Origin: Obrimoposthia wandeli | Taxonomy: Eukaryota | Length of the DNA stretch: 64,000 nt | Assembly (NCBI GenBank): GCA_977020255.1 | Contig: CDROCS010000252.1 | Span: 1-64,000 of the forward strand | Reading direction: 5' to 3' | In this document: one piece after another, positions 1 through 64,000 of the stretch | How the letters are laid out: each line of letters starts with the position of its first letter | How positions within the stretch are numbered: position 1 is the stretch's first letter | The notes under the pieces: generated by a model | Seen by the model: the letters and a program-made list of their open reading frames with translations, nothing else | What the model was told of the DNA's origin: nothing | The model's database searches: none | Translations under genes and position numbers: made by a program

Positions 1-16
1 TGCCAATACTGGTTGG

Positions 17-673
17 CTATGTAGGGAGGTCTGGGTTAATCCGATAGAATATCCACTGCCCTTGCCTGCGATCGATTAATAAACCATTTTTTCTAAGTAA
101 GGCTAGGTGCCGCGAAACTTTAGGTTGTATATCTTTAAGAGCGGCCATCATTTCGCAAACACATAATTCGCCTTCATACTGAATAAGCATTAAACAGCGC
201 AAACGAACCTCATCAGTTAAACTTTTAAAAAACTGAATAGGATCAAACTCTATATTCGGCAGACCTTTTTTGGTTTCAATGAGCACAAACATTGAAATAC
301 GATTACTGATTTCATTCAAAGTCGTTTCAAAAGGATTGAGCCCAACTCTTGTAGCGGGGTCTTCAAAATCCCAATCCATTCTTTTACCAGAGGTAGGGTA
401 GGCTTTACATTCAAGACGAGCCTTATCACAGAGAGAAATAACGTAATCGAAGTCATGATGTTCAAACTCAGAAACATTCTTTGATCGAATAGTCTTTTGG
501 GCTACACCAAATTTTTCTAATACCATTAATGTTTTAGGGTGAACGTCAGCCGGGCGGGTGCCAGCACTGAATACTTCGAAATCACCCCCAGCTATATTGC
601 GAAGAAGAACCTCTGCCATTTGCGATCTAGCAGAGTTGCCTGAACATAAAAATAAAACCTTAGCTTTCTGCAT
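17..673 (-). CDS. ArsC (LMW-PTP type arsenate reductase) - ArsR/SmtB HTH fusion, C-terminus possibly clipped
   Basis: N-terminal LFLCSGNSARSQMAE (CX5R P-loop) and WDFEDP; C-terminal RLRCLMLI..GELCVCEM..QPKVSRHLALLR ArsR HTH; stop TAG at 17-19. Confidence 0.88.
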   Translation of the reverse strand: MQKAKVLFLCSGNSARSQMAEVLLRNIAGGDFEVFSAGTRPADVHPKTLMVLEKFGVAQKTIRSKNVSEFEHHDFDYVISLCDKARLECKAYPTSGKRMDWDFEDPATRVGLNPFETTLNEISNRISMFVLIETKKGLPNIEFDPIQFFKSLTDEVRLRCLMLIQYEGELCVCEMMAALKDIQPKVSRHLALLRKNGLLIDRRQGQWIFYRINPDLPT

Positions 674-726
674 TGCCTAGCTCTTCGATTATATGTAGTG
701 GTAGCAATAATATACCCCGACCAACA

Positions 727-748
727 CATACGCAATAATGTATATATG
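727..748 (-). promoter_or_regulatory. Possible ArsR-type operator (imperfect AT-rich inverted repeat)
   Basis: CATACGCAATAATGTATATATG ~55-75 bp upstream of the arsC-arsR start; CATA/TATG ends. Confidence 0.3.
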
Positions 749-880
749 AATAACAGTATATTAAGACTTACCTCTCTAAAAAGAAGGAAGCAGGCCTGAC
801 TGAATCTTCTCTTGCTTCAACATAGGCATTAATTTTATTAACTCCTAGGGATCCGCTCGTCATATTTTAATAACAGCCAC

Positions 881-920
881 AAAAAAACCGCATCATATTG
901 CTATGAATGCGGTTCTTTTT
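881..920. terminator. Intrinsic terminator downstream of argG
   Basis: AAAAAAACCGCAT...ATGCGGTTCTTTTT hairpin with A/T tracts on both sides. Confidence 0.8.
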
Positions 921-959
921 AGAAAAGCTTAAACGCTATCTTTAGAATCTAGTCAAAGA

Positions 960-2189
960 CTAGTTTCCTAAAGGGTTACGACCTTTCTTAGCAGCAGTAC
1001 GTAGACGTAAAGCATTCAACTTAATGAAGCCTGCAGCGTCTTTCTGATCGTAAGCGCCATCATCGTCTTCGAACGTTGCAATCGCTTCGTCGAACAAGCT
1101 ATCGTCAGACTTACGACCAACAACAATCACGTTGCCTTTATAAAGCTTAAGACGCACATCACCGTTAACAACCGTTTGCGTATTATCGATAGCAGCCTGT
1201 AGCATCAAACGCTCAGGAGACCACCAGTAACCGTTATAGATAAGGTTGGCGTACTTAGGCATTAGCTCATCTTTCAAGTGAGCCACTTCACGGTCTAAGG
1301 TGATTGATTCAATTGCACGGTGTGCTTTCATAAGAACCGTACCGGCTGGAGTCTCGTAGCAACCGCGAGCTTTCATGCCCACATAACGGTTTTCTACGAT
1401 ATCAACACGACCAATACCGTTTTCGCCAGCGGTCTTGTTCAGTTCTTCCATTACAGTCGCAGGAGTCTTATCAACTCCGTCGATTGCAACAACGTCACCG
1501 TTCTTGAACGTAAGCGTTAAATAAGTAGGCTCATCAGGCGCGTTTTCAGGCGACTTAGTCCACAACCACATATCTTCTTCTGGCTCATTCCAAGGATCTT
1601 CTAGAATGTCGCCTTCGTAAGAGATGTGCAGCAAGTTAGCATCCATAGAATAAGGAGACTTCTTGCCTTTTTTCTTTTCAACTTCAATGCCGTGCTTATC
1701 GCAATACGCCATTAAAGATTCGCGAGACGTTAAGTCCCACTCACGCCAAGGCGCGATAACCTGTACGCCAGGCTTAAGCGCATAAGCACCTAGCTCGAAA
1801 CGTACTTGGTCGTTACCTTTACCGGTAGCGCCGTGAGAGATAGCGTCAGCGCCAGTTTCGTTAGCGATTTCAATCAAACGCTTAGCGATTAGCGGGCGAG
1901 CAATCGACGTACCTAGAAGATATTCACCTTCATAGATAGTATTCGCACGGAACATTGGGAATACGAAGTCACGTGCATATTCTTCACGCAAATCGTCAAT
2001 ATAAATTTCTTTAATGCCTAGCGCTTCAGCTTTCGCGCGCGCTGGCTCAACTTCTTCGCCCTGACCAAGGTCAGCAGTGAAGGTTACAACTTCGCAGTTA
2101 TATTCTTCTTGAAGCCATTTAACAATTACAGACGTATCCAGACCACCGGAGTACGCCAACACCACTTTTTTGATGTCAGACATATACAT
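960..2189 (-). CDS. argG: Argininosuccinate synthase
   Basis: [44 protein letters not shown] motifs. Confidence 0.98.
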
Positions 2190-2245
2190 GCTCTCGTTAT
2201 TGCAACTCGTATTGAGTTGGGGTAAATAAAAATTTTAGGGCGCAA

Positions 2246-2298
2246 ATTCTACTACAGTCACCTCTTAATGAACAGATATCGCAGAGATGTAGTAGAAT
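2246..2298. promoter_or_regulatory. Divergent argG/queC sigma70-like -10 elements
   Basis: TGTAGTAGAAT on + at 2288-2298 and on - at 2246-2256; additional TGTATAAT near 2318-2325. Confidence 0.5.
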
Positions 2299-2368
2299 GG
2301 CAAAATTAATGGTCAGCTGTATAATGGCCAAACTTTCTTATCCAAACAGTCAACTATCTAGTTAAGCA

Positions 2369-3082
2369 GTGAGATTTCTTATGTCTGATACCTCTTCCGA
2401 TCAACTTTCCACAAAACAAGAGAAGCCAAAAGCCGTTGTTATCTACTCAGGTGGTATGGATTCTTATACCATTTTGAATAAAGCGAAAGCGGAAGGTTAT
2501 GACCTGTACGCCCTTACCTTTGATTATGGCCAGAAGCACGATAAAGAAATTGAATTCGCCAGTGATGCCTGTAAAGAACTAGAGATCAATCATAAGATTA
2601 TCGATATCACGGCGATCAACCAGCTATTGCAGAGCTCTTCTTTGACGTCAGATATTGAAATTCCTGAAGGTCATTATGAATCGGCCAGCATGAAGTCAAC
2701 TGTCGTGCCGAACCGTAATATGATTTTATTATCGTTAGCGATTGGCTATGCCGTTGATATTGGCGCCAACAAAGTATTCTACGGCGCTCACTCAGGTGAT
2801 CACGCCATCTACCCGGATTGCCGCCCAGATTTTGTGCACGCGATGAATAAGGTCGCCAAACTGGCTAACTATGAGCCTGTGGATATCGTGACCCCGTATT
2901 TGAACAGCGACAAATCAGAAATTTTAGCCGATGGCCTTAAAATGGGCTTAGATTACGGAAAATCTTGGACCTGTTATAATGGCCGTGAAAAGGCCTGTGG
3001 CAAATGTGGTTCTTGTGTCGAACGTTTAGAAGCGTTTGAATTAAACAAGACAACTGATCCATTGGCTTATGAAGCCCTTTAG
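2369..3082 (+). CDS. queC: 7-cyano-7-deazaguanine synthase (likely start ATG 2381)
   Basis: [31 protein letters not shown] Zn motif. Confidence 0.96.
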
Positions 3083-3110
3083 ACACTATTAAAAAGTTAA
3101 GTAAGCAGTA

Positions 3111-3809
3111 ATGACAAAGACTTATCGCGTAAAAGAGATTTTTTATACTCTACAAGGGGAAGGCGCTCAAGCAGGTCGCCCTTCTGTTTTCTGCCGTTTC
3201 AGCAAATGCAATTTGTGGAATGGTAAAGAAGAATCTCGTGCGCAATCGGTTTGTGATTTCTGCGATACCGACTTTGTCGGCACCGACGGTGAAAATGGCG
3301 GAATCTATTCTGCTTCAGAACTTGTTCAACTTATTGCTTCTTTATGGCCGGGGAATCCTTCTCCTCAAACAAAAAGAAAGAATCAAGGCTCTCCTTATAT
3401 TGTGTGCACGGGTGGCGAACCCCTATTACAGCTCGACGAGCCGTTAATAGATGTTATGCATGAATACGGTTTCGAAATTGCTGTAGAAACAAATGGTACA
3501 TTACCGGCCCCTGAAGGCCTCGACTGGATCTGTTTAAGCCCTAAGGCTGACGCTGAATTATCGTTATTAGAGTGTGATGAGTTAAAACTGGTTTATCCAC
3601 AACCTCTTGCGATGCCTGAATCATTTGAGCATGTAATAGCCAGTCATCGATACTTACAACCTATGGCCGATGCATCATTAGATTATATTGTATCCGATGC
3701 GTATGAAGGTCTATCCCAAAGCAATACTCAAAAGGCAACCAACTACTGCCTGAAACATCCACAGTGGAAGTTAAGTCTACAAACCCATAAGATGCTTGGC
3801 ATAGAATAA
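3111..3809 (+). CDS. queE: 7-carboxy-7-deazaguanine synthase (radical SAM)
   Basis: KEIFYTLQGEG, CX14CX2C, TGGEPLLQ, ETNGT, WKLSLQTHK; adjacent to queC. Confidence 0.95.
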   Translation: MTKTYRVKEIFYTLQGEGAQAGRPSVFCRFSKCNLWNGKEESRAQSVCDFCDTDFVGTDGENGGIYSASELVQLIASLWPGNPSPQTKRKNQGSPYIVCTGGEPLLQLDEPLIDVMHEYGFEIAVETNGTLPAPEGLDWICLSPKADAELSLLECDELKLVYPQPLAMPESFEHVIASHRYLQPMADASLDYIVSDAYEGLSQSNTQKATNYCLKHPQWKLSLQTHKMLGIE

Positions 3810-3828
3810 TTTCCCGCAAGGAAGTGAC

Positions 3829-4635
3829 ATGCCAACAACAGACATCCTTAAGTTCAATGTGGAAAGCCACATTGCAACGATTACGTTAAACCAGCCAGAA
3901 ACCCGCAACTCTATTTCAGAATTTGAAATGATCGATGCCATCGTTTCTGCCTGTGACGAACTCAATCGAAACTCTGATATTCGTGTCGCCATTTTAACCG
4001 GTGCAGGCAGTGCCTTTTGCTCGGGTGGCAATGTTAAAGATATGCGCGATAAAAAAGGCATGTTTGCAGGTTCAAGCGACGAGCTTGCCGATAACTATCG
4101 TAATGGCATTCAAAGAATTCCTTTAGCGTTAAGCCAAGTTGAAATCCCCTTAATCGCCGCCGTAAATGGCCCAGCCGTCGGCGCCGGTTGCGACCTAACC
4201 TGCATGTGCGATATTCGTATTGCCTCAGACAAAGCCAAATTTTCAGAAAGTTTTATTAAAGTTGGAATTATTCCTGGTGATGGCGGCGCTTGGTTTTTAC
4301 CGCGCATTATCGGCATCAGCCGTGCCTCGCAAATGGCCTTAACCGGACAAATGATTGATGCTCAAACTGCCTTACAGTGGAACCTAGTCTCTGAAGTGGT
4401 TGAGCATGATGATTTGATGCAACGTGCAAATGAATTAGCCCAACAAATCGCCAACAACCCTCCTCAAGTTATTCGCGCGACTAAGCGTTTATTAAAGCTA
4501 GGCCAAACTATGGAGTTGCCTGAATTACTTGATGAGTCTGCCAAGGTACAAGCACAAATGCACGCCACTGAAGATCATCTAGAAGCGGTGAATGCGTTTT
4601 TAGAAAAGCGCTCTCCCGATTTTAAAGGCTGTTAA
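3829..4635 (+). CDS. Enoyl-CoA hydratase/isomerase (crotonase) family
   Basis: AFCSGGNV, IAAVNGPAVGAG, FSESFIKVGIIPGDGG. Confidence 0.93.
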   Translation: MPTTDILKFNVESHIATITLNQPETRNSISEFEMIDAIVSACDELNRNSDIRVAILTGAGSAFCSGGNVKDMRDKKGMFAGSSDELADNYRNGIQRIPLALSQVEIPLIAAVNGPAVGAGCDLTCMCDIRIASDKAKFSESFIKVGIIPGDGGAWFLPRIIGISRASQMALTGQMIDAQTALQWNLVSEVVEHDDLMQRANELAQQIANNPPQVIRATKRLLKLGQTMELPELLDESAKVQAQMHATEDHLEAVNAFLEKRSPDFKGC

Positions 4636-4639
4636 AAAA

Positions 4640-5818
4640 ATGACTTCGATGAGTTCACGTATTGGTTTTATTATTTGTCTGATTTTTTCTACTACAGCTT
4701 GTTTAAGTAACGACAAGATAACGACGGATCAGACTGATAGTCGTCATAGTATTTCTAGCCAAATAACGTTAGATAAAACGCGAACAACGAAAGCGCCTTC
4801 GCATCATATTAATGGCAAGTTCCGCAACCCTTACCTGCCTGAAGATTTTCAACCAAGCACCCTCGCCTTTTTAAAAGCCCGCTTCTTTGACGACATGCAA
4901 TGGCCAGATGAACCCGAGAATTACCGCGAACATTGGCAAGCCGCCGATTTAGAGAAAATTCACAATCCCAATTTTAATAAAGCACAAGCGACACTCATCG
5001 GCCACTCAACCGTATTATTACAATACCAGGGGATCAATATACTGACTGATCCTATGTTTTCTGAGCGCCCTTTTCTCACACAAAGTTTTGGTCCAAAGCG
5101 CTACACGCCTCCTGCACTAACAATCGAGCAATTGCCTAACATCGATATTATTGTGATTTCTCATAATCATTATGATCATCTCGATGTCAATTCTGTAAAA
5201 GCCCTGACCAGTTCTAGTTTTATAAAAAACACCAATGGCACTCAGCCTCTGTGGCTCGTGCCATTGGGATTAAAAAAATGGTTTGCGCAGTTTGATGTTA
5301 ATAACATTCAAGAAATGGATTGGTGGCAAAAGATTACTGTGGGTGAGGTAACCATCCAAGCACAGCCGAGTCAGCACTGGTCCCGTAGAAGTATCTTTGA
5401 TACTAACGAAAGTTTGTGGGCATCTTGGGCATTTATTTGGCCAGCCAGTAATGATGATGAGAATTCTGTTGATAAATTTACGGCGTGGTTTGGTGGAGAT
5501 ACGGCCTACAACCCCTATCAATTTAAAGAGATTGGCCAAGCCTTAGGCGAAGTGGATTTAGCGATGATTCCTATCGGCGCTTATGAACCACGCTGGTTTA
5601 TGAAAACCCAACACGTGAATCCATTAGATGCGGTAGAAATATTTAAAGATATAAATGCCAAATCAGCCTTCGGCATTCACTGGAATACGTTTGTATTAAC
5701 CGCTGAAGCCGTTGATGAGCCGCCCAAAGCCCTTGAGCGAGCTCTGCAAAAAAACGGGATTGATGCAGAGCTATTTCAAGCGATGAATATTGGGGGTACT
5801 TGGATTCAAGCTAACTGA
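4640..5818 (+). CDS. Exported MBL-fold hydrolase, NAPE-PLD/RomA-like
   Basis: IGHSTVLL, ILTDPMFSER, SHNHYDHLD, QHWSRR, GDTAY, PIGAYEPRWFM, HWNTF; N-terminal signal with Cys (possible lipoprotein). Confidence 0.88.
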   Translation: MTSMSSRIGFIICLIFSTTACLSNDKITTDQTDSRHSISSQITLDKTRTTKAPSHHINGKFRNPYLPEDFQPSTLAFLKARFFDDMQWPDEPENYREHWQAADLEKIHNPNFNKAQATLIGHSTVLLQYQGINILTDPMFSERPFLTQSFGPKRYTPPALTIEQLPNIDIIVISHNHYDHLDVNSVKALTSSSFIKNTNGTQPLWLVPLGLKKWFAQFDVNNIQEMDWWQKITVGEVTIQAQPSQHWSRRSIFDTNESLWASWAFIWPASNDDENSVDKFTAWFGGDTAYNPYQFKEIGQALGEVDLAMIPIGAYEPRWFMKTQHVNPLDAVEIFKDINAKSAFGIHWNTFVLTAEAVDEPPKALERALQKNGIDAELFQAMNIGGTWIQAN

Positions 5819-5825
5819 TTCAGCC

Positions 5826-6521
5826 TTAGCTAGTAGCTTGCGTTGGCTGACGACGTAATAACAAGATAATAACTAATAATAGTAGAAGACCAATTAGACA
5901 CAGTAAGCCAATAATAAACAGACTATTATCAGAATCTTTATTCTCGATAAGATTTATGTCCGAGGCTTGCTGACCTAATTTACGCTCTACTGGTTTAAAG
6001 CCATTTGAGATACTAACTTGAGCAATAGATAGAGCGGGCTCGACTAATATTTGAGAAGGATATGATACTTCAACAACTTTACCTGACTGAGTACCGAATT
6101 TAATATTAGCGAGTTCAATGTTAACGGCTTTATTGGTTTTAGTAGAAAATCCAATACGAGCAAGATGTCCCTCCCCCATTACGGGCTCCGACGGTTTTAA
6201 TAAGCTAATAGCGTAACGGATTCGTCCCGTTCTAACATCGACATTATTTGCAATTTCATAAGCAGACTCTGAAAAAAACTCACCCTTTTGAATTTGTGGT
6301 CCAGATAGTTTCGAATTGACATCAACGACAGATAAAGCCTCATTTGAATAAAAGACTTCCAACTCCATACCATAGGAAGCAGGTATATTTTCTCCGTGAA
6401 AATCTAACCAACGAATACCATCAAGGTCTTCCGTTGAAACTTGTATTCGTCCTTCACCTAGAGCAAGACTTGATAATAAGAATAAAGAGAGTGATAAAGA
6501 TAGAGATAAAAGGTACTTCAT
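5826..6521 (-). CDS. Signal peptide + single cohesin-like domain + C-terminal transmembrane anchor
   Basis: YGMELEVFY..LSVVD..QIQKGEFF..NNVD..GRIRYAISLLKP.EPV.GEG.LARI.F pattern typical of non-cellulosomal cohesin domains; hydrophobic LFIIGLLCLIGLLLLLVIILLL followed by RR. Confidence 0.78.
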   Translation of the reverse strand: MKYLLSLSLSLSLFLLSSLALGEGRIQVSTEDLDGIRWLDFHGENIPASYGMELEVFYSNEALSVVDVNSKLSGPQIQKGEFFSESAYEIANNVDVRTGRIRYAISLLKPSEPVMGEGHLARIGFSTKTNKAVNIELANIKFGTQSGKVVEVSYPSQILVEPALSIAQVSISNGFKPVERKLGQQASDINLIENKDSDNSLFIIGLLCLIGLLLLLVIILLLRRQPTQATS

Positions 6522-6538
6522 AGTTCTTCCTTAAAATA

Positions 6539-6565
6539 TGATCCCGAACCAACTGTTCGAGATCA
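6539..6565 (-). terminator. Stem-loop between paralog A and the cohesin anchor gene
   Basis: Minus strand TGATCTCGAAC-AGTTG-GTTCGGGATCA followed by TATTTT, immediately before the AAGGAAG RBS. Confidence 0.6.
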
Positions 6566-6587
6566 CATTATCTAACAAGTTAACTCA

Positions 6588-8702
6588 TCACTGCAATGGA
6601 TTACATTGAGTAGAACCAAAATGGCTACCCAAAATCGCCAAATCCTGAATATTAATGGTGCCATCCTTATTCAAATCGGCTTTAGCATCATAGTCTGCAT
6701 CACCTTGATTTGAACGATAACGTGCAGCCATAAAAGTAAAGTCTGCAATATCAATACTACCATCGGCATTAACATCGCCTGCTAACAGCTCAATTGAGCC
6801 AAGATCTACAGCAGCACCTTCTTCAATATTCGCTGCCTGACAGCTTTGAACGTAATTTTCAGAAGCCAAACTAATAATGAATTCACCATCACGCAAGCCA
6901 TCAAACTCAAAACGTCCTGTTTCATCGGTAATTACAGTAACCTGACGGCCATCGATCGTTAAGACGACTTCAATGCCCGAATAATCTGAAACACCTGGTA
7001 TCTCAATCACACCCGATACCGAACCTGAGCCGCCATGTACACCGTCATCGATACGGATTGTGGCTGGAGTTAAAGCGACTTGTAATAGCTGGCCATTTTC
7101 ATCAGATATTTCAGCTGCACAAGTAATTTGAACATCTCCCGTAGTAAAATCAGCGATAACATCCGCTAGTACAAAACTACCAGTACCTGCGAAGGACAAT
7201 TCAGGTGCAACTAAAGTTTCAGTTCCTGTCACAGAGCTAGCGCTATACATTAATGGCAAAGTCATCGAGTTCTGAGAACCGAATAAGCCATTATAGCTGG
7301 CCTGGGTTACAGATAAAGAAGCACTTGAAAGATTACAGCTAACATCTAAGCCGTAGATATCAGTACCTGAAACATCGATTGAGAATTCCGATAGCTGGCT
7401 GGCATACGGGTCAATCACAGAGATTGCAGGAGTAATTACGATTTCATTCCCAGCCTTAGACTTCAAACTTAACCAGCTTAAGCTGGATTCAAACTTAATG
7501 TCATTTTCAACTTTTTTCATAATGAGGTCATAAACAATAGCAATATCACCATCTATAGAAAGTTGATCGATTAATTTTGTTTGGAACTCTGTGGCATTTG
7601 GATCTTCAGGGAAAATGGCATTACGGTCGACTACCTGATCTGATTCAAAGTCGTATAGATAAAATTCAGTTCCACCAACCTCATCATCTGTTCCATTATC
7701 ACTACGTACATATTGAACGAGTCCGTTATTAGTCAATAATCGAGGTAATAAGCCACCATAACCGAAGACATCAAACGGCACCTTATGCTCAACAATATTT
7801 GAAGCTATTGTATCAATTAATAGTATAACCAACTCACCCTCATCATTTCTTGCAGGTAAGGTTATATATTTACCATTATTTGAGATCAAAGCCGTATGCT
7901 GGATACCCTTAGTAATATTGATGTCATAAGTTAAAGGGATTAGATCTCTTATCGATAATAAATTCCTAGTCACTACATTGTATTTGTAAAATCGACTAGC
8001 ACCTTCCAAACTTTTAGATTCATAATCTGCCTGTAATATCATATCTCCTTGGTTATTAATATCTAAACCATGAGCCCCAGATAGCTTTTCTAAATTTACA
8101 ACATTTCCATTTAATAAAGTATGAGAGACTGGAACCAGCGTTTCTTCATTACTTAGCTTATTGAAAATTAATGTATTACCACCTCTATCATATTTTAGAA
8201 ATTGACCATTGGGAGATACCGACCATAATGTTTCCACATCAGACTTATAGATTGATATTTCCTGACTGATGAAACTGTATCGATAAGCTATACTCGAAGT
8301 CACACTGCTATTAACTTGGACTTCATGAGTGAACAAAATACTTCCTGCTGTCTCATCTTCGAAGAATATAAGTGAAAATGACATTCCATTTTTTTTAGAA
8401 TTTTTCATAATACGAGCAGATGATAAAGTTATATTTGAAATCCTATCATATCGGTGAATAATATAATCGACAGTCAAAGGGTCAACTACATTTTCATGCT
8501 CGGTTACATAAACAATATATTTACCATTCGACGTGATATCAGTTCCTGTTCCTCGTAAAAATAATAAAGACACCATAGGTTTATTACCCTGATCGCCTAA
8601 ACTTACCCCATCAAAATTAGGATTTACAGGAAAGCTTTCTGGTATGACTGCAGATGAAATCTGCACTATAAATAGTAAAATAAACGTGGTGAGTAGTCGC
8701 AT
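6588..8702 (-). CDS. Secreted modular protein A: propeller-like N-domain + cohesin-like + X-module + dockerin
   Basis: Sec signal MRLLTTFILLFIVQISSA; repeats S[NP]NG[KQ][YF]; C-terminal GDVNADGSIDIAD...ADLNKDGTINIQD duplicated Ca-binding dockerin loops. Confidence 0.85.
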   Translation of the reverse strand: MRLLTTFILLFIVQISSAVIPESFPVNPNFDGVSLGDQGNKPMVSLLFLRGTGTDITSNGKYIVYVTEHENVVDPLTVDYIIHRYDRISNITLSSARIMKNSKKNGMSFSLIFFEDETAGSILFTHEVQVNSSVTSSIAYRYSFISQEISIYKSDVETLWSVSPNGQFLKYDRGGNTLIFNKLSNEETLVPVSHTLLNGNVVNLEKLSGAHGLDINNQGDMILQADYESKSLEGASRFYKYNVVTRNLLSIRDLIPLTYDINITKGIQHTALISNNGKYITLPARNDEGELVILLIDTIASNIVEHKVPFDVFGYGGLLPRLLTNNGLVQYVRSDNGTDDEVGGTEFYLYDFESDQVVDRNAIFPEDPNATEFQTKLIDQLSIDGDIAIVYDLIMKKVENDIKFESSLSWLSLKSKAGNEIVITPAISVIDPYASQLSEFSIDVSGTDIYGLDVSCNLSSASLSVTQASYNGLFGSQNSMTLPLMYSASSVTGTETLVAPELSFAGTGSFVLADVIADFTTGDVQITCAAEISDENGQLLQVALTPATIRIDDGVHGGSGSVSGVIEIPGVSDYSGIEVVLTIDGRQVTVITDETGRFEFDGLRDGEFIISLASENYVQSCQAANIEEGAAVDLGSIELLAGDVNADGSIDIADFTFMAARYRSNQGDADYDAKADLNKDGTINIQDLAILGSHFGSTQCNPLQ

Positions 8703-8902
8703 ATTAAATCTCTTTTTTTTATGAGACGCGACTCTAAAAGAAGAGAGTAAAAAAAAGAATACCTGACTTTACGATAAGCTTAGATATACTAAATAAGTAC
8801 CAGTGAATAATTATTGTACTATCCAATTCACATTAATAACGTAATCGTTTAGAAATTAAATATTCGGCCTCAAAAATATTTGAGACCGACGTACTAATTA
8901 AT
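8703..8902 (-). promoter_or_regulatory. Duplicated intergenic cassette copy 1 (terminator of B + promoter of A)
   Basis: Colinear with 11012-11208: ACTCTAAA, AAAAGAAT.C..G.CTTTAC, TATACTAAATAAGTACC, TTATTGTACTATCCAATT, TCGGCCTCAAAA..GACCGACGTACT. Confidence 0.75.
8864..8889 (-). terminator. Stem-loop terminator after paralog B
   Basis: Minus strand TCGGTCTCAAA-TATT-TTTGAGGCCGA then AT-rich tract. Confidence 0.6.
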
Positions 8903-11023
8903 TTACAAATTACATTGAGTTGAACCAAAATGGCTACCCAAAATTGCTAAATCTTGAATATTAATCATACCATCTTTATTCAAATCAGCTTTAGCATCAT
9001 AATCAGCATCTCCTTGATTAGAACGATAACGCGCGGCCATAAAAGTAAAGTCTGCAATATCAATACTACCATCAGCATTAATATCACCCGCCAATAGCTC
9101 AATCGAACCTAGATCAACTGCACCACCTTCCGCGACATTAGCAACCTGACAACTTTGTACATAATTTTCAGAAGCTAGGCTAATCGTAAAGTCACCATCG
9201 CGCAAACCTTCAAATTCAAAACGCCCTGCTTCATCGGTAATAACTGTGACTTGACGACCATCAATCGTTAAAACAACTTCGACACCGGAAAGGTCGGTAA
9301 TACCCGGAATTTCAATGACACCCGATACCGAACCTGAGCCACCATGAACACCATCATCGATACGGATTGTCGCTGGCGTCAAAGTAACTTTTAACAGCTG
9401 GCCTTTTTCATCAGAAACTTCAGCTGCACACATAATTTGTACATCTTCCGTGGTGAATTCTGCGATAACATCTGCCAACACAAAGCTACCTGAACCAGTG
9501 AAAGGTAATTCAGGTGCAACCAGAGTTTCAGTTCCTGTCACAGAGATAGCGTCATAAATTAAAGGCAGAGTCATAGTATTTTGAGAGCCAAACAAAGCAT
9601 CATAGTTGGCCTGGGTTACAGATAAAGAAGTACTTGAAAGGTTACAACTAACATCTAATCCATAAATATCAGTCCCAGATACATCGATAGAGAATTGTGA
9701 AGTTTGATGCGAATAAGGATCGATTATTACATCTGCAGGAGTAATGCGTATTTCGTTGTTAGTAGTCGATAAATAGGACCAAAATATCTGTATTTCAATC
9801 TCTTCTTGGCCCGAAACTATTTTTACTAAAGCGTCTATCCTTGAAACAACATCACCATCAAGTGAGATTTGATCAACCCATCTATTTTGATATTCTGTAA
9901 AATCCGAACCTACAGGAAATATAGCCCTTTCAAGTAACCGATTTGAAATGAAATCATAAAGATATAATTCTAATTCCATTTCATCCGCATTATCTAGTTT
10001 TTCATCAATCCTAAAATATTGAACAACTCCTGTATTGGTTAACAATCTAGCGGCCAAAGAGCCATTCTCGCTTAAACCGAATGGAACCTCGTGCGCTACA
10101 ATATTTAAAGTAATTGTATCTACTAACAATAATACTAACGCTCCAGTAGAGTTTCTGGCTGGTAAACTAATGTATTGGCCATTATTTGAGATTAATGGAA
10201 GATTTATTTTGGAGCTGAAAATATCTACGTTAATATCATAATCGAAACCTACTGGGATTAGGCTATCGAAAGATATGAACCCTTCTGTTTTTACATTGTA
10301 CTGATAATATTGGCTAGCACCTTCGACGCTTCCAGAATCCGAATCAATTGCCAATACCAAACTTCCTTGATCATTAATAGCATAACGAGTCAATAGACCA
10401 GGTCTCTCGAAATTCACAATATTTCCATTTGATAGAGAATAAGAAGTTGGTACTAATATATCGGTAGTACTTTCTTTATCAAAAACATATGAATTGCCAT
10501 TGTTACCGTATAAAAGAAATTGTCCATTAGGAGATATTGCCCACAATGGCCCCGTATTGGTTTTAAAAATTGAAACATCGTTACTCTCAAAGCTATATCG
10601 ATAGGTTGAATAAGATGCTTCTGTTAGATAAGTAAATACTATGCTCTGCGCAGATTCATCTTCAAATGACATTTTCAAAAATGCAGATTTATTAGTACTT
10701 TGTGGAGCTGAATTTTTCAGTATTCGATTTGACGATAATGTTGTATTCGATATACGGTCATGTCGATGAATAACATAATCGATAGTCAATGAATCTTCTA
10801 AATTTTCATGCTCAGTAACGTAGGCGATGTACCGTCCATTCGAACTAATACTTGTGGCTCCTACACCAAATCCTATTGACTGTTGAACAATTCTACTTGA
10901 ACTGCCGTGATTGATACCATCAGCATCAGGATTTATAGGATGGCTTTTGGTTAAGTCTGCAGTTGAAACCTGCAGTATAAAGAGTAAAACTAAGGCGGTA
11001 ATAAATCTCATGATATATCTCAT
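8903..11023 (-). CDS. Secreted modular protein B: propeller-like N-domain + cohesin-like + X-module + dockerin (likely start ATG 11011)
   Basis: N-domain aligns with protein A (YVTEHEN..LT.DY.IHR.DRISN.TLSS.RI.KNS); C-terminal ~285 aa about 85% identical to A by manual alignment. Confidence 0.85.
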   Translation of the reverse strand: MRYIMRFITALVLLFILQVSTADLTKSHPINPDADGINHGSSSRIVQQSIGFGVGATSISSNGRYIAYVTEHENLEDSLTIDYVIHRHDRISNTTLSSNRILKNSAPQSTNKSAFLKMSFEDESAQSIVFTYLTEASYSTYRYSFESNDVSIFKTNTGPLWAISPNGQFLLYGNNGNSYVFDKESTTDILVPTSYSLSNGNIVNFERPGLLTRYAINDQGSLVLAIDSDSGSVEGASQYYQYNVKTEGFISFDSLIPVGFDYDINVDIFSSKINLPLISNNGQYISLPARNSTGALVLLLVDTITLNIVAHEVPFGLSENGSLAARLLTNTGVVQYFRIDEKLDNADEMELELYLYDFISNRLLERAIFPVGSDFTEYQNRWVDQISLDGDVVSRIDALVKIVSGQEEIEIQIFWSYLSTTNNEIRITPADVIIDPYSHQTSQFSIDVSGTDIYGLDVSCNLSSTSLSVTQANYDALFGSQNTMTLPLIYDAISVTGTETLVAPELPFTGSGSFVLADVIAEFTTEDVQIMCAAEVSDEKGQLLKVTLTPATIRIDDGVHGGSGSVSGVIEIPGITDLSGVEVVLTIDGRQVTVITDEAGRFEFEGLRDGDFTISLASENYVQSCQVANVAEGGAVDLGSIELLAGDINADGSIDIADFTFMAARYRSNQGDADYDAKADLNKDGMINIQDLAILGSHFGSTQCNL

Positions 11024-11208
11024 TTTTTTATGAAACGAGACTCTAAAATAAGAAAATATAAAAAAGAATATCTGGCTTTACAATGTACTTATATATACTA
11101 AATAAGTACCAATTAGGAGTTATTGTACTATCCAATTGCAAGAGTAAAAGTAACAATTCAATAATAATACTCGGCCTCAAAAAAGATTAAGACCGACGTA
11201 CTTGTTAT
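11012..11208 (-). promoter_or_regulatory. Duplicated intergenic cassette copy 2 (terminator of C + promoter of B)
   Basis: Same ordered motifs as 8703-8902; ACTCTAAA is 29-36 bp upstream of the start in both. Confidence 0.75.
11171..11196 (-). terminator. Stem-loop terminator after paralog C
   Basis: TCGGCCTCAA-AAAAGA-TTAAGACCGA, homologous to 8864-8889. Confidence 0.55.
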
Positions 11209-13848
11209 TTACAAATTACACTGAGTAGAACCAAAGTGACTACCCAAGATCGCCAAATCCTGAATATTAATAGTGCCATCTTTATTCAAATCAGCTTTAG
11301 CATCATAATCAGCATCTCCTTGATTAGAACGATAACGCGCAGCCATAAAAGTGAAATCAGCAATATCGATACTACCATCAGCATTAATATCACCAGACAA
11401 CAGCTCAATTGAGCCCAAATCAACCGTACCACCCTCAGTAACATTTGCAGCCTGACAACTCTGCACGTAATTCTCAGAAGCTAAGCTAATAGTAAATTCT
11501 CCATCGCGTAATCCGTCAAATTCAAAACGACCAGTCTCGTCAGTAATTACTGTTACCTGGCGACCATCAATTGTTAGTACAACTTCAACACCTGATAAAT
11601 CAGCAACACCTTGTATTTCAATAACGCCTGATACAGAGCCTTCGCCACCGTGAACACCATCATCAATACGGATAGTTGCAGGAGTCAAAGTAACCTGAAG
11701 TAGTTGACCACGTTCATCAGACACTTCTGCAGCACAAGTAATTTGAATATCTTCAGTTGTGAATTCAGCATTGACATCAGCTAATACAAAGCTACCAGTT
11801 CCAGAAAAAGGTAATTCAGGAGCTACTAAAGTTTCAGTGCCTGTCACTGAAGAAGCATTATAGATTAACGGTAGAGTCATAGTATTTTGAAAGCCAAACA
11901 GGCCATCATAGCTGGCTTGAGTAACAGATAATGAAGAATTTGAAAGATTACAGCTAACATCTAAGCCATAAATACCTGCACCTGAAACATCAACGGTAAA
12001 CTGTGAAGTAGCATTTGAATATGGATCAATAACGGCATCTAAAGGGACGACCTTAACTTCAGTACCTTCCTGCGTATCACTAGAAACTGACGTCGTCAAT
12101 ATCCAAGTATTTGTATTACTAGTTCCTAATTCAAAAGTGAATACTCCGTCTTTTCCTAATAGTGGAGATGACGAACCGATATCATTTCCTAAAGCTTCCA
12201 ATATCATCTGAGCACGTTTATGATCAACGGCTTCCTCTAAAGTCACGTCAAAAGCAGCACCGCCACTCTCAATTTCTTCTCTAGCACTCGCAAAAGCAAG
12301 AGCGGAATATTCAGGATAATACTTAAAATAACTCGAGCTACCATCAGTATTTATTAAGCTATCCAACAATTCATTTTTTTTATTTTCTGAAAGGTTGTTG
12401 AGCATATACTTAGCAACCTCTGTATAAACACTAGCACCACTACCATCTTCAATGGACTTCAAGAAAAACCCTTTGTTTTCCACAAGCCCAACAGGAGAAG
12501 CATAAACACCGGTATCACTTATTAAGTTAAATGGTGTGCTTTCAGAAAGAATTGGATAATGCCCAGTATTAACAGTATCTGAACAATAAAGATTATTAGT
12601 TTCTGCATAGAAGCCTGCTTCTATATCATCATTCCGATTCATTGCCTCCATCGTGTCGTTAAAATACGGAGCAAGCACTCCTTCATATTCCGCTTGGGAC
12701 ATACCCGCATAAAAAGGATTCCCAACATGATCTAGAGCTTCATCTGATGGTAGGTTTGGATAACTATTAATAATTTCTAATGTATTCGGATCTGAAATAC
12801 CTTCTGTCTCTACTATTACTTCCTTAGCATCTTCAATTGTGAATCTTGCCACTTTAGGATTTTGGCCACGAACATTTGATAGAGTCTCAGATTTTTCGCA
12901 AACAGTATGCTTAAGCAGAGGAGATTGGAGCCCTGCATCATAAGACGAAAGGTAATAGTTGTAATTATTAGTTGTTGAAATTAAAGAAATACTATTATCA
13001 GGCAATGAACGTATAGGATCTAAAACGGGACCACCATCCGGTAAATTAAAAACTTGCCCTTGGTAGTGTAAAGTAGGCTCAACCTCATCACTAATATACA
13101 CCATCCCTAAACTTCCAGAACCAGCAGGAATCGAATATGTAGAACCATTCGGATAAACTAAACTATAGCTTTGAGTATTATAGGAAGGAGTGTGTACGAC
13201 ATAACCACTATCATTAACATAACGAGTCATACCTGGAGCAAATGTATCACCCCCTTCATCATTTTGACCCGTTAGCACTGTGTCACATGTTTCGATATAT
13301 GAATCAATATTACTCGTAAGCTCACTTAGCTTACATCGATAAACAGTTCTTGATGCAGTAGGTCCTTTCGAAAAAACAAAATAGTCACCAGCAACACCTT
13401 TGGGCACATAGCCAGTTCCAGAAGCTAGAATCACTGAATTACCGCGTAATTTAGCTTCTGAATTAGCCATAAATTCGCGAGCGATATCTTGATATTCAAT
13501 ATTGGTTGATGTAACACTTAATCCAATACTAGAGAATTCACTTGGATTATTTGGTAAATTAGGAAAATTCTCAAAAAAAGAAGACATAATATTTTCTGAA
13601 TTAACTACTTCTTGAATAATTTCTTCTTGAGTAAAAGAAACACTCCCGTTGATGACTTCAAAACCACCAGCAGTGTACAGAGTACCAAACTGACGAACTA
13701 TATAACCAGTTTCTTCACTTCTACCAACAATACTACCCTCAGAAGAAAACGCTAAATGTTTAATCCCTGTAATACTAACCCCAGCATCAACACTAGCTGA
13801 CAATCCAGCTAAGATTGTTGCAGTTCCTATGAGCAACTTTTTCATCAT
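11209..13848 (-). CDS. Secreted modular protein C: unrelated ~590 aa N-region + cohesin-like + X-module + dockerin
   Basis: Sec signal MMKKLLIGTATILAGLSASVDA; same C-terminal block ending GDINADGSIDIAD...DLNKDGTINIQDLAILGSHFGSTQCNL. Confidence 0.85.
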   Translation of the reverse strand: MMKKLLIGTATILAGLSASVDAGVSITGIKHLAFSSEGSIVGRSEETGYIVRQFGTLYTAGGFEVINGSVSFTQEEIIQEVVNSENIMSSFFENFPNLPNNPSEFSSIGLSVTSTNIEYQDIAREFMANSEAKLRGNSVILASGTGYVPKGVAGDYFVFSKGPTASRTVYRCKLSELTSNIDSYIETCDTVLTGQNDEGGDTFAPGMTRYVNDSGYVVHTPSYNTQSYSLVYPNGSTYSIPAGSGSLGMVYISDEVEPTLHYQGQVFNLPDGGPVLDPIRSLPDNSISLISTTNNYNYYLSSYDAGLQSPLLKHTVCEKSETLSNVRGQNPKVARFTIEDAKEVIVETEGISDPNTLEIINSYPNLPSDEALDHVGNPFYAGMSQAEYEGVLAPYFNDTMEAMNRNDDIEAGFYAETNNLYCSDTVNTGHYPILSESTPFNLISDTGVYASPVGLVENKGFFLKSIEDGSGASVYTEVAKYMLNNLSENKKNELLDSLINTDGSSSYFKYYPEYSALAFASAREEIESGGAAFDVTLEEAVDHKRAQMILEALGNDIGSSSPLLGKDGVFTFELGTSNTNTWILTTSVSSDTQEGTEVKVVPLDAVIDPYSNATSQFTVDVSGAGIYGLDVSCNLSNSSLSVTQASYDGLFGFQNTMTLPLIYNASSVTGTETLVAPELPFSGTGSFVLADVNAEFTTEDIQITCAAEVSDERGQLLQVTLTPATIRIDDGVHGGEGSVSGVIEIQGVADLSGVEVVLTIDGRQVTVITDETGRFEFDGLRDGEFTISLASENYVQSCQAANVTEGGTVDLGSIELLSGDINADGSIDIADFTFMAARYRSNQGDADYDAKADLNKDGTINIQDLAILGSHFGSTQCNL

Positions 13849-14089
13849 TATTCCATTATATTTATAAGGCGAGAATGCCGCGCCCTACTCTAAATGAAAC
13901 AGTCGTACAGGAAAGTGTATAAACCAATATATTCTTCACACGACCTAAAAATAAGAATATACAACTAGACAAAAAAGGCCTTCTGCAAAAAAAAATATCA
14001 ACCTTCTTATTTTATGCCTGAATAACTCTCAAACAATGAGAGTTATCGTTGTTATATTATAGAAATAGTCTACTAAATAAGTATATAAA

Positions 14090-14716
14090 TTATGCTTTAG
14101 AAGAAGGTCTCTCGCTCACCAACTTATACCAGCGCGCTAGATGAGGATGCTTCTCCTCATCGATGCGACGTTTAATCACTTTCGCAAAGTCAATCGCACA
14201 CAAAGCAGTAATGTCTGCCACTGAGAAAGTATCGCCCGCAACAAATTCGGATTCAGCTAAGCGCTTATTCAATTTATGAATTTGCTTATCGGCATCGACC
14301 GCACTCACTTCAGAAAAATCTGCGACCTGAGTCGTTACCGCTTTCCACATAGGATTGCCGTGACGGAATGAAAGCGCAATCGAGGTATACAGTCCCAACT
14401 CCATGCGTCGATTCCACATTTCAATCAAAGCTTTAGATTTTGCATCCGTACCCATTAATGGGTTCTCTGGGTAAAGCTCTTCAAAATAACGGCTAATAGC
14501 CATCGATTCGCTGATTCGTTCGCCATCATCTAGCTCTAAAACGGGCAAACCACCATAAGGACTAATCTCACGAAATTCTTTAGTGAACGTTTCGCCTTTA
14601 GACATATCAACATTCACGACTTCAATGCCCGCTTCTTCGTAAGAAACCCCTTTCTCCGCTAAAAATAGTCGTACGCGACGTGGATTTGGAGCCATTTTAA
14701 AATCGTATAACTTCAT
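14090..14716 (-). CDS. Glutathione S-transferase family protein
   Basis: APNPRRVRLFLAEKG, LPVLELDDG..ISESMAI, GDTFSVADITA. Confidence 0.93.
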   Translation of the reverse strand: MKLYDFKMAPNPRRVRLFLAEKGVSYEEAGIEVVNVDMSKGETFTKEFREISPYGGLPVLELDDGERISESMAISRYFEELYPENPLMGTDAKSKALIEMWNRRMELGLYTSIALSFRHGNPMWKAVTTQVADFSEVSAVDADKQIHKLNKRLAESEFVAGDTFSVADITALCAIDFAKVIKRRIDEEKHPHLARWYKLVSERPSSKA

Positions 14717-14743
14717 TTTATTATCTCTATTTAGCCAAAGTAC

Positions 14744-14788
14744 TTTACCGATAGGTCAAAAACTATCTTTTTAAAACTGATTGGTCAA
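14744..14788. promoter_or_regulatory. Two NemR/ComR-type TetR operator-like sites between GST and TetR genes
   Basis: TTTACCGATAGGTCAA (14744-14759) and AAAACTGATTGGTCAA (14773-14788), both resembling the palindrome TTGACCGATCGGTCAA. Confidence 0.55.
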
Positions 14789-14803
14789 CAACTTATTGAA
14801 TCA

Positions 14804-15427
14804 ATGATAAGCTCTTACAATAAACCCGCCTCAATGAGCATAATAATTTCCATGGGCAGACCTAAGAGTTACGATAACGAGCAAGTATTAAAAAAAGCCA
14901 TGCTGCAATTTTGGCAATCAGGCTTTGCTGAAACCTCATTATCTGACTTAGAAGCCGCCACGTCATTGAATCGCTATAGCCTTTATAAAGGTTTTGGCGA
15001 TAAAGAAACTCTATTTGAACAAGCCTTAGAATATTATCAAAAGCACGTTATAGCGCGAATGCTGGCACCACTTACTCAAGAAAACCCTTCTATTAATGCC
15101 CTCAAAGAGTTCTTCATTCAACTGAATGTACTTTTAAAAGGTAAATATGGAGCATACGGCTGCTTAATCCAAAATAGCCAGAAAGAAGGTATTAACCACA
15201 ACAAACTAGTCCAACAGCTCGGCATCGACCTTTGGAAACAGCAATATCAGCTGTTCTCTGCCTGCATTAACGGATCATCTCTCAACCTCCCTTACCGTGT
15301 CGATATTGCTGTACAGCTTCTATTAGCACAATCGCAGTCACAAATTAGCCTGGCTCGAGCCAATGCTCCTGAAAAAGTACTGAACGCTCAAAAAGACGCT
15401 GCCGTCGCACTTATATCTAGCTGGTAA
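14804..15427 (+). CDS. TetR/AcrR family regulator (likely start ATG 14852), divergent from GST
   Basis: MGRPKSYD..LKKAMLQFWQSGFAETSLSDLEAATSLNRYSLYKGFGDKETLF HTH. Confidence 0.92.
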   Translation: MISSYNKPASMSIIISMGRPKSYDNEQVLKKAMLQFWQSGFAETSLSDLEAATSLNRYSLYKGFGDKETLFEQALEYYQKHVIARMLAPLTQENPSINALKEFFIQLNVLLKGKYGAYGCLIQNSQKEGINHNKLVQQLGIDLWKQQYQLFSACINGSSLNLPYRVDIAVQLLLAQSQSQISLARANAPEKVLNAQKDAAVALISSW

Positions 15428-15475
15428 TCACGGATTCTTAGCGGAACTCATTCCCACTCTAGACCTCAGACCAAG

Positions 15476-15491
15476 TTTACGTTAACGTAAA
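15476..15491. promoter_or_regulatory. LiuR operator
   Basis: Perfect 16-bp palindrome TTTACGTTAACGTAAA upstream of liuR/liu operon, matching the known LiuR (MerR-family) site pattern. Confidence 0.85.
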
Positions 15492-15537
15492 GGTAATGAA
15501 GATTCATATTCGTCTAAGATTAACCCAACTTACATAA

Positions 15538-15921
15538 ATGACAGCGCACATGACTGCCCAAATTTTTACCATTGGTGAGCTTGCCCAAGAGTTTGATACC
15601 ACGACCCGAGCCATTCGCTTTTATGAGGATCAGGGCTTAGTCAGTCCCCTGCGCGAAGGACAAAAGCGTATTTACAGCACGGCAGACCGCATTACTATTA
15701 AGCTTATTATGCGCGGAAAGCGGCTGGGATTTTCTTTAGCAGAGAGTAAAGAACTGATCGATTTGTACAATACAGAAGGTGATAACCGAGCACAGCACAT
15801 GCGAGTTTTAGAACAAGTTAAGGCCAGTCGTGACCGTTTATTACAACAAAAAACAGATATTGAAATAATGTTGCTTGAACTTGAAGAACACGAAAATAGA
15901 ATAAAAGCAGATATGGAATAA
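15538..15921 (+). CDS. liuR: MerR-family regulator of leucine/isovalerate utilisation
   Basis: FTIGELAQEFDTTTRAIRFYEDQGL, RGKRLGFSLAE; heads the liu cluster. Confidence 0.9.
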   Translation: MTAHMTAQIFTIGELAQEFDTTTRAIRFYEDQGLVSPLREGQKRIYSTADRITIKLIMRGKRLGFSLAESKELIDLYNTEGDNRAQHMRVLEQVKASRDRLLQQKTDIEIMLLELEEHENRIKADME

Positions 15922-15977
15922 GCTTTTTAATGACTGCGTAAACAACACCTAACTAAGAACACAATAAAAATAAATTC

Positions 15978-17192
15978 TTGAGGTATCCCATGAACTACAC
16001 ATCTACTCCTAATAAGTCGTCGTACCAAGAACTCAATTTTGGCCATGGCGAAACGATCGACATGCTACGCGCCAGTGTGAATGCGTTTGCGGCAAAAGAA
16101 ATCGTTCCACTCGCGGATCAAACGGATAAAGAAAATGCCTTTCCGAATCAGCTGTGGAAAAAGTTTGGCGATATGGGCTTGCTAGGTATGACGGTGAGTG
16201 AAGAGTTTGGTGGTACTGACATGGGCTATTTGGCTCATACCATTGCGATGGAAGAAATCAGCCGCGCATCCGCTTCTATTGGTTTAAGTTATGGTGCTTT
16301 TTCAAACTTATGCGTCAATCAAATATTTCGTAACGGCAGCCAAGCACAAAAAGAAAAGTACTTACCAAAGCTGGTGTCTGGCGAACACATTGGTGCATTA
16401 GCCATGAGCGAAGCGAATGCCGGTTCTGATGTTGTTAGTATGAAAATCTCTGCTAAAAAAGTCGCTAATAAAAAAGGCGACAAGTACATTTTAAACGGCA
16501 ATAAAATGTGGATCACCAACGGCCCAGATGCGAATACCTATGTCATTTATGCTAAAACAGATATGGAAAAAGGCGCCCACGGTATTACGGCTTTTATTGT
16601 TGAGCGTGATTCCAAAGGTTTCACTCAAGGCGAAAAGCTGGATAAATTAGGCATGCGCGGCTCCAATACTTGCGAGCTTATTTTTCAAGATTGTGAAGTA
16701 CCGGAAGAAAACATTCTGGGTGGCTTAAACCAAGGCGTAAAAGTATTAATGAGCGGGTTAGATTATGAGCGCGTCGTTTTATCCGGCGGCCCAACGGGTA
16801 TTATGCAGGCTTGTATGGACATTGTTGTTCCGTACATTCACGACCGCGAACAGTTTGGTAAAAGCATCGGTGAATTCCAACTCGTCCAAGGAAAAATTGC
16901 CGACATGTATTCCAGCATGAATGCCTGTAAATCTTATTTGTATGCAGTAGCAGCGGCTTGTGATCGTGGCGAAACTGCGCGAAAAGATGCCGCTGGGGTT
17001 ATTTTATACTGCGCCGAAAAAGCCACCCAAGCAGCTCTCGATGCAATTCAATTACTCGGTGGTAATGGTTATATTAATGATTATTCTACCGGTCGTTTAT
17101 TACGCGATGCCAAGTTATATGAAATTGGCGCCGGTACCAGCGAAATTCGTCGCATGTTAATTGGTCGTGAAATTTTCGCGGAAACCAAATAG
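15978..17192 (+). CDS. liuA: Isovaleryl-CoA dehydrogenase (likely start ATG 15990)
   Basis: [56 protein letters not shown]. Confidence 0.95.
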
Positions 17193-17250
17193 CCTCTAGA
17201 TTAATAGTGCACTGAATAAACAGCACCGAATAACAGGAGCGATCTGACTC

Positions 17251-18861
17251 ATGCCAGTATTAAAAACTTCCGCGAATGCTAATAGCGAAGAGTTTAAAAA
17301 GAATAAACAACACAACCTTGATCTTGTTGATGATCTTTACCAACACATTGAAATCATAAAACAAGGCGGTGGTGAAAAGTCACTTGCCCGTCATATTAGC
17401 CGTGGCAAGTTACCGCCGCGCGAACGGGTAAATAAATTACTCGATGAAGGCGCTCCGTTTTTAGAAATTGGTCAGCTAGCCGCCTTAGGCGTTTATGCTG
17501 ACAATATTCCTGGCGCGGGTGTGATTGCAGGTGTCGGCCGAGTCTCTGGTGTTGAGTGCATGATCGTCGTCAACGACGCGACTGTAAAAGGCGGAACCTA
17601 TTATCCACTGTCAGTTAAAAAGCATTTGCGTGCACAAGAAATTGCTGCGAAAAATCGTTTACCTTGCATCTATTTAGTCGATTCTGGCGGTGCCAATTTA
17701 CCGCAGCAAGCTGAAGTTTTTCCAGACCGAGATCATTTTGGTCGCATCTTTTTTAATCAAGCTAATATGTCAGCTCGTGGTATTCCACAAATTGCAGCAG
17801 TAATGGGTTCTTGTACTGCAGGCGGCGCTTATGTGCCTGCGATGAGCGACGAATCGATTATTGTAAAAGAACAAGGTACGATTTTTCTTGCGGGGCCACC
17901 CTTAGTAAAAGCGGCGACGGGGGAAGAAGTCAGCTCAGAGGATTTAGGCGGCGGCGATATGCATACCCGGATATCCGGTGTTGTTGATCATCTGGCAGAA
18001 GATGATGAGCATGCTCTTGCCCTCGTTCGACAAGCGGTTAAAAATCTTAATTGGCAAAAGCCGATTGCAATGAATCTTGCAAGCCAAGTTAATGAACCGC
18101 TTTACCCTGCCGAAGATTTATACGGCCTAGTGCCCACCGATTTAAAGAAACCTTTTGATGCGCGCGAACTCATTGCGCGTTTATTAGATGGTTCTGAATT
18201 TGATGAATATAAAGCACGCTTTGGTACAACACTTGTTTGCGGCTTCGGTTCTCTTTATGGCTACCCTGTCGGCATCGTTGCCAATAACGGCATATTGTTT
18301 TCAGAGTCAGCACAAAAAGGTGCTAATTTTATTGAGCTATGTTGCCAACGAAAAATCCCATTATTATTTTTACAAAATATCACCGGCTTTATGGTCGGTC
18401 AGAAGTATGAACAAGAAGGCATTGCTAAACATGGCGCTAAAATGGTGAACGCTGTTGCTTGTGCAAAGGTGCCTAAATTGACGTTAGTCTTTGGTGGTAG
18501 CTTTGGTGCAGGGAATTATGGAATGTGTGGTCGAGCATACGATCCAAACTTTATGTTCATGTGGCCTAATGCTCGCATCTCCGTAATGGGCGGCGAGCAA
18601 GCCGCCAGTGTAATGGCACAAGTGACTCGCGATGCAAAAGAAAAACGCGGTGAGACTTGGTCTGCGGAAGAAGAAAGCCAGTTTAAACAACCTCTGCTTA
18701 AAAAATATGAAGACGAAGGCCATCCCTATTACGCCAGTGCCCGCTTATGGGATGATGGCATTATTGATCCTGCACAGAGCCGCGAAGTATTAGGTCTCGC
18801 CCTATCTGCTTGTTTAAATGCACCCATTGAAGAGACGCAGTTTGGCGTCTTTAGAATGTAG
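17251..18861 (+). CDS. liuB: 3-methylcrotonyl-CoA carboxylase beta subunit
   Basis: [45 protein letters not shown]. Confidence 0.96.
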
Positions 18862-18864
18862 AGG

Positions 18865-19698
18865 TTGAAGATCATGACAGATAATACGTCTCTAACAGCG
18901 CCTTTAGCCTCTCCGTTATTAGTTGAACATGATAACGGCGTTACCACACTGACGCTAAACCGTCCGGCAATTAATAATGCCTTCGATGACGAAATGATTA
19001 GCTTAATGATTATGGCGTTAGACGACTGCCGCCTTAATGATGATGTCAAAGTGGTTAAACTAACCGGAGCTGGAAAACACTTTTCTGCCGGAGCCGATCT
19101 TAATTGGATGCGCCGCATGGCCGATCTTGATTACAGTGAAAACCGAGAAGATGCCGGGCAACTCGCTCGATTAATGAGCACCCTTTACCATTTAAACAAA
19201 CCAACTATTGCTCAAATAAGTGGCGCTTCGTATGGCGGTGCTATTGGGCTTATCGCTTGCTGTGATATTGCCATCGCCAGCGAGAAAAGTATTTTTTGTT
19301 TAAGCGAAGTTAAAATTGGATTAATACCCGCCGTTATCAGCCCTTATGTGGTAAAAGCCATTGGCGAGCGCCAAGCTCGCCGATACTTTATCACTGGCGA
19401 AGTGATTAAATCTGAACAAGCACTCACACTGGATTTAATCCACGAAATCGTTCCCTCAGAAAATCTAAACTTTCGGGTCGATGAGATAGTTTCGTCCATG
19501 CTCAATAATGGCCCCAAAGCGATGGGCATGAGTAAAGCACTGGTACAAAAAGTTGCTAATGAGACACTGGACGAAAACCTGATCCATCATACTCGTGATC
19601 TTATTGCTCAAATTCGTGTATCAGAAGAAGGCCAAGAAGGCTTATCTGCCTTTTTAGAAAAACGCCCTGCTAACTGGATAAAGGCGAACTCAAAATGA
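18865..19698 (+). CDS. liuC: Methylglutaconyl-CoA hydratase
   Basis: HFSAGADLNWM, FCLSEVKIGLIPAVISPYV; position in liu operon. Confidence 0.92.
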   Translation: MKIMTDNTSLTAPLASPLLVEHDNGVTTLTLNRPAINNAFDDEMISLMIMALDDCRLNDDVKVVKLTGAGKHFSAGADLNWMRRMADLDYSENREDAGQLARLMSTLYHLNKPTIAQISGASYGGAIGLIACCDIAIASEKSIFCLSEVKIGLIPAVISPYVVKAIGERQARRYFITGEVIKSEQALTLDLIHEIVPSENLNFRVDEIVSSMLNNGPKAMGMSKALVQKVANETLDENLIHHTRDLIAQIRVSEEGQEGLSAFLEKRPANWIKANSK

Positions 19699-21848
19699 AT
19701 TCTTCGACCATAAAGAAAACAGCGATCACTAAAATCCTGATTGCCAACCGCGGTGAAATTGCTTGCCGAATTATTCATACGGCAAAAAAGATGGGCATAA
19801 AAACCGTTGCTATTTATTCAACCGCCGATGCTCAATCAAAGCACGTTCAGCTTGCCGACGAAGCCGTTTGGATTGGTGAAGCCGCGCCTAAAGACAGTTA
19901 TTTACGCGGTGAAAATATCATTCAAGCCGCTAAAGACTCTGGTGCCCAAGCTATTCACCCAGGTTATGGTTTTTTATCTGAGAATGCGCCTTTCTCAAAA
20001 CTTTGTGACGATAACCAGCTCATTTTCATTGGTCCACCGGCCAGCGCAATGGAAGCCATGGGACTGAAGGCCCAAGCAAAAATCCGTATGGAGGCAGCAA
20101 ACGTTCCTCTTGTGCCTGGCTATCATGGCGACGATCAATCTGTTGAAAGAATTAAACAAGCCTGTCTTGAAATTGGCTTTCCTGTTTTATTAAAAGCTTC
20201 CGCCGGTGGTGGTGGTAAAGGCATGCGAGTTGTTGAATCATTAGAAAGCATTGAAGATGATATTGCTGGCGCGCAACGTGAAGGTTTAAATTCTTTTGGT
20301 GATAGCCATTTATTAGCTGAAAAATATTTGGCAAGACCGCGGCATATTGAAATTCAATTATTCTGTGATCAACAAGGCAATGGCGTTTATTTATTTGAGC
20401 GTGATTGTTCTATTCAACGTCGCCATCAAAAAATTGTTGAAGAAGCACCCGCGCCAAATTTCCCTGAATCTATTCGTCAAGCGATGGGTGAAGCCGCACT
20501 GAAAGCCGCTCATGCGATTGGCTATGTCGGCGCTGGAACCGTTGAATTTTTGTATGAAAATGGTGAGTTTTATTTCATGGAAATGAATACTCGCTTACAA
20601 GTAGAGCACCCTATTTCTGAATACATTACAGGACAGGACTTAGTCGCGTGGCAAATTAAAGTCGCGGCGGGCGAACCACTTCCGGTTACCCAAGATGATC
20701 TGAAGATTCATGGTCATGCAATTGAGGTGCGCTTATACGCTGAAGATCCCGATAATAATTTCTTACCGACAGCCGGAAAAATTGACGATTTTATTTACCC
20801 TGAATCGAGCCATTTCGGATTAGATTATGAACAGGGTATTCGCATGGATACGGGGGTTGTTTCAGGCGATGAGGTTTCGCCTTTTTATGATCCGATGATT
20901 GCTAAGTTAATTGTTTGGGGCAAAGATCGTAGTACTGCTATTCGCAAACTCAAGAATGCCCTACATCATACTCATATCACGGGTTTAACTAACAACATAC
21001 GTTATTTAGAAAAACTAATCGGTCTTGAGTCGTTTGGAGAAGCCAAGCTTGATACTCACTTTGTTGAAGATAATGCTGAGGCGATAAAAGCCAGTGGAAT
21101 ATTATCTGCACAACAACTGCGTTTGCATCAAATCTTTGCCGCTTGGACGCTGTATCAACAGCGTTCAGATGAAAGCCATAATGATAATAGCCAAAATAAA
21201 ATTCAGTCGAATGATGTTCATTCTCCGTGGAAAATGAAAAACGGCTGGCGACTGAATGGTGGCCATAGCGACCCGATAATTTTATTGGCACCTGAAGAAA
21301 CTACGATTCAGTTTCAGCCTCTGCCGTCTGGTAATTATTCGGTCTTGCTTGGCGAGCATCGCTATACCCTTCAAGCGCCTGCAGAGTTATGTGCTCAGTC
21401 TAATCCAACGAATCTAAGCTTGATGATTAAAAGTTCTAATCTCAACGATACTAATCAAAACGGCACAAATCACAGCAGCACTGACCAAAACAATTTAGAG
21501 CAATCAATCAAGGCACAAGTTTTATTCACTAGCGATAAAATCCAAGTGCACAGCCATTATGGCAGCAGTGAATTTATTCAGCCTGCGCGCTTAACGACCA
21601 GTCAGAATGAAGAAGAAAACGAACAGGGCTTACATGCACCGATGAATGGTTGCCTTACCGAAGTTCGAGTTAAAAGTGGTGATCAGGTTAATCGCGGAGA
21701 TGTTCTCGTGATAATGGAAGCGATGAAAATGGAGCATACGATCAAGGCACCACATGACGGCACCATCGCCGAGATATTTTTCAAGCAAGGTGATCTTATC
21801 GACGAAGGTCGTGAGATTCTTTCTTTCTTAGATGAAAGTGAAGAATGA
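19695..21848 (+). CDS. liuD: 3-methylcrotonyl-CoA carboxylase alpha (biotin) subunit
   Basis: ANRGEIA, GGGGKGMR, MNTRLQVEHP, biotin site EAMKMEH. Confidence 0.95.
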   Translation: MNSSTIKKTAITKILIANRGEIACRIIHTAKKMGIKTVAIYSTADAQSKHVQLADEAVWIGEAAPKDSYLRGENIIQAAKDSGAQAIHPGYGFLSENAPFSKLCDDNQLIFIGPPASAMEAMGLKAQAKIRMEAANVPLVPGYHGDDQSVERIKQACLEIGFPVLLKASAGGGGKGMRVVESLESIEDDIAGAQREGLNSFGDSHLLAEKYLARPRHIEIQLFCDQQGNGVYLFERDCSIQRRHQKIVEEAPAPNFPESIRQAMGEAALKAAHAIGYVGAGTVEFLYENGEFYFMEMNTRLQVEHPISEYITGQDLVAWQIKVAAGEPLPVTQDDLKIHGHAIEVRLYAEDPDNNFLPTAGKIDDFIYPESSHFGLDYEQGIRMDTGVVSGDEVSPFYDPMIAKLIVWGKDRSTAIRKLKNALHHTHITGLTNNIRYLEKLIGLESFGEAKLDTHFVEDNAEAIKASGILSAQQLRLHQIFAAWTLYQQRSDESHNDNSQNKIQSNDVHSPWKMKNGWRLNGGHSDPIILLAPEETTIQFQPLPSGNYSVLLGEHRYTLQAPAELCAQSNPTNLSLMIKSSNLNDTNQNGTNHSSTDQNNLEQSIKAQVLFTSDKIQVHSHYGSSEFIQPARLTTSQNEEENEQGLHAPMNGCLTEVRVKSGDQVNRGDVLVIMEAMKMEHTIKAPHDGTIAEIFFKQGDLIDEGREILSFLDESEE

Positions 21849-21861
21849 TTAAGGAAAGAAA

Positions 21862-22785
21862 ATGAAGTATCCAGATTCAGTGCGTATTGTCGAAGTCGGC
21901 CCAAGGGATGGTTTGCAAAATGAACAGCAGCCTATCTCTACAGCGGATAAAATCGAACTGATTCAGCGCTTAGCTCACGCTGGGATTGCCCATATTGAAG
22001 CAGGCAGTTTTGTATCCCCTAAATGGGTGCCACAAATGGCTGACTCGCTAGACGTTATGCTCGGCATTGAGCGCAAGGATACTGTGCGTTACGCCGCACT
22101 CACGCCCAATAAACGAGGATTCGATCAGGCCATTGCAGCGAATGCGACTGAAGTCGCTATCTTTGCCGCCGCTTCTGAAAGCTTCAGTCAAAAAAATATC
22201 AATTGCTCGATTGCTGAAAGCTTACAGCGCTTTGAAGAAATCATGGCCGCCGCAAAAGCCAAGAACATTCCTGTGCGCGGTTATGTTTCTTGCATATTGG
22301 GCTGCCCTTACGAAGGCCCCATAACCGAGCAGAACGCAGAAATTCATTTTGCTAAAGTAAAACAGGTTAGCCAGAAATTATTAGAGATGGGCTGCTATGA
22401 AGTCTCTCTTGGCGATACCATTGGCACAGGAACGCCGACGTTTACCGAACAACTTTTACAGACATTATTAGAAGACATTCCAAGCCATCAGCTCGCCGTG
22501 CACTTTCACGATACCTATGGCCAAGCACTGAGTAATATTTTAGTCGCACTGCAAAATGGCATTGCGACCATCGACTCTTCTATTGCCGGTTTAGGCGGCT
22601 GCCCGTATGCTGAAGGTGCCTCTGGCAATGTGGCTACTGAAGATGTGCTCTACATGCTAGAAGGTATGAATATTAAAACGGGCATTGAATTCAATAGTCT
22701 GATTAATACCGGTAATTGGATAAGCCAAAAACTGAAGCGTATTAATGGCTCCAAAGTCGGTCTGGCGCTTAGCTCCTTTCGCTAG
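21862..22785 (+). CDS. liuE: Hydroxymethylglutaryl-CoA lyase
   Basis: EVGPRDGLQNE, SLGDTIG, HFHDTYGQAL, GLGGCPYA.GASGNVATED. Confidence 0.95.
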   Translation: MKYPDSVRIVEVGPRDGLQNEQQPISTADKIELIQRLAHAGIAHIEAGSFVSPKWVPQMADSLDVMLGIERKDTVRYAALTPNKRGFDQAIAANATEVAIFAAASESFSQKNINCSIAESLQRFEEIMAAAKAKNIPVRGYVSCILGCPYEGPITEQNAEIHFAKVKQVSQKLLEMGCYEVSLGDTIGTGTPTFTEQLLQTLLEDIPSHQLAVHFHDTYGQALSNILVALQNGIATIDSSIAGLGGCPYAEGASGNVATEDVLYMLEGMNIKTGIEFNSLINTGNWISQKLKRINGSKVGLALSSFR

Positions 22786-22842
22786 CCTAGCCGCTCTCAA
22801 TGTGGTACAAACGTACTTGTTTAATTTTTAGCGCTTATAATA

Positions 22843-24123
22843 ATGACAATAGCTACTACATTATCGACAGAATATTTCCACAGCATTAGCCAAGCATTGA
22901 AAGATGCTGGGGCTTTTCGCCCCACTCTTGTGGTGGATAAAACGCGCCTTGATGAAAACCTCGATCACCTCTTGGCGGTGATACAGAGCGGTTTCGAATA
23001 TCGTATTGTGGCGAAGTCTCTGCCATCAATTCCGTTATTAAAATACATAATGCAGCGCTCTGGCAGTAATCGCCTGATGAGTTTTCACCTGCCTTTTTTA
23101 TTCCATGTGGCTAAACATTTACCTCACGCAGATGTGCTACTAGGCAAACCTATGCCTGTTGCCGCAGCACGCCAATTTTATCAATGGCACCAATCGCTAG
23201 ACAGCTCTAGTTTTAACCCAAAAAGGCAATTACATTGGTTAGTCGATAGTGTTGAACGTTTACAGCAATATCAAGATTTAGCAAAAGAGCTTAATTGCTC
23301 ATTAAACATCAACTTAGAACTTGATGTGGGTTTGCACAGAGGCGGCTTTAATGCCGATAACCAACAACTAAAATCAGAATTAAACCACGCATTAGAAATA
23401 ATAAAAGCCGATAAACGCTTAATACTGACGGGGCTAATGGGCTATGAAGCTCATGCCAGTAAAATCCCTAAATTACTCGGCGGTACGGATAAAGCATTTA
23501 AACTGGCAATGCATTCTTATCAAGCGTGCCTTCAACAGGTGATTAATACCTTTGGCCAAGATTTCTGTGATTCATTAATTTTAAATGCTGGCGGTAGCAG
23601 TACTTATCCGCTGTATAAAAAATCTGAGGGACACTCTTCGTTCATCAATGAAATTGCCACAGCTTCTGCATTAGTAAAACCTATAGATTTTGATGTCCAT
23701 ACTTTAGAGCACCATAAACCTGCGTGTTTTATTGCAGCACCCGTCCTAAAACTCGTAGGCAAACCTGAAATACCTATGTTGAAAGGACTTTCTACGTTTT
23801 TGCGCACTGTTGGCTTACTGCCAAAGCAAGGCTGCTTTATTTATGGTGGTAATTGGCTAGCATCACCTTGCTTTCCCGAGGGTAGCAAGCACGCGAAAAT
23901 ATTTGGCCATTCAAGTAACCAAGAAATGTATGAACTTAAAGATAATAATTCTATAAAAGTGGATGATTACCTTTTCTTTCGCCCAACTCAAAGTGAATCC
24001 GTATTTTTACAATTTGGTGAAATCGCCGTATTTGAAGAAGGTAGCATCATCGACTGGTGGCCTATTTTTCATTCAGAAAACATTAAATGCGAAGAAAAAA
24101 ATAATCATAAGGAATTCGCATGA
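22843..24123 (+). CDS. PLP-dependent alanine racemase-like / DSD1 family enzyme
   Basis: YRIVAKSLPS (PLP Lys), ELDVGLHRGG, LMGYEAH, GGSST, YLFFRPTQSE. Confidence 0.82.
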   Translation: MTIATTLSTEYFHSISQALKDAGAFRPTLVVDKTRLDENLDHLLAVIQSGFEYRIVAKSLPSIPLLKYIMQRSGSNRLMSFHLPFLFHVAKHLPHADVLLGKPMPVAAARQFYQWHQSLDSSSFNPKRQLHWLVDSVERLQQYQDLAKELNCSLNINLELDVGLHRGGFNADNQQLKSELNHALEIIKADKRLILTGLMGYEAHASKIPKLLGGTDKAFKLAMHSYQACLQQVINTFGQDFCDSLILNAGGSSTYPLYKKSEGHSSFINEIATASALVKPIDFDVHTLEHHKPACFIAAPVLKLVGKPEIPMLKGLSTFLRTVGLLPKQGCFIYGGNWLASPCFPEGSKHAKIFGHSSNQEMYELKDNNSIKVDDYLFFRPTQSESVFLQFGEIAVFEEGSIIDWWPIFHSENIKCEEKNNHKEFA

Positions 24124-25298
24124 TACTCGTATTGGCCTATTTATTAATTCCGGCACTCATTGTGATTGCCTGTCAAAAATTTTCCTTGCTTGATAAAGCA
24201 GGTGTCGTGATTTTATCATTTGGCCTCGGCATCGCGATTGCTGCGGGTTTAGATCTCACACTATTATTTGAAGCCGATACGATTAAAGCAGTACAAAAAG
24301 ATGTCTCTGAAATAACCATTGCTATCGCCCTGCCGCTATTACTTTTCTCGATTAATGTTAAAAGTGCCTTAAATATGGCAGGCGATACCATGAAGGGGAT
24401 GGCACTGGCTTTACTTTCGGTTATTGTCATCAGTACTGTTGGCGCTGTTATTTTTGCCGACCAGGTGGCCGATGTATGGCAGGTTGCAGGCATGTCAGTA
24501 GGTGCATACACCGGTGGTGGCCCAAACATGGCTGCGATCAAAACGGCCATTGATGGTAAAGAATCCATATTCATTACGATGGTGACTTACGACATATTAT
24601 TTTCAGCCATTTATTTAGTATTTGTAATGACGCTTGGCCAACGCGTTTTTGGTTTATTTTTACGTAAATATGAACCTAAAAATGAATCTGGTGAAATTGA
24701 TTATGACGGTATGGAGCATCTAGCCGATGAAACGGCTAACGGTTATAAGAAGCTTACTCAGGTAAAATTATTACCTCAAACTATTGCTGCGCTTTTAAGT
24801 TCCGGTATTGTCGTGGGCCTTGCATTATTTATTGCTAGCCTAGTGCCTGAAGCATATAAATCCACTACAACTATTATCGGTATTACTAGCTTAGGACTCG
24901 CCGCATCATTTATTCCTAAAATCCGTGATCTCGCCAATAGTTTTCAGTTGGGCATGTATTTAATTTTGGTGTTCTGTTTCACCATGGGCACCATGACCGA
25001 TACGAGTATCTTTACCAATATTGATTTAGGGCTTGCGGGCTATATCAGTTTTATATTACTTGGCTCGCTGATCATGCAGGCGATACTTTGTAAGATATTT
25101 AAGGTCGATACCGATACTTTTTTAATTACCTCTTCTGCCGCAATCATGTCTGTGCCTTTTATTCCGGTGATTGCAGGCGCATTAAAAAATCGTGAAATTT
25201 TATTACCTGGTTTTGCTGCTGCGATTCTTGGTTATGCGGTAGGAAATTACTTAGGCATTATCGTTGCCAATGTCAGCCGAAGTTTAGTTGGCGCCTAG
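24120..25298 (+). CDS. Polytopic membrane protein, DUF819-like
   Basis: ~11 hydrophobic segments; GAYTGGGPNMAAI, GYAVGNYLG; ATGA overlap with the upstream gene. Confidence 0.75.
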   Translation: MILVLAYLLIPALIVIACQKFSLLDKAGVVILSFGLGIAIAAGLDLTLLFEADTIKAVQKDVSEITIAIALPLLLFSINVKSALNMAGDTMKGMALALLSVIVISTVGAVIFADQVADVWQVAGMSVGAYTGGGPNMAAIKTAIDGKESIFITMVTYDILFSAIYLVFVMTLGQRVFGLFLRKYEPKNESGEIDYDGMEHLADETANGYKKLTQVKLLPQTIAALLSSGIVVGLALFIASLVPEAYKSTTTIIGITSLGLAASFIPKIRDLANSFQLGMYLILVFCFTMGTMTDTSIFTNIDLGLAGYISFILLGSLIMQAILCKIFKVDTDTFLITSSAAIMSVPFIPVIAGALKNREILLPGFAAAILGYAVGNYLGIIVANVSRSLVGA

Positions 25299-25318
25299 CT
25301 TTATATTGGTGCAAAAAA

Positions 25319-26086
25319 ATGATCAGTAATAAAACCATTTTAATTGCCGGAGCTTCCTCCGGCATTGGCCGCCAAGTGGCCTTATTATTAAGCCATCACA
25401 ATAATCGACTTATTGTCAGTGCACGCCGCCCGCAAGAACTTGAAAGCTTACGTAATGAGATCATTGCCAACGGTTCACAAGCGATTGTAGTGCCGTGCGA
25501 CGCATTATCTCAACAACAAGCACAAGCCTGTGTGCAACAAGCGATTGATACTTTTCAAACATTGGATATCGCTTTATTAAATATTGGTGATGGCCCTGCC
25601 TTTAATATGAGCAAAGCGAGTGTGGATGAAATCATCCACAATACTCAATTAAACTACGGTACCCAAGTTAACTTCTTAGTGCCTTTAATTGCTCAGATGA
25701 AGCGACAAGGTCATGGCTTGATTGCCCATACAAACTCCCTAGCAGGTTTTCTTGGTTTACCTATGCAAGGGCCCTATTCTGCAGCGAAAGCGGCTGGTCG
25801 TATCCTTATGGACAGCTGTCGTATCGAATTGAAACCCTTTGGTTTGAAGTTTGTCTCTATTTACCCCGGTTTTGTTGCGACTCAGCGTGTGCAAGGCGAT
25901 GGTATCCCCTCCCCTTTCGAAATTAGCGAAGTCGATGCGGCCAAACATGTGGTGAGAGCTTTAGAGAAAGAAAAAGCGGATTATCTTTTTCCCTTTATGA
26001 CCGCTAACCTAATACGCTTAGCTAGAATATTGCCTAAATCATTAACCAATAAGTTACTTGCCAAATCCGTTCCTGCGGATTATTAG
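25319..26086 (+). CDS. Short-chain dehydrogenase/reductase
   Basis: GASSGIG, YSAAK, PGFVAT. Confidence 0.92.
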   Translation: MISNKTILIAGASSGIGRQVALLLSHHNNRLIVSARRPQELESLRNEIIANGSQAIVVPCDALSQQQAQACVQQAIDTFQTLDIALLNIGDGPAFNMSKASVDEIIHNTQLNYGTQVNFLVPLIAQMKRQGHGLIAHTNSLAGFLGLPMQGPYSAAKAAGRILMDSCRIELKPFGLKFVSIYPGFVATQRVQGDGIPSPFEISEVDAAKHVVRALEKEKADYLFPFMTANLIRLARILPKSLTNKLLAKSVPADY

Positions 26087-26138
26087 CCTCTTAACCCGCG
26101 CACCCCCTTCAGGTACACTGAGCTCATAATTATTAACC

Positions 26139-27011
26139 TTGAGCTCCGTTATGCAGACCCAAGAACTTCATATTAAAACCTCCGATGGCTATCAAGTTGC
26201 GACGACCTTGTTTATTCCTCATGGCGATCCTAAAGCCACCGTTATCATCAACAGTGCAACAGGGGTTCTACGCCAATACTATAATGGCTTCGCTCGCTTT
26301 CTTGCAGAGCAAGGCTTGCAAGTTATTAGTTATGATTACCGAGGCATTGGTGGCAGCCGCACACGCAGTACCACAGATAAAGCTTTAAGCATGGTTAATT
26401 GGGGCCGTGAAGATTATCGCGGTGTCGTCGATTGGGTGGAAGCTCACTATCCCGAACATAAAATATTAGGTGTTGGTCATTCTATCGGTGGTCAACTATT
26501 AGGCTTATTACCCGATAACCATAGAATTACAGCCTACTTAAACATTGCATCACAGCATGCGCATTGGCAAAACTGGAGAGGAAAATTTAAAGCTCAAAGT
26601 TTTGTTTTTTTCCATGGCCTGCTGCCTATTTTTGGCTTTGCCGCTAAGCAGTTTCCTAAGTGGGTATTAGGCTCTGAAGCATTACCTAAACAGGTGACTA
26701 AAGATTGGTCACGCTTTGGTCGAAAATCTTTTTATAGCGATATTGATGGCAAAGATTTAAAAGAAGGCTTCCTAAATTATAAAGGAAAAATGCGATTTCT
26801 AGCCATCGCCGACGATCATGCGTTTGCTCCACCTAACGCAGTAAAATCATTAAAAGAAAATATTTATAAAAATGCTGAAGGAGAGTTGCTACTAGTCGAA
26901 CCTAAGCACTATGGAATGAAGCGTATAGATCATTTTGGTTTTTTCAAAAAAACGATGAACCAAAAAGCTTGGCTAGAGTGCGCTGATTGGCTTAGAAAAC
27001 AAGCGGACTAG
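26139..27011 (+). CDS. Alpha/beta hydrolase, COG4757-like (paralog 1)
   Basis: SATGV..YY..FA, YDYRGIG, GHSIGG nucleophile elbow, DD Asp, IDHFGFF His. Confidence 0.85.
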   Translation: MSSVMQTQELHIKTSDGYQVATTLFIPHGDPKATVIINSATGVLRQYYNGFARFLAEQGLQVISYDYRGIGGSRTRSTTDKALSMVNWGREDYRGVVDWVEAHYPEHKILGVGHSIGGQLLGLLPDNHRITAYLNIASQHAHWQNWRGKFKAQSFVFFHGLLPIFGFAAKQFPKWVLGSEALPKQVTKDWSRFGRKSFYSDIDGKDLKEGFLNYKGKMRFLAIADDHAFAPPNAVKSLKENIYKNAEGELLLVEPKHYGMKRIDHFGFFKKTMNQKAWLECADWLRKQAD

Positions 27012-27229
27012 AGCTGTTCCCTCGCAACTAATTAATCTGTTTAAAAACTAGCAATAAGTGAATAAACCCACCATTTAATAATCTATCATTACAATATAGT
27101 AATCAAAGAATACAATTAGAATATTATTCTAGCGATTTATAGTTTTACGTTATACAACCTATCTAGGCTCTCGTTTTGAGAAAGAGCCAGTTTCATAAGT
27201 TTCAGCATGAAAATAGATAAGGTGATTAT

Positions 27230-28081
27230 ATGACCATTAAAAATTTAACCATCACCACCGCAGATGGTTACCAGTTAAAAGCCAGCGAGTTCACTCCCAT
27301 TAACAGTAATGGCATTGGGCTTATTATCAACGGTGCTACCGGCGTTATTCGAAAGTACTATCAAGCCTTTGCCGAATTTTTAACCGAGCAAGGTTTCACT
27401 GTTTTAACCTATGAATTTAGAGGTATCGGTGAAAGTACTGAAGCTTCTGACAGCGCTCTAGCCCCTTCAATGATCCATTGGGGCCAACACGACATGGACG
27501 CCGTACTAAGCTTCTTTATTGATCGTCATCCTGAACTGAATATCAAAGGCATCGGTCATTCTATCGGCGGCCAACTACTGGGCATCATGCCAGATAATAA
27601 CCGTTACGAAAGCTTCCTCAATATTGCCTCACAGCATATCTATTGGAAAAATTGGCCGCTAAAAGATAGACCCTTAAGTATCGTTTTCTTTTTCGCTATC
27701 TTGCCTATTTTTTACAAGCTAACCGGTGGTCTGCCTTCTTGGGTATTAGGCGCAGAATATTTACCGAAACAGGTCGCGCGAGATTGGAGTCGATTTGGTC
27801 GTAAAAAAGCCTACATTGCTGATGAGAATGGCCAGCCATTACGAGAAGGTTTCAGCGCTTTTAAAGGGAAGATGCGCTTATACAGCATGGCGGATGATAA
27901 ACGCTTTGCGCCACCTAATTGTGTGCGTGAACTCGAAAAGCTTTACCACAATGCAGAAACTGATATTCAAACATTTCACCCTGAAGATTATGGAATGAAA
28001 GCGATTGATCATTTTGGTTTCTTTAAAAAGAATATGAATAAAAAAGCGTGGTTTGAAAGTGCTGAATGGTTGGCAAACTAA
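27230..28081 (+). CDS. Alpha/beta hydrolase, COG4757-like (paralog 2)
   Basis: GATGV, YEFRGIG, GHSIGGQLLG, DD, IDHFGFFKK; colinear with paralog 1. Confidence 0.85.
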   Translation: MTIKNLTITTADGYQLKASEFTPINSNGIGLIINGATGVIRKYYQAFAEFLTEQGFTVLTYEFRGIGESTEASDSALAPSMIHWGQHDMDAVLSFFIDRHPELNIKGIGHSIGGQLLGIMPDNNRYESFLNIASQHIYWKNWPLKDRPLSIVFFFAILPIFYKLTGGLPSWVLGAEYLPKQVARDWSRFGRKKAYIADENGQPLREGFSAFKGKMRLYSMADDKRFAPPNCVRELEKLYHNAETDIQTFHPEDYGMKAIDHFGFFKKNMNKKAWFESAEWLAN

Positions 28082-28115
28082 GCATCGAGAATAAGTGCAT
28101 AAAATTAATAGACAT

Positions 28116-28151
28116 AAAAAAACCCGCAACCGATAAATCGGAGCGGGTTTT
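28116..28151. terminator. Bidirectional terminator between convergent genes
   Basis: AAAAAAACCCGC...GCGGGTTTT. Confidence 0.8.
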
Positions 28152-28236
28152 AATGCATCGATGAGAATGCGCGACTTATTTAATATAAGCTTCTTTTTTA
28201 ATTTACTACTTTCTAGCTTCTGCTACTTAGCAGAAG

Positions 28237-29523
28237 CTATTTAGCTTCCAAGATGGCAACAACACCCTGGCCACCAGCGGCACAGATAGAGATAAGACCA
28301 CGGCCTGATCCTTTCTCTTCTAGCATTTTAGCCAAAGATGAAACAAGACGACCACCGGTTGCTGCAAATGGGTGACCTGTAGCAATAGAAGAACCATTAA
28401 CGTTCAACTTGCTGCGATCGATAGATCCCATAGCGCCATCACGGCCTAACTTCTCTTTACAGAACTTCTCGTCTTCCCATGCTTTTAATGTTGAAGAAAC
28501 AACACCGGCAAACGCTTCATGAATTTCATAGAAGTCGAAATCTTGCAGCGTTAAACCAGCGCGATCTAACATGCTCGATACAGCATAAGCAGGTGCCATC
28601 AATAGACCTTCAGCATCTTTACCCACAAAATCAACCGCCGCTGTTTCATAGAAAGAAAGATAAGCACGTACTGGTAAGTTATTTTCTTTTGCCCATTCTT
28701 CTGATGCTAACAATACACAAGAAGCACCATCGGTTAACGCCGAAGAGTTAGCAGCAGTTAACGTACCTTTACCTGATTTCTTATCGAAGGCTGGCTTCAA
28801 CGATGCCATTTTTTCTAAGTTAGGTTCGCGTGCAAGATTATCTTTTTCTAAACCTTGGAAAGGTGTGACCAAGTCATTAAAGAAACCACGATCATAAGCG
28901 GCTAAAAGATTTTTATGGCTGTTAAAACCAATTTCATCTTGCTCTTCGCGTGTAATGCCCCACTCTTTTACCGTAATTTCAGTATGCTCACCCATCGACT
29001 TGTTCGTGCGTGGCTCACCGTTACGAGGCGTTAATGGCGCTAAATGCTTAGGACGAATCTTAGAAAGCAACTTCAAACGCTGACCCGTCGTTTTAGCACG
29101 GTTAACGTCTAATAAAATTTTACGTAGACCTTCAGAAACACCAATCGGTGCGTCAGAAGTTGTATCAGAACCACCAGCAATACCACAATCGATATGACCT
29201 AAAGCAATTTTGTTAGCTACCTGCATACACGCCTGAAGGCCAGTACCACAAGCTTGCTGAATATCAGTCGCAGGCGTCATTGGGTGCAATGCCGTGCTTA
29301 ATACACATTCACGCGCTAGGTTGAAATCACGGCTGTGCTTAATAACAGCACCGGCAACCACTTCACCGATCTTTTTACCTTGTAAATCATAGCGATTGAT
29401 TAAACCATTCAATGCGGCTGTCAGCATGTCTTGGTTAGACGCGTAAGAATAAACAGTATTTGAACGAGCGAAAGGGATACGGTTACCGCCAATGATGGCT
29501 ACTCGACGAATTTGCTGAGTCAT
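28237..29523 (-). CDS. Acetyl-CoA C-acyltransferase (thiolase, FadI/FadA2-like)
   Basis: QACGTG, HEAFA, GHPFAATG, SICAAGGQG. Confidence 0.93.
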   Translation of the reverse strand: MTQQIRRVAIIGGNRIPFARSNTVYSYASNQDMLTAALNGLINRYDLQGKKIGEVVAGAVIKHSRDFNLARECVLSTALHPMTPATDIQQACGTGLQACMQVANKIALGHIDCGIAGGSDTTSDAPIGVSEGLRKILLDVNRAKTTGQRLKLLSKIRPKHLAPLTPRNGEPRTNKSMGEHTEITVKEWGITREEQDEIGFNSHKNLLAAYDRGFFNDLVTPFQGLEKDNLAREPNLEKMASLKPAFDKKSGKGTLTAANSSALTDGASCVLLASEEWAKENNLPVRAYLSFYETAAVDFVGKDAEGLLMAPAYAVSSMLDRAGLTLQDFDFYEIHEAFAGVVSSTLKAWEDEKFCKEKLGRDGAMGSIDRSKLNVNGSSIATGHPFAATGGRLVSSLAKMLEEKGSGRGLISICAAGGQGVVAILEAK

Positions 29524-29867
29524 AAGGGTGTTCCTGTCTAATTTTTAACAAATCAAATGAATGAAATATCAATCAATGGTTAGCCTAATATATCTGGCTA
29601 GAAAATATGGTTGAGGTCTTGATGTATGAACCCCAGCACCATGAAAACAACGTTAGAGCTTGAGTCTACCTGTTAGACAGCTTCATTCATTGGCTGAAGT
29701 GACGCTTGAAGCATTCTAGCGGTCAATTAATTGTTGTAGGATAGCTGCTCTAATCCATCTACCTTGGTAGCAGTGTATCCAGCGTTTTTTGCCCGATACG
29801 ATTTAATGACTATCAAACTCACAGATTAGTGAGTACACACAAACCCTGTACAGTACATATTTAGAGA

Positions 29868-31301
29868 GTGGGAAGCGATATCATGGGAAATTTTTACGAA
29901 AGCATGCTTAATTCTGGCATGGGCCGCAAAGTTCTAACAACCGTTGGTTTACCAACTCCTATCGAACTTAATCGTTATAGCGCAAGCCAAGCGACCTTTT
30001 TTGAAGGTAATGTTTTAGTCGGCACAGCAAAAAATGGCGAATTGATTTCTGATATCGTTCGTAACTTAGGCGACTCTGACGCCAACATCTTTTTCCCATC
30101 TGCTGCAGCGACCGCGAACGAAATTGTTAAAGCGGCAGCAGATAATGATGTTAAAGCCACTCAAGTTGAGTGTGTTAAAGGCATGAAAGAAAAATTCAAC
30201 GCGGTTATCTTTGATGCTTCGGGCATTGAAGATGGCGAAGGGCTTACACAGCTATATACCTTCTTTAATCCAATCATGCGCAGCCTAACGTCTAACGCAC
30301 GGGTTATCGTGCTGGGTCGCCCGCACATGAAAGCTAAAAACGGTGAAAAAGCCGCTGCGATGCGCGCTCTTGAAGGCTTCACTCGCTCTGTTTCAAAAGA
30401 AATTGGTAAAAAGAGCTCTACTTCTCAAGTTGCTTACATTGAAGAAGGCGCTGAGCAGCAAATGGATTCGACCCTTCGCTTCCTTGTATCGGCTAAGTCT
30501 GCCTATGTTGCAGGCCAAGTAATTCATGTTCGTAAAGGCTCAGAAGTTCAATACCCAGATTGGCACAAGCCTTTGGCCGGTAAAGTAGCCTTGGTAACAG
30601 GTGCTTCACGCGGTATTGGTGAATCAATCGCACGTACTCTTTCTCGTGATGGCGCAATCGTTCTAGGATTAGACATTCCACCAGCAGAAGCTGACCTTAA
30701 TAAGGTAATGGCTGAAATCGGTGGAGAATGTCTTTTAGCGGATATATCTTCTAAAGAAGCCCCTGCTCTGATTGCTGCCAAGCTTAAAGAAATGGGCGGT
30801 GCTGATATCGTTGTTCATAACGCTGGTATTACTCGCGATAAGACACTCGCTAATATGCCTGAGCACTGGTGGAACATGACCATCGCGATCAACTTGTCAG
30901 CTGAAGAGCACATCAACAGCGAATTGTTCAAAACTGACGCAATCAATACTGGCGGCAGCATCATCTGCGTATCGTCTATGAATGGTATTGCCGGTCAAAT
31001 GGGCCAGACTAACTATGCTGCTTCTAAAGCGGGTGTAATTGGTTATGTTCAGTACATGGCTGACGAACTTGCTGAAAAGAACATCACTATTAATGCGGTA
31101 GCGCCTGGTTTCATCGAAACGGCCATGACCGATGCAATTCCTTTCATGACTCGTGAAGTTGGCCGTCGCTTAAACTCATTGTCTCAAGGTGGCAAGCCTG
31201 TGGATGTTGCAGAAACCATCGCTTTCTTTGCGAACCCAGCCTCGTCAGGTGTTACTGGTAACGTAGTGCGTGTTTGTGGTCAGTCTTTAGTAGGTGCATA
31301 A
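29868..31301 (+). CDS. High-molecular-weight 3-oxoacyl reductase (FabG4-like; likely start ATG 29883)
   Basis: N-terminal degenerate SDR domain then TGASRGIG, HNAGITRDKTL, NYAASK, APGFIET; divergent from thiolase. Confidence 0.9.
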   Translation: MGSDIMGNFYESMLNSGMGRKVLTTVGLPTPIELNRYSASQATFFEGNVLVGTAKNGELISDIVRNLGDSDANIFFPSAAATANEIVKAAADNDVKATQVECVKGMKEKFNAVIFDASGIEDGEGLTQLYTFFNPIMRSLTSNARVIVLGRPHMKAKNGEKAAAMRALEGFTRSVSKEIGKKSSTSQVAYIEEGAEQQMDSTLRFLVSAKSAYVAGQVIHVRKGSEVQYPDWHKPLAGKVALVTGASRGIGESIARTLSRDGAIVLGLDIPPAEADLNKVMAEIGGECLLADISSKEAPALIAAKLKEMGGADIVVHNAGITRDKTLANMPEHWWNMTIAINLSAEEHINSELFKTDAINTGGSIICVSSMNGIAGQMGQTNYAASKAGVIGYVQYMADELAEKNITINAVAPGFIETAMTDAIPFMTREVGRRLNSLSQGGKPVDVAETIAFFANPASSGVTGNVVRVCGQSLVGA

Positions 31302-31330
31302 GCCTAACTATTGATTAACAACGAATACCT

Positions 31331-31364
31331 GAAGCCCTGCTATGAAAATAGTAGGGCTTTTTTT
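31331..31364 (+). terminator. Intrinsic terminator
   Basis: GAAGCCCTGCTAT-GAAA-ATAGTAGGGCTTTTTTT. Confidence 0.85.
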
Positions 31365-31470
31365 ATGCCTTCTTTAAAGGCATAAAGTGCAAACCAACTA
31401 ACTTAATCTAAGCTTAAAGGAGATTTGATTATTCTTCACATAATTTGTACTTGATCTTCAAGGAACGAAC

Positions 31471-32409
31471 ATGCCGCACATCGTTTTTCTAATTCTCTCA
31501 GCTCTACTTTTCAGCAGTAATTCATCCGCAGACCCTCTAAGAATTGGTACCACATTATGGCCTGGTTATGAGCCTTTCTATCTAGCTCAAGAGATTAAAG
31601 CCTACAAAGAAGATATTCGAATTATCCATTACCCCTCTACAAGCGAGGTATTACGAGCCTTTAAAAATAAAACACTGGAAGCTGCGGCCTTAACTCTAGA
31701 TGAGATCGTATCTTTGGAAGAAGCAGGCATAGAGCTTGAAATCATATTAGTGCTGGATGTTTCAGAAGGTGCCGACGTTATTATGGCCAAACCTGAGGTG
31801 AAAAACATGCAAGGCCTGATTGGCGCTAGAGTTGCTGTAGAAAGTAGCGCGGTAGGCGCCTATACACTGAGCCGTGCTTTAGAAGTACATGGTATCGATA
31901 TTAGTAAAATCCAATTAGTTAATATAGAAAATAGCAGTCATAAACAGAGCTATGAATCAAATCTCGCAGATGCCGTAGTCACCTACGAACCTGTTAGGAC
32001 ACAATTATTGAACGCGGGTGCGATCGAGATATTCAATTCCAGCGAAATACCCGGAGAAATCATCGATGTATTAGCCGTGCATAAAGACATCATTCAAAGC
32101 CATAAAACGGAACTGTTAGACATATCTCAAGGCTGGTTCAAGGCCCTAAAATACATTAAAGATGAACCCATCAGCTCTTACAGATTTATTGCTTCTCGAA
32201 TGAAGGTCACTACAAGAGAAGCAAAAGAAAGCTATTTCGGTTTAAGCTTACCCAATTTAAAAAAGAATAAAGAGCTGTTATCGGGCACTCTCCCCCCATT
32301 AGTTAAAACCTTCAAGCGTTTAACACAACATATGAAAAACAATCATTTAATATCGCCCACGTTTTCATCAGTAACCACTGTCAACAATCAATTTTTACCT
32401 GAGGATTAA
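31471..32409 (+). CDS. Periplasmic substrate-binding protein (NMT1/TauA-like), no permease nearby
   Basis: Signal peptide; WPGYEPFYLA, DVSEGAD, VTYEP, PGEIIDVL. Confidence 0.8.
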   Translation: MPHIVFLILSALLFSSNSSADPLRIGTTLWPGYEPFYLAQEIKAYKEDIRIIHYPSTSEVLRAFKNKTLEAAALTLDEIVSLEEAGIELEIILVLDVSEGADVIMAKPEVKNMQGLIGARVAVESSAVGAYTLSRALEVHGIDISKIQLVNIENSSHKQSYESNLADAVVTYEPVRTQLLNAGAIEIFNSSEIPGEIIDVLAVHKDIIQSHKTELLDISQGWFKALKYIKDEPISSYRFIASRMKVTTREAKESYFGLSLPNLKKNKELLSGTLPPLVKTFKRLTQHMKNNHLISPTFSSVTTVNNQFLPED

Positions 32410-32418
32410 TAGACTTAT

Positions 32419-34146
32419 ATGTCACTTAGACTATTAATTCCAATTCTATTAATCGCATTCACTCTATTAATCACTCTAATAGGGTATGGCATTATTCGCT
32501 CTGATTTAACGGAAGATATTGAACTGCAAAGCTCAAATTACATGAATATTGAATTGAATAAACTGCAATCTTTATTGGAGCCGTTATTAGCAAAAAAAGA
32601 TATTCGAGCCATCAAATCTCTGCAAGCTTTTAAAGCTTCAGAGCTTGATAATAAAGCGATGCTAATTGTCAGTGAAATAGGCGAAGTGATTGCAGCAAAT
32701 AATCAACAAGAGCTGCAAAACCACTGGAAAACAAGTCCACTTAATCTTCCAGTATTAATCGTAGAAGACATCATTAGCTCTGCTAGCAGCCAAGCCTATT
32801 TCTCAGAAAGTAGAGACACCTTAAACGGTTATATCAGTCTTTGTGTTCGTGACTTATCAAAAGGATTACGCAGTACCTCCTGTGGCTTTCTTCATTACCA
32901 ACTGGATATTTCTTATCGTCAAAATCAAGCCCGAGTTTGGTTATTTAAACAAGCCATTTATATTGCCTTTGGTAGTAGTTTTGCTGCCTTGCTATTGGTC
33001 ATAGTACTTCAACTTAGAATTACTCGACGAGTAGTAAAAATTAAAAAAACACTAGATTTATGGTCAAAAGGTGATCGTAATGCACAGATTAGTCTTTCTG
33101 GAAAAGACGAACTTGTTGATATTGCAAGTATGATAAATTCATTAGTTAGGCAATTTTCTGAAGATGAAAAATCATTAATATTTAATCAACAAGTAAACGA
33201 TGCAATCATCCAAAGTTCCAATTACAGCATTATTGCAACCGATACCCAAGGTACAATAACCACCTTCAACTCTTCTGCAGAGAAACTCTTAGGCTATGAC
33301 AAAAACGAACTCATAAACAAACAAAGCCCTGCAATCCTGCACGACATACCTGAGGTAATTGCTCATAATGAGATCGTCTCAAAGGAAATGGGGATAAATA
33401 TTGAACCAGGATTTGAAACGCTGGTTGCTCAAGCACGCCACGGTAATAATGAAGAACATAATTGGACCTACATACATAAAAACGGCACTAAAATACCTGT
33501 TCGCTTATCCGTAACAGCGCTCTATGATTCTCATGGTCACATTTCCGGTTTCCTAGGTATTGCATTTGATATCACAGAGCAACTAAAAGCTGATGAGAGA
33601 TTGGAGCATCTTGCTTACATTGATCAATTAACACAACTCCCCAATAGAATGCTGTACAGCGATCGCTTAAGCCAAATAATCACGCTATCTGAAAGACAAA
33701 AGAAACAGTTTTCAATTTTCTTTTTAGATTTAGATAAGTTCAAATTTGTGAACGACAATTATGGCCATGAGGTGGGTGATAAGTTATTAATTCATGTCGC
33801 TAAAATCCTCACAAGCAATATACGAAAGTCGGATACTGTCGCTCGCTTAGGAGGCGATGAATTTACCGTTATTTTACCGGGCCTTGATAGCCATTACGAT
33901 AGAATTGCGGTTAGCCTTATCGCTGAAAAAATCATAGAAAAAATCAGTAAAGAAATAGTTATTGATGGCCATCGCATAAACATAGGTGCCAGTATCGGTA
34001 TTGCAATTTACCCTAAGGATGGTAATGAAGCGGTTACCCTCAACAAACATGCCGACATCGCGATGTATCTAGCAAAAGAACAGGGTCGCAGCCAATATCA
34101 GTTTTATAATCCTGATAAAGACACCACATTGGCCAGTTCGGACTAA
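32419..34146 (+). CDS. Membrane diguanylate cyclase (periplasmic domain-HAMP-PAS-GGDEF)
   Basis: Two TM segments, DELVDIASMIN HAMP, IIATD..G.ITTFN..AE.LLGY PAS, RKSD I-site, RLGGDEF. Confidence 0.92.
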   Translation: MSLRLLIPILLIAFTLLITLIGYGIIRSDLTEDIELQSSNYMNIELNKLQSLLEPLLAKKDIRAIKSLQAFKASELDNKAMLIVSEIGEVIAANNQQELQNHWKTSPLNLPVLIVEDIISSASSQAYFSESRDTLNGYISLCVRDLSKGLRSTSCGFLHYQLDISYRQNQARVWLFKQAIYIAFGSSFAALLLVIVLQLRITRRVVKIKKTLDLWSKGDRNAQISLSGKDELVDIASMINSLVRQFSEDEKSLIFNQQVNDAIIQSSNYSIIATDTQGTITTFNSSAEKLLGYDKNELINKQSPAILHDIPEVIAHNEIVSKEMGINIEPGFETLVAQARHGNNEEHNWTYIHKNGTKIPVRLSVTALYDSHGHISGFLGIAFDITEQLKADERLEHLAYIDQLTQLPNRMLYSDRLSQIITLSERQKKQFSIFFLDLDKFKFVNDNYGHEVGDKLLIHVAKILTSNIRKSDTVARLGGDEFTVILPGLDSHYDRIAVSLIAEKIIEKISKEIVIDGHRINIGASIGIAIYPKDGNEAVTLNKHADIAMYLAKEQGRSQYQFYNPDKDTTLASSD

Positions 34147-34238
34147 TCATTGTCCGGTTGGAACAAGTATTCCATTCTCACCTGAGTAGACTCAACGCTC
34201 TATTATTTAAATTAGTTAATCTATAACCAAGCGAGTTA

Positions 34239-36302
34239 ATGATGAGTCTAAAACTTGAGAATACTAAAATGTCGACCTTTCCAAGGCTCGCATTAATATC
34301 CGTCATCGCACTCACATCTGCCTGCGGCAATAACGATGCCTTAGTTACAGCCCCTGGCGCTGACCAGCAAGGCCATACCGCGCCAACTGCGGCGACAATA
34401 AAAGCTAATAAAAGCGTCCTTGAACAACTTCCTTTCGGCAATCAGCAAGATTTTGAAGATGCCAACCGTGGACTTATTGCTAGCCTAGATTCTCTGGTCA
34501 CTAAAAATGCCGCTGGCGAAAGCATTTGGGACATGGATGCCTACGACTTCATCGAATATAAAGGCGTCGACGGCCAAGCCCCAGACAGTGTTAATCCTAG
34601 TTTATGGCGTCAGGCTAGCCTGAACAACATTCACGGCCTGTTTAAGGTCAGCGAAGGTATTTATCAATTGCGTGGTTTCGATCTTGCTAATATGACGCTG
34701 ATTGAAGGTGACAAAGGCTGGATCGTTGTTGATCCGTTAACTGCAAAAGAAACCTCTAAAGCGGCTTTCGCTTTCGCTCAAAAACATCTTGGCACAAAGC
34801 CCATCACGGCTATCTTGTTTACCCATAGCCACCTAGATCATTTTGGTGGCGCTTTAGGCTTAGTTACCTCAGAACAAGTAAAGCAGCAAGGCATACGAAT
34901 TATTGCTCCCGAAGGCTTTATGGAAGAAGCAACCAGTGAAAATATCATTGCTGGTACTGCCATGAGTCGCCGTGCCATGTTGATGTATGGTAAACGACTA
35001 GCGCGTACCGAACGTGGACATGTAGGAACAGGCCTAGGCAAAGGGCCAGCATTTGGCTCATTCAGTATTTTAGAGCCGACTGAGCTGGTGAATTCGACAA
35101 CGTCAGAAGTCGAAGTGGATGGTATTCGCTTTGAATTTCAATATACCCCTGGTTCTGAAGCCCCAGCCGAATTCACCTTTTACTTGCCCGATCATAAAGC
35201 CTTTTGCGGTGCGGAAGTTGTCTCTCGCAATATGCACAACCTCTATACGTTACGCGGGGCTAAAGTACGTGATGCATTGAAGTGGAGCAGCTACATTGAT
35301 GAGGCTCGCATACAATTCTCCAGCGCAGAGTCTTATTTTGGTAGCCATCACTGGCCAATGTGGGGACAAGAGAACATTCAGAATTTCTTGAAGCTGCAGC
35401 GCGATGGTTATAAATACATACACGATCAAAGCGTGCGCTTATTTAATGGCGGCGCGACGCCCAATGAAGTAGCTGAGCAAATTACCTTACCTGAAACCTT
35501 AAGCACTTCATTTCCGAACCGAGGTTATTACGGCACGCTTAAACATAATGCCAAAGCCGTTTACCAAAACTACTTAGGCTGGTACGACGCTAATCCCGCT
35601 AACCTTGATCCATTACCACCACAGAATAGTGCCCAACGTTATATCAAGTTAATGGGCGGCATTGAGCAAGTCGTTGTACAAGCGCAAATCGCATTTGATC
35701 AGGCAGAGGAAGATGCCGGTGCCTATCGCTGGGTTGCTGAGTTATTGAATAAAGCGGTCTTTGCCGACCCTGACCATAAAGCCGCCAAAGCCTTATTGGC
35801 AAAAACCTACGATCAACTTGGCTATCAATCTGAATCAGCGCCTTGGCGTGATGTGTATTTAAGTGCTGCGTATGAGCTGCGCCACGGTGGACCCGAGAAA
35901 GGCATCGACATTGCGTTAATGCGTGAAATCCTACTAGAAACTCCGGTAGACCGCTTCTTTGATACCTTATCGATTCGTTTAAACGGTCCAAAAGCAGAAG
36001 GCAAAGATTATGCAATTAAGATCAACCTCACCGATAAAGACCTTAGCTATGTGCTGAATTTAGAAAACTCCGTACTGTATCACCAGAGTGCCGAGTCTTG
36101 GCAGAACAAAACGGCTGGCCCCATTAACGCCACCTTAAATGTTAAGCACGAACTCTTTATCGATATGCTCATCGGTCGCGCAGGATTGAAGAAGACCCTA
36201 TTCTCTGACGATCTAACCATTGATGGCAGCAAGCTTGATCTACTGGGCTTCTTAAGCTTATTTGATCGCCCAATGGGAGATTTCAATATCGTTGTCCCAT
36301 AG
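34239..36302 (+). CDS. Alkyl/aryl sulfatase (SdsA1/BDS1-like), probable lipoprotein
   Basis: DFEDANRGLIA, SLWRQA, THSHLDHFGG, HNLYTLRGAKVRD, GYYG; C-terminal SCP2-like domain; LTSAC lipobox-like. Confidence 0.92.
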   Translation: MMSLKLENTKMSTFPRLALISVIALTSACGNNDALVTAPGADQQGHTAPTAATIKANKSVLEQLPFGNQQDFEDANRGLIASLDSLVTKNAAGESIWDMDAYDFIEYKGVDGQAPDSVNPSLWRQASLNNIHGLFKVSEGIYQLRGFDLANMTLIEGDKGWIVVDPLTAKETSKAAFAFAQKHLGTKPITAILFTHSHLDHFGGALGLVTSEQVKQQGIRIIAPEGFMEEATSENIIAGTAMSRRAMLMYGKRLARTERGHVGTGLGKGPAFGSFSILEPTELVNSTTSEVEVDGIRFEFQYTPGSEAPAEFTFYLPDHKAFCGAEVVSRNMHNLYTLRGAKVRDALKWSSYIDEARIQFSSAESYFGSHHWPMWGQENIQNFLKLQRDGYKYIHDQSVRLFNGGATPNEVAEQITLPETLSTSFPNRGYYGTLKHNAKAVYQNYLGWYDANPANLDPLPPQNSAQRYIKLMGGIEQVVVQAQIAFDQAEEDAGAYRWVAELLNKAVFADPDHKAAKALLAKTYDQLGYQSESAPWRDVYLSAAYELRHGGPEKGIDIALMREILLETPVDRFFDTLSIRLNGPKAEGKDYAIKINLTDKDLSYVLNLENSVLYHQSAESWQNKTAGPINATLNVKHELFIDMLIGRAGLKKTLFSDDLTIDGSKLDLLGFLSLFDRPMGDFNIVVP

Positions 36303-36340
36303 GGGCGCTTGAAGCACTAGCCGTTAAGGCATGAATACAT

Positions 36341-36393
36341 GAGGCTTAAACAGGTGATTTCTGCACACTCTCACTTATTTAAGCCTCTTTTTT
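36341..36393 (+). terminator. Long hairpin terminator after sulfatase
   Basis: GAGGCTTAAA...TTTAAGCCTCTTTTTT. Confidence 0.65.
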
Positions 36394-36461
36394 GCTAGCC
36401 TCTTTGTTGTTAGAATAGGGTTTTAGATATACTGAGACTGCTTCTTTAGCAAAATAGCATT

Positions 36462-37283
36462 ATGGCCAAAACTAAGCGTGACATCCCAAATTTTCAGCTG
36501 CCGATTATTGAAACTCACTTTCACCTCGATTATTTGAAAGAAGGCAGTACTGAAGAGATTTTAGATAAAGCCCGCGCCATCGGTGTGGAACGCTTTATGA
36601 CCATTGCCGTCTCCCCCGATAATCTAGAAAAAGTCATTGCGCTGACAGAGAACCATGACGATGTTTATGGAACCTTAGGCATCCACCCTCACGATGCTGA
36701 ATTGTATACCGATGAAACTGAAGCCTTTATTCGCCAACATCTAGCTCCCGAAAATCGTAGCCCTAAGCTAAGAGCCGTGGGTGAGATCGGCTTAGATTAT
36801 TTCTACGATAACGCCGATCGTAAAATTCAACGCGATGTATTTGAACGCCAATTACAAATCGCAGTAGATTATGCATTGCCAGTCGTGATTCATACCCGCG
36901 AAGCCGATGAAGATACCCAAGCTATTTTAAGCAACTTTTCGCCTCTAATGAGTGCTAACAAAGGGGTTATCCACAGTTTCACTTCCGGCATTGATCTAGC
37001 ACGCTACTGCGTTGGCCAAGGCTTTAATTTAGGCATCAATGGCATAGTGACGTTCGGTAAAGCGGACAACGTGCGTGAAGTTGTTGCGGATATCCCGCTC
37101 GAAAAGTTGTTATTAGAAACGGACTCCCCTTTCTTAACGCCGATGCCTTATCGCGGTAAAGAAAACGCACCGTGCTATTTGCCGTTTATTGCAGAGAAAA
37201 TTGCAGAAGTGAAAGGATTGAGTGCCGAAGCCGTTTTAGAGCAGTGTTATAAAAACTCACTCGCGACCTTCTTTAAAGACTAA
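36462..37283 (+). CDS. TatD family deoxyribonuclease (YcfH-like)
   Basis: ETHFHLD, GIHPHDA, AVGEIGLD, IHTREA, HSF, LLETDSPFL. Confidence 0.93.
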   Translation: MAKTKRDIPNFQLPIIETHFHLDYLKEGSTEEILDKARAIGVERFMTIAVSPDNLEKVIALTENHDDVYGTLGIHPHDAELYTDETEAFIRQHLAPENRSPKLRAVGEIGLDYFYDNADRKIQRDVFERQLQIAVDYALPVVIHTREADEDTQAILSNFSPLMSANKGVIHSFTSGIDLARYCVGQGFNLGINGIVTFGKADNVREVVADIPLEKLLLETDSPFLTPMPYRGKENAPCYLPFIAEKIAEVKGLSAEAVLEQCYKNSLATFFKD

Positions 37284-37287
37284 GTTT

Positions 37288-39192
37288 TTAACGACTAACC
37301 TTCTTAATGTTCGGAAACTGTAAGCCCAAGACCACAGGATCGTGGTCAGATGAGCGATACATATCAGGTTGGCCATAGGTATCTATTGAAGGATACTGGT
37401 GGCCATTATCCTCCTTGTTATAATCCAACAAAACATCTTCTATCGAATTAATATGCCAGCTGTCTACGCTTTTAATAAAAGGCAAAAACTCAGGGTTTGC
37501 TAAAGCATGATCTAAATTCCCCAACAATCCTTGAAAGCTATAAGAAAAGTTCGGTAATATCGAATCGTAATGGTATTTTAGATTTATAAAGCCAGCATCG
37601 TACAAGGCTAATAAAGGCTCTTCTTGGCTGTAACTATTAAGATCACCCAAAATTAATGTCGGTAACGGTTCTTTTGTAACGAAATCGATCAGTCCCAGCG
37701 CTGCACGATATCGGGTCTTATTACAGTTCCCTTGCAAGTCATCAACCTCAATTTCATCGCAAGGCCGACCTTTTGACTTAAAGTGATTCACCGCAACGAT
37801 AAAGGCTTTATCCTTAAAGGAGAACTGCTGAATTAAACTCGGGCGATTACGCTTATCATCAAACAAAGCCCTTGATGCCGTTCGGGAGTCGAGTACTCTC
37901 GCCACGCCTTGCAAAAGGACCTTTTTAGGTCGATATAAAAACCCAACTGAAATAACATCATGACCTAATTTACCGTTAGTCAATTCACTCAGAGCAGGCT
38001 TAACATACCGATATTGATGTTCATGACTGAATTTTTTATTCAAAGCTTGGGTTAAATATTTAATCGCAGAGTTTTCACCATAGCCATTATTCTCAACTTC
38101 CATTAGAGCAATAATATCAGCATTCATTGCAGCCAATGCAGAGACTGTTTTTTCTGTTTGCAATAAGAATCCGGAATGACTTCTCGCCCCTCGAAGAGTT
38201 GGAAAACGCTTACCTTTTTGAGCCCTCTGCCCTTCAACCCCCCCGTTAAAATAATTGCCCAAGTTCATGCTCGCAATAATTAGGTTCGAATCGTTTGAAA
38301 TATTTGGAGTTTTAGTTCTAGGCGAAGAAGGCTCTATTGAAATTTCAGAAATATCTTCTGGAATAATAATGTAGTGATTGTTATAGGCATGCAGGATGCC
38401 GACGATATTATTAATACGATCACTGACTCTTATTGGATTATCAGCAGAAAACCCAAACGGTATTGGATTAGGAAAGGCTTTTGAACTACCATCATCAATC
38501 AGTAGGAAGTCCCTTTCTTTTGGTGCTCTATTACTGAATTCCCCCTGCCTAAGCTGAACTGCGGTATTTAACTCAGTAGGTTGAATGTGCATTTTTGATG
38601 ACACAGCAAACTGACCATAATTCCCTAAACCATAGCCTGCACCGTATAAATCACTCACGACCAGTGTTTGCGAGAGGCTCACTCGCATGCCTTCCTTTGC
38701 TTCCAAATCAATCAAAGCGCTCACCGGTAGAAACAGTGGCTCCGCTTTTCGTAGTTTGCTGCCTTCACTGCATATTTTGATAGATTTTACTTTTTTTACT
38801 TCTGTGAGCCCGTTATATTCAGTCACTTGAGCGAATAGACGAATAACGTGTCCCACTTTTACGGGCTTGCTACCGTGATAAACAAAGATACCCTGAGACG
38901 CGTTTTTATGGGTTTTGGATGCACCCGCTTGCTGCAACCAAAAACCACGATATTGATCACGTCCCTGTAAAGACAAGGTCACAACCCCCTCAATAATCAC
39001 CCACTGCTTTACTAACGGTGAAGTAAAACCTGCCCCTTGAACATCGCTAATTGGGTAATAATTTTTATGCTGATAATCACCACAACGGCCTAACTCATAT
39101 TGATTAGCACCCAAAGCATGGGTACTAAAAATAGTAGAAGACATTACGCTGAGAAGGGAGAGGAGTAAGGAAAATAAAGTACTTAGCTTCAT
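37288..39192 (-). CDS. ExeM/NucH family extracellular endonuclease
   Basis: Signal peptide; ISDVQG, GFWLQ, SQGIFVY, ASMNLGNYFN, ALMEVEN, VNHFKSKG, LGDLNSY, LDHAL, RSSDHDPV. Confidence 0.9.
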   Translation of the reverse strand: MKLSTLFSLLLSLLSVMSSTIFSTHALGANQYELGRCGDYQHKNYYPISDVQGAGFTSPLVKQWVIIEGVVTLSLQGRDQYRGFWLQQAGASKTHKNASQGIFVYHGSKPVKVGHVIRLFAQVTEYNGLTEVKKVKSIKICSEGSKLRKAEPLFLPVSALIDLEAKEGMRVSLSQTLVVSDLYGAGYGLGNYGQFAVSSKMHIQPTELNTAVQLRQGEFSNRAPKERDFLLIDDGSSKAFPNPIPFGFSADNPIRVSDRINNIVGILHAYNNHYIIIPEDISEISIEPSSPRTKTPNISNDSNLIIASMNLGNYFNGGVEGQRAQKGKRFPTLRGARSHSGFLLQTEKTVSALAAMNADIIALMEVENNGYGENSAIKYLTQALNKKFSHEHQYRYVKPALSELTNGKLGHDVISVGFLYRPKKVLLQGVARVLDSRTASRALFDDKRNRPSLIQQFSFKDKAFIVAVNHFKSKGRPCDEIEVDDLQGNCNKTRYRAALGLIDFVTKEPLPTLILGDLNSYSQEEPLLALYDAGFINLKYHYDSILPNFSYSFQGLLGNLDHALANPEFLPFIKSVDSWHINSIEDVLLDYNKEDNGHQYPSIDTYGQPDMYRSSDHDPVVLGLQFPNIKKVSR

Positions 39193-40358
39193 TAAAGTCC
39201 AACAGGGTATATAATTTGATCCTGATAGCCCGTTGTCACTTCAATCGTGCCATTAAATGCCTCATCAAGTGCATTATCTCCTGAATCAACAATCAGTGGC
39301 CTGCCTTCCAAAGCACTAATTTTCGCCTTCGTTGAAATGACCCGTATATTTTCTTTGCCTATTAATCTTAATACTTCTGGGCTGAACTGCTGATTACCAC
39401 GACCAATGATATGACCCTGACCACCAATAATACTAATGACGGCACGACTAGAGTAATTATCAAGATAGCTGAGGATATCAACTTCACTGACATCATTTTT
39501 TAGCAGTTGATGATTCAATACCGCATCAATACCTAGCAAGGTATTTTCAAGATTTAATTCATCCATTACCGCCAAAGTAGTTTTACCTGAACCGATAAAA
39601 TACAAAATATCGTCTTCCATTCCCTGAACAATATCCGCCGCTATATCTTGTAAAACGAGCTCTTCGACCTCAATACCACCTTGCTTCACACTCTGTATAA
39701 ATTGCCCTGCCTGCGGTACCCGCATTTCACCATATAATTTGGCCCGCACGATGTTATTACGAAAAGCATCTTCATCAATGTCACGCACGTCATGGGCTTT
39801 AACATCTATCAATTTACCATTCGCTAACTGAGCGATCACTTCGCCTGCCGCTTTTGGGGTGACTGCATAAACGGCAGAGTGAATTTTCACACCCGCAGGT
39901 ATTCCTAATACGGGGATTTCATCACTCACCACACTGCAAATATCACGCGCAGTACCATCACCGCCCGCAAACAAGATAATATCAACTCTCTTATTTAATA
40001 ATTGTTTCGCTGCCGCGCATGTATCTTTCGCCGACGTCTCTTCAATTATGCCTTGAGTCGCGCCTTGGCTAGACCCCTCAGGCTCAGAAAGACTAGTTAA
40101 GATTTCATATTGAAACCCCAATTCTTTAACCAAATCTTCGCCCATAGAGTGTGGGCAAGTAATTATTTTCACTTTATGTTTAATTTCAAACAGCACTTCT
40201 AACGCTAAACGCGTTCGGAGTGCTGACTGGCATTGAGCGCCTCTAGAAAATGCTTCTTTCACTATTTCTGGACCATCACTGCCTTTTAATCCTACGCGAC
40301 CACCAATGCCTGCAAGTGGGTTAATAATTAAACCTAGAGTTAACACAACAATCTCCAA
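39192..40358 (-). CDS. ATP-NAD kinase family protein
   Basis: INPLAGIGGRVGLKGSDG, GGDGTARD, PAGVKIHS, GGQGHIIGRGNQQ; TAATG overlap with the nuclease start. Confidence 0.85.
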   Translation of the reverse strand: MEIVVLTLGLIINPLAGIGGRVGLKGSDGPEIVKEAFSRGAQCQSALRTRLALEVLFEIKHKVKIITCPHSMGEDLVKELGFQYEILTSLSEPEGSSQGATQGIIEETSAKDTCAAAKQLLNKRVDIILFAGGDGTARDICSVVSDEIPVLGIPAGVKIHSAVYAVTPKAAGEVIAQLANGKLIDVKAHDVRDIDEDAFRNNIVRAKLYGEMRVPQAGQFIQSVKQGGIEVEELVLQDIAADIVQGMEDDILYFIGSGKTTLAVMDELNLENTLLGIDAVLNHQLLKNDVSEVDILSYLDNYSSRAVISIIGGQGHIIGRGNQQFSPEVLRLIGKENIRVISTKAKISALEGRPLIVDSGDNALDEAFNGTIEVTTGYQDQIIYPVGL

Positions 40359-40370
40359 ACTGTTTCTAAT

Positions 40371-41372
40371 TTATAGCCAATCAGCTATTTTTATTCCAAC
40401 ACCAATACGTTCTTGATATTGATTATAATCGATTAAGCTTTCACCATAACCATTAAAATACTGTACAAAGCCTTTCAGCTTACCGGGCAATGGAAAAGTC
40501 CAATCTAGCTCAAACGCCCCTTTATTATCATCAAAATTTAAATTATTGCGCACCGTCACCGCCAAACTATGCTCCCCAAACTTTCTTAAATAAAATACAT
40601 CACCATGACCTAGATAATCGTCGATATCAGGATTGTCGTTATCACTAGGATCACCAGGGTCAGCTTTGGATGTCTCAGGCATGCGATACCAAGCTCGTAC
40701 ATTTAAAATTCTGTTAGGCCAAACTTTAGCCGTAGACATAATTATGCGATTCCAACTTCTCGATAGATTACCCACTTGCCCATTAGATTGATGATTGAAT
40801 GCCAGCGTCATATGATCGCTCCACTGAACATTTGGCTTAAACCCAAGAATGATTTCCGGCTCATGGTTGGTTTCACGAAATATTGCAGATACGCTCTTAT
40901 TATACGATTGCCAAAATGATTTGTTGGTATAAGCAACGGCAAGTGTACTGAATTTTCCTAGAATATTTTCTGCGACTATGTATTTCACACTTAGCTGGAA
41001 AACAAATTCATAATGTTCGAAGTTAGCATTGCCATACTCTGACTCTTCATCCGTAGCCAAGCCACGATAAAATTCTTCTTGTTCTTCTTGGTTGATTTCA
41101 GACTGGTAAGTAAACGGCATAAAATAATTAGGTTTATGTGGCAACAATACATAGGGATTATTTTCAGCAAGTCGCTCTGCTTGTATTTTTTCTATCAAAC
41201 CAGGATATTGATGCATAGATTCACTGAACTCATCACTAGCGATAACATCAAACATTTTAGATTCCGTTCTGATAGTATCATCAATAGTTTCAGCGTCTTC
41301 GACAACCTCCTGAGCAAATACCCCAGTACTGAAAGTCAAGATACTGGCAATAAGCCACAATTGTTGAAACAT
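40371..41372 (-). CDS. pldA: Outer membrane phospholipase A
   Basis: KPNYF, FQLSVK, YTNKSFWQ, FRETNHEPE, NHQSNG (catalytic His/Ser), SRSWNR, QYFNGYGESLIDYN. Confidence 0.93.
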   Translation of the reverse strand: MFQQLWLIASILTFSTGVFAQEVVEDAETIDDTIRTESKMFDVIASDEFSESMHQYPGLIEKIQAERLAENNPYVLLPHKPNYFMPFTYQSEINQEEQEEFYRGLATDEESEYGNANFEHYEFVFQLSVKYIVAENILGKFSTLAVAYTNKSFWQSYNKSVSAIFRETNHEPEIILGFKPNVQWSDHMTLAFNHQSNGQVGNLSRSWNRIIMSTAKVWPNRILNVRAWYRMPETSKADPGDPSDNDNPDIDDYLGHGDVFYLRKFGEHSLAVTVRNNLNFDDNKGAFELDWTFPLPGKLKGFVQYFNGYGESLIDYNQYQERIGVGIKIADWL

Positions 41373-41575
41373 CTAGCTTCCCTCCAAATATATTTATAGT
41401 GTTAGTATTTTCAGCATCGAACTCTAATAGTAAGTATATCTACTAATCCGGTAATAAATATTAATTTTCACCTCATATTTTTTATTCTAGCCAACTATCA
41501 AGCTCTTCAAATAGAGAATAAATTGCTACAATACCGACAAATTATAATAACATCACAGATATAGGCATATATTTA

Positions 41576-42148
41576 ATGCATCGCACCATGTTTGACACCC
41601 CTATTTTGAAAACATTGCTACGTTGGCTCTCAATTATCACATTGAGGCTTTTAGGTTGGAAAGTAGAAGGGCAGATCCCTCGTGATTTGAAAAAATGCGT
41701 CATGATCGCAGCCCCCCATACCAGCAACTGGGACTTACCCTACACATTGATGACTGCATTTGCGTTAAACGCTAAAGTTTATTGGATGGGGAAAGAAGAA
41801 ATATTCAAGCCACCCTATCGTGGAATAATGATGTGGATGGGCGGAATCCCTGTTGACCGTAAAAAATCAAACAACATGGTACAAGCCTCTATAGAGGCCC
41901 TCAAAGGCAATGATCAATTGTTTTTGATCGTTCCACCCGAAGGGACTCGCCGTAAAGTTACTTATTGGAAAACAGGCTTCTATCATATTGCTCAAGGAGC
42001 CGGAGTTCCAATTCTTATGGGCTTCTTAGATTTTGAACGCAAGACTAGTGGTATTGCTGATACCTATATAACGACGGGAGACATAGAGGTTGATATGAAA
42101 CACATCAAATCAATCTACGCACCGATAAAAGGTAAGATAGAAGAATAA
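41576..42148 (+). CDS. Lysophospholipid acyltransferase family (PlsC-like)
   Basis: APHTSNWD (HX4D), GGIPVDR, PPEGTR, WKTGFYHIA. Confidence 0.9.
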   Translation: MHRTMFDTPILKTLLRWLSIITLRLLGWKVEGQIPRDLKKCVMIAAPHTSNWDLPYTLMTAFALNAKVYWMGKEEIFKPPYRGIMMWMGGIPVDRKKSNNMVQASIEALKGNDQLFLIVPPEGTRRKVTYWKTGFYHIAQGAGVPILMGFLDFERKTSGIADTYITTGDIEVDMKHIKSIYAPIKGKIEE

Positions 42149-42194
42149 TTTCATCAGAAACAATAATAAACACCCATAACGATTGATAAGTATC

Positions 42195-42223
42195 AAAGCC
42201 TCGTATCCATTGAGGCTTTTTTT
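42195..42223 (+). terminator. Intrinsic terminator
   Basis: AAAGCCTC-GTATCCATT-GAGGCTTTTTTT. Confidence 0.75.
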
Positions 42224-42347
42224 GCCCCTCGATAATCCCCCTTACCACTCCGCCCTGCTAATGTGACCTGAACTCATATCTTCAAAATTTGCTTTAACTT
42301 ATTCATGTCTATACTAAATGAACATAACAATTAAATGAAAGCCATTA

Positions 42348-43661
42348 ATGAGTAAAGGACGCTTAAATATGCCTGATGACAAAGATATTATTGGGCCTAT
42401 TGATCCTCAAAAAAGAGACACGTTCACAACCATCGCAAAAACAGCTCTATCCGGCTGTATCGCGGCTAAAGCACCCTACGTATTCGCCCGTACTAAAACC
42501 AAAATCAGAGTGCTCGGAACGCACGTTACATTGCAAGAAGAACTGCGCCAAAAAGCCATGGCGGACCTAGGTATCGAACTGGAGTTCGAACCCAAAGGCA
42601 GTGCCGCCGTATTACAAAAAGCTTCGATGTCACCTGGGTCTTTTGATCTGTACGAGCAATGGTCAAATAGTATCAATGTACTTTGGCGTTCAGGTTCAAT
42701 ACAAGCCATTGAGAAAAAGCGCATAAAGCACTGGGATGAAATCAATAACCTAACAAAAACTGGACGTTTAACCGCGACCGCGAAACTAGGTGCGGGTGAT
42801 GCTCCCTATAAAATATTACATGTACAAGACAATGATGAACTAGGTCTAAATCATACCGATCGGGTGAGCTTTTTACCCTACGTCCACAATGTCGACTCCT
42901 TTGGCTACAACACGGATATTATTCCCCAAGGTAAACCTTATGAAACAGAAAGCTGGGGCTGGCTACTGGACGAACGCTATGCGGGCAAGGTAGGCATTGT
43001 AAATGCACCCACTATCGGTTTATTTGATTTGGCCTTAGCCGCACAAGCGAGAGGTTTAATGGCCTTCAACGACATTGGCGCCATGACAAAAAAAGAACTG
43101 GATACTTTATTTGATATTCTAATTGGTATGAAAAAGCGCGGACACTTTAGTGGTTTCTGGACTTCTGTTCCCGAATCAGTTGATTTTATGGCCAATAAAC
43201 GTGTTGTCATTGAAAGTATGTTTTCTCCAGCAGTCTCTGCCTTAAATGGTAAGAATATTCCAGTGACCTATGCAGCCCCCAAAGAAGGCTATCGAGGCTG
43301 GCATGGAGTGATGTGCTTATCCTCAGCGACACAGGGGCGACAAAAAGACGCTGCCTATGAATATATGAATTGGTGGCTATCTGGCTGGCCTGGTGCCTTC
43401 ATTGCACGCCAGGGGTATTATATTTCTAACCCACAGCGGTCAAAACTAGAATTAACTCAGGCAGAGTGGGATTATTGGTATCAAGGAAAAGCAGCACCTG
43501 AAGCCCTAAGAGGAACCGATGGTCGAGTATCGGTTCAGCAGGGCGATATTCGTAGAGGAGGTAGTTATGAGAAACGATTCAGTAATGTGGCTGTTTGGAA
43601 TACAGTTATGCCAACTTACGAATACAGCCTACAAAAATGGTATGAATTCATCAGTGCATAA
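42348..43661 (+). CDS. PotD/PotF-like periplasmic substrate-binding protein, possible Tat substrate
   Basis: LRQKAMADLGI.LEF, HNVDSFGYN, SWGWLLD, PKEGYRGW, AAYEYMNWWL; N-terminal QKRDTF. Confidence 0.78.
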   Translation: MSKGRLNMPDDKDIIGPIDPQKRDTFTTIAKTALSGCIAAKAPYVFARTKTKIRVLGTHVTLQEELRQKAMADLGIELEFEPKGSAAVLQKASMSPGSFDLYEQWSNSINVLWRSGSIQAIEKKRIKHWDEINNLTKTGRLTATAKLGAGDAPYKILHVQDNDELGLNHTDRVSFLPYVHNVDSFGYNTDIIPQGKPYETESWGWLLDERYAGKVGIVNAPTIGLFDLALAAQARGLMAFNDIGAMTKKELDTLFDILIGMKKRGHFSGFWTSVPESVDFMANKRVVIESMFSPAVSALNGKNIPVTYAAPKEGYRGWHGVMCLSSATQGRQKDAAYEYMNWWLSGWPGAFIARQGYYISNPQRSKLELTQAEWDYWYQGKAAPEALRGTDGRVSVQQGDIRRGGSYEKRFSNVAVWNTVMPTYEYSLQKWYEFISA

Positions 43662-43667
43662 GTAGGG

Positions 43668-46385
43668 TTGATTTTTATGCTTCATTCATTAAAAAACCAA
43701 ATATTTTTGGTATTGGCCGCGCTGATCTCAATTCTAGTGCTGCAAGTATTTTTTACGCACACGACGCAAAAAATGCTGATTAAAAGCCAGAAAACAATTA
43801 ATCACTCTTATGAAAATGTTGCTTTGGTTTATGAATTAGAACGTGATGTTATCGACTTACAACGTCATTTATTAATTCATAAAGAAACGGCCAGTACCGC
43901 ATCGATTGCTCGTTTTTATGAATTAATGTTACAAGTGAAAGAAAAGCTCGCACTCTTTGATAACGATGTACAAATAACATCAAGTATCGCTACAGAGATG
44001 GGTTTATTATCACGCATGCGTGGTCATTTAAGTGACTACGAAGAGAATTTTCCCAATGTAATTGATTGGAGAAACCAGCGTAAGCTTATTTTCAAGGATA
44101 ACATCCGGAAAAAATTCAATCAGCTACAGCAATTAATCATACAGTATGAAAGCTCAAAAATAAGTTTGAAAGATACAGAAACTTTAGCGATGAAATATCA
44201 TCTGGTACTGGCACAGAAATTCATTAATCAATACTTAGCCTCTCCCGACTCCGAATACAGCAGCCAAATCAATCAACAGCTCGCAAGTATACGAACGGCT
44301 ATTCCAGCCGAATTTAATGAACAACAGCAAGCGAATACATTAGTCAAAGCGCTAAAAAAAGATTTTTTTCGTTTAAGTCAAATAACAAGGGGTTATGTTT
44401 ATCTCGTTAATGTTGTGATGGCTGGCTCTGCCAATGAATTTTTATATTTAACTAAAAAATTACGTGAAACAGTATTGGATGAACAACAGATTTTAAATAA
44501 AAAGTCTAAAACCGATTCAACGCAAGCACAAATAAAAATGGGCATCGTAGCCTTAATTAGCATCATAATCACGTTATTAGTAGCCCTATTTCTATTCGGA
44601 AGAATGATTAAGCCGATCCGTAGAATTACGAATGTATTTAAAAAATTGGCAAAAGGGGAAGATATTATAGAAATACCCGGTATTAATCGTAAAGATGAAA
44701 TAGGTAATCTTGCAAAATCAGCCAATGTTTTCCATGATAAAAATAAACAAACTTCAGAATTATTATCTTCAGCTCAACATATGAATAGCGTGCAAATATC
44801 CTTAAACAAAGAACTAAAAATTGCAAAGCAGAGAGCTGAGCTAGCAGCAGAAAGTAAAAGCATGTTTTTAGCCAATATGAGTCATGAAATTCGCACACCA
44901 ATGAATGGCATCATAGGCCTAATTGAACTCACTCGCAATACGGAATTAACCGAGCAACAAGCTCATCATTTGAAAATGGCCGCCTATTCTGGTCGGGTTA
45001 TGATGAATGTTATTAATGATATTTTAGATTTTTCAAAGATTGAAGCCGGAAAAATGGAGATTGAATCCATTGAGTTTAATATCAATGAATTAATTGAGAA
45101 CTTAATTTCTGTTGTATCTTCAGATATAGAAGAGGAGAAGAAAATAAATTTTCGTATCCATACCTCTCCTTCACTACCTAAATTCCTCTACGGTGATCCA
45201 TTACGTATCAGCCAGATATTATTAAATTTATGTAACAATGCAATTAAATTTACTCAACAAGGCTTCGTTGAAATATCTATCGATTTTAAATCTACGGAAC
45301 AAGATTATTTATTAATTGAAGTCTCTGATACAGGCATTGGCATGAGCCAAGCACAAGTAGGAATGATATTTAATTCATTCACCCAAGCAGACGGCTCGAC
45401 CAGTCGCCAATATGGAGGAACGGGCTTAGGTCTGACGATTGTGAAAGAATTAAGCCTATTGATGAACGGGGATGTATCTGTAAGTTCTATTGAAGGCCAA
45501 GGTAGTCAATTTAATGTTTCCATTCAAACCAAGACAACTCGCGAAACCAAAGCCATTGAAATGTTCGATTATAACGGTGATGTTTTTTACTTAGCAGCTG
45601 CTACTCCTTACCTAAATAGTCTCAATGTTCAGAGTTTAAATATTTTCTCTCGAATAATTACAAGAGAAGATCTTTTTACGTTAACGGAAAAGATTCAGCA
45701 GCGAAATCCTCAAGATCCCAGCCTTCAAAAACCAATGCTTCTTATTGATACTTCCCACCTTGCCTATTTAGATGAGAACCCTGATTTATTAAGGCATATT
45801 AAAGAGTTTCCGTTTCAAGTAGGACTGGTAACCGATAGTAAGTTTGCTGGATCTTGCACATCCTTAAAAAATAAGCTTCAGGCAGAAGTTTTGTCACACC
45901 CCTATACTCCCAATCAATATCACGAATTCTTTGCTTCATTAAGTGGGCAAAACAGCGTGTCTGAAATCAAATCTCATAAACATAAAAAGCACCAATTTGA
46001 AGGACATATTTTAATCGTAGAGGATAATGAGATTAATCAAATTGTTGCAGAATCTATGCTAGATCAACTAGGTTTGAGCAGTGAAATTGCTGAAAATGGT
46101 CAGCAAGCGGTAGAGAAAATAATGCAAAACCGAGCATACGACCTAATTTTAATGGATGTTCAAATGCCAATTATGGGAGGATATGAAGCCACTAAGATCA
46201 TTAGAGAAGCGGGGTTTAACGATCTAGTTATTTGTGGTTTATCAGCAAATGCAATGAAGGATGACTTCGAGCGGGCAAAAGAGTCCGGAATGAGTGATTA
46301 TTTAACCAAACCGATTGAGCCTGAAGCCTTACATAAAGTATTAGAGAAGTACCTTAAACTCAATACAAACCAGAGTAAGCACTGA
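43668..46385 (+). CDS. Hybrid sensor histidine kinase (periplasmic helical domain-HAMP-HisKA-HATPase-degenerate REC-REC)
   Basis: [49 protein letters not shown]. Confidence 0.94.
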
Positions 46386-46536
46386 TTGGTATAACTATGC
46401 CTAGTGCATGAGCTTCTAGCAGCTTACTGACCAAAGGCTTCGTATAACGGGTAACTTATAGAATATTCAGAAATACAGTAAAAGTGCTTATATAGGATAA
46501 TTAAGCGCTAATAATTAATATTACTTTTCTTAGAGC

Positions 46537-46571
46537 AAAAAAAAGGCCAGCAATAAGCTGACCATTTTTTT
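46537..46571. terminator. Terminator between kinase and tRNA operon
   Basis: AAAAAAAAGGCCAGC-AATAA-GCTGACCATTTTTTT. Confidence 0.7.
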
Positions 46572-46577
46572 AGAATT

Positions 46578-46603
46578 TGGTTGCGGGGGCCGGATTCGAA
46601 CCA

Positions 46604-46654
<51 letters not shown>
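46578..46654 (-). tRNA. tRNA-fMet (CAT), copy 3
   Basis: CGCGGGG...CCCCGCA-ACCA with C1:A72 mismatch, GGG/CCC anticodon stem, CAT anticodon, TTCGAAT loop. Confidence 0.97.
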
Positions 46655-46719
46655 ACATAAGATAGTTAAAAGCTTATCTTGGCTACTCTAAATAACTTAG
46701 AGATTTTCACGACTTAAAA

Positions 46720-46745
46720 TGGTTGCGGGGGCCGGATTCGAACCA

Positions 46746-46796
<51 letters not shown>
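46720..46796 (-). tRNA. tRNA-fMet (CAT), copy 2
   Basis: Identical 77-nt sequence. Confidence 0.97.
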
Positions 46797-46854
46797 ACAT
46801 CAGATAATTTAAAGCTTATCTAAACTTGCCACCTTTACAGTGCGCATTTTAAGT

Positions 46855-46880
46855 TGGTTGCGGGGGCCGGATTCGAACCA

Positions 46881-46931
<51 letters not shown>
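46855..46931 (-). tRNA. tRNA-fMet (CAT), copy 1
   Basis: Identical 77-nt sequence. Confidence 0.97.
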
Positions 46932-46943
46932 ACAACGAGACGA

Positions 46944-46972
46944 ATAATACGCTCACGACATACTAGTGTCAA
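46944..46972 (-). promoter_or_regulatory. sigma70 promoter of the tRNA-fMet operon
   Basis: Minus strand TTGACA (46967-46972) - 17 nt - TATTAT (46944-46949), 12 nt before the first tRNA. Confidence 0.88.
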
Positions 46973-47066
46973 GCTAACATATTGTTTAACTTATACTTTT
47001 TATCAAATTAGAGACCTGACAGGTGTTTAAGTAAAATATTTGTAGGCAGGGACTAGTCTAGTAATT

Positions 47067-47085
47067 ATGACAATGTTAATGTCAT
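47067..47085. promoter_or_regulatory. Palindrome ATGACA-N7-TGTCAT upstream of AraC gene
   Basis: ATGACAATGTTAATGTCAT; same arms and spacing as 63289-63307. Confidence 0.6.
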
Positions 47086-47136
47086 ATCAGAGTCTGAAAA
47101 AGACAATAAAAAAATAATTATAAAAACAGTCAAACC

Positions 47137-48174
47137 ATGCCTATCAGTCTACAGCAAACCATGACAGCAAGCGCTGTTCTGCCGCTATTGCGGTTTATTA
47201 AAGATTATGACATTCCTTTGAATGACATATTACAAGATACATTTCTAAGCGAAAACAAGCTTAAGAATGATCGCCTTCCTATTTCGAGCTTTGACCAGCT
47301 AATAAACAACGTCGCCCGCTTAACATTAAGGGATGATATTGGTTTTATTGCAGGCCAATCATTAGAGCTAGAATCATTCAGTTTACTCGGTTTTTTACTG
47401 AGTAGCTGCAGTACTGGCAGAGATGCTCTCGTAACTATGCGCCGGTATTACATGTTACTGAGTGATAGCCCCGCGCCTGAAATTTTTACCACCAAAAATG
47501 AAATAAAAATCATTTACCACATATCTGATGGCAATGAACTAGCAATGCGAGCTCGCTCGGAGTTAATAGCAACCAGCATTCACTTACTAGGCCGCTCTTT
47601 AGCCGGAAACCTCTATCAGCCCCTCAAAATGGGATTCAAGCATAATAAGCCCAAGTATCACACTCAATTGGCTGATTTTTTTGCCATCGACATTTCATAC
47701 AACCAAGCAGAATGCTGGATCAGCTTTGCTGCAGAGCACGTTGACCAACCCTTGCAGCATTCAAATCCGGACCTATTCCATGCTCTGCGCACGCAAGCTG
47801 AAAATTTGTTAGAAGGCTATCAGACACTGGATAGTACGCGTTCAAGAGTGCGCCACGTTTTACTGCAATGGCCCAACCAGAATGCTGCGAATAAAGAAGC
47901 CGTCGCTGAATTGCTGAATACAAGCCCACGCACCCTCACGCGTCGACTGCAAGAGGAGAACACACAGTTTTCTCATTTGCTAAGAGATGTTCGAATGGAG
48001 AAGGCCCAATTACAATTAAAGAATCATGCTGTCGATATGCAGGATCTGGCACATCAACTAGGATTTGCTGATCGCCGTGGGTTTGAAAGGGCATTTAAGC
48101 AATGGTGTGGACAAACACCCTCGGCCTATCATAAGAATTGGAAGGTGAAGTGTCACCAACCAGAAGAAGCATAA
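47137..48174 (+). CDS. AraC family regulator (OruR-like N-terminal domain)
   Basis: LLGFLLSSC, VAELLNTSPRTLTRRLQEE, LAHQLGFAD..GF.RAFKQWCGQTPS. Confidence 0.92.
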   Translation: MPISLQQTMTASAVLPLLRFIKDYDIPLNDILQDTFLSENKLKNDRLPISSFDQLINNVARLTLRDDIGFIAGQSLELESFSLLGFLLSSCSTGRDALVTMRRYYMLLSDSPAPEIFTTKNEIKIIYHISDGNELAMRARSELIATSIHLLGRSLAGNLYQPLKMGFKHNKPKYHTQLADFFAIDISYNQAECWISFAAEHVDQPLQHSNPDLFHALRTQAENLLEGYQTLDSTRSRVRHVLLQWPNQNAANKEAVAELLNTSPRTLTRRLQEENTQFSHLLRDVRMEKAQLQLKNHAVDMQDLAHQLGFADRRGFERAFKQWCGQTPSAYHKNWKVKCHQPEEA

Positions 48175-48178
48175 TTAA

Positions 48179-48634
48179 TTACCAATCATTCATAGATAAG
48201 ACAGCACGTGCTGTCTTCATCTTTTCATTTTCTTCTAAAACAACAAGATTATTAAATAATTGGCGGGCATCATCGGTCGAAGCCTCACTCGACATGTGTC
48301 GATATAAGCTAATTAACGAGTCATCTACTTTCAACGCTAAATTTACCAGTTCCTGCACGCTAATGTCAGGATGACACTCTTTACACCCATCTAATACATT
48401 CGCAATCGAAGTTAACTCCGTTTGATGCCATTCATCTAGAATACGCTCACTGACATCCTGTTGAACTTTGGCCAAGGTTTGAGCGAGCTCTTCTTCATGC
48501 TTGCTAAGAAATTTAAGCAACATATCAATGCGCTCACGCTGAGTTTGATCTCTCAGCTGCTCGTACAAGATAGCAGCATTTTTATGAATATCTTGACTGA
48601 GTTGAAGTACATCGCGGACTGTTTTAAAACTCAT
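48179..48634 (-). CDS. Small ferritin/rubrerythrin-like helical protein
   Basis: All-helical pattern; H..AA.LY, HEEEL, LY..M, EENEK carboxylate-rich helices. Confidence 0.55.
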   Translation of the reverse strand: MSFKTVRDVLQLSQDIHKNAAILYEQLRDQTQRERIDMLLKFLSKHEEELAQTLAKVQQDVSERILDEWHQTELTSIANVLDGCKECHPDISVQELVNLALKVDDSLISLYRHMSSEASTDDARQLFNNLVVLEENEKMKTARAVLSMNDW

Positions 48635-48751
48635 AATGACACCTATTCGAAATACATTTCTGCCTATGCAGAAAGCTTCACTGTTAGCGAAGCTAGTAGA
48701 TAGTTAACTTCTTATAGATTAACTATAGCTTCTGCCCACGTATTACCAAGG

Positions 48752-49408
48752 CTAAATTGCCTTATTGTAACGATAGATCGATACCGCTAAATCTTGATCA
48801 AAATCCTCAAGCTTTGGCAATGTACTAACAAGGTACTGGTCCACTGCAATAAGGGAAGACCACGGCGGAAGTTGATATTGTGTTTCTGCAACCAGCCAAC
48901 TAGGTATATTGGCGCACTGGCTTGCCAGATCACCCGCACTGGTTAGATCATATAAAATATCCGCGGCTAAAAGGCAGTCTAAGTCAGAAGAATCCCCTGT
49001 CCACCGCTCTAATGTATTAATCTCTACGCCATTGCGCAGAGCATTATGTTTAGCCGCAATCAGTGCCAGGGGATCAGTATCGCAGCACACAACTGATTTC
49101 GCCCCTGCTTTAGCCGCCGCAATACCGACCAACCCTGATCCACAACCAAAATCTAATACTCTCTTACCCTGAACAAGTTCAGGATTCGTCAAGATATAGT
49201 GAGCCAATCCCTGACCGGCAGCCCACGCAAATGCCCAATACGGTAATTGCTGCCAAAATTGCCCTATCTGCTGACTATCCAGCGTAAGACTTTCGGCACT
49301 CAAAGCTAATAATAAAAGTTCAATCTTTTCATGATCGTAATTGAGCGACTGCCATTCCAATTCTGCACTGGGTAACAAATTAGCCAGCTGCACAGCTAAG
49401 CTATTCAT
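48752..49408 (-). CDS. Class I SAM-dependent protein methyltransferase (METTL20/PrmA-like)
   Basis: [39 protein letters not shown]. Confidence 0.85.
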
Positions 49409-49432
49409 AAGAGGCTAGTCGTAAGAGCTTAT

Positions 49433-50515
49433 TCACAAGCTATATTTCTTTTTGAAACGAATGACTTTTTTTAGATAATTACGAGATTCTAATTTGGGGT
49501 GCTTATTAATAATGTACTGGTAAACTTGCGCCGATGACATTCGATTTATTATAGCGATCGCTTTCTTTTTATTATTATCAAAGCTGCGTAATAACTGTCC
49601 TGCTCCGCCATTATAAGCCGCAATCATACAGAATTCCTGACTCAGAGGATCACTAATACCGCGCAAATAAACATCTCTTAATATCGATAAATAGCCACTG
49701 CCCACTTCAATATTATTGCTCGCATTAAATAAATATTGGCGACTAGGCTTATGATCATTTTTTTTAATTCGCTGAAAGTAGTCTCGCCCCGCTGTATTAG
49801 GCATTACCTGCATCAAACCATAAGCATGGGATCGACTGACTGCAAAAGGATTAAAGCTACTTTCTGTTTCAATTAATGCGAATATCAACGCCTCATCTAA
49901 TTCGTAACGTTGGGCAGCTTGAGTAACAAAAGGCAAGTACTGCTGAGCTGCAACTTGCTTAAATTGGCGCACCAGAGGAATATCGACCCAATAGGTTTTG
50001 TGCCCATTGACCCATCTTGACTTTAATTTCACATCGACAAGATATTGAGCATAACGTTCAGCACGCCACAAGAATTCGATGCTTTTACCATCATGGTCTT
50101 TTACTTTATTAAATAAAAACGGCTGACCCGTTAAGCCAACATCCCGCGCGGTATAAATATCAACCTGCTCTGGGTCGGCTGGAGTAAGTAGCATCGAGGT
50201 AATCGCGTGAGCCAAGACTTGTTGATGATCTTCTATCTTTTGAGTTTCCACTCGAATCCTGCCAAGAGTGAAATCCACTTGCGCACGACTGGCATATCCA
50301 TCTAAATACTTAACATAAGACTGCCGAGAAGGGGCTACAAAGTCTTCGCCCCAGTAAGAAAGGCCCTGTTCAGAAAAAAATTCAATTTCTAACAAGACTG
50401 CCTGAACATCATCAGATAAATCGATGAAATTTTCAGGTAACGCTGCTCGACTAGGTAAAGTCACAAGCGCCAAAAGGGTTATAAAAAAGAGTGAGATTAA
50501 CGGTCTTAAATGCAT
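49433..50515 (-). CDS. mltC: MltC-like lytic murein transglycosylase
   Basis: DUF3393-like N-part (SRQSYVKYLD..SRA.VDF..G.I.VET); SLT domain IETESSFNPFAVS, GLMQV, AYNGG. Confidence 0.82.
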   Translation of the reverse strand: MHLRPLISLFFITLLALVTLPSRAALPENFIDLSDDVQAVLLEIEFFSEQGLSYWGEDFVAPSRQSYVKYLDGYASRAQVDFTLGRIRVETQKIEDHQQVLAHAITSMLLTPADPEQVDIYTARDVGLTGQPFLFNKVKDHDGKSIEFLWRAERYAQYLVDVKLKSRWVNGHKTYWVDIPLVRQFKQVAAQQYLPFVTQAAQRYELDEALIFALIETESSFNPFAVSRSHAYGLMQVMPNTAGRDYFQRIKKNDHKPSRQYLFNASNNIEVGSGYLSILRDVYLRGISDPLSQEFCMIAAYNGGAGQLLRSFDNNKKKAIAIINRMSSAQVYQYIINKHPKLESRNYLKKVIRFKKKYSL

Positions 50516-50565
50516 AATGCCTCCAAGAAAGAGGCATCATACGGAATTACAGACAATTTGTCAGC

Positions 50566-51921
50566 CTAGCGCTTAGCTTCGCGCCTAACTGCCGACGTCG
50601 TAAATTCTTTTCTCGAGTATTCAACGCTGTAATCATAAGTGGCACCACGGTCATTATCGATACCTTCAACAAAATAACGACCATCTTTGAAATCATAGGT
50701 ATTTTCTAAGGTTGAGAAGACTAATGGAACCTCAAAGTAATTAATTAAATGGGCTTCACTAAACTGCCATAAAGAGCCTTCACTATCATATTCTTCGGCG
50801 TAGACAATCGACCAACTGTCTTCATCAAAGTAGTAGCGGCGCTTAGCATAACGATGCTGTAAACCAACACGTAACGTTGCTTCGACAACCCATACTCGAT
50901 GAGCTTCATAACGTAATAATTTTGGATTTAAATGAGCAGGGCCAGTAATATCTTCCAACGTCAATTCATCAGTGTGCAATAAATAAGAATTGTAAGGAAT
51001 GTACATTTCCTGCTTACCCACTAAATCCCACTCATAGTACGTTGGCGCACCATTAAACATATCAACTTGATCGATGGTTCTTAGAGAGTCTGTCGCACCA
51101 TCAGGAGTATCATGATTTAGATTCGGAGTTCGTCGAACCCGTCGCTGACCTGGCACATATATCCAAGACTTACGCGGTGAACGAACTTGGTCTAGGGTTT
51201 CATGAACAAGCGTAATTCCACCCGCTTGGCTAGCAGGGGCTAAAGTTTTACGCTTTAAAAAAAATATTTTGTTATTGAGATCTTCGGTTGATAGCTCTGG
51301 GTCAGAATAACCAAAATAATACTTATAATCTCGAACGGTAACAGCACGACTACCGGCTGAATTAACGTGAACCGTAGATGCCTGAAAACTAACTGACTGC
51401 CCACGAAAACGTAGCGTATGATTCCACAAAACTTCTAAACCATTTTTTGGAATTGGAAACGGAGAGCTAATTCTAGAGCCACTCACCCCTGAACCATATT
51501 TCATTAAAGAAGCATTATTTGCGTTGTTTTTAATTCCTTCATAAACATAATCAGGATACGACGCTGAGCGATGTGTTTCATACACCGGTAATTCCATACT
51601 TGGAAATTGCTGAAGTAATTTCTGACTGCCAGGACTCAGGCGAGCCTCATGATCTTTCATGTTAGCCTGAGTGATACTAAATAGTGGCTTTTCACGAAAA
51701 TAGGGATTGCTATGAAATGCGCCCGACTTATGGCTTTTAGACACCTTCAAACCGCCTGTCCAAGTCGGAATATCCTTGCCATTACCTGTTCTTTCAGCGC
51801 CAACAGGAGTCAAATCGGCAGTAAGACGCTTTACGTCTTGCACACTCCCGTAAGCAATATTGGCAGAGACTAAAGATAAAAGTATAAAGACAGTCTTGAT
51901 CATTATCGTTAAATTCCTCAA
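50566..51921 (-). CDS. DUF1329 family exported protein
   Basis: LTPVGAERTGNG..IP.WTGG, PFPIPKNGLEV.WNH, WIYVPGQRRVRR.P, D..DMFNG, YIPYN, YAKRRYYFDEDSW. Confidence 0.88.
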   Translation of the reverse strand: MRNLTIMIKTVFILLSLVSANIAYGSVQDVKRLTADLTPVGAERTGNGKDIPTWTGGLKVSKSHKSGAFHSNPYFREKPLFSITQANMKDHEARLSPGSQKLLQQFPSMELPVYETHRSASYPDYVYEGIKNNANNASLMKYGSGVSGSRISSPFPIPKNGLEVLWNHTLRFRGQSVSFQASTVHVNSAGSRAVTVRDYKYYFGYSDPELSTEDLNNKIFFLKRKTLAPASQAGGITLVHETLDQVRSPRKSWIYVPGQRRVRRTPNLNHDTPDGATDSLRTIDQVDMFNGAPTYYEWDLVGKQEMYIPYNSYLLHTDELTLEDITGPAHLNPKLLRYEAHRVWVVEATLRVGLQHRYAKRRYYFDEDSWSIVYAEEYDSEGSLWQFSEAHLINYFEVPLVFSTLENTYDFKDGRYFVEGIDNDRGATYDYSVEYSRKEFTTSAVRREAKR

Positions 51922-52083
51922 TTATTTGTGGGCAGGCTAATGGTTGAATATAAATGGAACAAGAGGAGGTTACGCTTAACTACAAAACCCTACATCCAGT
52001 TACATTCAACCGAGCTACAGTTTTATTCGGTACACCCGACATATTTGCCAATAGTCGGGTTAACAATAACGTTTAAGTTGAAC

Positions 52084-52686
52084 TTAACTTGAGAAATGAG
52101 GCGCTAAACCACTTCCCCATAAGATTGCTGTTGCTGCCATCAATCCCACCAAAGAGCACATTCCGACTGTCAAAATGGAGCTAGCAAAGATAAAACCACG
52201 CTCTTCTGGAATGTTCATGAAGATAGGTATACCGACATACAGTAAATACAAGGAATAAGTAACTGCACCTAATACAACAAAAACATCCAGCCATAGAATA
52301 GGCAACAAGCCAATAAAACCTGAAAGAAACATCGGTGTGGCAGTAAAGGTAGTAAAAATTAAGCAACGCTCAAAACTGGCATCCGCACCAAATGTTTTTT
52401 CCATCCAAAAAGTGCAATAAGAAACAAACCCTAGACCGACTAATAATGCAAAGTAAAACATCACGGCAATGGGAAGTGCACTTTCAATAGTCAGCTTAAT
52501 GACATCTCCACCTGCAATACTCCAACCAAACTGGGTTGTTCCTATAAACAAGCTTACCGGAGGAATTAAAGCGAGAAAAATTGCATAGCGAAGATAGACC
52601 TGCAATAAACTGTATTTTTCGCGGCGAATAAAAGACCATTCATTCTTAGGATGATAAAGCAGCCCAAACATATGTGCAGTAAACAT
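52084..52686 (-). CDS. Yip1/YohC family membrane protein
   Basis: GLL.HPK.EW, IPPVS.FIGTTQFGW, TATPMFL, YLLY.G.P.FM.IP.ERGF. Confidence 0.88.
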   Translation of the reverse strand: MFTAHMFGLLYHPKNEWSFIRREKYSLLQVYLRYAIFLALIPPVSLFIGTTQFGWSIAGGDVIKLTIESALPIAVMFYFALLVGLGFVSYCTFWMEKTFGADASFERCLIFTTFTATPMFLSGFIGLLPILWLDVFVVLGAVTYSLYLLYVGIPIFMNIPEERGFIFASSILTVGMCSLVGLMAATAILWGSGLAPHFSS

Positions 52687-52829
52687 AGTCGTCCCCTTAT
52701 GTTTCTAATGTGATATCACTTCATTGAGTAATACAAAACGCATTCCTCTATATTAATAACTAGCCAACAAAGCCGAAAATGGCAAGTAGCTAATACGTAC
52801 TGACAGCCTGCAAATGAAATTAAAACGCC

Positions 52830-53666
52830 TTAAATGCTCTCATTGATTATTGTATTCAGCCTAGGCATCAGAGCTAAGAGATTGTTATTACTGGATAAAA
52901 TGACGTCATCCAGTACACACAGTTTGATGCTTGCAACTATTTGAGCCAATAACAATAAACTAATTGGGGAATTACGAGGCTCCCCCCAAAAAGCAGGCCT
53001 CATATCCGGAGAGTCCGTTTCGAGCACCAACGAACCTAAAGGTAATTGTGCGATGGTCTTGCGTAATTTAGTTGCACGAGAATGGCTGACAGCGCCACCA
53101 ATGCCTAATAGAAAGCCCAACTTAATCAAAGCCTTGCCCTGTTGCACACTACCACTGAAGGCATGCACAATCCCTCCTTGATCAAACCCTAGGCGGCGGA
53201 CCATGCCTGCTATCTCATCATAAGACTTTCGCACATGTAAGATGACGGGAAGCCTCAATTCTTGGGCTAGATTAAATTGCTGCTCACACAAATCAATTTG
53301 CACTGGAAAAGTTGCTTCAGGTAAAGCGAAATCTAAGCCAAATTCACCAATCGCTATCGGACCATTCACTTGGCACAGTAACTTTAATTGCGTGACATCC
53401 TCCTCCCGATGCTGATCAAGAAAGTAAGGGTGAAGACCCAGCGCGTAAGCCCATGGCTTGCTATCGCACAGTGAAACCAAGCGCTGCCAATCCCTCGCAA
53501 CCACCCCTGGAATCAACAAACCAGCACAACCCCAGCGCTGTAGAAACTGCCAATGCTCTTCTCTATCAGAATCAAAAAGGTCAAAGTCAAAATGACAATG
53601 GGAATCAATCCACTGTACACCTAGATACGAATTCCCAGGCTTAGTTAATTTATTACAAAATGGCAT
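52830..53666 (-). CDS. TatD family hydrolase (YjjV-like)
   Basis: IDSHCHFD, GLHPYF, AIGEFGLD, LHVRK, VHAFSGS, VLETDSPDM. Confidence 0.9.
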   Translation of the reverse strand: MPFCNKLTKPGNSYLGVQWIDSHCHFDFDLFDSDREEHWQFLQRWGCAGLLIPGVVARDWQRLVSLCDSKPWAYALGLHPYFLDQHREEDVTQLKLLCQVNGPIAIGEFGLDFALPEATFPVQIDLCEQQFNLAQELRLPVILHVRKSYDEIAGMVRRLGFDQGGIVHAFSGSVQQGKALIKLGFLLGIGGAVSHSRATKLRKTIAQLPLGSLVLETDSPDMRPAFWGEPRNSPISLLLLAQIVASIKLCVLDDVILSSNNNLLALMPRLNTIINESI

Positions 53667-53732
53667 AGCCAGTCCTAGTAATTAATAGCATGATTGGTTT
53701 ATTCTGTTTGAAAATGGAAGTCGGAGCAACGA

Positions 53733-54125
53733 ATGGATCTCAGTCCCGGAGAGCTAAGAGAGATGGTTATTAGACCTACTCTTATCGCTCTTGATAAATA
53801 TTCCCAAGCCGCCGAGAACTTACTTCTCGCGATAGCGATGGTTAAGCAAGAGAACATTAGTCGCTTTGCAGCAACAAACAGCAAAGCATATGGCATATTT
53901 CAAATTGATGTACCGACCCACCAGCGCGTCTGGGATAAATATCTTGCGTTCCACCCAGACCTAGCCAGTAAAGTTCGCGGATTAGCATCACAAAGGGAAT
54001 TCCTTAATAACCCGCATTTAGAGCTAGCAACTAATTTGTCGTATGCCACCGCGATAGCTTGGTCATTACACCTCGCATATCCACAAGCGAAAAAAGCATC
54101 AGTAGCAAAGACCCATCCCGCCTAG
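53733..54125 (+). CDS. Conserved hypothetical protein, lysozyme/transglycosylase-like remnant
   Basis: VIRPTL..L..YS.AAENLL, YGIFQI...TH..VWD.YL, L..NL.YATAIAW pattern. Confidence 0.55.
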   Translation: MDLSPGELREMVIRPTLIALDKYSQAAENLLLAIAMVKQENISRFAATNSKAYGIFQIDVPTHQRVWDKYLAFHPDLASKVRGLASQREFLNNPHLELATNLSYATAIAWSLHLAYPQAKKASVAKTHPA

Positions 54126-54674
54126 ACCACAATACCCGCCTGGATTTTTAGCCAAATATTGCTGATGATAATCCTCTGCAAAATAAAATTCAGGCGTCGC
54201 TAAAATTTCAGTCGTTATCGCACCAAAATCCGCCTTGGAAAGTACCTGCTGAAAATGTTCTTTCGATTCATTCGCCAATTTAAGCTGCTGTTCAGAGAAT
54301 GCATAGATCCCACTGCGATATTGAGTGCCCTTATCATTTCCTTGTCTGTTGCCTTGAGTTGGATTATGCGATTGCCAAAACACCTCTAACAACTGCTGAT
54401 AACTAATCACCTCAGGATTATAAGCGACTCGAACAACTTCATTATGTCCGCTCGTGCCCGAGCAAACCTGTTGATAAGTTGGATGTTCCAGATTACCTGC
54501 GGTATAACCTACCGACGTTACATGCACACCTTCTAACAGCCAAAATTTTCGTTCGGCTCCCCAGAAGCAACCTAAGCCAAACATTGCGTATGCCATCCCA
54601 ACAGGCAATTGGTCAACATTGCCACCATTCACAAAATGGACGGCTGAATGAGGCATATTAATAGCACTCGTCAT
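54099..54674 (-). CDS. msrA: Peptide-methionine (S)-S-oxide reductase
   Basis: GCFWGAE, PTYQQVCSG.SGH.EVV, QYRS, FYFAEDYHQQYL.KNP.GYC. Confidence 0.96.
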   Translation of the reverse strand: MTSAINMPHSAVHFVNGGNVDQLPVGMAYAMFGLGCFWGAERKFWLLEGVHVTSVGYTAGNLEHPTYQQVCSGTSGHNEVVRVAYNPEVISYQQLLEVFWQSHNPTQGNRQGNDKGTQYRSGIYAFSEQQLKLANESKEHFQQVLSKADFGAITTEILATPEFYFAEDYHQQYLAKNPGGYCGLGGMGLCY

Positions 54675-54686
54675 AAATTTTTCTCC

Positions 54687-54720
54687 AAAAAAAAGGCCAT
54701 AACTTGAAAGCTATGACCTT
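54687..54720 (-). terminator. Terminator downstream of acyl-CoA dehydrogenase
   Basis: AAAAAAAAGGCCATAAC-TTGAAA-GCTATGACCTT. Confidence 0.6.
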
Positions 54721-54813
54721 AATATATAACACTGAGTTCAATAATAACTAACAAAGACTCATTAATCTAAAAGCGACTACTTATCTTAGAAAGAGAGTAT
54801 TAGAAAGAGCTCC

Positions 54814-56616
54814 TTAGAAAGAGAAGTCTTCTTCTTTCATCTGCATTAACGTTTTAGGATCTTGCAACATCATTTTCGCATGACCCTTAGTACGCGGAAG
54901 CATACGCTCAAAGTAAAATTCAGCCGTCTGAATCTTAGCTTTATAGAATGCTAAATCTCCTTCACCCGCTTCAATTTTAGCGTACGCAGTTTCAGCCATC
55001 ATTGCCCAGTAATATGCTAAGCAAACATAACCAGAGTACATTAGGTAATCAACCGATGCCGAACCTACCATGTCACGGTTCTTAGAAGCTTTAAACGCAA
55101 TGCGGTAGTTATTAATCTTCCAAGCCAACATGCAGCGCTTAAGAGGCTTAATAAACTTCTTCATTTCAGAACGCTTAGTTCCCTTAGTGAATTCAGAAAC
55201 CTTATCAGCAAAAGTATTAAACGATTTAAACTTACCTAATAGAACCTTGCGGCCTAATAGATCGAGTGCCTGCACACCGGTAGTGCCTTCGTACAACTTA
55301 GAGATCTGAGAATCACGAACAATCTGCTCCATGCCCCACTCTTTAATATAACCATGACCACCATAAACCTGAACGCCATGGTTAGCCGCTTCATAACCCA
55401 ACTCAGTTAAGAAGGCTTTCAAGATAGGTGTTAAAAAGCCTAACTCATCATCATACTTTTCATAAAGTTCAGTCTCACCCTTAGAATGCGCTGCATTCAT
55501 TAAGTCAGCAATACGCGCGGCGTTATAAACCATTGCACGGCCGCCTTCAGCGATCGCCTTCTGAGTTAATAACATACGACGCACATCAGGGTGAACCATT
55601 AAAGTATCTGCTACTTTATCTGGATCTTTTTTACCCGTTAACGCGCGCATCGAGCGACGATCTTTGGCATACGGTAATGCGCCCTGAAAAGATAATTCAG
55701 CAGAAGCAACACCTTGAATAGAAGTACCGATACGCGCGGTATTCATAAAGGTAAACATGCACATCAAACCCTTATTTTCAGGGCCGATCAAATAACCTTT
55801 GGCGTTATCAAAGTTCATCACACAAGTAGATGAAGCATGAATACCCATTTTTTCTTCAATCGAACCACAGGTCACTGGGTTACGATCACCCAAAGAACCA
55901 TCGGTATTCACATTGAACTTAGGCACGATAAATAATGAAATACCACGCGTACCTTCTGGAGCATCTGGTAGACGCGCTAATACGATATGAATGATATTAT
56001 CAGTCAGATCGTGATCACCCGAGGAGATAAATATTTTAGTGCCGGTAACATTATAAGAACCATCACCGTTAGGCTCAGCCTTAGTTTTAACTTGGCCCAA
56101 ATCCGTACCACATTGTGGCTCAGTCAGACACATAGTGCCCATCCAGCGACCGTCAGACAGTGGCACAAAGTATTCACGCTTCTGCGCTTCAGTACCGTGC
56201 ATCCAAATAGTATTCATCGCACCCAAAGACAGACCCGGGTACATGCCCCAAGACCAGTTAGCGGTACCAATCATTTCAGATTTAGCCAATGCCAACGAAA
56301 TAGGAAGGCCCTGACCGCCATATTCTACCGGTGTTGCCATAGACTGCCAGCCGCCTTCAACGTACTGGTCATAAGCTTCTTTAAAGCCTTTAGGCGTTTT
56401 TACATCTCCATTATCGAAAGTACAGCCTTCATCACCGCTCTGATATAAAGGGGCAATAATATCTTCAGAGAAAGAAGCCGCAGCTTCAAGAATCATATCA
56501 ACCATTTCAGGCGTCGCTTCATCGCCACCAGGGATTGTTTGATAATGCTTTTGAAAATTGTAAACATCGTTCATTAAGAACTTGATGTCTTTAACAGGAG
56601 CCTTGTACTGAACCAT
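54814..56616 (-). CDS. Acyl-CoA dehydrogenase (~600 aa long form)
   Basis: TMCLTEPQCGTDLG, GTKIFISSG, EKMGIHAS.TC, GVQVYGGHGYIKEWGMEQ..RD..I..LYEGT. Confidence 0.95.
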   Translation of the reverse strand: MVQYKAPVKDIKFLMNDVYNFQKHYQTIPGGDEATPEMVDMILEAAASFSEDIIAPLYQSGDEGCTFDNGDVKTPKGFKEAYDQYVEGGWQSMATPVEYGGQGLPISLALAKSEMIGTANWSWGMYPGLSLGAMNTIWMHGTEAQKREYFVPLSDGRWMGTMCLTEPQCGTDLGQVKTKAEPNGDGSYNVTGTKIFISSGDHDLTDNIIHIVLARLPDAPEGTRGISLFIVPKFNVNTDGSLGDRNPVTCGSIEEKMGIHASSTCVMNFDNAKGYLIGPENKGLMCMFTFMNTARIGTSIQGVASAELSFQGALPYAKDRRSMRALTGKKDPDKVADTLMVHPDVRRMLLTQKAIAEGGRAMVYNAARIADLMNAAHSKGETELYEKYDDELGFLTPILKAFLTELGYEAANHGVQVYGGHGYIKEWGMEQIVRDSQISKLYEGTTGVQALDLLGRKVLLGKFKSFNTFADKVSEFTKGTKRSEMKKFIKPLKRCMLAWKINNYRIAFKASKNRDMVGSASVDYLMYSGYVCLAYYWAMMAETAYAKIEAGEGDLAFYKAKIQTAEFYFERMLPRTKGHAKMMLQDPKTLMQMKEEDFSF

Positions 56617-56641
56617 GGGAAAACCTTTTAATTAAATAAGC

Positions 56642-56659
56642 TTTAAATACTTGTTGTAA
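56642..56659. promoter_or_regulatory. Possible PsrA-type operator upstream of acyl-CoA dehydrogenase
   Basis: TTTAAATACTTGTTGTAA vs recalled TTCAAACA-NN-TGTTTGAA pattern, 12/16 matches. Confidence 0.3.
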
Positions 56660-56676
56660 CTGTTCGCGATAAACTA

Positions 56677-56696
56677 TTGATTGAGCGTTTACTAAA
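56677..56696. promoter_or_regulatory. BetI-like operator upstream of BCCT gene
   Basis: TTGATTGAGCGTTTACTAAA vs recalled BetI palindrome TTGATTGAACGTTCAATCAA, 16/20 matches. Confidence 0.5.
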
Positions 56697-56889
56697 ACTA
56701 AGCGAACTAATGATCAAATCGATTATTACAGGATGCGATAGAAAGGCATTGGCTAGCTAGCCCAGTTACCATGTCGCAAGAGTGAGTGCCTCAAGAGCGC
56801 TAGATCATTACCTACGGTTGTAATTCGCTGGCTTACTCCCTATGGTTAATCTATAACAATGCACCTGGAGAAATGAATGAGTACTTCTA

Positions 56890-58461
56890 ATGACGAATAA
56901 TGATAAATACAGTATTGAAAATACCGATTATACGGTCGGACAAGACAATATTCAGAAGTGGGGATTTGATGTTCACAACGCCGTATTTGGTATCAGCGCA
57001 GGTCTGATTTTAATCTTTTTAATTGCAACCCTCGTCGCTGACCCGGCATCCTCCAAAGCACTACTCGATGGCCTAAAGTGGGACATTATTAAAACCTTCG
57101 ATGCCTTTTTTATGTGGTCTGCCAACTTCTTCGTGGTCTTCTGCCTAGTACTTGCCTTATCACCTTGGGGAAAAATCCGTCTTGGTGGCATTAAAGCCAA
57201 AGCCGAACATTCAACAATGTCTTGGCTAGCCATGCTATTTTCTGCTGGCATGGGTATTGGCCTTATGTTCTGGGGTGTCGCTGAACCCGTTGCCTATTTC
57301 ACTGGCTGGTACGAAACACCATTAGGCGTTACTGCCAATACACCAGAAGCGGCCGACATGGCGTTAGGCGCAACCATGTATCACTGGGGTCTACACCCTT
57401 GGGCAATATATGGCGTAGTTGCCTTATCACTGGCATTTTTCACTTATAACAAAGGCTTGCCGCTTTCGATGCGCTCAGTGTTCTATCCCCTTTTAGGAGA
57501 CCGCACATGGGGCTGGCCTGGACACATCATTGATATTTTAGCGGTACTCGCAACCTTGTTTGGTTTAGCCACATCTCTGGGCTTAGGAGCACAACAGGCC
57601 GCCGCAGGCATCAGTCATGTATTTGGTATTTCTGGTGGTATTAGTCTGCAGATCATCATTATTATCGTTATCACCGTACTCGCGACCGCCTCTGTGGTAC
57701 GTGGATTAGAAGGTGGCGTTAAAGTTTTATCAAACGTTAATATGATCATTGCCTTCTTATTATTAATGTTTGTTATCGCTCTCGCATTTGCCGTTTCTAT
57801 GGGGACTATTCCACAAACGATCATGGCTTATGTACAGAATATTATTCCACTATCCAACCCCCACGGACGTCCAGACGAAGCTTGGTTTCAAGGCTGGACT
57901 GTATTTTACTGGGCTTGGTGGATTTCCTGGTCTCCTTTTGTAGGCATGTTTATCGCGCGTATTTCTAAGGGCCGTACCGTCCGTGAGTTTGTTACCGCTG
58001 TTTTATTGGTACCGACAATTGTTACAACCGTTTGGATGTCAGTTTATGGCGGTATTGCGATTGAGCAGGTGCAAAATGGTATCGGGGCTTTAGGAACCGA
58101 CGGGCTAACCTCTGTTCCGCTAGCGATGTTCCAGATGTTTGATGAAATGGCACTCGGCTCAATACTGTCTTGTATTGCCATTCTGTTAGTACTGGTTTTC
58201 TTCATCACCTCATCCGATTCTGGATCGTTGGTTATTGACAGCATTACCTCTGGCGGCAAGATTGATGCGCCCGTACCCCAGCGAATTTTCTGGGCGACAG
58301 TCGAAGGTGCTATCGCTATCGCTTTACTCTGGATCGGTGGGACAGAAGCCATCCAAGCGTTACAAGCAGCCACCATCTCGACAGGCTTGCCCTTCACGTT
58401 TGTATTATTACTGATGTGTGTTTCCCTAATTATGGGAATGCGTACTGAAGCTAAAAAATAA
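56890..58461 (+). CDS. BCCT family transporter
   Basis: MLFSAGMGIGLMFWGVAEP, HWGLHPWAIY, WTVFYWAWWISWSPFVGMFIARISKGRTVREF, TSSDSGSLV. Confidence 0.96.
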   Translation: MTNNDKYSIENTDYTVGQDNIQKWGFDVHNAVFGISAGLILIFLIATLVADPASSKALLDGLKWDIIKTFDAFFMWSANFFVVFCLVLALSPWGKIRLGGIKAKAEHSTMSWLAMLFSAGMGIGLMFWGVAEPVAYFTGWYETPLGVTANTPEAADMALGATMYHWGLHPWAIYGVVALSLAFFTYNKGLPLSMRSVFYPLLGDRTWGWPGHIIDILAVLATLFGLATSLGLGAQQAAAGISHVFGISGGISLQIIIIIVITVLATASVVRGLEGGVKVLSNVNMIIAFLLLMFVIALAFAVSMGTIPQTIMAYVQNIIPLSNPHGRPDEAWFQGWTVFYWAWWISWSPFVGMFIARISKGRTVREFVTAVLLVPTIVTTVWMSVYGGIAIEQVQNGIGALGTDGLTSVPLAMFQMFDEMALGSILSCIAILLVLVFFITSSDSGSLVIDSITSGGKIDAPVPQRIFWATVEGAIAIALLWIGGTEAIQALQAATISTGLPFTFVLLLMCVSLIMGMRTEAKK

Positions 58462-58486
58462 ACGTTAGAAGATAACTTTTAGATCG

Positions 58487-58513
58487 AGCGCCCTATTCAT
58501 GGGCGCTTTTTTT
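58487..58513 (+). terminator. Intrinsic terminator after BCCT
   Basis: AGCGCCC-TATTCAT-GGGCGCTTTTTTT. Confidence 0.85.
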
Positions 58514-58555
58514 TGCCTTTCTTTTGTACCCGCCTTCATACCCCCCCCCGCGTCA

Positions 58556-59266
58556 TCAGTACCAGAGCTTTCTAACCGGTGTTTGCGCTAACTTATGTTT
58601 GGCAATCTGAGCTTGCAGCAGCTCGGCTGTGGCTAATGCGTCTACCAGTGCATTATGATTTTCATAGGCGGGTAAATGATAGCGTTCACGCGCATAGAGC
58701 AAGCGTAAAGAAGGCAGTTGCTTTTGCAGAAAATCGACCAAAGATTGTTTACGACGTAAGTATCGCGCTTCTAGCTCTAGCGTATCGATGACTGGGAACA
58801 AGAAGTTTTGTTGTAACAACTCAGCAATAGCCGTACGGAAAAATTCGCGCTCCATATACCGATAATGCACAACGACCTGTTTACCCTGAAGACTCGCCAA
58901 CAACTCTGGCAATATCGAATCCAACGAAGGGGCTTCAGCTACTTCACTATGCGTGATCCCGTGAACGATAACCGACTCAGAGGTTAAACGTCGACTGCTC
59001 ACAACCCAATGCTTAGCCTTTGCCAAATAGATACGCTGGTGGTCGAATGGCACCAAGCCAATACTAACAATGTCATCTTCCTGCGCATTCAAACCCGTTG
59101 TCTCTATATCTAAAGCAACAAAATCTGTCGCTTGCATAGATTGCTTAGCATCTAATAAAGGGTGCTGATAAAAAGACTCTAAATAGTCAGGCAACTGATC
59201 CTGAACCTGCGCTGAATAAAACTGATCCCAGTCATTTGGAATAACTTGATAAGAGTATAAGGCCAT
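58556..59266 (-). CDS. DEDDh 3'-5' exonuclease (DnaQ-like)
   Basis: LDIETTGL, HGIT, VHY..ME..F, HNALVDALATAELL. Confidence 0.92.
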   Translation of the reverse strand: MALYSYQVIPNDWDQFYSAQVQDQLPDYLESFYQHPLLDAKQSMQATDFVALDIETTGLNAQEDDIVSIGLVPFDHQRIYLAKAKHWVVSSRRLTSESVIVHGITHSEVAEAPSLDSILPELLASLQGKQVVVHYRYMEREFFRTAIAELLQQNFLFPVIDTLELEARYLRRKQSLVDFLQKQLPSLRLLYARERYHLPAYENHNALVDALATAELLQAQIAKHKLAQTPVRKLWY

Positions 59267-59277
59267 TTATTTTAACC

Positions 59278-61176
59278 TTAGTTATTGGCGGTATAGCGAA
59301 ACTTCAGAAATTTTTGCGCACTGCTCAATACCTGAAAAGCCTCTTTCAAACCACGACGCTCTTTACTCGACAGTGTTTCTGGCTCAACTGTATTATCAAC
59401 ATCGTCACCTGCTTCAATAGCGCTGACCTGTTGGCGTATTCGAATCATTGACAAATATTCCAAGGCATCCGAAAGCTCATCTTTTTTACCTTCTGGCAGT
59501 AATGACGACTCAGCGAGATCTTCTAGACGATCGAAGGAATTCTGCGACAATGAGCCTTCAGCTAAAGCATGCACGCGAATCACATCCACCAAAGGCGCTG
59601 TTCCTCGGCGCTTTAAATTAAGGCTGTAACGCTGACGCCCATCTTTTTCTAGAACAAAGTCCTTGAAGAAACCTAATGGCGGTGTCCGATTCAATGCATT
59701 ACGAGACAAGGCAGCGAGAAAAACTGGATTATTTTTTGCTTTTCCTACGATAAATCGAGTCAACTGTTCTGCCCAAGCCACTTTTCCGTCAACCCCCTCT
59801 AAGTCAAAAAATATCGAAGCATTCAGTAACGCTTGTGGATTGGGTCTCTCAATCCATTCACTGAATTGCTGTTTCCAGTCCTTTAAGGTCATCCTCCATT
59901 TTGGATTAGACGCCATGATACCGCCATCGCAATAGCTATAACCGCAAGCATCAAGACCATCGCAGACAAAATCGGCTAACTTCTTAAAATAATCACCATG
60001 TTGAGCTTCATTATAATCAACCGATAATATCAGAGCATTATCTTGATCAGTCACTAGCAACTGCTCTTCTCTTGCCATAGACCCTAATGCTAAAAAGCAA
60101 TAAGGAACTGGTGGTGAGCCTAATTTTTCTTCTGCGAGCTGCAGTAAGCGTTGCTTAAATGTTCTACCGATTACTGACATCGCGCTGCCGATCATATGTG
60201 AACTTGCACCTTCCTGCTGCATTCTCACCATAACAGAAGCCACTTTAGTTGACAGATCTGCTAACCCCTCAACGGATTCCTGCACCAATATTCCGCGCAC
60301 TAGCAAAAGACTGCTTTGAGATTCGTACTGCACAATATCGGTTAACGCGATGATGCCAGTAACCTTATCATGACGAACCAAAGGTAGATGATGAACGTTG
60401 TGCCGCAACATAAGTAACTTGGCTTCATACACATAGGAATCATGGGCAATGGTAATCAGATCTGTCGACATCACATCACGTAAAGGCGTTTCCAGCGAAA
60501 GTCCTTCGGCCAAAACACGCACACGGAAATCACGGTCAGTGATTATTCCCAAAGGAAATGAAGCGCTTTCTTGCCCATCGATATTTAAATTTTCATACTC
60601 GGAAGCCAGTTGATTGAAAACAACAACCGATGACACATGCTGCTCCGTCATTTGCTGAGCACATTCTCGCACGGTAGCGTCTGCCGTTAAATAAACAGGC
60701 TCACTTTGAATAATGTCACGCGCGCGCACGGTCGCCATATCATTTTCGGTATCTTCACTTTGCACAACCTGCTGCAATGTAGAGTGCTCATTGGTTTCAA
60801 AATAGTCACCGAACTCGTCAAATACATCACACATTGCGAGAAACTTTTCTGCAGGTATTCGATAAATTAAAGTATCTTCTAAAGCGCGCACAGGGTAACG
60901 GACATGGCCATTTAGCAGAATTCCCATTTGACCAAACACATCACCAGGCTCAAGACGGTTATATAATTCACCGGTTCGACGAAAAACTTCAACCGAACCA
61001 GAACGAATCATATACAGCGCATCAATCGACGCACCATGATTTAGAATCTGACTTTTTGCTTGATAGTAGCTGACTTCAATTTGGCCACATAATGCGGCTA
61101 TTTCTTCTACCGGCAAACTGTCAAAGGGTTCGTGTGCACTGACGAAGGTGATGACGTCTTGAATCTCAATTGACAT
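59278..61176 (-). CDS. cNMP-binding / CBS-pair / DUF294 nucleotidyltransferase-like protein
   Basis: IRSGSVEV..RL..GDVFG cNMP; GIITDRD and HHLP CBS; LGSMAREEQLLVTDQDNAL NTase; YSYCDGGIMASNP; KRRGTAPLVD. Confidence 0.92.
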   Translation of the reverse strand: MSIEIQDVITFVSAHEPFDSLPVEEIAALCGQIEVSYYQAKSQILNHGASIDALYMIRSGSVEVFRRTGELYNRLEPGDVFGQMGILLNGHVRYPVRALEDTLIYRIPAEKFLAMCDVFDEFGDYFETNEHSTLQQVVQSEDTENDMATVRARDIIQSEPVYLTADATVRECAQQMTEQHVSSVVVFNQLASEYENLNIDGQESASFPLGIITDRDFRVRVLAEGLSLETPLRDVMSTDLITIAHDSYVYEAKLLMLRHNVHHLPLVRHDKVTGIIALTDIVQYESQSSLLLVRGILVQESVEGLADLSTKVASVMVRMQQEGASSHMIGSAMSVIGRTFKQRLLQLAEEKLGSPPVPYCFLALGSMAREEQLLVTDQDNALILSVDYNEAQHGDYFKKLADFVCDGLDACGYSYCDGGIMASNPKWRMTLKDWKQQFSEWIERPNPQALLNASIFFDLEGVDGKVAWAEQLTRFIVGKAKNNPVFLAALSRNALNRTPPLGFFKDFVLEKDGRQRYSLNLKRRGTAPLVDVIRVHALAEGSLSQNSFDRLEDLAESSLLPEGKKDELSDALEYLSMIRIRQQVSAIEAGDDVDNTVEPETLSSKERRGLKEAFQVLSSAQKFLKFRYTANN

Positions 61177-61356
61177 GCCTGACTCCTACTCGATGTAATC
61201 TACTCAGTGTAGCGAAATATAATGCCTCCTTAACAAAGCGCTGACTACTTTTTTATATTTTGTATGATTTAACGGCTTAGATTTTTATTTTCTCAGCTCT
61301 TCTCTGTGCCTCTGTGGTAAATTTCTTTTCTCTTCTCTTCTTTTTCAAGCAGGCAC

Positions 61357-61392
61357 AAAAAAACCCAACTCATTGCTGAGCTGGGTTCTTTT
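61357..61392 (-). terminator. Terminator after fadD
   Basis: AAAAAAACCCAACTCA-TTGC-TGAGCTGGGTTCTTTT. Confidence 0.8.
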
Positions 61393-61417
61393 TAAAACTA
61401 AGTCAAAGCGCTAAAAC

Positions 61418-63139
61418 TTAAGCAGCACTTGCTTCGCGTTTCGCTTTTTCTTCGTCTTTTAATTCACGACGTAAGATCTTACCCACTGGAGTCATAGGCA
61501 ACTCATCACGGAATTCAATCTGACGTGGCATTTTATAAGCCGTTAGCTTGTCTTTACAGAACGTTTTAATGTCTTCAGCCGTTAGGTTTTGATCCGCTGC
61601 AACGATGAAAAGCTTAGCAGCTTCACCGGTCTTGGCATCAGGAACACCAATTACTGCACAGTTTTCAACACCTGGGTGACCGGCAACAACGTCTTCGATT
61701 TCGTTCGGATAAACGTTAAAGCCTGAAACCAAGATCAAGTCTTTAATACGGTCTACAATCTTAACGAAACCATCTTCGTCAATAACTGCAACATCACCGG
61801 TACGTAACCATTCACCATCTGGGCTAAAAGTATCTTTCGTCGCTTCTGGACGATTCCAGTAGCCTTTCATTACTTGTGGGCCTTTAACACAAAGCTCACC
61901 ACGTTCGCCAACAGCCACTTCATCGCCATTATCATCGATACACATAAGTGCAGTACCCGGCATAGCCTGACCAACAGTACCCATACGCTCTAAGCCATTA
62001 GCGGGATTCATCGTTACCGCTGGAGAACACTCGGTTAAACCGTATGCTTCAGAAACACCCGTTCCGGTAATTTCTTTCCAACGCTTAGCAGTATCATCCG
62101 GTAACGCAGTACCACCCGAAAGGGTCAATTTCATTTCACTGAAATCAATCTCTTTAAAGCTAGGGCTTGCCATTAATGATACAAACAAGGTATTCAAACC
62201 GACAACACCGGTTAACTTCCAAGGCTTCATAAAACGAATAAACGTTTCAGTATCACGTGGATTAGCGATCAAAATGCTGTGATCGCCCAATTCAAACAAG
62301 GCCATCAAGTGAACCGTGAAAGAATAGATATGATATAGCGGTAACGGTGCAACGATCACTGCCTGACCTTCACCCTTCATTGGCTTGCCATCGGCAGTCG
62401 TTTGACCTAGCGCAGCAGCAGATTGAAGCATGTTAGCAACGAGATTACGGTTGGTTAATTCAGCGCCCTTAGCAACACCGGTAGTACCGCCAGTATATTG
62501 CAATACGATCGTATCGTGTGGGTTCTTCATGTGGTTTGCTTGGAAACCCTTACCCTTGCCCAACTTCAATGCTTTACGGAAAGAAACGGCTTCAGGAAGA
62601 CTATAAGCAGGCACCATCTTTTTGATGTGCTTTGCGGCAGCGTTAATCAATACACGTTTAAAGCCAGGTAGCATATCCGCTAAACTAGTAACAATAATGT
62701 GCTTTATGCCCGTTTGATCTTTAACACCCTGTACAGACTTTGCAAATACATCCATACAAAGCAGTGCTTTTGCACCAGAATCGTTAAATTGATGAAGCAT
62801 TTCACGTTCGGTATACAGTGGGTTGGTATTCACCACGCGTAAACCCGCACGTAATGCGCCATACATAGCAATAGGATATTGCAGGATGTTTGGCATTTGA
62901 ATAGCGATTGAATCACCCGGCTTTAACGTCGTATGATTTTGAAGATAGCTCGCGAACGCAGCACTGTATTCGTCAATTTGACGATAAGTAAGAGTATAGC
63001 CAATACTGGTAAATGCAGGTCGATCTGCATAGCGTTTAAATGAGTTTTCGATGACTTCAACAACCGAATCATATCTTGATAAGTCGATAGTATCCTGAAT
63101 ACCCGGTGCACGTTTTCCGTCCCAAAAAGAAGCTTCCAC
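61418..63139 (-). CDS. fadD: Long-chain-fatty-acid--CoA ligase
   Basis: LQYTGGTTGVAKG, YGLTECSP, WLRTGD, DRIKDLILVSGFNVYPNEIE, GKILRR. Confidence 0.93.
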   Translation of the reverse strand: MEASFWDGKRAPGIQDTIDLSRYDSVVEVIENSFKRYADRPAFTSIGYTLTYRQIDEYSAAFASYLQNHTTLKPGDSIAIQMPNILQYPIAMYGALRAGLRVVNTNPLYTEREMLHQFNDSGAKALLCMDVFAKSVQGVKDQTGIKHIIVTSLADMLPGFKRVLINAAAKHIKKMVPAYSLPEAVSFRKALKLGKGKGFQANHMKNPHDTIVLQYTGGTTGVAKGAELTNRNLVANMLQSAAALGQTTADGKPMKGEGQAVIVAPLPLYHIYSFTVHLMALFELGDHSILIANPRDTETFIRFMKPWKLTGVVGLNTLFVSLMASPSFKEIDFSEMKLTLSGGTALPDDTAKRWKEITGTGVSEAYGLTECSPAVTMNPANGLERMGTVGQAMPGTALMCIDDNGDEVAVGERGELCVKGPQVMKGYWNRPEATKDTFSPDGEWLRTGDVAVIDEDGFVKIVDRIKDLILVSGFNVYPNEIEDVVAGHPGVENCAVIGVPDAKTGEAAKLFIVAADQNLTAEDIKTFCKDKLTAYKMPRQIEFRDELPMTPVGKILRRELKDEEKAKREASAA

Positions 63140-63288
63140 ATTGTCCCCTTAGCAATAATCGCTATGATAAAAAGTTACACATTCAAACAAATTTGATTTT
63201 GATGAACGCTCTATAACCTGAATTTATTTATTATTAATATTCGTGATGACACTATGACGTAATATTGGCTTGAATTGAAGTACTATTC

Positions 63289-63307
63289 ATGACAGGATTT
63301 CTGTCAT
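63289..63307. promoter_or_regulatory. Palindrome ATGACA-N7-TGTCAT in the fadD/AraC divergent region
   Basis: ATGACAGGATTTCTGTCAT; extra ATGAC half-sites nearby at 63246, 63254, 63317 and 63329. Confidence 0.6.
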
Positions 63308-63316
63308 ATTACGCCA

Positions 63317-64000
63317 ATGACGATTTATATGACTTCTCTCTACTCGCACCAACGGTCTTTTTTGACAACTGACTATTTAAGCCAGCTAATAACACTGATG
63401 GGGCAATTAGGCTTTAGCAGTGAGCAAGTGCTCGCCAATACTCAGTTAAATGCACAAATCATGCAACAGAATACCCGCATTTCTCCCATGCAATATCATA
63501 CCGTTGTCGAAAATGCGCTCTTACTGAGTAAAGATCCTTTATTAGGCATTAAGCATGGCCAAGGTTTAAATATCGCTAGTCATGGTTTTGTCGGTTTTGC
63601 TGCCATGGCAGCGGACGACTTAGATCAAGCATTATCATTGGCTATTCGCTATGCTCGCACCCGAACTTTATTAGCCGATATTCGCTTTCACAAAGAAGAT
63701 GATAGTGCCGTTGTACAAATCAACCGACTCGCATCAATGCCAAGCACCTTCCCTTTTGTCGTTGAAAATATCATTTCAAGCTTCCTAGGAGTCGCACGCT
63801 TTTTAATTCACCAGAGCGATCAAATGTCCGCCGTAGTGAAGTTAAACTACGCACCTCAGGCACCACTGAGTGAATATGAACGCTTATTAGGGGTACCTGT
63901 TCTTTTTAACCAGCCGTATAACCAAGTCTGTTTTCCTGAATATTTATTAGATTTCCCTGTCTCCACGGCTAATTCGACGTCTAGAGGACTGGCTGAAACT
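63317..64000 (+). CDS. AraC family regulator (OruR-like N-terminal domain), runs off window end
   Basis: Not in ORF track; read by hand from ATG 63317 (or 63329): ...DPLLGIKHGQGLNIASHGFVGFAAMAADDLDQALSLAIRYARTRT..., no stop seen before 64000. Confidence 0.85.
   Translation, partial: MTIYMTSLYSHQRSFLTTDYLSQLITLMGQLGFSSEQVLANTQLNAQIMQQNTRISPMQYHTVVENALLLSKDPLLGIKHGQGLNIASHGFVGFAAMAADDLDQALSLAIRYARTRTLLADIRFHKEDDSAVVQINRLASMPSTFPFVVENIISSFLGVARFLIHQSDQMSAVVKLNYAPQAPLSEYERLLGVPVLFNQPYNQVCFPEYLLDFPVSTANSTSRGLAET

What the first reader, a model, noticed from the sequence alone, without database searches (positions are those of the whole stretch)
5826..13848. Cellulosome-type cohesin/X-dockerin assembly locus in a diderm marine-type gammaproteobacterium
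Seen: four co-oriented genes. Three secreted paralogs end in the same ~285-aa block: a beta-sandwich (IYGLDVSC..LSV..TETLVAPE..F.G.GSFV), a spacer module (SVSGVIEI..VVLTIDGRQVTVITDE.GRFEF.GL..G.F.ISL...NY), and a dockerin with two Ca-binding loops. The fourth gene encodes one cohesin-like domain plus a membrane anchor. Established: Clostridium thermocellum CipA ends in an X-module/type II dockerin dyad with this layout (VSG...YAVTDANGYFEITGV...GDIVKDNSINLLD...DINRNGAINMQD), and it docks onto cell-surface anchoring cohesins such as SdbA/OlpB. Inference: this is a complete, self-contained cohesin-dockerin surface assembly system with a dedicated anchor and three interchangeable cargo subunits, but no glycoside hydrolase domains. 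I know of no characterised equivalent in Gammaproteobacteria.
Basis: partly seen in the sequence, partly recalled or inferred. Interest (0 to 1): 0.95.

Follow-up and report, generated by a model that had tools for sequence, protein, structure and literature searches.

The report
Membrane-tethered cohesin–X-dockerin system in Oleispira
A marine oil-degrading bacterium (Oleispira) carries a small gene cluster built from the same snap-together protein modules (cohesin, X module, dockerin) that clostridia use to assemble cellulosomes. Here the modules carry beta-propeller and unknown head domains instead of cellulases, and the receptor appears to be pinned to the inner membrane, not the cell surface.

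Summary
Four co-oriented minus-strand genes sit exactly at the given coordinates. The contig is from an Oleispira sp. metagenome-assembled genome (MAG).

**Module identities**
- The three large proteins share a 273-290 aa C-terminal cassette, 86-88% identical between them, with dN/dS 0.05-0.07.
- A confident model of the cassette (pLDDT 90.9) matches the C. thermocellum CipA Coh9-X-DocII fragment best (Z 18). It also matches X-dockerin dyads (Z 16-17, rmsd 2-3 Å) and cohesins (Z 15).
- Dockerin_1 passes Pfam's curated cut-off in all three proteins.
- The 231-aa protein has a signal peptide, a cohesin, a linker, a C-terminal membrane helix and a basic tail. Its cohesin was shown only by a profile chain: 61 of 70 profile relatives carry PF00963, and one orthologue passes Pfam's cut-off.

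**Head domains**
- Two heads are roughly seven-bladed beta-propellers.
- The third is an orphan domain of about 570 aa.
- None is a glycoside hydrolase.

**Conservation**
- The gene pair "head-Coh-X-Doc followed by the small anchored cohesin" recurs in seven other loci, one of them Bacterioplanes-like.
- O. antarctica RB-8 keeps one subunit but has no anchor gene beside it.

**Verdict**
- "Cell-surface" display is not supported. A helical anchor with a 10-35 aa linker places the cohesin at the periplasmic face of the inner membrane of a diderm.
- Binding itself is untested.
- This is a new variant of a known kind (non-cellulosomal cohesin-dockerin systems).
- The scan's first-stage readers also noted this same stretch in three other notes (s1-217547, s1-217593, s1-217652).

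The parts
5826..6521 (-). Anchor gene (231 aa): signal peptide, single cohesin, linker, C-terminal membrane helix, RRQ tail
   Evidence: ORF. A family of 19 close clusters, none with a Pfam hit. Cohesin identity shown by profile chaining and ESM Atlas.
6456..6521 (-). Anchor signal peptide (residues 1-22, no cysteine so not a lipoprotein). It contains an SL-repeat that is 4 residues longer than in most orthologues.
   Evidence: Direct reading, hydropathy, short 6/12-nt repeat at 6482-6510.
6027..6455 (-). Anchor cohesin domain (residues 23-165)
   Evidence: Profile A2 found 1531 proteins at E<=1e-3. Of 70 sampled domains, 61 carry PF00963. The A3 profile hits type II cohesins 3l8q at 2.7e-13, 5g5d_A at 2.3e-8 and SdbA 2b59_A at 2.7e-6. 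Atlas features 0.93 with 195 shared, structure TM 0.64 to cohesin clusters. Orthologue P0021 passes Pfam's Cohesin cut-off (35.7 bits).
5829..6026 (-). Anchor linker (residues 166-200), hydrophobic membrane helix (about 201-222) and basic tail RRQPTQATS
   Evidence: Hydropathy peak 3.49 over residues 196-227. L206, L207, L213, L221 and R223 are invariant. No NCBIfam C-terminal sorting-signal model hits.
6588..8702 (-). Subunit p704: signal peptide, beta-propeller head, cohesin, X module, dockerin
7458..8540 (-). p704 head: about seven four-stranded blades (residues ~55-415), beta-propeller
   Evidence: AF2 model from alignment A6, block pLDDT mostly 75-95. Foldseek matches integrin-alpha propellers, the YVTN S-layer propeller 1l0q, DPP4 and long ulvan lyases. 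All are generic, with TM below 0.4. Only weak PD40 hints appear in the paralogue p706 and the L002 orthologue.
7047..7439 (-). p704 internal cohesin-like module (residues 422-552), with two conserved cysteines
   Evidence: Model pLDDT >90. VIA Z 15.6 to CaCohA2 6kgf_C and to the A. fulgidus cohesin 2xdh, rmsd 2.6-3.4 Å over 128-134 residues. hhalign against cohesin profile A3 gives 96% probability and E 1e-9. No Pfam or PDB sequence hit of its own.
6783..7028 (-). p704 X module (residues 559-640, CarboxypepD_reg-like Ig fold), preceded by the near-invariant DDGxHGG junction at 7029-7049
   Evidence: XDoc dyads score Z 16.4-16.9, rmsd 2.0-3.3 Å, 25-32% identity. Motif conservation.
6612..6782 (-). 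p704 dockerin (residues 641-697), two calcium loops, C-terminal conserved QC motif
   Evidence: PF00404 at E 9.9e-10, above the cut-off..
8903..11023 (-). Subunit p706: paralogue of p704 (head 48% identical). Cohesin 9356-9748, X 9092-9337, dockerin 8921-9091.
11209..13848 (-). Subunit p879: orphan ~570-aa head (12079-13782), cohesin 11662-12054, X 11398-11643, dockerin 11227-11397
   Evidence: The head has no Pfam, PDB or Atlas match. It is related to the heads of the L003 896-aa and L004 902-aa subunits (hhalign 100%).
11171..11196 (-). Terminator-like hairpin after p879, near-identical to the one after p706
8864..8889 (-). Terminator-like hairpin after p706
6533..6564 (-). Imperfect 10-bp hairpin plus a T-rich run between p704 and the anchor, just upstream of the anchor's AAGGAAG ribosome-binding site
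   Evidence: Read by eye. The scan does not list it.

Best explanation
This is a non-cellulosomal cohesin/X-dockerin docking system of the cell envelope.

Shown:
- Three Sec-exported proteins each end in a cohesin - X module - dockerin cassette. It has the same three-module layout as the C-terminus of the clostridial scaffoldin CipA.
- Their heads are two beta-propellers and one orphan domain.
- The fourth gene encodes one cohesin of the type II-like lineage, held by a C-terminal membrane helix.
- This gene pair is conserved across Oceanospirillales-like genomes.

Inferred:
- The X-dockerin of each subunit binds the anchor cohesin in a calcium-dependent way, as CipA XDocII binds SdbA/OlpB. The heads would then be tethered to the membrane.
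- Oleispira is a diderm, and the anchor is an alpha-helical type I membrane segment with a 10-35 aa linker. The complex would therefore sit on the periplasmic face of the inner membrane, not on the cell surface.
- Seawater-level calcium and a disulfide-forming compartment fit the two calcium loops and the paired conserved cysteines.
- The subunits' own very acidic, divergent cohesins may add further subunits or serve only as a stalk.

The heads are most likely binding modules. An enzymatic role is not excluded.
For: - **Dockerin:** above Pfam's cut-off in all three subunits.
- **X plus dockerin, by sequence:** type II XDoc dyads at E 6e-11 to 1e-9.
- **Cassette fold:** model pLDDT 90.9. Best matches are CipA Coh9-X-DocII at E 4.6e-21 and Z 18.1, XDoc dyads at Z 16-17, and cohesins at Z 15.
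- **Anchor is a cohesin:**. The broad family profile A3 built from the anchor's relatives hits type II anchoring cohesins first.
- **Internal module is a cohesin:** hhalign 96% probability.
- **Gene pair conserved:** L002, L003, L004, L007 (Bacterioplanes-like), L008, L009 and L011. In each, the small downstream protein has a signal peptide, a cohesin, a membrane helix and a basic tail.
- **Selection:** strong purifying selection on the cassette. The dockerin is its most conserved domain at long range, 65% against 30% for the internal cohesin.
- **Anchor-less loci:** of the three loci with no anchor beside the subunit, RB-8 (L006) and L012 carry divergent dockerins.
- **Anchor type:** no recognised sorting signal or lipobox. 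The L011 linker is about 10 aa.
- **Charge:** the anchor cohesin is less acidic (net -6, 13 basic residues) than the internal cohesins (net -12 to -13, 1-4 basic residues), facing an acidic XDoc. This is a weak hint only.
Against: - No binding, localisation or direct expression data exist. RNA libraries held only short pieces from relatives.
- No complex could be modelled.
- The window's own anchor sequence gets no Pfam Cohesin hit. Its cohesin identity rests on profile chaining and an Atlas model that I could not inspect.
- L010 has a conserved dockerin but no adjacent anchor.
- RB-8 keeps an intact subunit without an adjacent anchor, so the subunit may work without one, or an anchor may lie elsewhere in that genome.
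- Periplasmic cohesin-dockerin complexes have no precedent that I found.
- A type II secretion route for the subunits cannot be excluded from a 64-kb window.
Confidence: 0.55

Rival explanations
1. Head-to-tail polymer. The internal cohesin of one subunit binds the X-dockerin of the next. This would build a calcium-dependent filament or lattice of propeller-bearing subunits, primed at its base by the membrane-anchored cohesin. The long and short subunits would be alternative building blocks.
For: Every subunit carries a cohesin fold as well as an XDoc. The internal cohesin is under purifying selection. Genomes carry one to three subunits per anchor. Proteins with three cohesins plus X plus dockerin exist among the anchor's relatives (P0033). 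The first-stage note s1-217547 proposed this.
Against: The internal cohesin has diverged beyond Pfam and PDB sequence detection. It changes much faster than the dockerin (30% against 65% identity at long range). It is very acidic, as is the XDoc. In CipA the equivalent Coh9 does not bind the protein's own type II dockerin (established knowledge).
Confidence: 0.2
2. True cell-surface display. Subunits and anchor would reach the outside of the outer membrane and form an exposed adhesive or enzymatic complex.
For: In monoderms and archaea, small proteins with a signal peptide, a cohesin and a C-terminal anchor are surface proteins (Atlas clusters with Gram_pos_anchor or PGF-CTERM). The fold resembles integrin-like and S-layer propeller-stalk proteins.
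Against: The anchor is one alpha-helix with a positive-inside tail. It has no beta-barrel, lipobox or known sorting motif. The linker is 10-35 aa, too short to cross the periplasm and outer membrane. No secretion genes lie nearby.
Confidence: 0.12
3. There is no cohesin-dockerin docking. The cassette would be a calcium-stabilised stalk or ligand-binding tail. The small cohesin protein would be an unrelated membrane protein kept nearby by shared ancestry or co-regulation.
For: Many non-cellulosomal dockerin-like modules have no known cohesin partner (Peer et al. 2009, from my own knowledge; cited in PMC6487960). RB-8, L010 and L012 carry subunits with no adjacent anchor.
Against: The pairing is kept across seven other loci, at anchor identities of about 50-80% where measured and lower by profile score in the most distant loci. 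The dockerin is the best-conserved module. The X-Doc dyad superposes at 2-3 Å on dyads whose only known role is cohesin binding.
Confidence: 0.1

Closest known systems
Clostridium (Acetivibrio) thermocellum CipA C-terminal Coh9-X-DocII fragment, bound to type II cohesins of the anchoring proteins SdbA/OlpB/Orf2p (PDB 3kcp, 4fl4, 2b59)
   Same: The three-module order is the same: cohesin, Ig-like X module, then a dockerin with two calcium loops. It is the best structural match (Z 18; XDoc rmsd 2-3 Å, 25-32% identity) and among the best sequence matches. A separate protein carries the cohesin on a cell-envelope anchor, and its wider family profile A3 resembles type II cohesins most.
   Different: There is no CBM, no array of type I cohesins and no dockerin-bearing glycoside hydrolases. 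The cassette is fused to propeller or orphan heads. The anchor uses a membrane helix in place of SLH repeats. The host is an aerobic marine diderm, so the likely compartment is the periplasm.
Archaeoglobus fulgidus non-cellulosomal cohesin/dockerin proteins (cohesin structure 2xdh)
   Same: Both are non-cellulosomal, and a cohesin and a dockerin occur in the same polypeptide (own knowledge). The internal cohesin matches 2xdh at Z 15.6.
   Different: It is archaeal. It has no X module and no dedicated membrane-anchored single-cohesin partner encoded next door.
Ruminococcus flavefaciens ScaE / X-dockerin (CttA, ScaB) and the autonomous CohG-XDoc complex (PDB 4wkz)
   Same: An X-Doc dyad docks onto a single-cohesin protein attached to the envelope. 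4wkz_B appears among the cohesin matches (Z 11.2).
   Different: ScaE is attached by sortase to a Gram-positive wall. Its X module is inserted differently. The system is part of a fibre-degrading cellulosome.
Predicted cohesin-dockerin pair Cag_2037/Cag_2038 of Chlorobium chlorochromatii (bioRxiv 10.64898/2026.03.19.712371)
   Same: Neighbouring genes in a diderm carry a cohesin and a dockerin, and binding is inferred from modelling only.
   Different: Those are giant RTX/BIg proteins exported by type I secretion to the cell surface. There is no X module, no membrane-helix anchor and no cohesin-plus-dockerin cassette.

Membership tests
Dockerin (Pfam PF00404) | Score above the curated threshold, with two duplicated segments each made of a calcium-binding loop and a helix | tested here: met
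   35.2-38.9 bits against a cut-off of 22.9 in all three subunits. The loops DVNADGSIDIAD and DLNKDGTINIQD are read directly. The model shows the helices.
X module-type II dockerin dyad | An Ig-like X module immediately N-terminal to the dockerin and packed against it, homologous to the CipA/ScaA XDoc | tested here: met
   phmmer E 6e-11 to 1e-9, spanning X plus dockerin. VIA Z 16.4-16.9, rmsd 2.0-3.3 Å over 136-142 residues.
X module-type II dockerin dyad | Binds a type II cohesin with high affinity in a calcium-dependent way | not testable with these tools
   No multimer prediction was possible, and there is no experiment.
Cohesin (Pfam PF00963): anchor protein | Sequence membership in the cohesin family | tested here: met
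   The window's own sequence gets no Pfam hit. Its family profile links at E down to 1e-20 and below with proteins of which 61 of 70 carry PF00963. Orthologue P0021 passes the cut-off with 35.7 bits. The broad profile hits solved cohesins at 2.7e-13.
Cohesin (Pfam PF00963): anchor protein | Nine-stranded jelly-roll cohesin fold | tested here: inconclusive
   Only the ESM Atlas model is available (pTM 0.62), with TM 0.53-0.64 to cohesin clusters.
Cohesin: internal module of the three subunits | Cohesin fold and detectable homology | tested here: met
   Z 14-15.6 and rmsd 2.4-3.4 Å to many solved cohesins. hhalign gives 96% probability and E 1e-9 to the cohesin profile. There is no Pfam or PDB sequence hit, so the module is very divergent and its dockerin binding is unknown.
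Cellulosome | Dockerin-bearing carbohydrate-active enzymes assembled on a multi-cohesin scaffoldin with a CBM | tested here: not met
   No GH, CE, PL or CBM family appears in any of the four proteins. No further dockerin or cohesin occurs in the 64-kb window. The weak fold resemblance to long ulvan lyases is only a lead.
Cell-surface anchoring scaffoldin (SdbA/OlpB/ScaE type) | SLH repeats or a sortase/LPXTG-type signal that fixes the cohesin to the cell wall | tested here: not met
   The anchor ends in a plain hydrophobic helix plus an RRQ tail. No SLH, Gram_pos_anchor or NCBIfam C-terminal sorting model hits.

The most novel reading that the evidence does not exclude
A periplasmic cohesin-dockerin polymer. 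The inner-membrane cohesin would nucleate calcium-dependent head-to-tail chains of Coh-X-Doc subunits, each subunit's cohesin taking the next subunit's X-dockerin. This would build a previously unknown propeller-studded scaffold inside the envelope of a diderm. It would be the first cohesin-dockerin assembly that works in the periplasm rather than outside a cell.
Probability: 0.15. Interest if true: 0.85.

Novelty: new variant of a known kind. Interest (0 to 1): 0.6.

Why it matters
Cohesin-dockerin pairs are the textbook example of modular extracellular protein assembly and a workhorse of synthetic biology. Almost all functional knowledge comes from cellulosomes of anaerobic Firmicutes.

Here the complete type II-style set (Coh-X-Doc cassette plus a dedicated single-cohesin anchor) is conserved as a gene pair in aerobic, cold-adapted, oil-degrading marine Gammaproteobacteria. 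There are no carbohydrate-active enzymes, and the anchor topology points to the periplasmic face of the inner membrane.

If binding is confirmed, three things follow:
- Cohesin-dockerin biology would extend to a new compartment and a new set of cargo.
- A small, naturally orthogonal, cold-active XDoc/cohesin pair would become available for engineering in Gram-negative hosts.
- A family of orphan envelope proteins of Oleispira and its relatives would gain a handle for study.

Tried and rejected
- **Direct Pfam, NCBIfam and PDB searches of the anchor, alone and as the close-family profile A1.** These gave nothing but membrane-helix noise. A search of the whole representative library was needed.
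- **Direct PDB profile search of the internal cohesin.** Nothing.
- **hhalign of the internal cohesin against the narrow anchor profile A2.** Not significant. The two cohesins are linked only through the broad cohesin profile.
- **The p879 head.** Pfam, a PDB profile, the Atlas and a homologue search gave no annotation.
- **Recent gene conversion as the cause of cassette identity.** Rejected, because dS is 1.0-1.6.
- **A known C-terminal sorting signal (PEP-CTERM, GlyGly-CTERM, LPXTG and the like).** Rejected, because no model hits and no conserved motif precedes the helix in distant orthologues.
- **Lipoprotein anchoring.** Rejected, because no signal peptide contains a cysteine.
- **Expression.** No served RNA run holds this DNA. 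Marine metatranscriptome contigs only match relatives at 80-93% over 150-740 nt, which does not show transcription of this locus.
- **Operon structure.** Promoter-like matches are at the chance level (36 found, 33 expected). It is undetermined.

Full report
**Where the window comes from.** The anchor locus is 100% identical to contig JBALXI010000011 of the MAG "Oleispira sp. isolate 9NakV-01". Oleispira is a Gram-negative, psychrophilic, hydrocarbon-degrading member of the Oceanospirillales (own knowledge).
- The four genes lie between housekeeping genes. On one side are a metallo-beta-lactamase-fold gene, an enoyl-CoA hydratase, queE-like, queC and argG. On the other are a GST, a TetR, a MerR and an acyl-CoA dehydrogenase.
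- The locus has lower GC (0.32-0.39) than most flanking kilobases (0.41-0.47).

**Observation.** ORFs at 5826-6521 (231 aa), 6588-8702 (704 aa), 8903-11023 (706 aa) and 11209-13848 (879 aa) are all on the minus strand.
- The three large proteins share a C-terminal block that is 86-88% identical in protein but only 79-82% in DNA.
- For this block dS is 1.0-1.6 and dN/dS is 0.05-0.07. The copies are therefore old and held by purifying selection, not by recent conversion.
- The heads of p704 and p706 are 48% identical. The head of p879 is unrelated to them (hhalign E 0.68).

**The cassette is cohesin - X - dockerin.**
- Pfam Dockerin_1 is above its curated cut-off in all three subunits. A CarboxypepD_reg-like module lies directly before it.
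- phmmer against the PDB gives the X-module/type II dockerin dyads as top hits: 4wi0_B at 6.3e-11, CipA 2b59_B at 1.8e-10, then 5k39, 4u3s and 3kcp. The alignments cover X and dockerin together.
- An AlphaFold2 model of the last 290 residues, built on 29 sequences, has mean pLDDT 90.9 and pTM 0.76.
- Foldseek ranks the trimodular CipA Coh9-X-DocII fragment first (3kcp_A at E 4.6e-21, then three chains of 4fl4).
- VIA-align gives Z 18.1 for 3kcp_A. XDoc dyads score Z 16.4-16.9 at rmsd 2.0-3.3 Å and 25-32% identity. For residues 1-140 of the block, many cohesins score Z 14-15.6 at rmsd 2.4-3.4 Å, including the non-cellulosomal A. fulgidus cohesin 2xdh.
- At sequence level the internal module is too divergent for Pfam or the PDB. 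Profile-profile comparison with a broad cohesin alignment gives 96% probability and E 1e-9 over 125-131 columns.

**The small protein is a cohesin on a membrane helix.**
- Alone, or as a profile of its 19 close relatives, it hits nothing.
- A profile of the domain only (A2) was searched against 1.84 billion representatives. It found 1531 proteins at E<=1e-3, many with several matched stretches.
- Of 70 sampled matched domains, 61 carry PF00963 Cohesin.
- The resulting broad profile A3 hits solved type II cohesins first: ScaB 3l8q at 2.7e-13, 5g5d_A at 2.3e-8 and SdbA 2b59_A at 2.7e-6. Type I cohesins come in only at E above 0.05.
- The orthologue in locus L011 (P0021) passes Pfam's cut-off by itself (35.7 bits).
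- ESM Atlas features (0.93, with 195 shared) and structure (TM up to 0.64) point to the same family.
- The protein begins with a cysteine-free signal peptide. It ends with a strongly hydrophobic 22-residue helix followed by RRQ.
- No SLH, LPXTG, PEP-CTERM, GlyGly-CTERM or other curated sorting model matches.

**The heads.**
- A full-length model of p704 (pLDDT 80.7) shows about seven four-stranded blades between residues ~55 and 415.
- Its matches are generic propeller-plus-stalk proteins: integrin alpha, the YVTN S-layer propeller 1l0q, DPP4 and long ulvan lyases of marine Alteromonadales. TM is below 0.4 in all cases. No catalytic assignment is justified.
- The p879 head (~570 aa, four conserved cysteines) has no Pfam, PDB or Atlas relative. 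It occurs only in this family.
- It is homologous to the heads of the "long" subunits in L003 and L004 (hhalign 100%).

**Conservation of the gene pair.**
- In Oleispira-like MAGs the same chromosomal site holds one to three subunits followed by the anchor. L004 has a long subunit and the anchor. L003 has a long and a short subunit and the anchor. L002 has a short subunit and the anchor, at a contig end. The window has one long and two short subunits and the anchor.
- In more distant contigs a Coh-X-Doc protein is again followed by a 190-217 aa protein with a signal peptide, a cohesin, a membrane helix and a basic tail. These are L007, L008, L009 and L011, matched by profile A2 at E 1e-14 to 1e-57.
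- L007 is from a Bacterioplanes-like organism: its RF3 gene falls in the same 90%-identity cluster as a Bacterioplanes sp. protein.
- In L011 the linker between cohesin and helix is only about 10 residues.

**Loci without an anchor.**
- In the type strain O. antarctica RB-8, the single short subunit OLEAN_C27190 is annotated only as a dockerin domain-containing protein. It sits at the same site, with a transposase fragment upstream and no anchor gene. Only 49 bp separate it from the beta-lactamase-fold gene, and the 22-kb locus has no six-frame match to the anchor profile.
- L012 and L010 also lack an adjacent anchor.
- The RB-8, P0206 and P0207 dockerins are the most divergent of the close set, for example at calcium-loop position 9. 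The L010 dockerin is conserved, so this pattern is only suggestive.

**Domain conservation.**
- Across the family the dockerin is the best-conserved module at long range (65% identity). X is at 44% and the internal cohesin at 30%.
- A DDGxHGG junction between cohesin and X is nearly invariant. So are four cysteines: two in the internal cohesin, one in X and one in the C-terminal QC motif.

**How it most likely works.**
- *Shown:* the module identities, the topology signals, the conserved pairing and the selection pattern.
- *Inferred:* the X-dockerin docks onto the anchor cohesin, as CipA XDocII docks onto SdbA/OlpB. This would tether the heads to the membrane.
- A C-terminal alpha-helical segment with a positive cytoplasmic tail is an inner-membrane anchor. 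The linker is 10-35 aa, and none of the four proteins has a lipobox or a barrel. The simplest location is therefore the periplasmic face of the inner membrane, not the cell surface. Calcium from seawater and disulfide formation are available there.
- Whether the subunits' own cohesins recruit further subunits (a polymer), bind in cis, or are only a stalk is open. Their extreme acidity (net -12 to -13 with 1-4 basic residues, against -6 with 13 basic residues for the anchor cohesin) facing an acidic XDoc slightly favours the anchor as the partner.

**Comparison with what is known.**
- Non-cellulosomal cohesin and dockerin modules are known to be widespread in all three domains (Peer et al. 2009, cited in PMC6487960).
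- The same sandwich-X-dockerin cassette appears on uncharacterised proteins of Chloroflexota, Bacillota, Armatimonadota, Planctomycetota and Bathyarchaeota. It is fused there to pectate-lyase-like, beta-helix, nitroreductase or cadherin-like parts.
- A 2026 preprint infers a neighbouring cohesin/dockerin pair in a Chlorobium.
- I found no paper on such a system in Oleispira or in any other gammaproteobacterium.
- The finding is therefore a new variant of a known kind. What is new is the type II-style X-Doc/anchor pair with propeller and orphan cargo, a helical inner-membrane anchor in a diderm, and conservation as a gene pair.

**Limits.**
- No complex modelling, binding data, localisation data or direct expression data are available.
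- RNA libraries contained only short contigs of relatives.
- Each large gene is followed by a hairpin, so the transcription units are undetermined.

Noticed in passing
L013:440-3532 (protein P0020): A 1030-aa protein with an N-terminal TIR domain followed by five cohesin domains is among the closest non-orthologous relatives of the anchor cohesin (E 1.5e-62). It sits next to an HNH_2 protein and a HepT-like toxin gene, which looks like a defence-island context for cohesins.
   Followed up: partly
window 7029-7049 (and equivalent positions in p706 and p879): A DDG(V/I)HGG motif at the junction of the internal cohesin and the X module is nearly invariant, even in relatives with 31% identity. No explanation yet. 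Possibilities are a metal site, a hinge or a processing site.
   Followed up: no
window 6591-7460 (C-terminal cassette of p704) and its paralogues: Four near-invariant cysteines: two inside the internal cohesin, one in the X module and one in the C-terminal S-T-Q-C motif. The last pair could form a disulfide clasp locking the dockerin to X. Distances in the model could not be read with the tools.
   Followed up: no
L006:8679-13267 (O. antarctica RB-8, FO203512.1): The type strain has one short subunit (OLEAN_C27190) at the syntenic site. A Transposase_mut fragment lies upstream, there is no anchor gene, and the flank on the GST side is different. The locus looks rearranged or degenerate in the only well-studied strain.
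   Followed up: partly
window 8864-8889 and 11171-11196 (minus strand): Two near-identical terminator-like hairpins (TCGGTCT...GAGGCCGA) directly follow p706 and p879. They were presumably duplicated along with the genes.
   Followed up: no
window 6482-6510: The anchor's signal peptide contains an SLSLSLSL stretch encoded by an imperfect 6/12-nt repeat. The window, P0001 and P0002 have four more residues here than the other orthologues.
   Followed up: no
window 15538-22785: A MerR-type regulator is followed by an acyl-CoA dehydrogenase, a carboxyltransferase, an enoyl-CoA hydratase, a biotin carboxylase with a biotinyl domain, and an HMG-CoA-lyase-like gene. This layout is typical of a leucine/isovalerate (liu) catabolic cluster.
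   Followed up: no
window 34239-36302: A 687-aa alkyl/aryl-sulfatase-type protein (metallo-beta-lactamase plus Alkyl_sulf_dimr plus Alkyl_sulf_C).
   Followed up: no
protein P0224 (503 aa, NCBI source): A homologue of the orphan p879 head (45% identity over 80% of it) that seems to lack the Coh-X-Doc cassette, or is truncated.
   Followed up: no
protein P0033 (624 aa, JGI): A mini-scaffoldin-like relative with three cohesins, then a CarboxypepD_reg-like X module, then a dockerin. Its cohesins belong to the same broad lineage as the anchor.
   Followed up: no
window 7458-8540 (p704 head): The full-length model aligns along most of its length with long-isoform ulvan lyases of marine Alteromonas, Glaciecola and Pseudoalteromonas (Foldseek E 4e-12, TM below 0.3). 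This is a lead that the propeller might be a polysaccharide lyase-like domain. Catalytic residues were not checked.
   Followed up: no

Follow-up and report, generated by a model that had tools for sequence, protein, structure and literature searches.

Cohesin–X-dockerin proteins encoded beside a single-cohesin membrane protein in Oleispira: a possible minimal tethering system

Gene organization of the locus

The window, that is, the whole stretch of DNA analysed here, comprises 64,000 nucleotides (GenBank assembly GCA_977020255.1, contig CDROCS010000252.1, positions 1 to 64,000) deposited under Obrimoposthia wandeli. The contig is DNA of the marine bacterium Oleispira within this 1.35-Gb assembly. 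Three paralogous subunit genes and a gene for a putative anchor protein lie on its minus strand, together with two terminator-like hairpins, as follows:

11209-13848, minus strand: subunit C, 879 aa (open reading frame and translation), with a signal peptide, a head of ~570 aa and a cohesin–X-dockerin (Coh-X-Doc) cassette
11171-11196, minus strand: terminator-like hairpin past the subunit C stop, homologous to that of subunit B (pattern match only)
8903-11023, minus strand: subunit B, 706 aa, with a signal peptide, an A-type head of ~395 aa and a Coh-X-Doc cassette
8864-8889, minus strand: terminator-like hairpin just past the subunit B stop (pattern match only)
6588-8702, minus strand: subunit A, 704 aa, with a signal peptide, a head of ~395 aa and a Coh-X-Doc cassette
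5826-6521, minus strand: anchor protein, 231 aa (translation)

Between the subunit A gene and the anchor gene downstream of it there are 66 bp, in which a consensus scan detected no terminator; the hairpins that the scan picked up after subunits B and C have stems of 11 and 10 pairs, each running into a T-rich tail. A C-terminal cassette of ~290 aa is common to the three subunits. Subunits A and B can be aligned from end to end, with 62% identity, whereas the alignment of A with C is restricted to the C-terminal part, where 82% identity is found over 291 aa. The ~570-aa head of subunit C is unrelated to the A/B head, and the heads of A and B share 48% identity with a dN/dS of 0.27. No Pfam family matched the heads of 29 family members, Pfam detected neither a carbohydrate-binding module (CBM) nor a glycoside hydrolase domain in the subunit proteins, and Atlas feature searches for a head function gave nothing usable. 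A hint of a PD40/beta-propeller fold in the heads stayed below threshold.

The cohesin–X-dockerin cassette

The cassette of each subunit divides into three predicted domains:

7047-7454, minus strand: internal cohesin of A (residues 417-552), with conserved Cys456 and Cys528 (AF2 model, Foldseek/VIA-align and hhalign)
9356-9763, minus strand: internal cohesin of B (residues 421-556), 79% identical to that of A
11662-12069, minus strand: internal cohesin of C (residues 594-729), 75% identical to that of A
6795-7037, minus strand: X module of A (residues 556-636), a CarboxypepD_reg-like beta-sandwich
9104-9346, minus strand: equivalent X module of B
11410-11652, minus strand: equivalent X module of C
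6603-6794, minus strand: dockerin of A (residues 637-700), Pfam Dockerin_1, with Cys700 near the C-terminus
8912-9103, minus strand: equivalent dockerin of B
11218-11409, minus strand: equivalent dockerin of C

Pfam Cohesin (PF00963) gave no match to the internal domain at E values up to 1, either in the window proteins or in the genomes, and structure and profile comparison were therefore required. The AF2 model of A residues 413-704 reached a pLDDT of 87.3, with 91-97 across the internal cohesin, and the internal domain in it forms the nine-stranded beta-sandwich of the cohesin fold. In VIA-align this domain superposed on more than 30 solved cohesins with Z scores of 13-15.3 and rmsd of 2.3-3.0 Å over 127-135 residues; for model residues 5-142 against 2xdh, 4uyp_A, 6kgd_A and 1g1k_A, the values were Z 14.9-15.3 and rmsd 2.4-3.0 Å. 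The best Foldseek match of the whole cassette was the CipA Coh9-X-DocII fragment 3kcp_A (E 8e-20). A 51-sequence profile of the internal domain matched Pfam-verified cohesins in hhalign with a probability of 91.7% (E 8e-7), and with P0049 left out the match still stood at 86.3% (E 5e-6, 126 columns). Against the PDB, the profile ranked the cohesin 4uyp_A first, at an E value of only 0.5. Judged by modelled fold and profile, the internal domain is a real cohesin. The preliminary description had placed a cohesin-like domain directly N-terminal to the X-dockerin in all three paralogs; structure and profile comparison bear this arrangement out, and the domain coordinates given there fall within ~10 nt of the modelled cohesin boundaries.

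More than 90 sequence clusters retain the internal cohesin, at a dN/dS of 0.1-0.25, and among the paralogs of the window its dN/dS is 0.09-0.135. Of the three domains in the cassette it is under the weakest constraint, as might be expected of a functionless relic that persists only because the cassette is duplicated whole. Such a relic is highly improbable, given a dN/dS of ~0.1 at saturated dS and the conserved Cys pair and IDPY motif, which persist down to 20-30% identity. Four members of the wider family carry tails of ~197 aa after the cassette, and these tails are not cohesins.

The X module scored 21-29 bits against Pfam CarboxypepD_reg, below the cut-off. The dockerins exceeded the Dockerin_1 (PF00404) cut-off of 22.9 bits in all three subunits (A, 38.9 bits at residues 641-691; B, 35.5 bits at 645-695; C, 35.2 bits at 819-868), and a Dockerin_1 scan of the genome returned the same three sites. 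Two Ca-loop repeats can be read from the sequence of the A dockerin, DVNADGSIDIAD and DLNKDGTINIQD, each consisting of an EF-hand-like loop of the form D-x-N-x-D-G-x-x-x/D-x-x-D followed by a helix; the AF2 model places three helices in the dockerin, at model residues 240-247, 257-263 and 273-281. The dockerin is strongly constrained, with a dN/dS of 0.017-0.028 at a dS of 0.6-0.8. Together, X module and dockerin resemble the type II X-Doc dyads 4wi0_B, 2b59_B, 5k39_B and 3kcp_A in sequence (phmmer E 2e-11 to 2e-10), and comparison of the model with type II X-Doc dyads gave Z 16.0-16.3 and rmsd 2.0-2.7 Å over 137-140 residues (VIA-align). By these sequence and model comparisons, the X-dockerin is an X-Doc dyad homologous to the clostridial type II dyads, with an Ig-like X module joined to the dockerin and packing against it.

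The junction between cohesin and X module, DDGVHGG, is short and near-invariant, and the fairly high pTM of the three-domain AF2 model (0.71) hints at a defined domain arrangement. Both features would suit an intramolecular cap, in which the dockerin folds back against the cohesin within the same chain and stays closed until it is handed to the anchor, a reading to which the loss of the anchor in some lineages is relevant (see below).

The membrane anchor and its cohesin

The anchor protein begins with a signal peptide (residues 1-22), which is followed by a cohesin domain at ~25-162 (nt 6036-6449), a low-confidence stalk at 163-200, a membrane helix at ~202-223 (nt 5853-5918) and an RRQ tail. 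Its AF2 model has a pLDDT of 76.5, with a disordered stalk below 50. Pfam Cohesin did not match the anchor protein of the window, and two of its orthologues pass the Pfam cut-off of 24.1 bits (L019, 35.7 bits; L025, 25.4 bits). The anchor aligned with Pfam-verified cohesins in hhalign at 99% (E 8e-20) and with solved cohesins at Z up to 14.4 in VIA-align, and Foldseek also matched it to cohesins. On this combined profile and model evidence, its N-terminal domain is a cohesin.

A first anchor profile matched nothing in the PDB; with a later one the top five matches (2bm3, 5m0y_A, 3kcp_B, 2b59_A and 5g5d_A, E 0.07-0.1) were all type II cohesins of anchoring proteins of C. thermocellum, and type II cohesins also headed the Foldseek list. 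Assignment of the anchor cohesin to type II would nevertheless depend on small margins, with profile E values of ~0.07-0.1 and VIA-align Z scores that are tied between type I and type II (12.9-14.4). A C-terminal sorting signal was considered for the anchor and rejected, as alignments contained no conserved motif before the membrane helix and NCBIfam returned nothing. Because the protein combines a signal peptide with a C-terminal membrane helix and a basic tail, its cohesin probably faces the periplasm at the inner membrane of a diderm cell.

The preliminary description had aligned the internal cohesins with that of the anchor. Although hhalign does pair the named motifs, these are generic cohesin signatures, and the overall similarity is not statistically significant (BLASTP E 1.5; hhalign probability 2.5-8.7%); moreover, the two cohesins lean to different structural subtypes in VIA-align. 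That two supposed receptors of one dockerin lack detectable mutual sequence similarity speaks against the head-to-tail chaining proposed in that description, in which the dockerin would bind both the anchor and the internal cohesins of other subunits and thereby build a filament or mesh that grows from the anchor. In favor of chaining, the internal cohesin evolves at the rate of the anchor cohesin. Across eight matched loci, mean pairwise identity was 33% for the internal and 32% for the anchor cohesin, with 6% invariant columns in each. Since both cohesins diverge equally, sequence conservation cannot single out the anchor as the sole partner of the dockerin; for the same eight loci, the argument that the internal cohesin is "too divergent" for such a conserved dockerin was dropped, the anchor cohesin being equally divergent.

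Distribution of the system and loss of the anchor

Subunit and anchor genes are adjacent in all 11 sampled loci with a canonical dockerin except L020, which is a 6.5-kb contig (adjacent pairs were recorded in the window and in L005-L008, L015, L016, L018, L023, L025, L027, L028 and L029), and the pairing persists out to an anchor identity of 21-36%. The subunit genes outnumber the single-cohesin anchor by at least 3:1. This excess, together with the terminator-like hairpins that B and C possess on their own, would be consistent with chaining.

The preliminary description had also offered an adaptor alternative, in which the internal cohesins recruit dockerin proteins encoded elsewhere. This alternative fails because the Oleispira genomes hold no dockerin outside the locus: across 15 Oleispira species genomes, no Dockerin_1 match above the cut-off was found there. 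The single other dockerin in the assembly, on contig C3503, belongs to a different bacterium, as its homologues in Oleispira have no dockerin and share only 38-46% identity with it; the protein was accordingly rejected as a ligand of the internal cohesin. The PEP-CTERM neighbor of this dockerin gene has no cohesin homology. No further cohesin besides the anchor was found in the Oleispira genomes. With neither another dockerin for the internal cohesin nor another cohesin for the dockerin in these genomes, chaining gains some support, as it does from the invariable retention of the internal cohesin under purifying selection.

Loss of the anchor in three lineages offers a natural comparison. The complete genome of O. 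antarctica RB-8 encodes one subunit, without an anchor or any other cohesin, and in L021 and L022 the anchor is absent at the syntenic site. Dockerin identity to A falls to 61-68% in RB-8, L021 and L022, compared with 82-96% elsewhere, and the diverged dockerins are found in exactly these three anchor-less lineages, while in L019 dockerin and anchor have both diverged. At similar dS, the dN of the dockerin is 0.25 between RB-8 and L022 versus 0.017 between A and B, a difference of about 15-fold, whereas that of the internal cohesin is 0.19 versus 0.13 for the same pairs, so that its pace has barely changed. A Ca-loop ligand has been lost from the RB-8 dockerin (D651G). The anchor-less dockerins are partly constrained (dN/dS 0.11 between RB-8 and L021), in a comparison of anchor loss that comprises three lineages.

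These patterns bear differently on the explanations considered. If internal cohesins were receptors of the dockerin, its relaxation after anchor loss would not be expected, as the internal cohesin persists there at a hardly altered rate; the residual conservation of the altered dockerin in RB-8 and L021 points the other way. Moreover, where cohesins and an X-Doc occur together in a characterised protein (CipA, 3kcp/4fl4), that X-Doc is not known to bind the protein's own cohesins, which also weighs against chaining. The indirect evidence on chaining is thus mixed and leans against it, and we consider it unlikely. The same low likelihood attaches to its structural consequence, a Ca2+-dependent non-covalent polymer of interchangeable heads that would arise on the membrane anchor from a dockerin with two receptors. 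Intramolecular capping is very unlikely, since a cis interface under selection should have kept the dockerin constrained after the anchor was lost.

A constraint on the internal cohesin that is largely independent of the state of dockerin and anchor would suit a receptor for a non-dockerin partner, such as an envelope protein, a subunit head or a glycan, with the subunit acting as an adaptor. The retention of the domain under selection fits this as well, and surveys of non-cellulosomal cohesins include many cohesin-fold proteins from genomes without a dockerin partner. Across the wider family, identity of the internal cohesin falls to 13-35% and only 4-6% of columns are conserved, so that the domain shows no evident conserved patch for binding; nor did any candidate partner emerge, and this explanation is rather improbable.

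Proposed tethering to a single anchor

The explanation that we favor, with about an even chance of being correct, is that cohesin and X-dockerin parts of type II style make up a minimal tethering system, which is non-cellulosomal and forms no filament. Each subunit would be exported by the Sec route and would present a fast-evolving head on a constant cohesin–X-dockerin cassette. In the presence of Ca2+, the X-dockerin would insert into the one cohesin carried by the bitopic membrane protein whose gene follows next downstream; homology and co-variation indicate that the anchor cohesin is most likely the site into which it plugs. As there is one anchor cohesin, different heads would have to compete for the anchor or alternate on it. 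The topology of the anchor would probably place the complex at the inner membrane, on its periplasmic side. The internal cohesin would be a selected domain and not the partner that constrains the dockerin, serving either as a rigid stalk fused to the X module through DDGVHGG or as a receptor for a non-dockerin ligand.

A three-chain complex prediction in which the anchor cohesin and the internal cohesin competed for the X-Doc, run without controls, scored 0.13 against a mark of 0.34, a result that counts for neither tethering nor chaining, nor against them. It can also be observed that tethering to a single anchor assigns the internal cohesin no specific function, despite its retention across so many sequence clusters.

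Comparison with known cohesin–dockerin systems

No paper on an Oleispira dockerin system was found in the literature. The closest parallel in domain order is C. thermocellum CipA, whose Coh9-X-DocII, in complex with the type II cohesin of SdbA (3kcp, 4fl4 and 2b59), has the same cohesin–X-dockerin order. The CipA fragment 3kcp_A is the best structural match to the whole cassette (Z 17.7 over 271 residues), and the CipA X-Doc is homologous in sequence to that of Oleispira (E ~1e-10). The likeness would extend to the partner, a single-cohesin anchoring protein, and SdbA-type cohesins top the PDB matches of the anchor profile. Unlike the CipA system, that of Oleispira belongs to a diderm gammaproteobacterium, and its anchor uses a C-terminal membrane helix instead of SLH repeats. 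The Oleispira subunit has one cohesin, not nine, and no CBM; the genome holds no enzyme-borne dockerins for the internal cohesin, and uncharacterised heads replace the scaffoldin body, with conserved Cys pairs present. A cellulosome was rejected as a description of the system, as neither dockerin-borne carbohydrate-active enzymes nor a CBM-bearing scaffoldin was found, Pfam having detected no CBM or glycoside hydrolase.

Adaptor scaffoldins, such as ScaA of Acetivibrio cellulolyticus and ScaA/ScaC of Ruminococcus flavefaciens, likewise combine one or more cohesins with an (X-)dockerin in one polypeptide, and their own dockerin plugs into an anchoring cohesin, as is proposed for the Oleispira subunits. 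They need a second class of dockerin-bearing proteins, however, which the 15 Oleispira genomes do not contain. ORF2375/2376 of Archaeoglobus fulgidus form another non-cellulosomal pair from adjacent genes, for which cohesin–dockerin binding is documented (PMC9705933), and among single domains the internal cohesin matched the cohesin of this archaeon best (2xdh, Z 15.3). Unlike the Oleispira system, the archaeal pair has no X module, no membrane-helix anchor and no paralogous series of heads. In addition, a metagenomic locus of another taxon (L026) contains five adjacent genes that mix Pfam Cohesin, a CarboxypepD_reg-type X module and Dockerin, with Coh-MAM-Coh-X-Doc and Coh-X-Doc proteins among the products. 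Its anchor candidate carries LGFP repeats, unlike the Oleispira anchor, and with several cohesin classes present a genuine adaptor logic might be possible there.

Significance

Most of what is known of cohesin–dockerin pairs concerns their role in holding Gram-positive cellulosomes together. The locus described here would represent a compact two-gene version of such a pair, with no enzymes attached, in marine oil-degrading Gammaproteobacteria and their relatives. It may provide a clean setting in which to ask what role these modules play in the envelope of a diderm, and whether self-assembly can result when one chain carries both a cohesin and a dockerin; the anchor-less RB-8 would act as a natural control. 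Another possible use of the parts is in Gram-negative hosts, as an orthogonal tethering pair that Ca2+ can switch. Chaining, if true, would reveal a new principle of fiber or mesh assembly in the diderm envelope, possibly in the periplasm.

Organization of the subunit locus

C252 is a gene-dense bacterial contig within an assembly of 1.35 Gb and 6912 contigs, and the named relatives are from Oleispira, including O. antarctica RB-8 OLEAN_C27190. The flanks of the locus in a related Oleispira MAG share 86-90% nucleotide identity, and marine biofilm, sediment and seawater metagenomes hold near-identical DNA or the same locus; the window is Oleispira-type bacterial DNA, presumably from a marine bacterium present as an associate or a contaminant. 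The features of the locus are as follows:

5826-6521, minus strand: anchor gene (231 aa)
6588-8702, minus strand: subunit A (head, 7467-8648)
8864-8889, minus strand: terminator-like hairpin 3' of the B stop codon
8903-11023, minus strand: subunit B (head, 9782-10960)
11171-11196, minus strand: terminator-like hairpin 3' of the C stop codon
11209-13848, minus strand: subunit C
~7335-7337 and ~7119-7121: Cys456 and Cys528 of A, paired within the internal cohesin
~6840-6842 and ~6603-6605: Cys621 (X module) of A, paired with Cys700 (extreme C-terminus past the dockerin)

By sequence inspection, all four proteins begin with a Sec-type signal peptide. A and B are 62% identical over their full length, while homology between C and A is confined to the last 291 residues of C (82% identity). 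The hairpins after B and C are near-identical, so the terminator seems to have been included in the duplicated unit; no such hairpin was found between A and the anchor gene, and these two genes appear to be co-transcribed, with B and C each having a terminator-like hairpin of their own. The synonymous divergence of the paralogs (dS 0.6-1.8) indicates that they are old and that recent gene conversion is not behind their likeness. Elsewhere in the window, three tRNA-Met (CAT) genes lie in tandem (46578-46931, minus strand).

Domains of the subunits and the anchor

The preliminary description had placed a cohesin-like domain and an X-dockerin in each paralog, and this is confirmed. Dockerin_1 is above its cut-off in A, B and C, with both Ca-loop repeats canonical. 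The X module alone gives a sub-threshold match to CarboxypepD_reg; X and dockerin together match solved type II X-Doc dyads (E 2e-11 to 2e-10) and superpose on them with Z 16.0-16.3 and rmsd 2.0-2.7 Å. For the domain preceding X, Pfam Cohesin gave no match, its profile reached a cohesin in the PDB only at E 0.5, and the direct alignment with the anchor cohesin described earlier was not significant. An AF2 model of A 413-704, made from a 24-sequence alignment (pLDDT 87.3, pTM 0.71), had as its top PDB match the three-module CipA Coh9-X-DocII fragment (3kcp_A, E 8e-20); model residues 5-142 matched more than 30 solved cohesins with Z 13-15.3, and 51 internal domains scored 86-92% probability against Pfam-verified cohesins in hhalign. 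On this structural and profile comparison, the domain is a cohesin.

The anchor protein is also a cohesin, with Z up to 14.4 against solved cohesins (Foldseek, VIA) and 99% against Pfam-verified cohesins (hhalign), and its orthologues at two other loci (L019, L025) exceed the Pfam Cohesin cut-off. Past the cohesin, a low-confidence stalk of ~35 residues leads to a C-terminal membrane helix with an RRQ end, and no conserved sorting motif was found in the anchor alignments; together with the signal peptide and the basic tail, this points to a complex located at the periplasmic face of the inner membrane. Both Cys pairs, kept across the wide family, probably form disulfides, which fits an oxidising compartment, and the C621/C700 pair recalls the dockerin "clasps" of PMC3821032.

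The nearest known system is the Clostridium thermocellum CipA Coh9-X-DocII fragment with the type II cohesin of SdbA, and, as in that pair, X-Doc probably binds the anchor cohesin. Unlike that system, the locus belongs to a diderm host, is anchored by a membrane helix, has a single cohesin per subunit, variable heads and conserved disulfide-type Cys pairs (including C621 with C700), and lacks enzymes and CBM.

Dockerin constraint and loss of the anchor

It had been proposed that the dockerin also binds internal cohesins of other subunits, chaining them head to tail. Among A, B and C, dN/dS is 0.017-0.028 in the dockerin, 0.03-0.05 in the X module and 0.09-0.135 in the internal cohesin, against about 0.27 in the head. 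Variability of the internal cohesin is no argument against its being a receptor, because the anchor cohesin diverges identically over eight matched loci (mean pairwise identity 32% for anchor cohesin, 33% for internal cohesin and 64% for dockerin; invariant columns about 6% in each cohesin and 25% in the dockerin), a point in favour of chaining. So are the excess of subunit genes over anchors, with separate hairpins for B and C, and the retention of the internal cohesin, which is never lost among family members, has conserved its IDPY motif and the Cys pair C456/C528, and is joined to X through a near-invariant DDGVHGG sequence; that this domain is a relic is highly improbable.

Anchor loss provides a natural experiment. 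The complete RB-8 genome has one subunit (minus strand, 9568-11757 of the interval G005:C1:3047000-3066000) and no anchor, other cohesin or other dockerin, with a transposase fragment directly upstream of the subunit and a conserved lactamase-fold gene 48 bp downstream. The anchor is likewise cleanly absent at L021 and L022, and the family members with divergent dockerins are exactly these three and L019, whose anchor has diverged. At similar dS, dN between A and B (anchor present) is 0.017 in the dockerin and 0.13 in the internal cohesin, versus 0.25 and 0.19 between RB-8 and L022 (anchor lost). At positions invariant in 42 core sequences (47 in each domain), the proteins with lost or diverged anchors (P0038, P0039, P0040, P0043) changed 11-18 in the dockerin and 7-11 in the internal cohesin, versus 4-8 and 19-23 in more distant proteins with canonical dockerins (P0044-P0047); a look-up of P0044, P0045 and P0047 among the latter found adjacent anchors for P0044 (L023) and P0045 (L025) and none on the short contig of P0047 (L020). 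In addition, the RB-8 dockerin is without one Ca-loop ligand (D651G). The dN values and invariant-position changes show that dockerin constraint tracks the anchor and not the internal cohesin retained in the same chain, which argues against chaining; the altered dockerin of the RB-8/L021 clade is still conserved (dN/dS 0.11), which argues for it. Overall, chaining is considered unlikely, and cis capping, in which dockerin and internal cohesin of one chain would pair, improbable.

Search for other dockerins and cohesins

The other earlier suggestion, that internal cohesins act as adaptors for dockerins encoded elsewhere, fails for Oleispira, since all Dockerin_1 matches above cut-off in 15 species genomes lie inside the subunit locus; no cohesin was found beyond it in the Oleispira genomes searched. 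The sole other dockerin in the assembly (24.5 bits) ends a large protein of contig C3503 after an endonuclease/exonuclease/phosphatase domain, and was rejected as a ligand because it belongs to a different bacterium. The neighbouring protein that follows, of 202 aa, has a PEP-CTERM tail and no detectable cohesin homology (ORFs 109-1677 and 1723-2331 of G000:C3503:86005-89151 for the two proteins). The internal cohesin thus has no other dockerin available, which again favours chaining; its binding of an unrecognised partner in trans is rather improbable. In a metagenomic locus of another taxon (L026, 3073-12328), five adjacent genes mix Cohesin, CarboxypepD_reg-type X and Dockerin, including Coh-MAM-Coh-X-Doc and Coh-beta-propeller-LGFP-Doc proteins, and may together constitute a true non-cellulosomal network with several levels.

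Distribution and proposed role of the two-gene module

In related genomes, the number of subunits at this syntenic site ranges from one to four or more, always with one single-cohesin anchor. With 1e-30 as the upper limit of E, an exhaustive profile search gave 440 representatives, and among the best 150 the full C-terminal Coh-X-Doc cassette occurs in at least 42 further 50%-identity clusters. Four proteins (P0089, P0093, P0133, P0192) have an extra tail of ~197 aa past the dockerin, Cys-rich in two; none of the four tails contains a cohesin. The heads of A, B and relatives (39-66% identity) evolve far faster than the cassettes and are mosaic relative to them (RB-8 versus L021: head dS 1.49, cassette dS 0.36-0.44), which suggests recombination or head swapping.

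Each of five distant members sampled (L023, L025, L027, L028, L029), in unrelated genomic contexts, has directly downstream a small anchor-type gene whose product combines a signal peptide with a cohesin, a stalk and a membrane helix. Subunit and anchor therefore form a widespread, unannotated two-gene module, and no paper describing it was found in the literature search. In this module, X-Doc would insert into the anchor cohesin and tether the subunit to the inner membrane on its periplasmic side; the chances are about even that tethering is its only function, with the internal cohesin serving as a stalk or as a receptor for a non-dockerin ligand.
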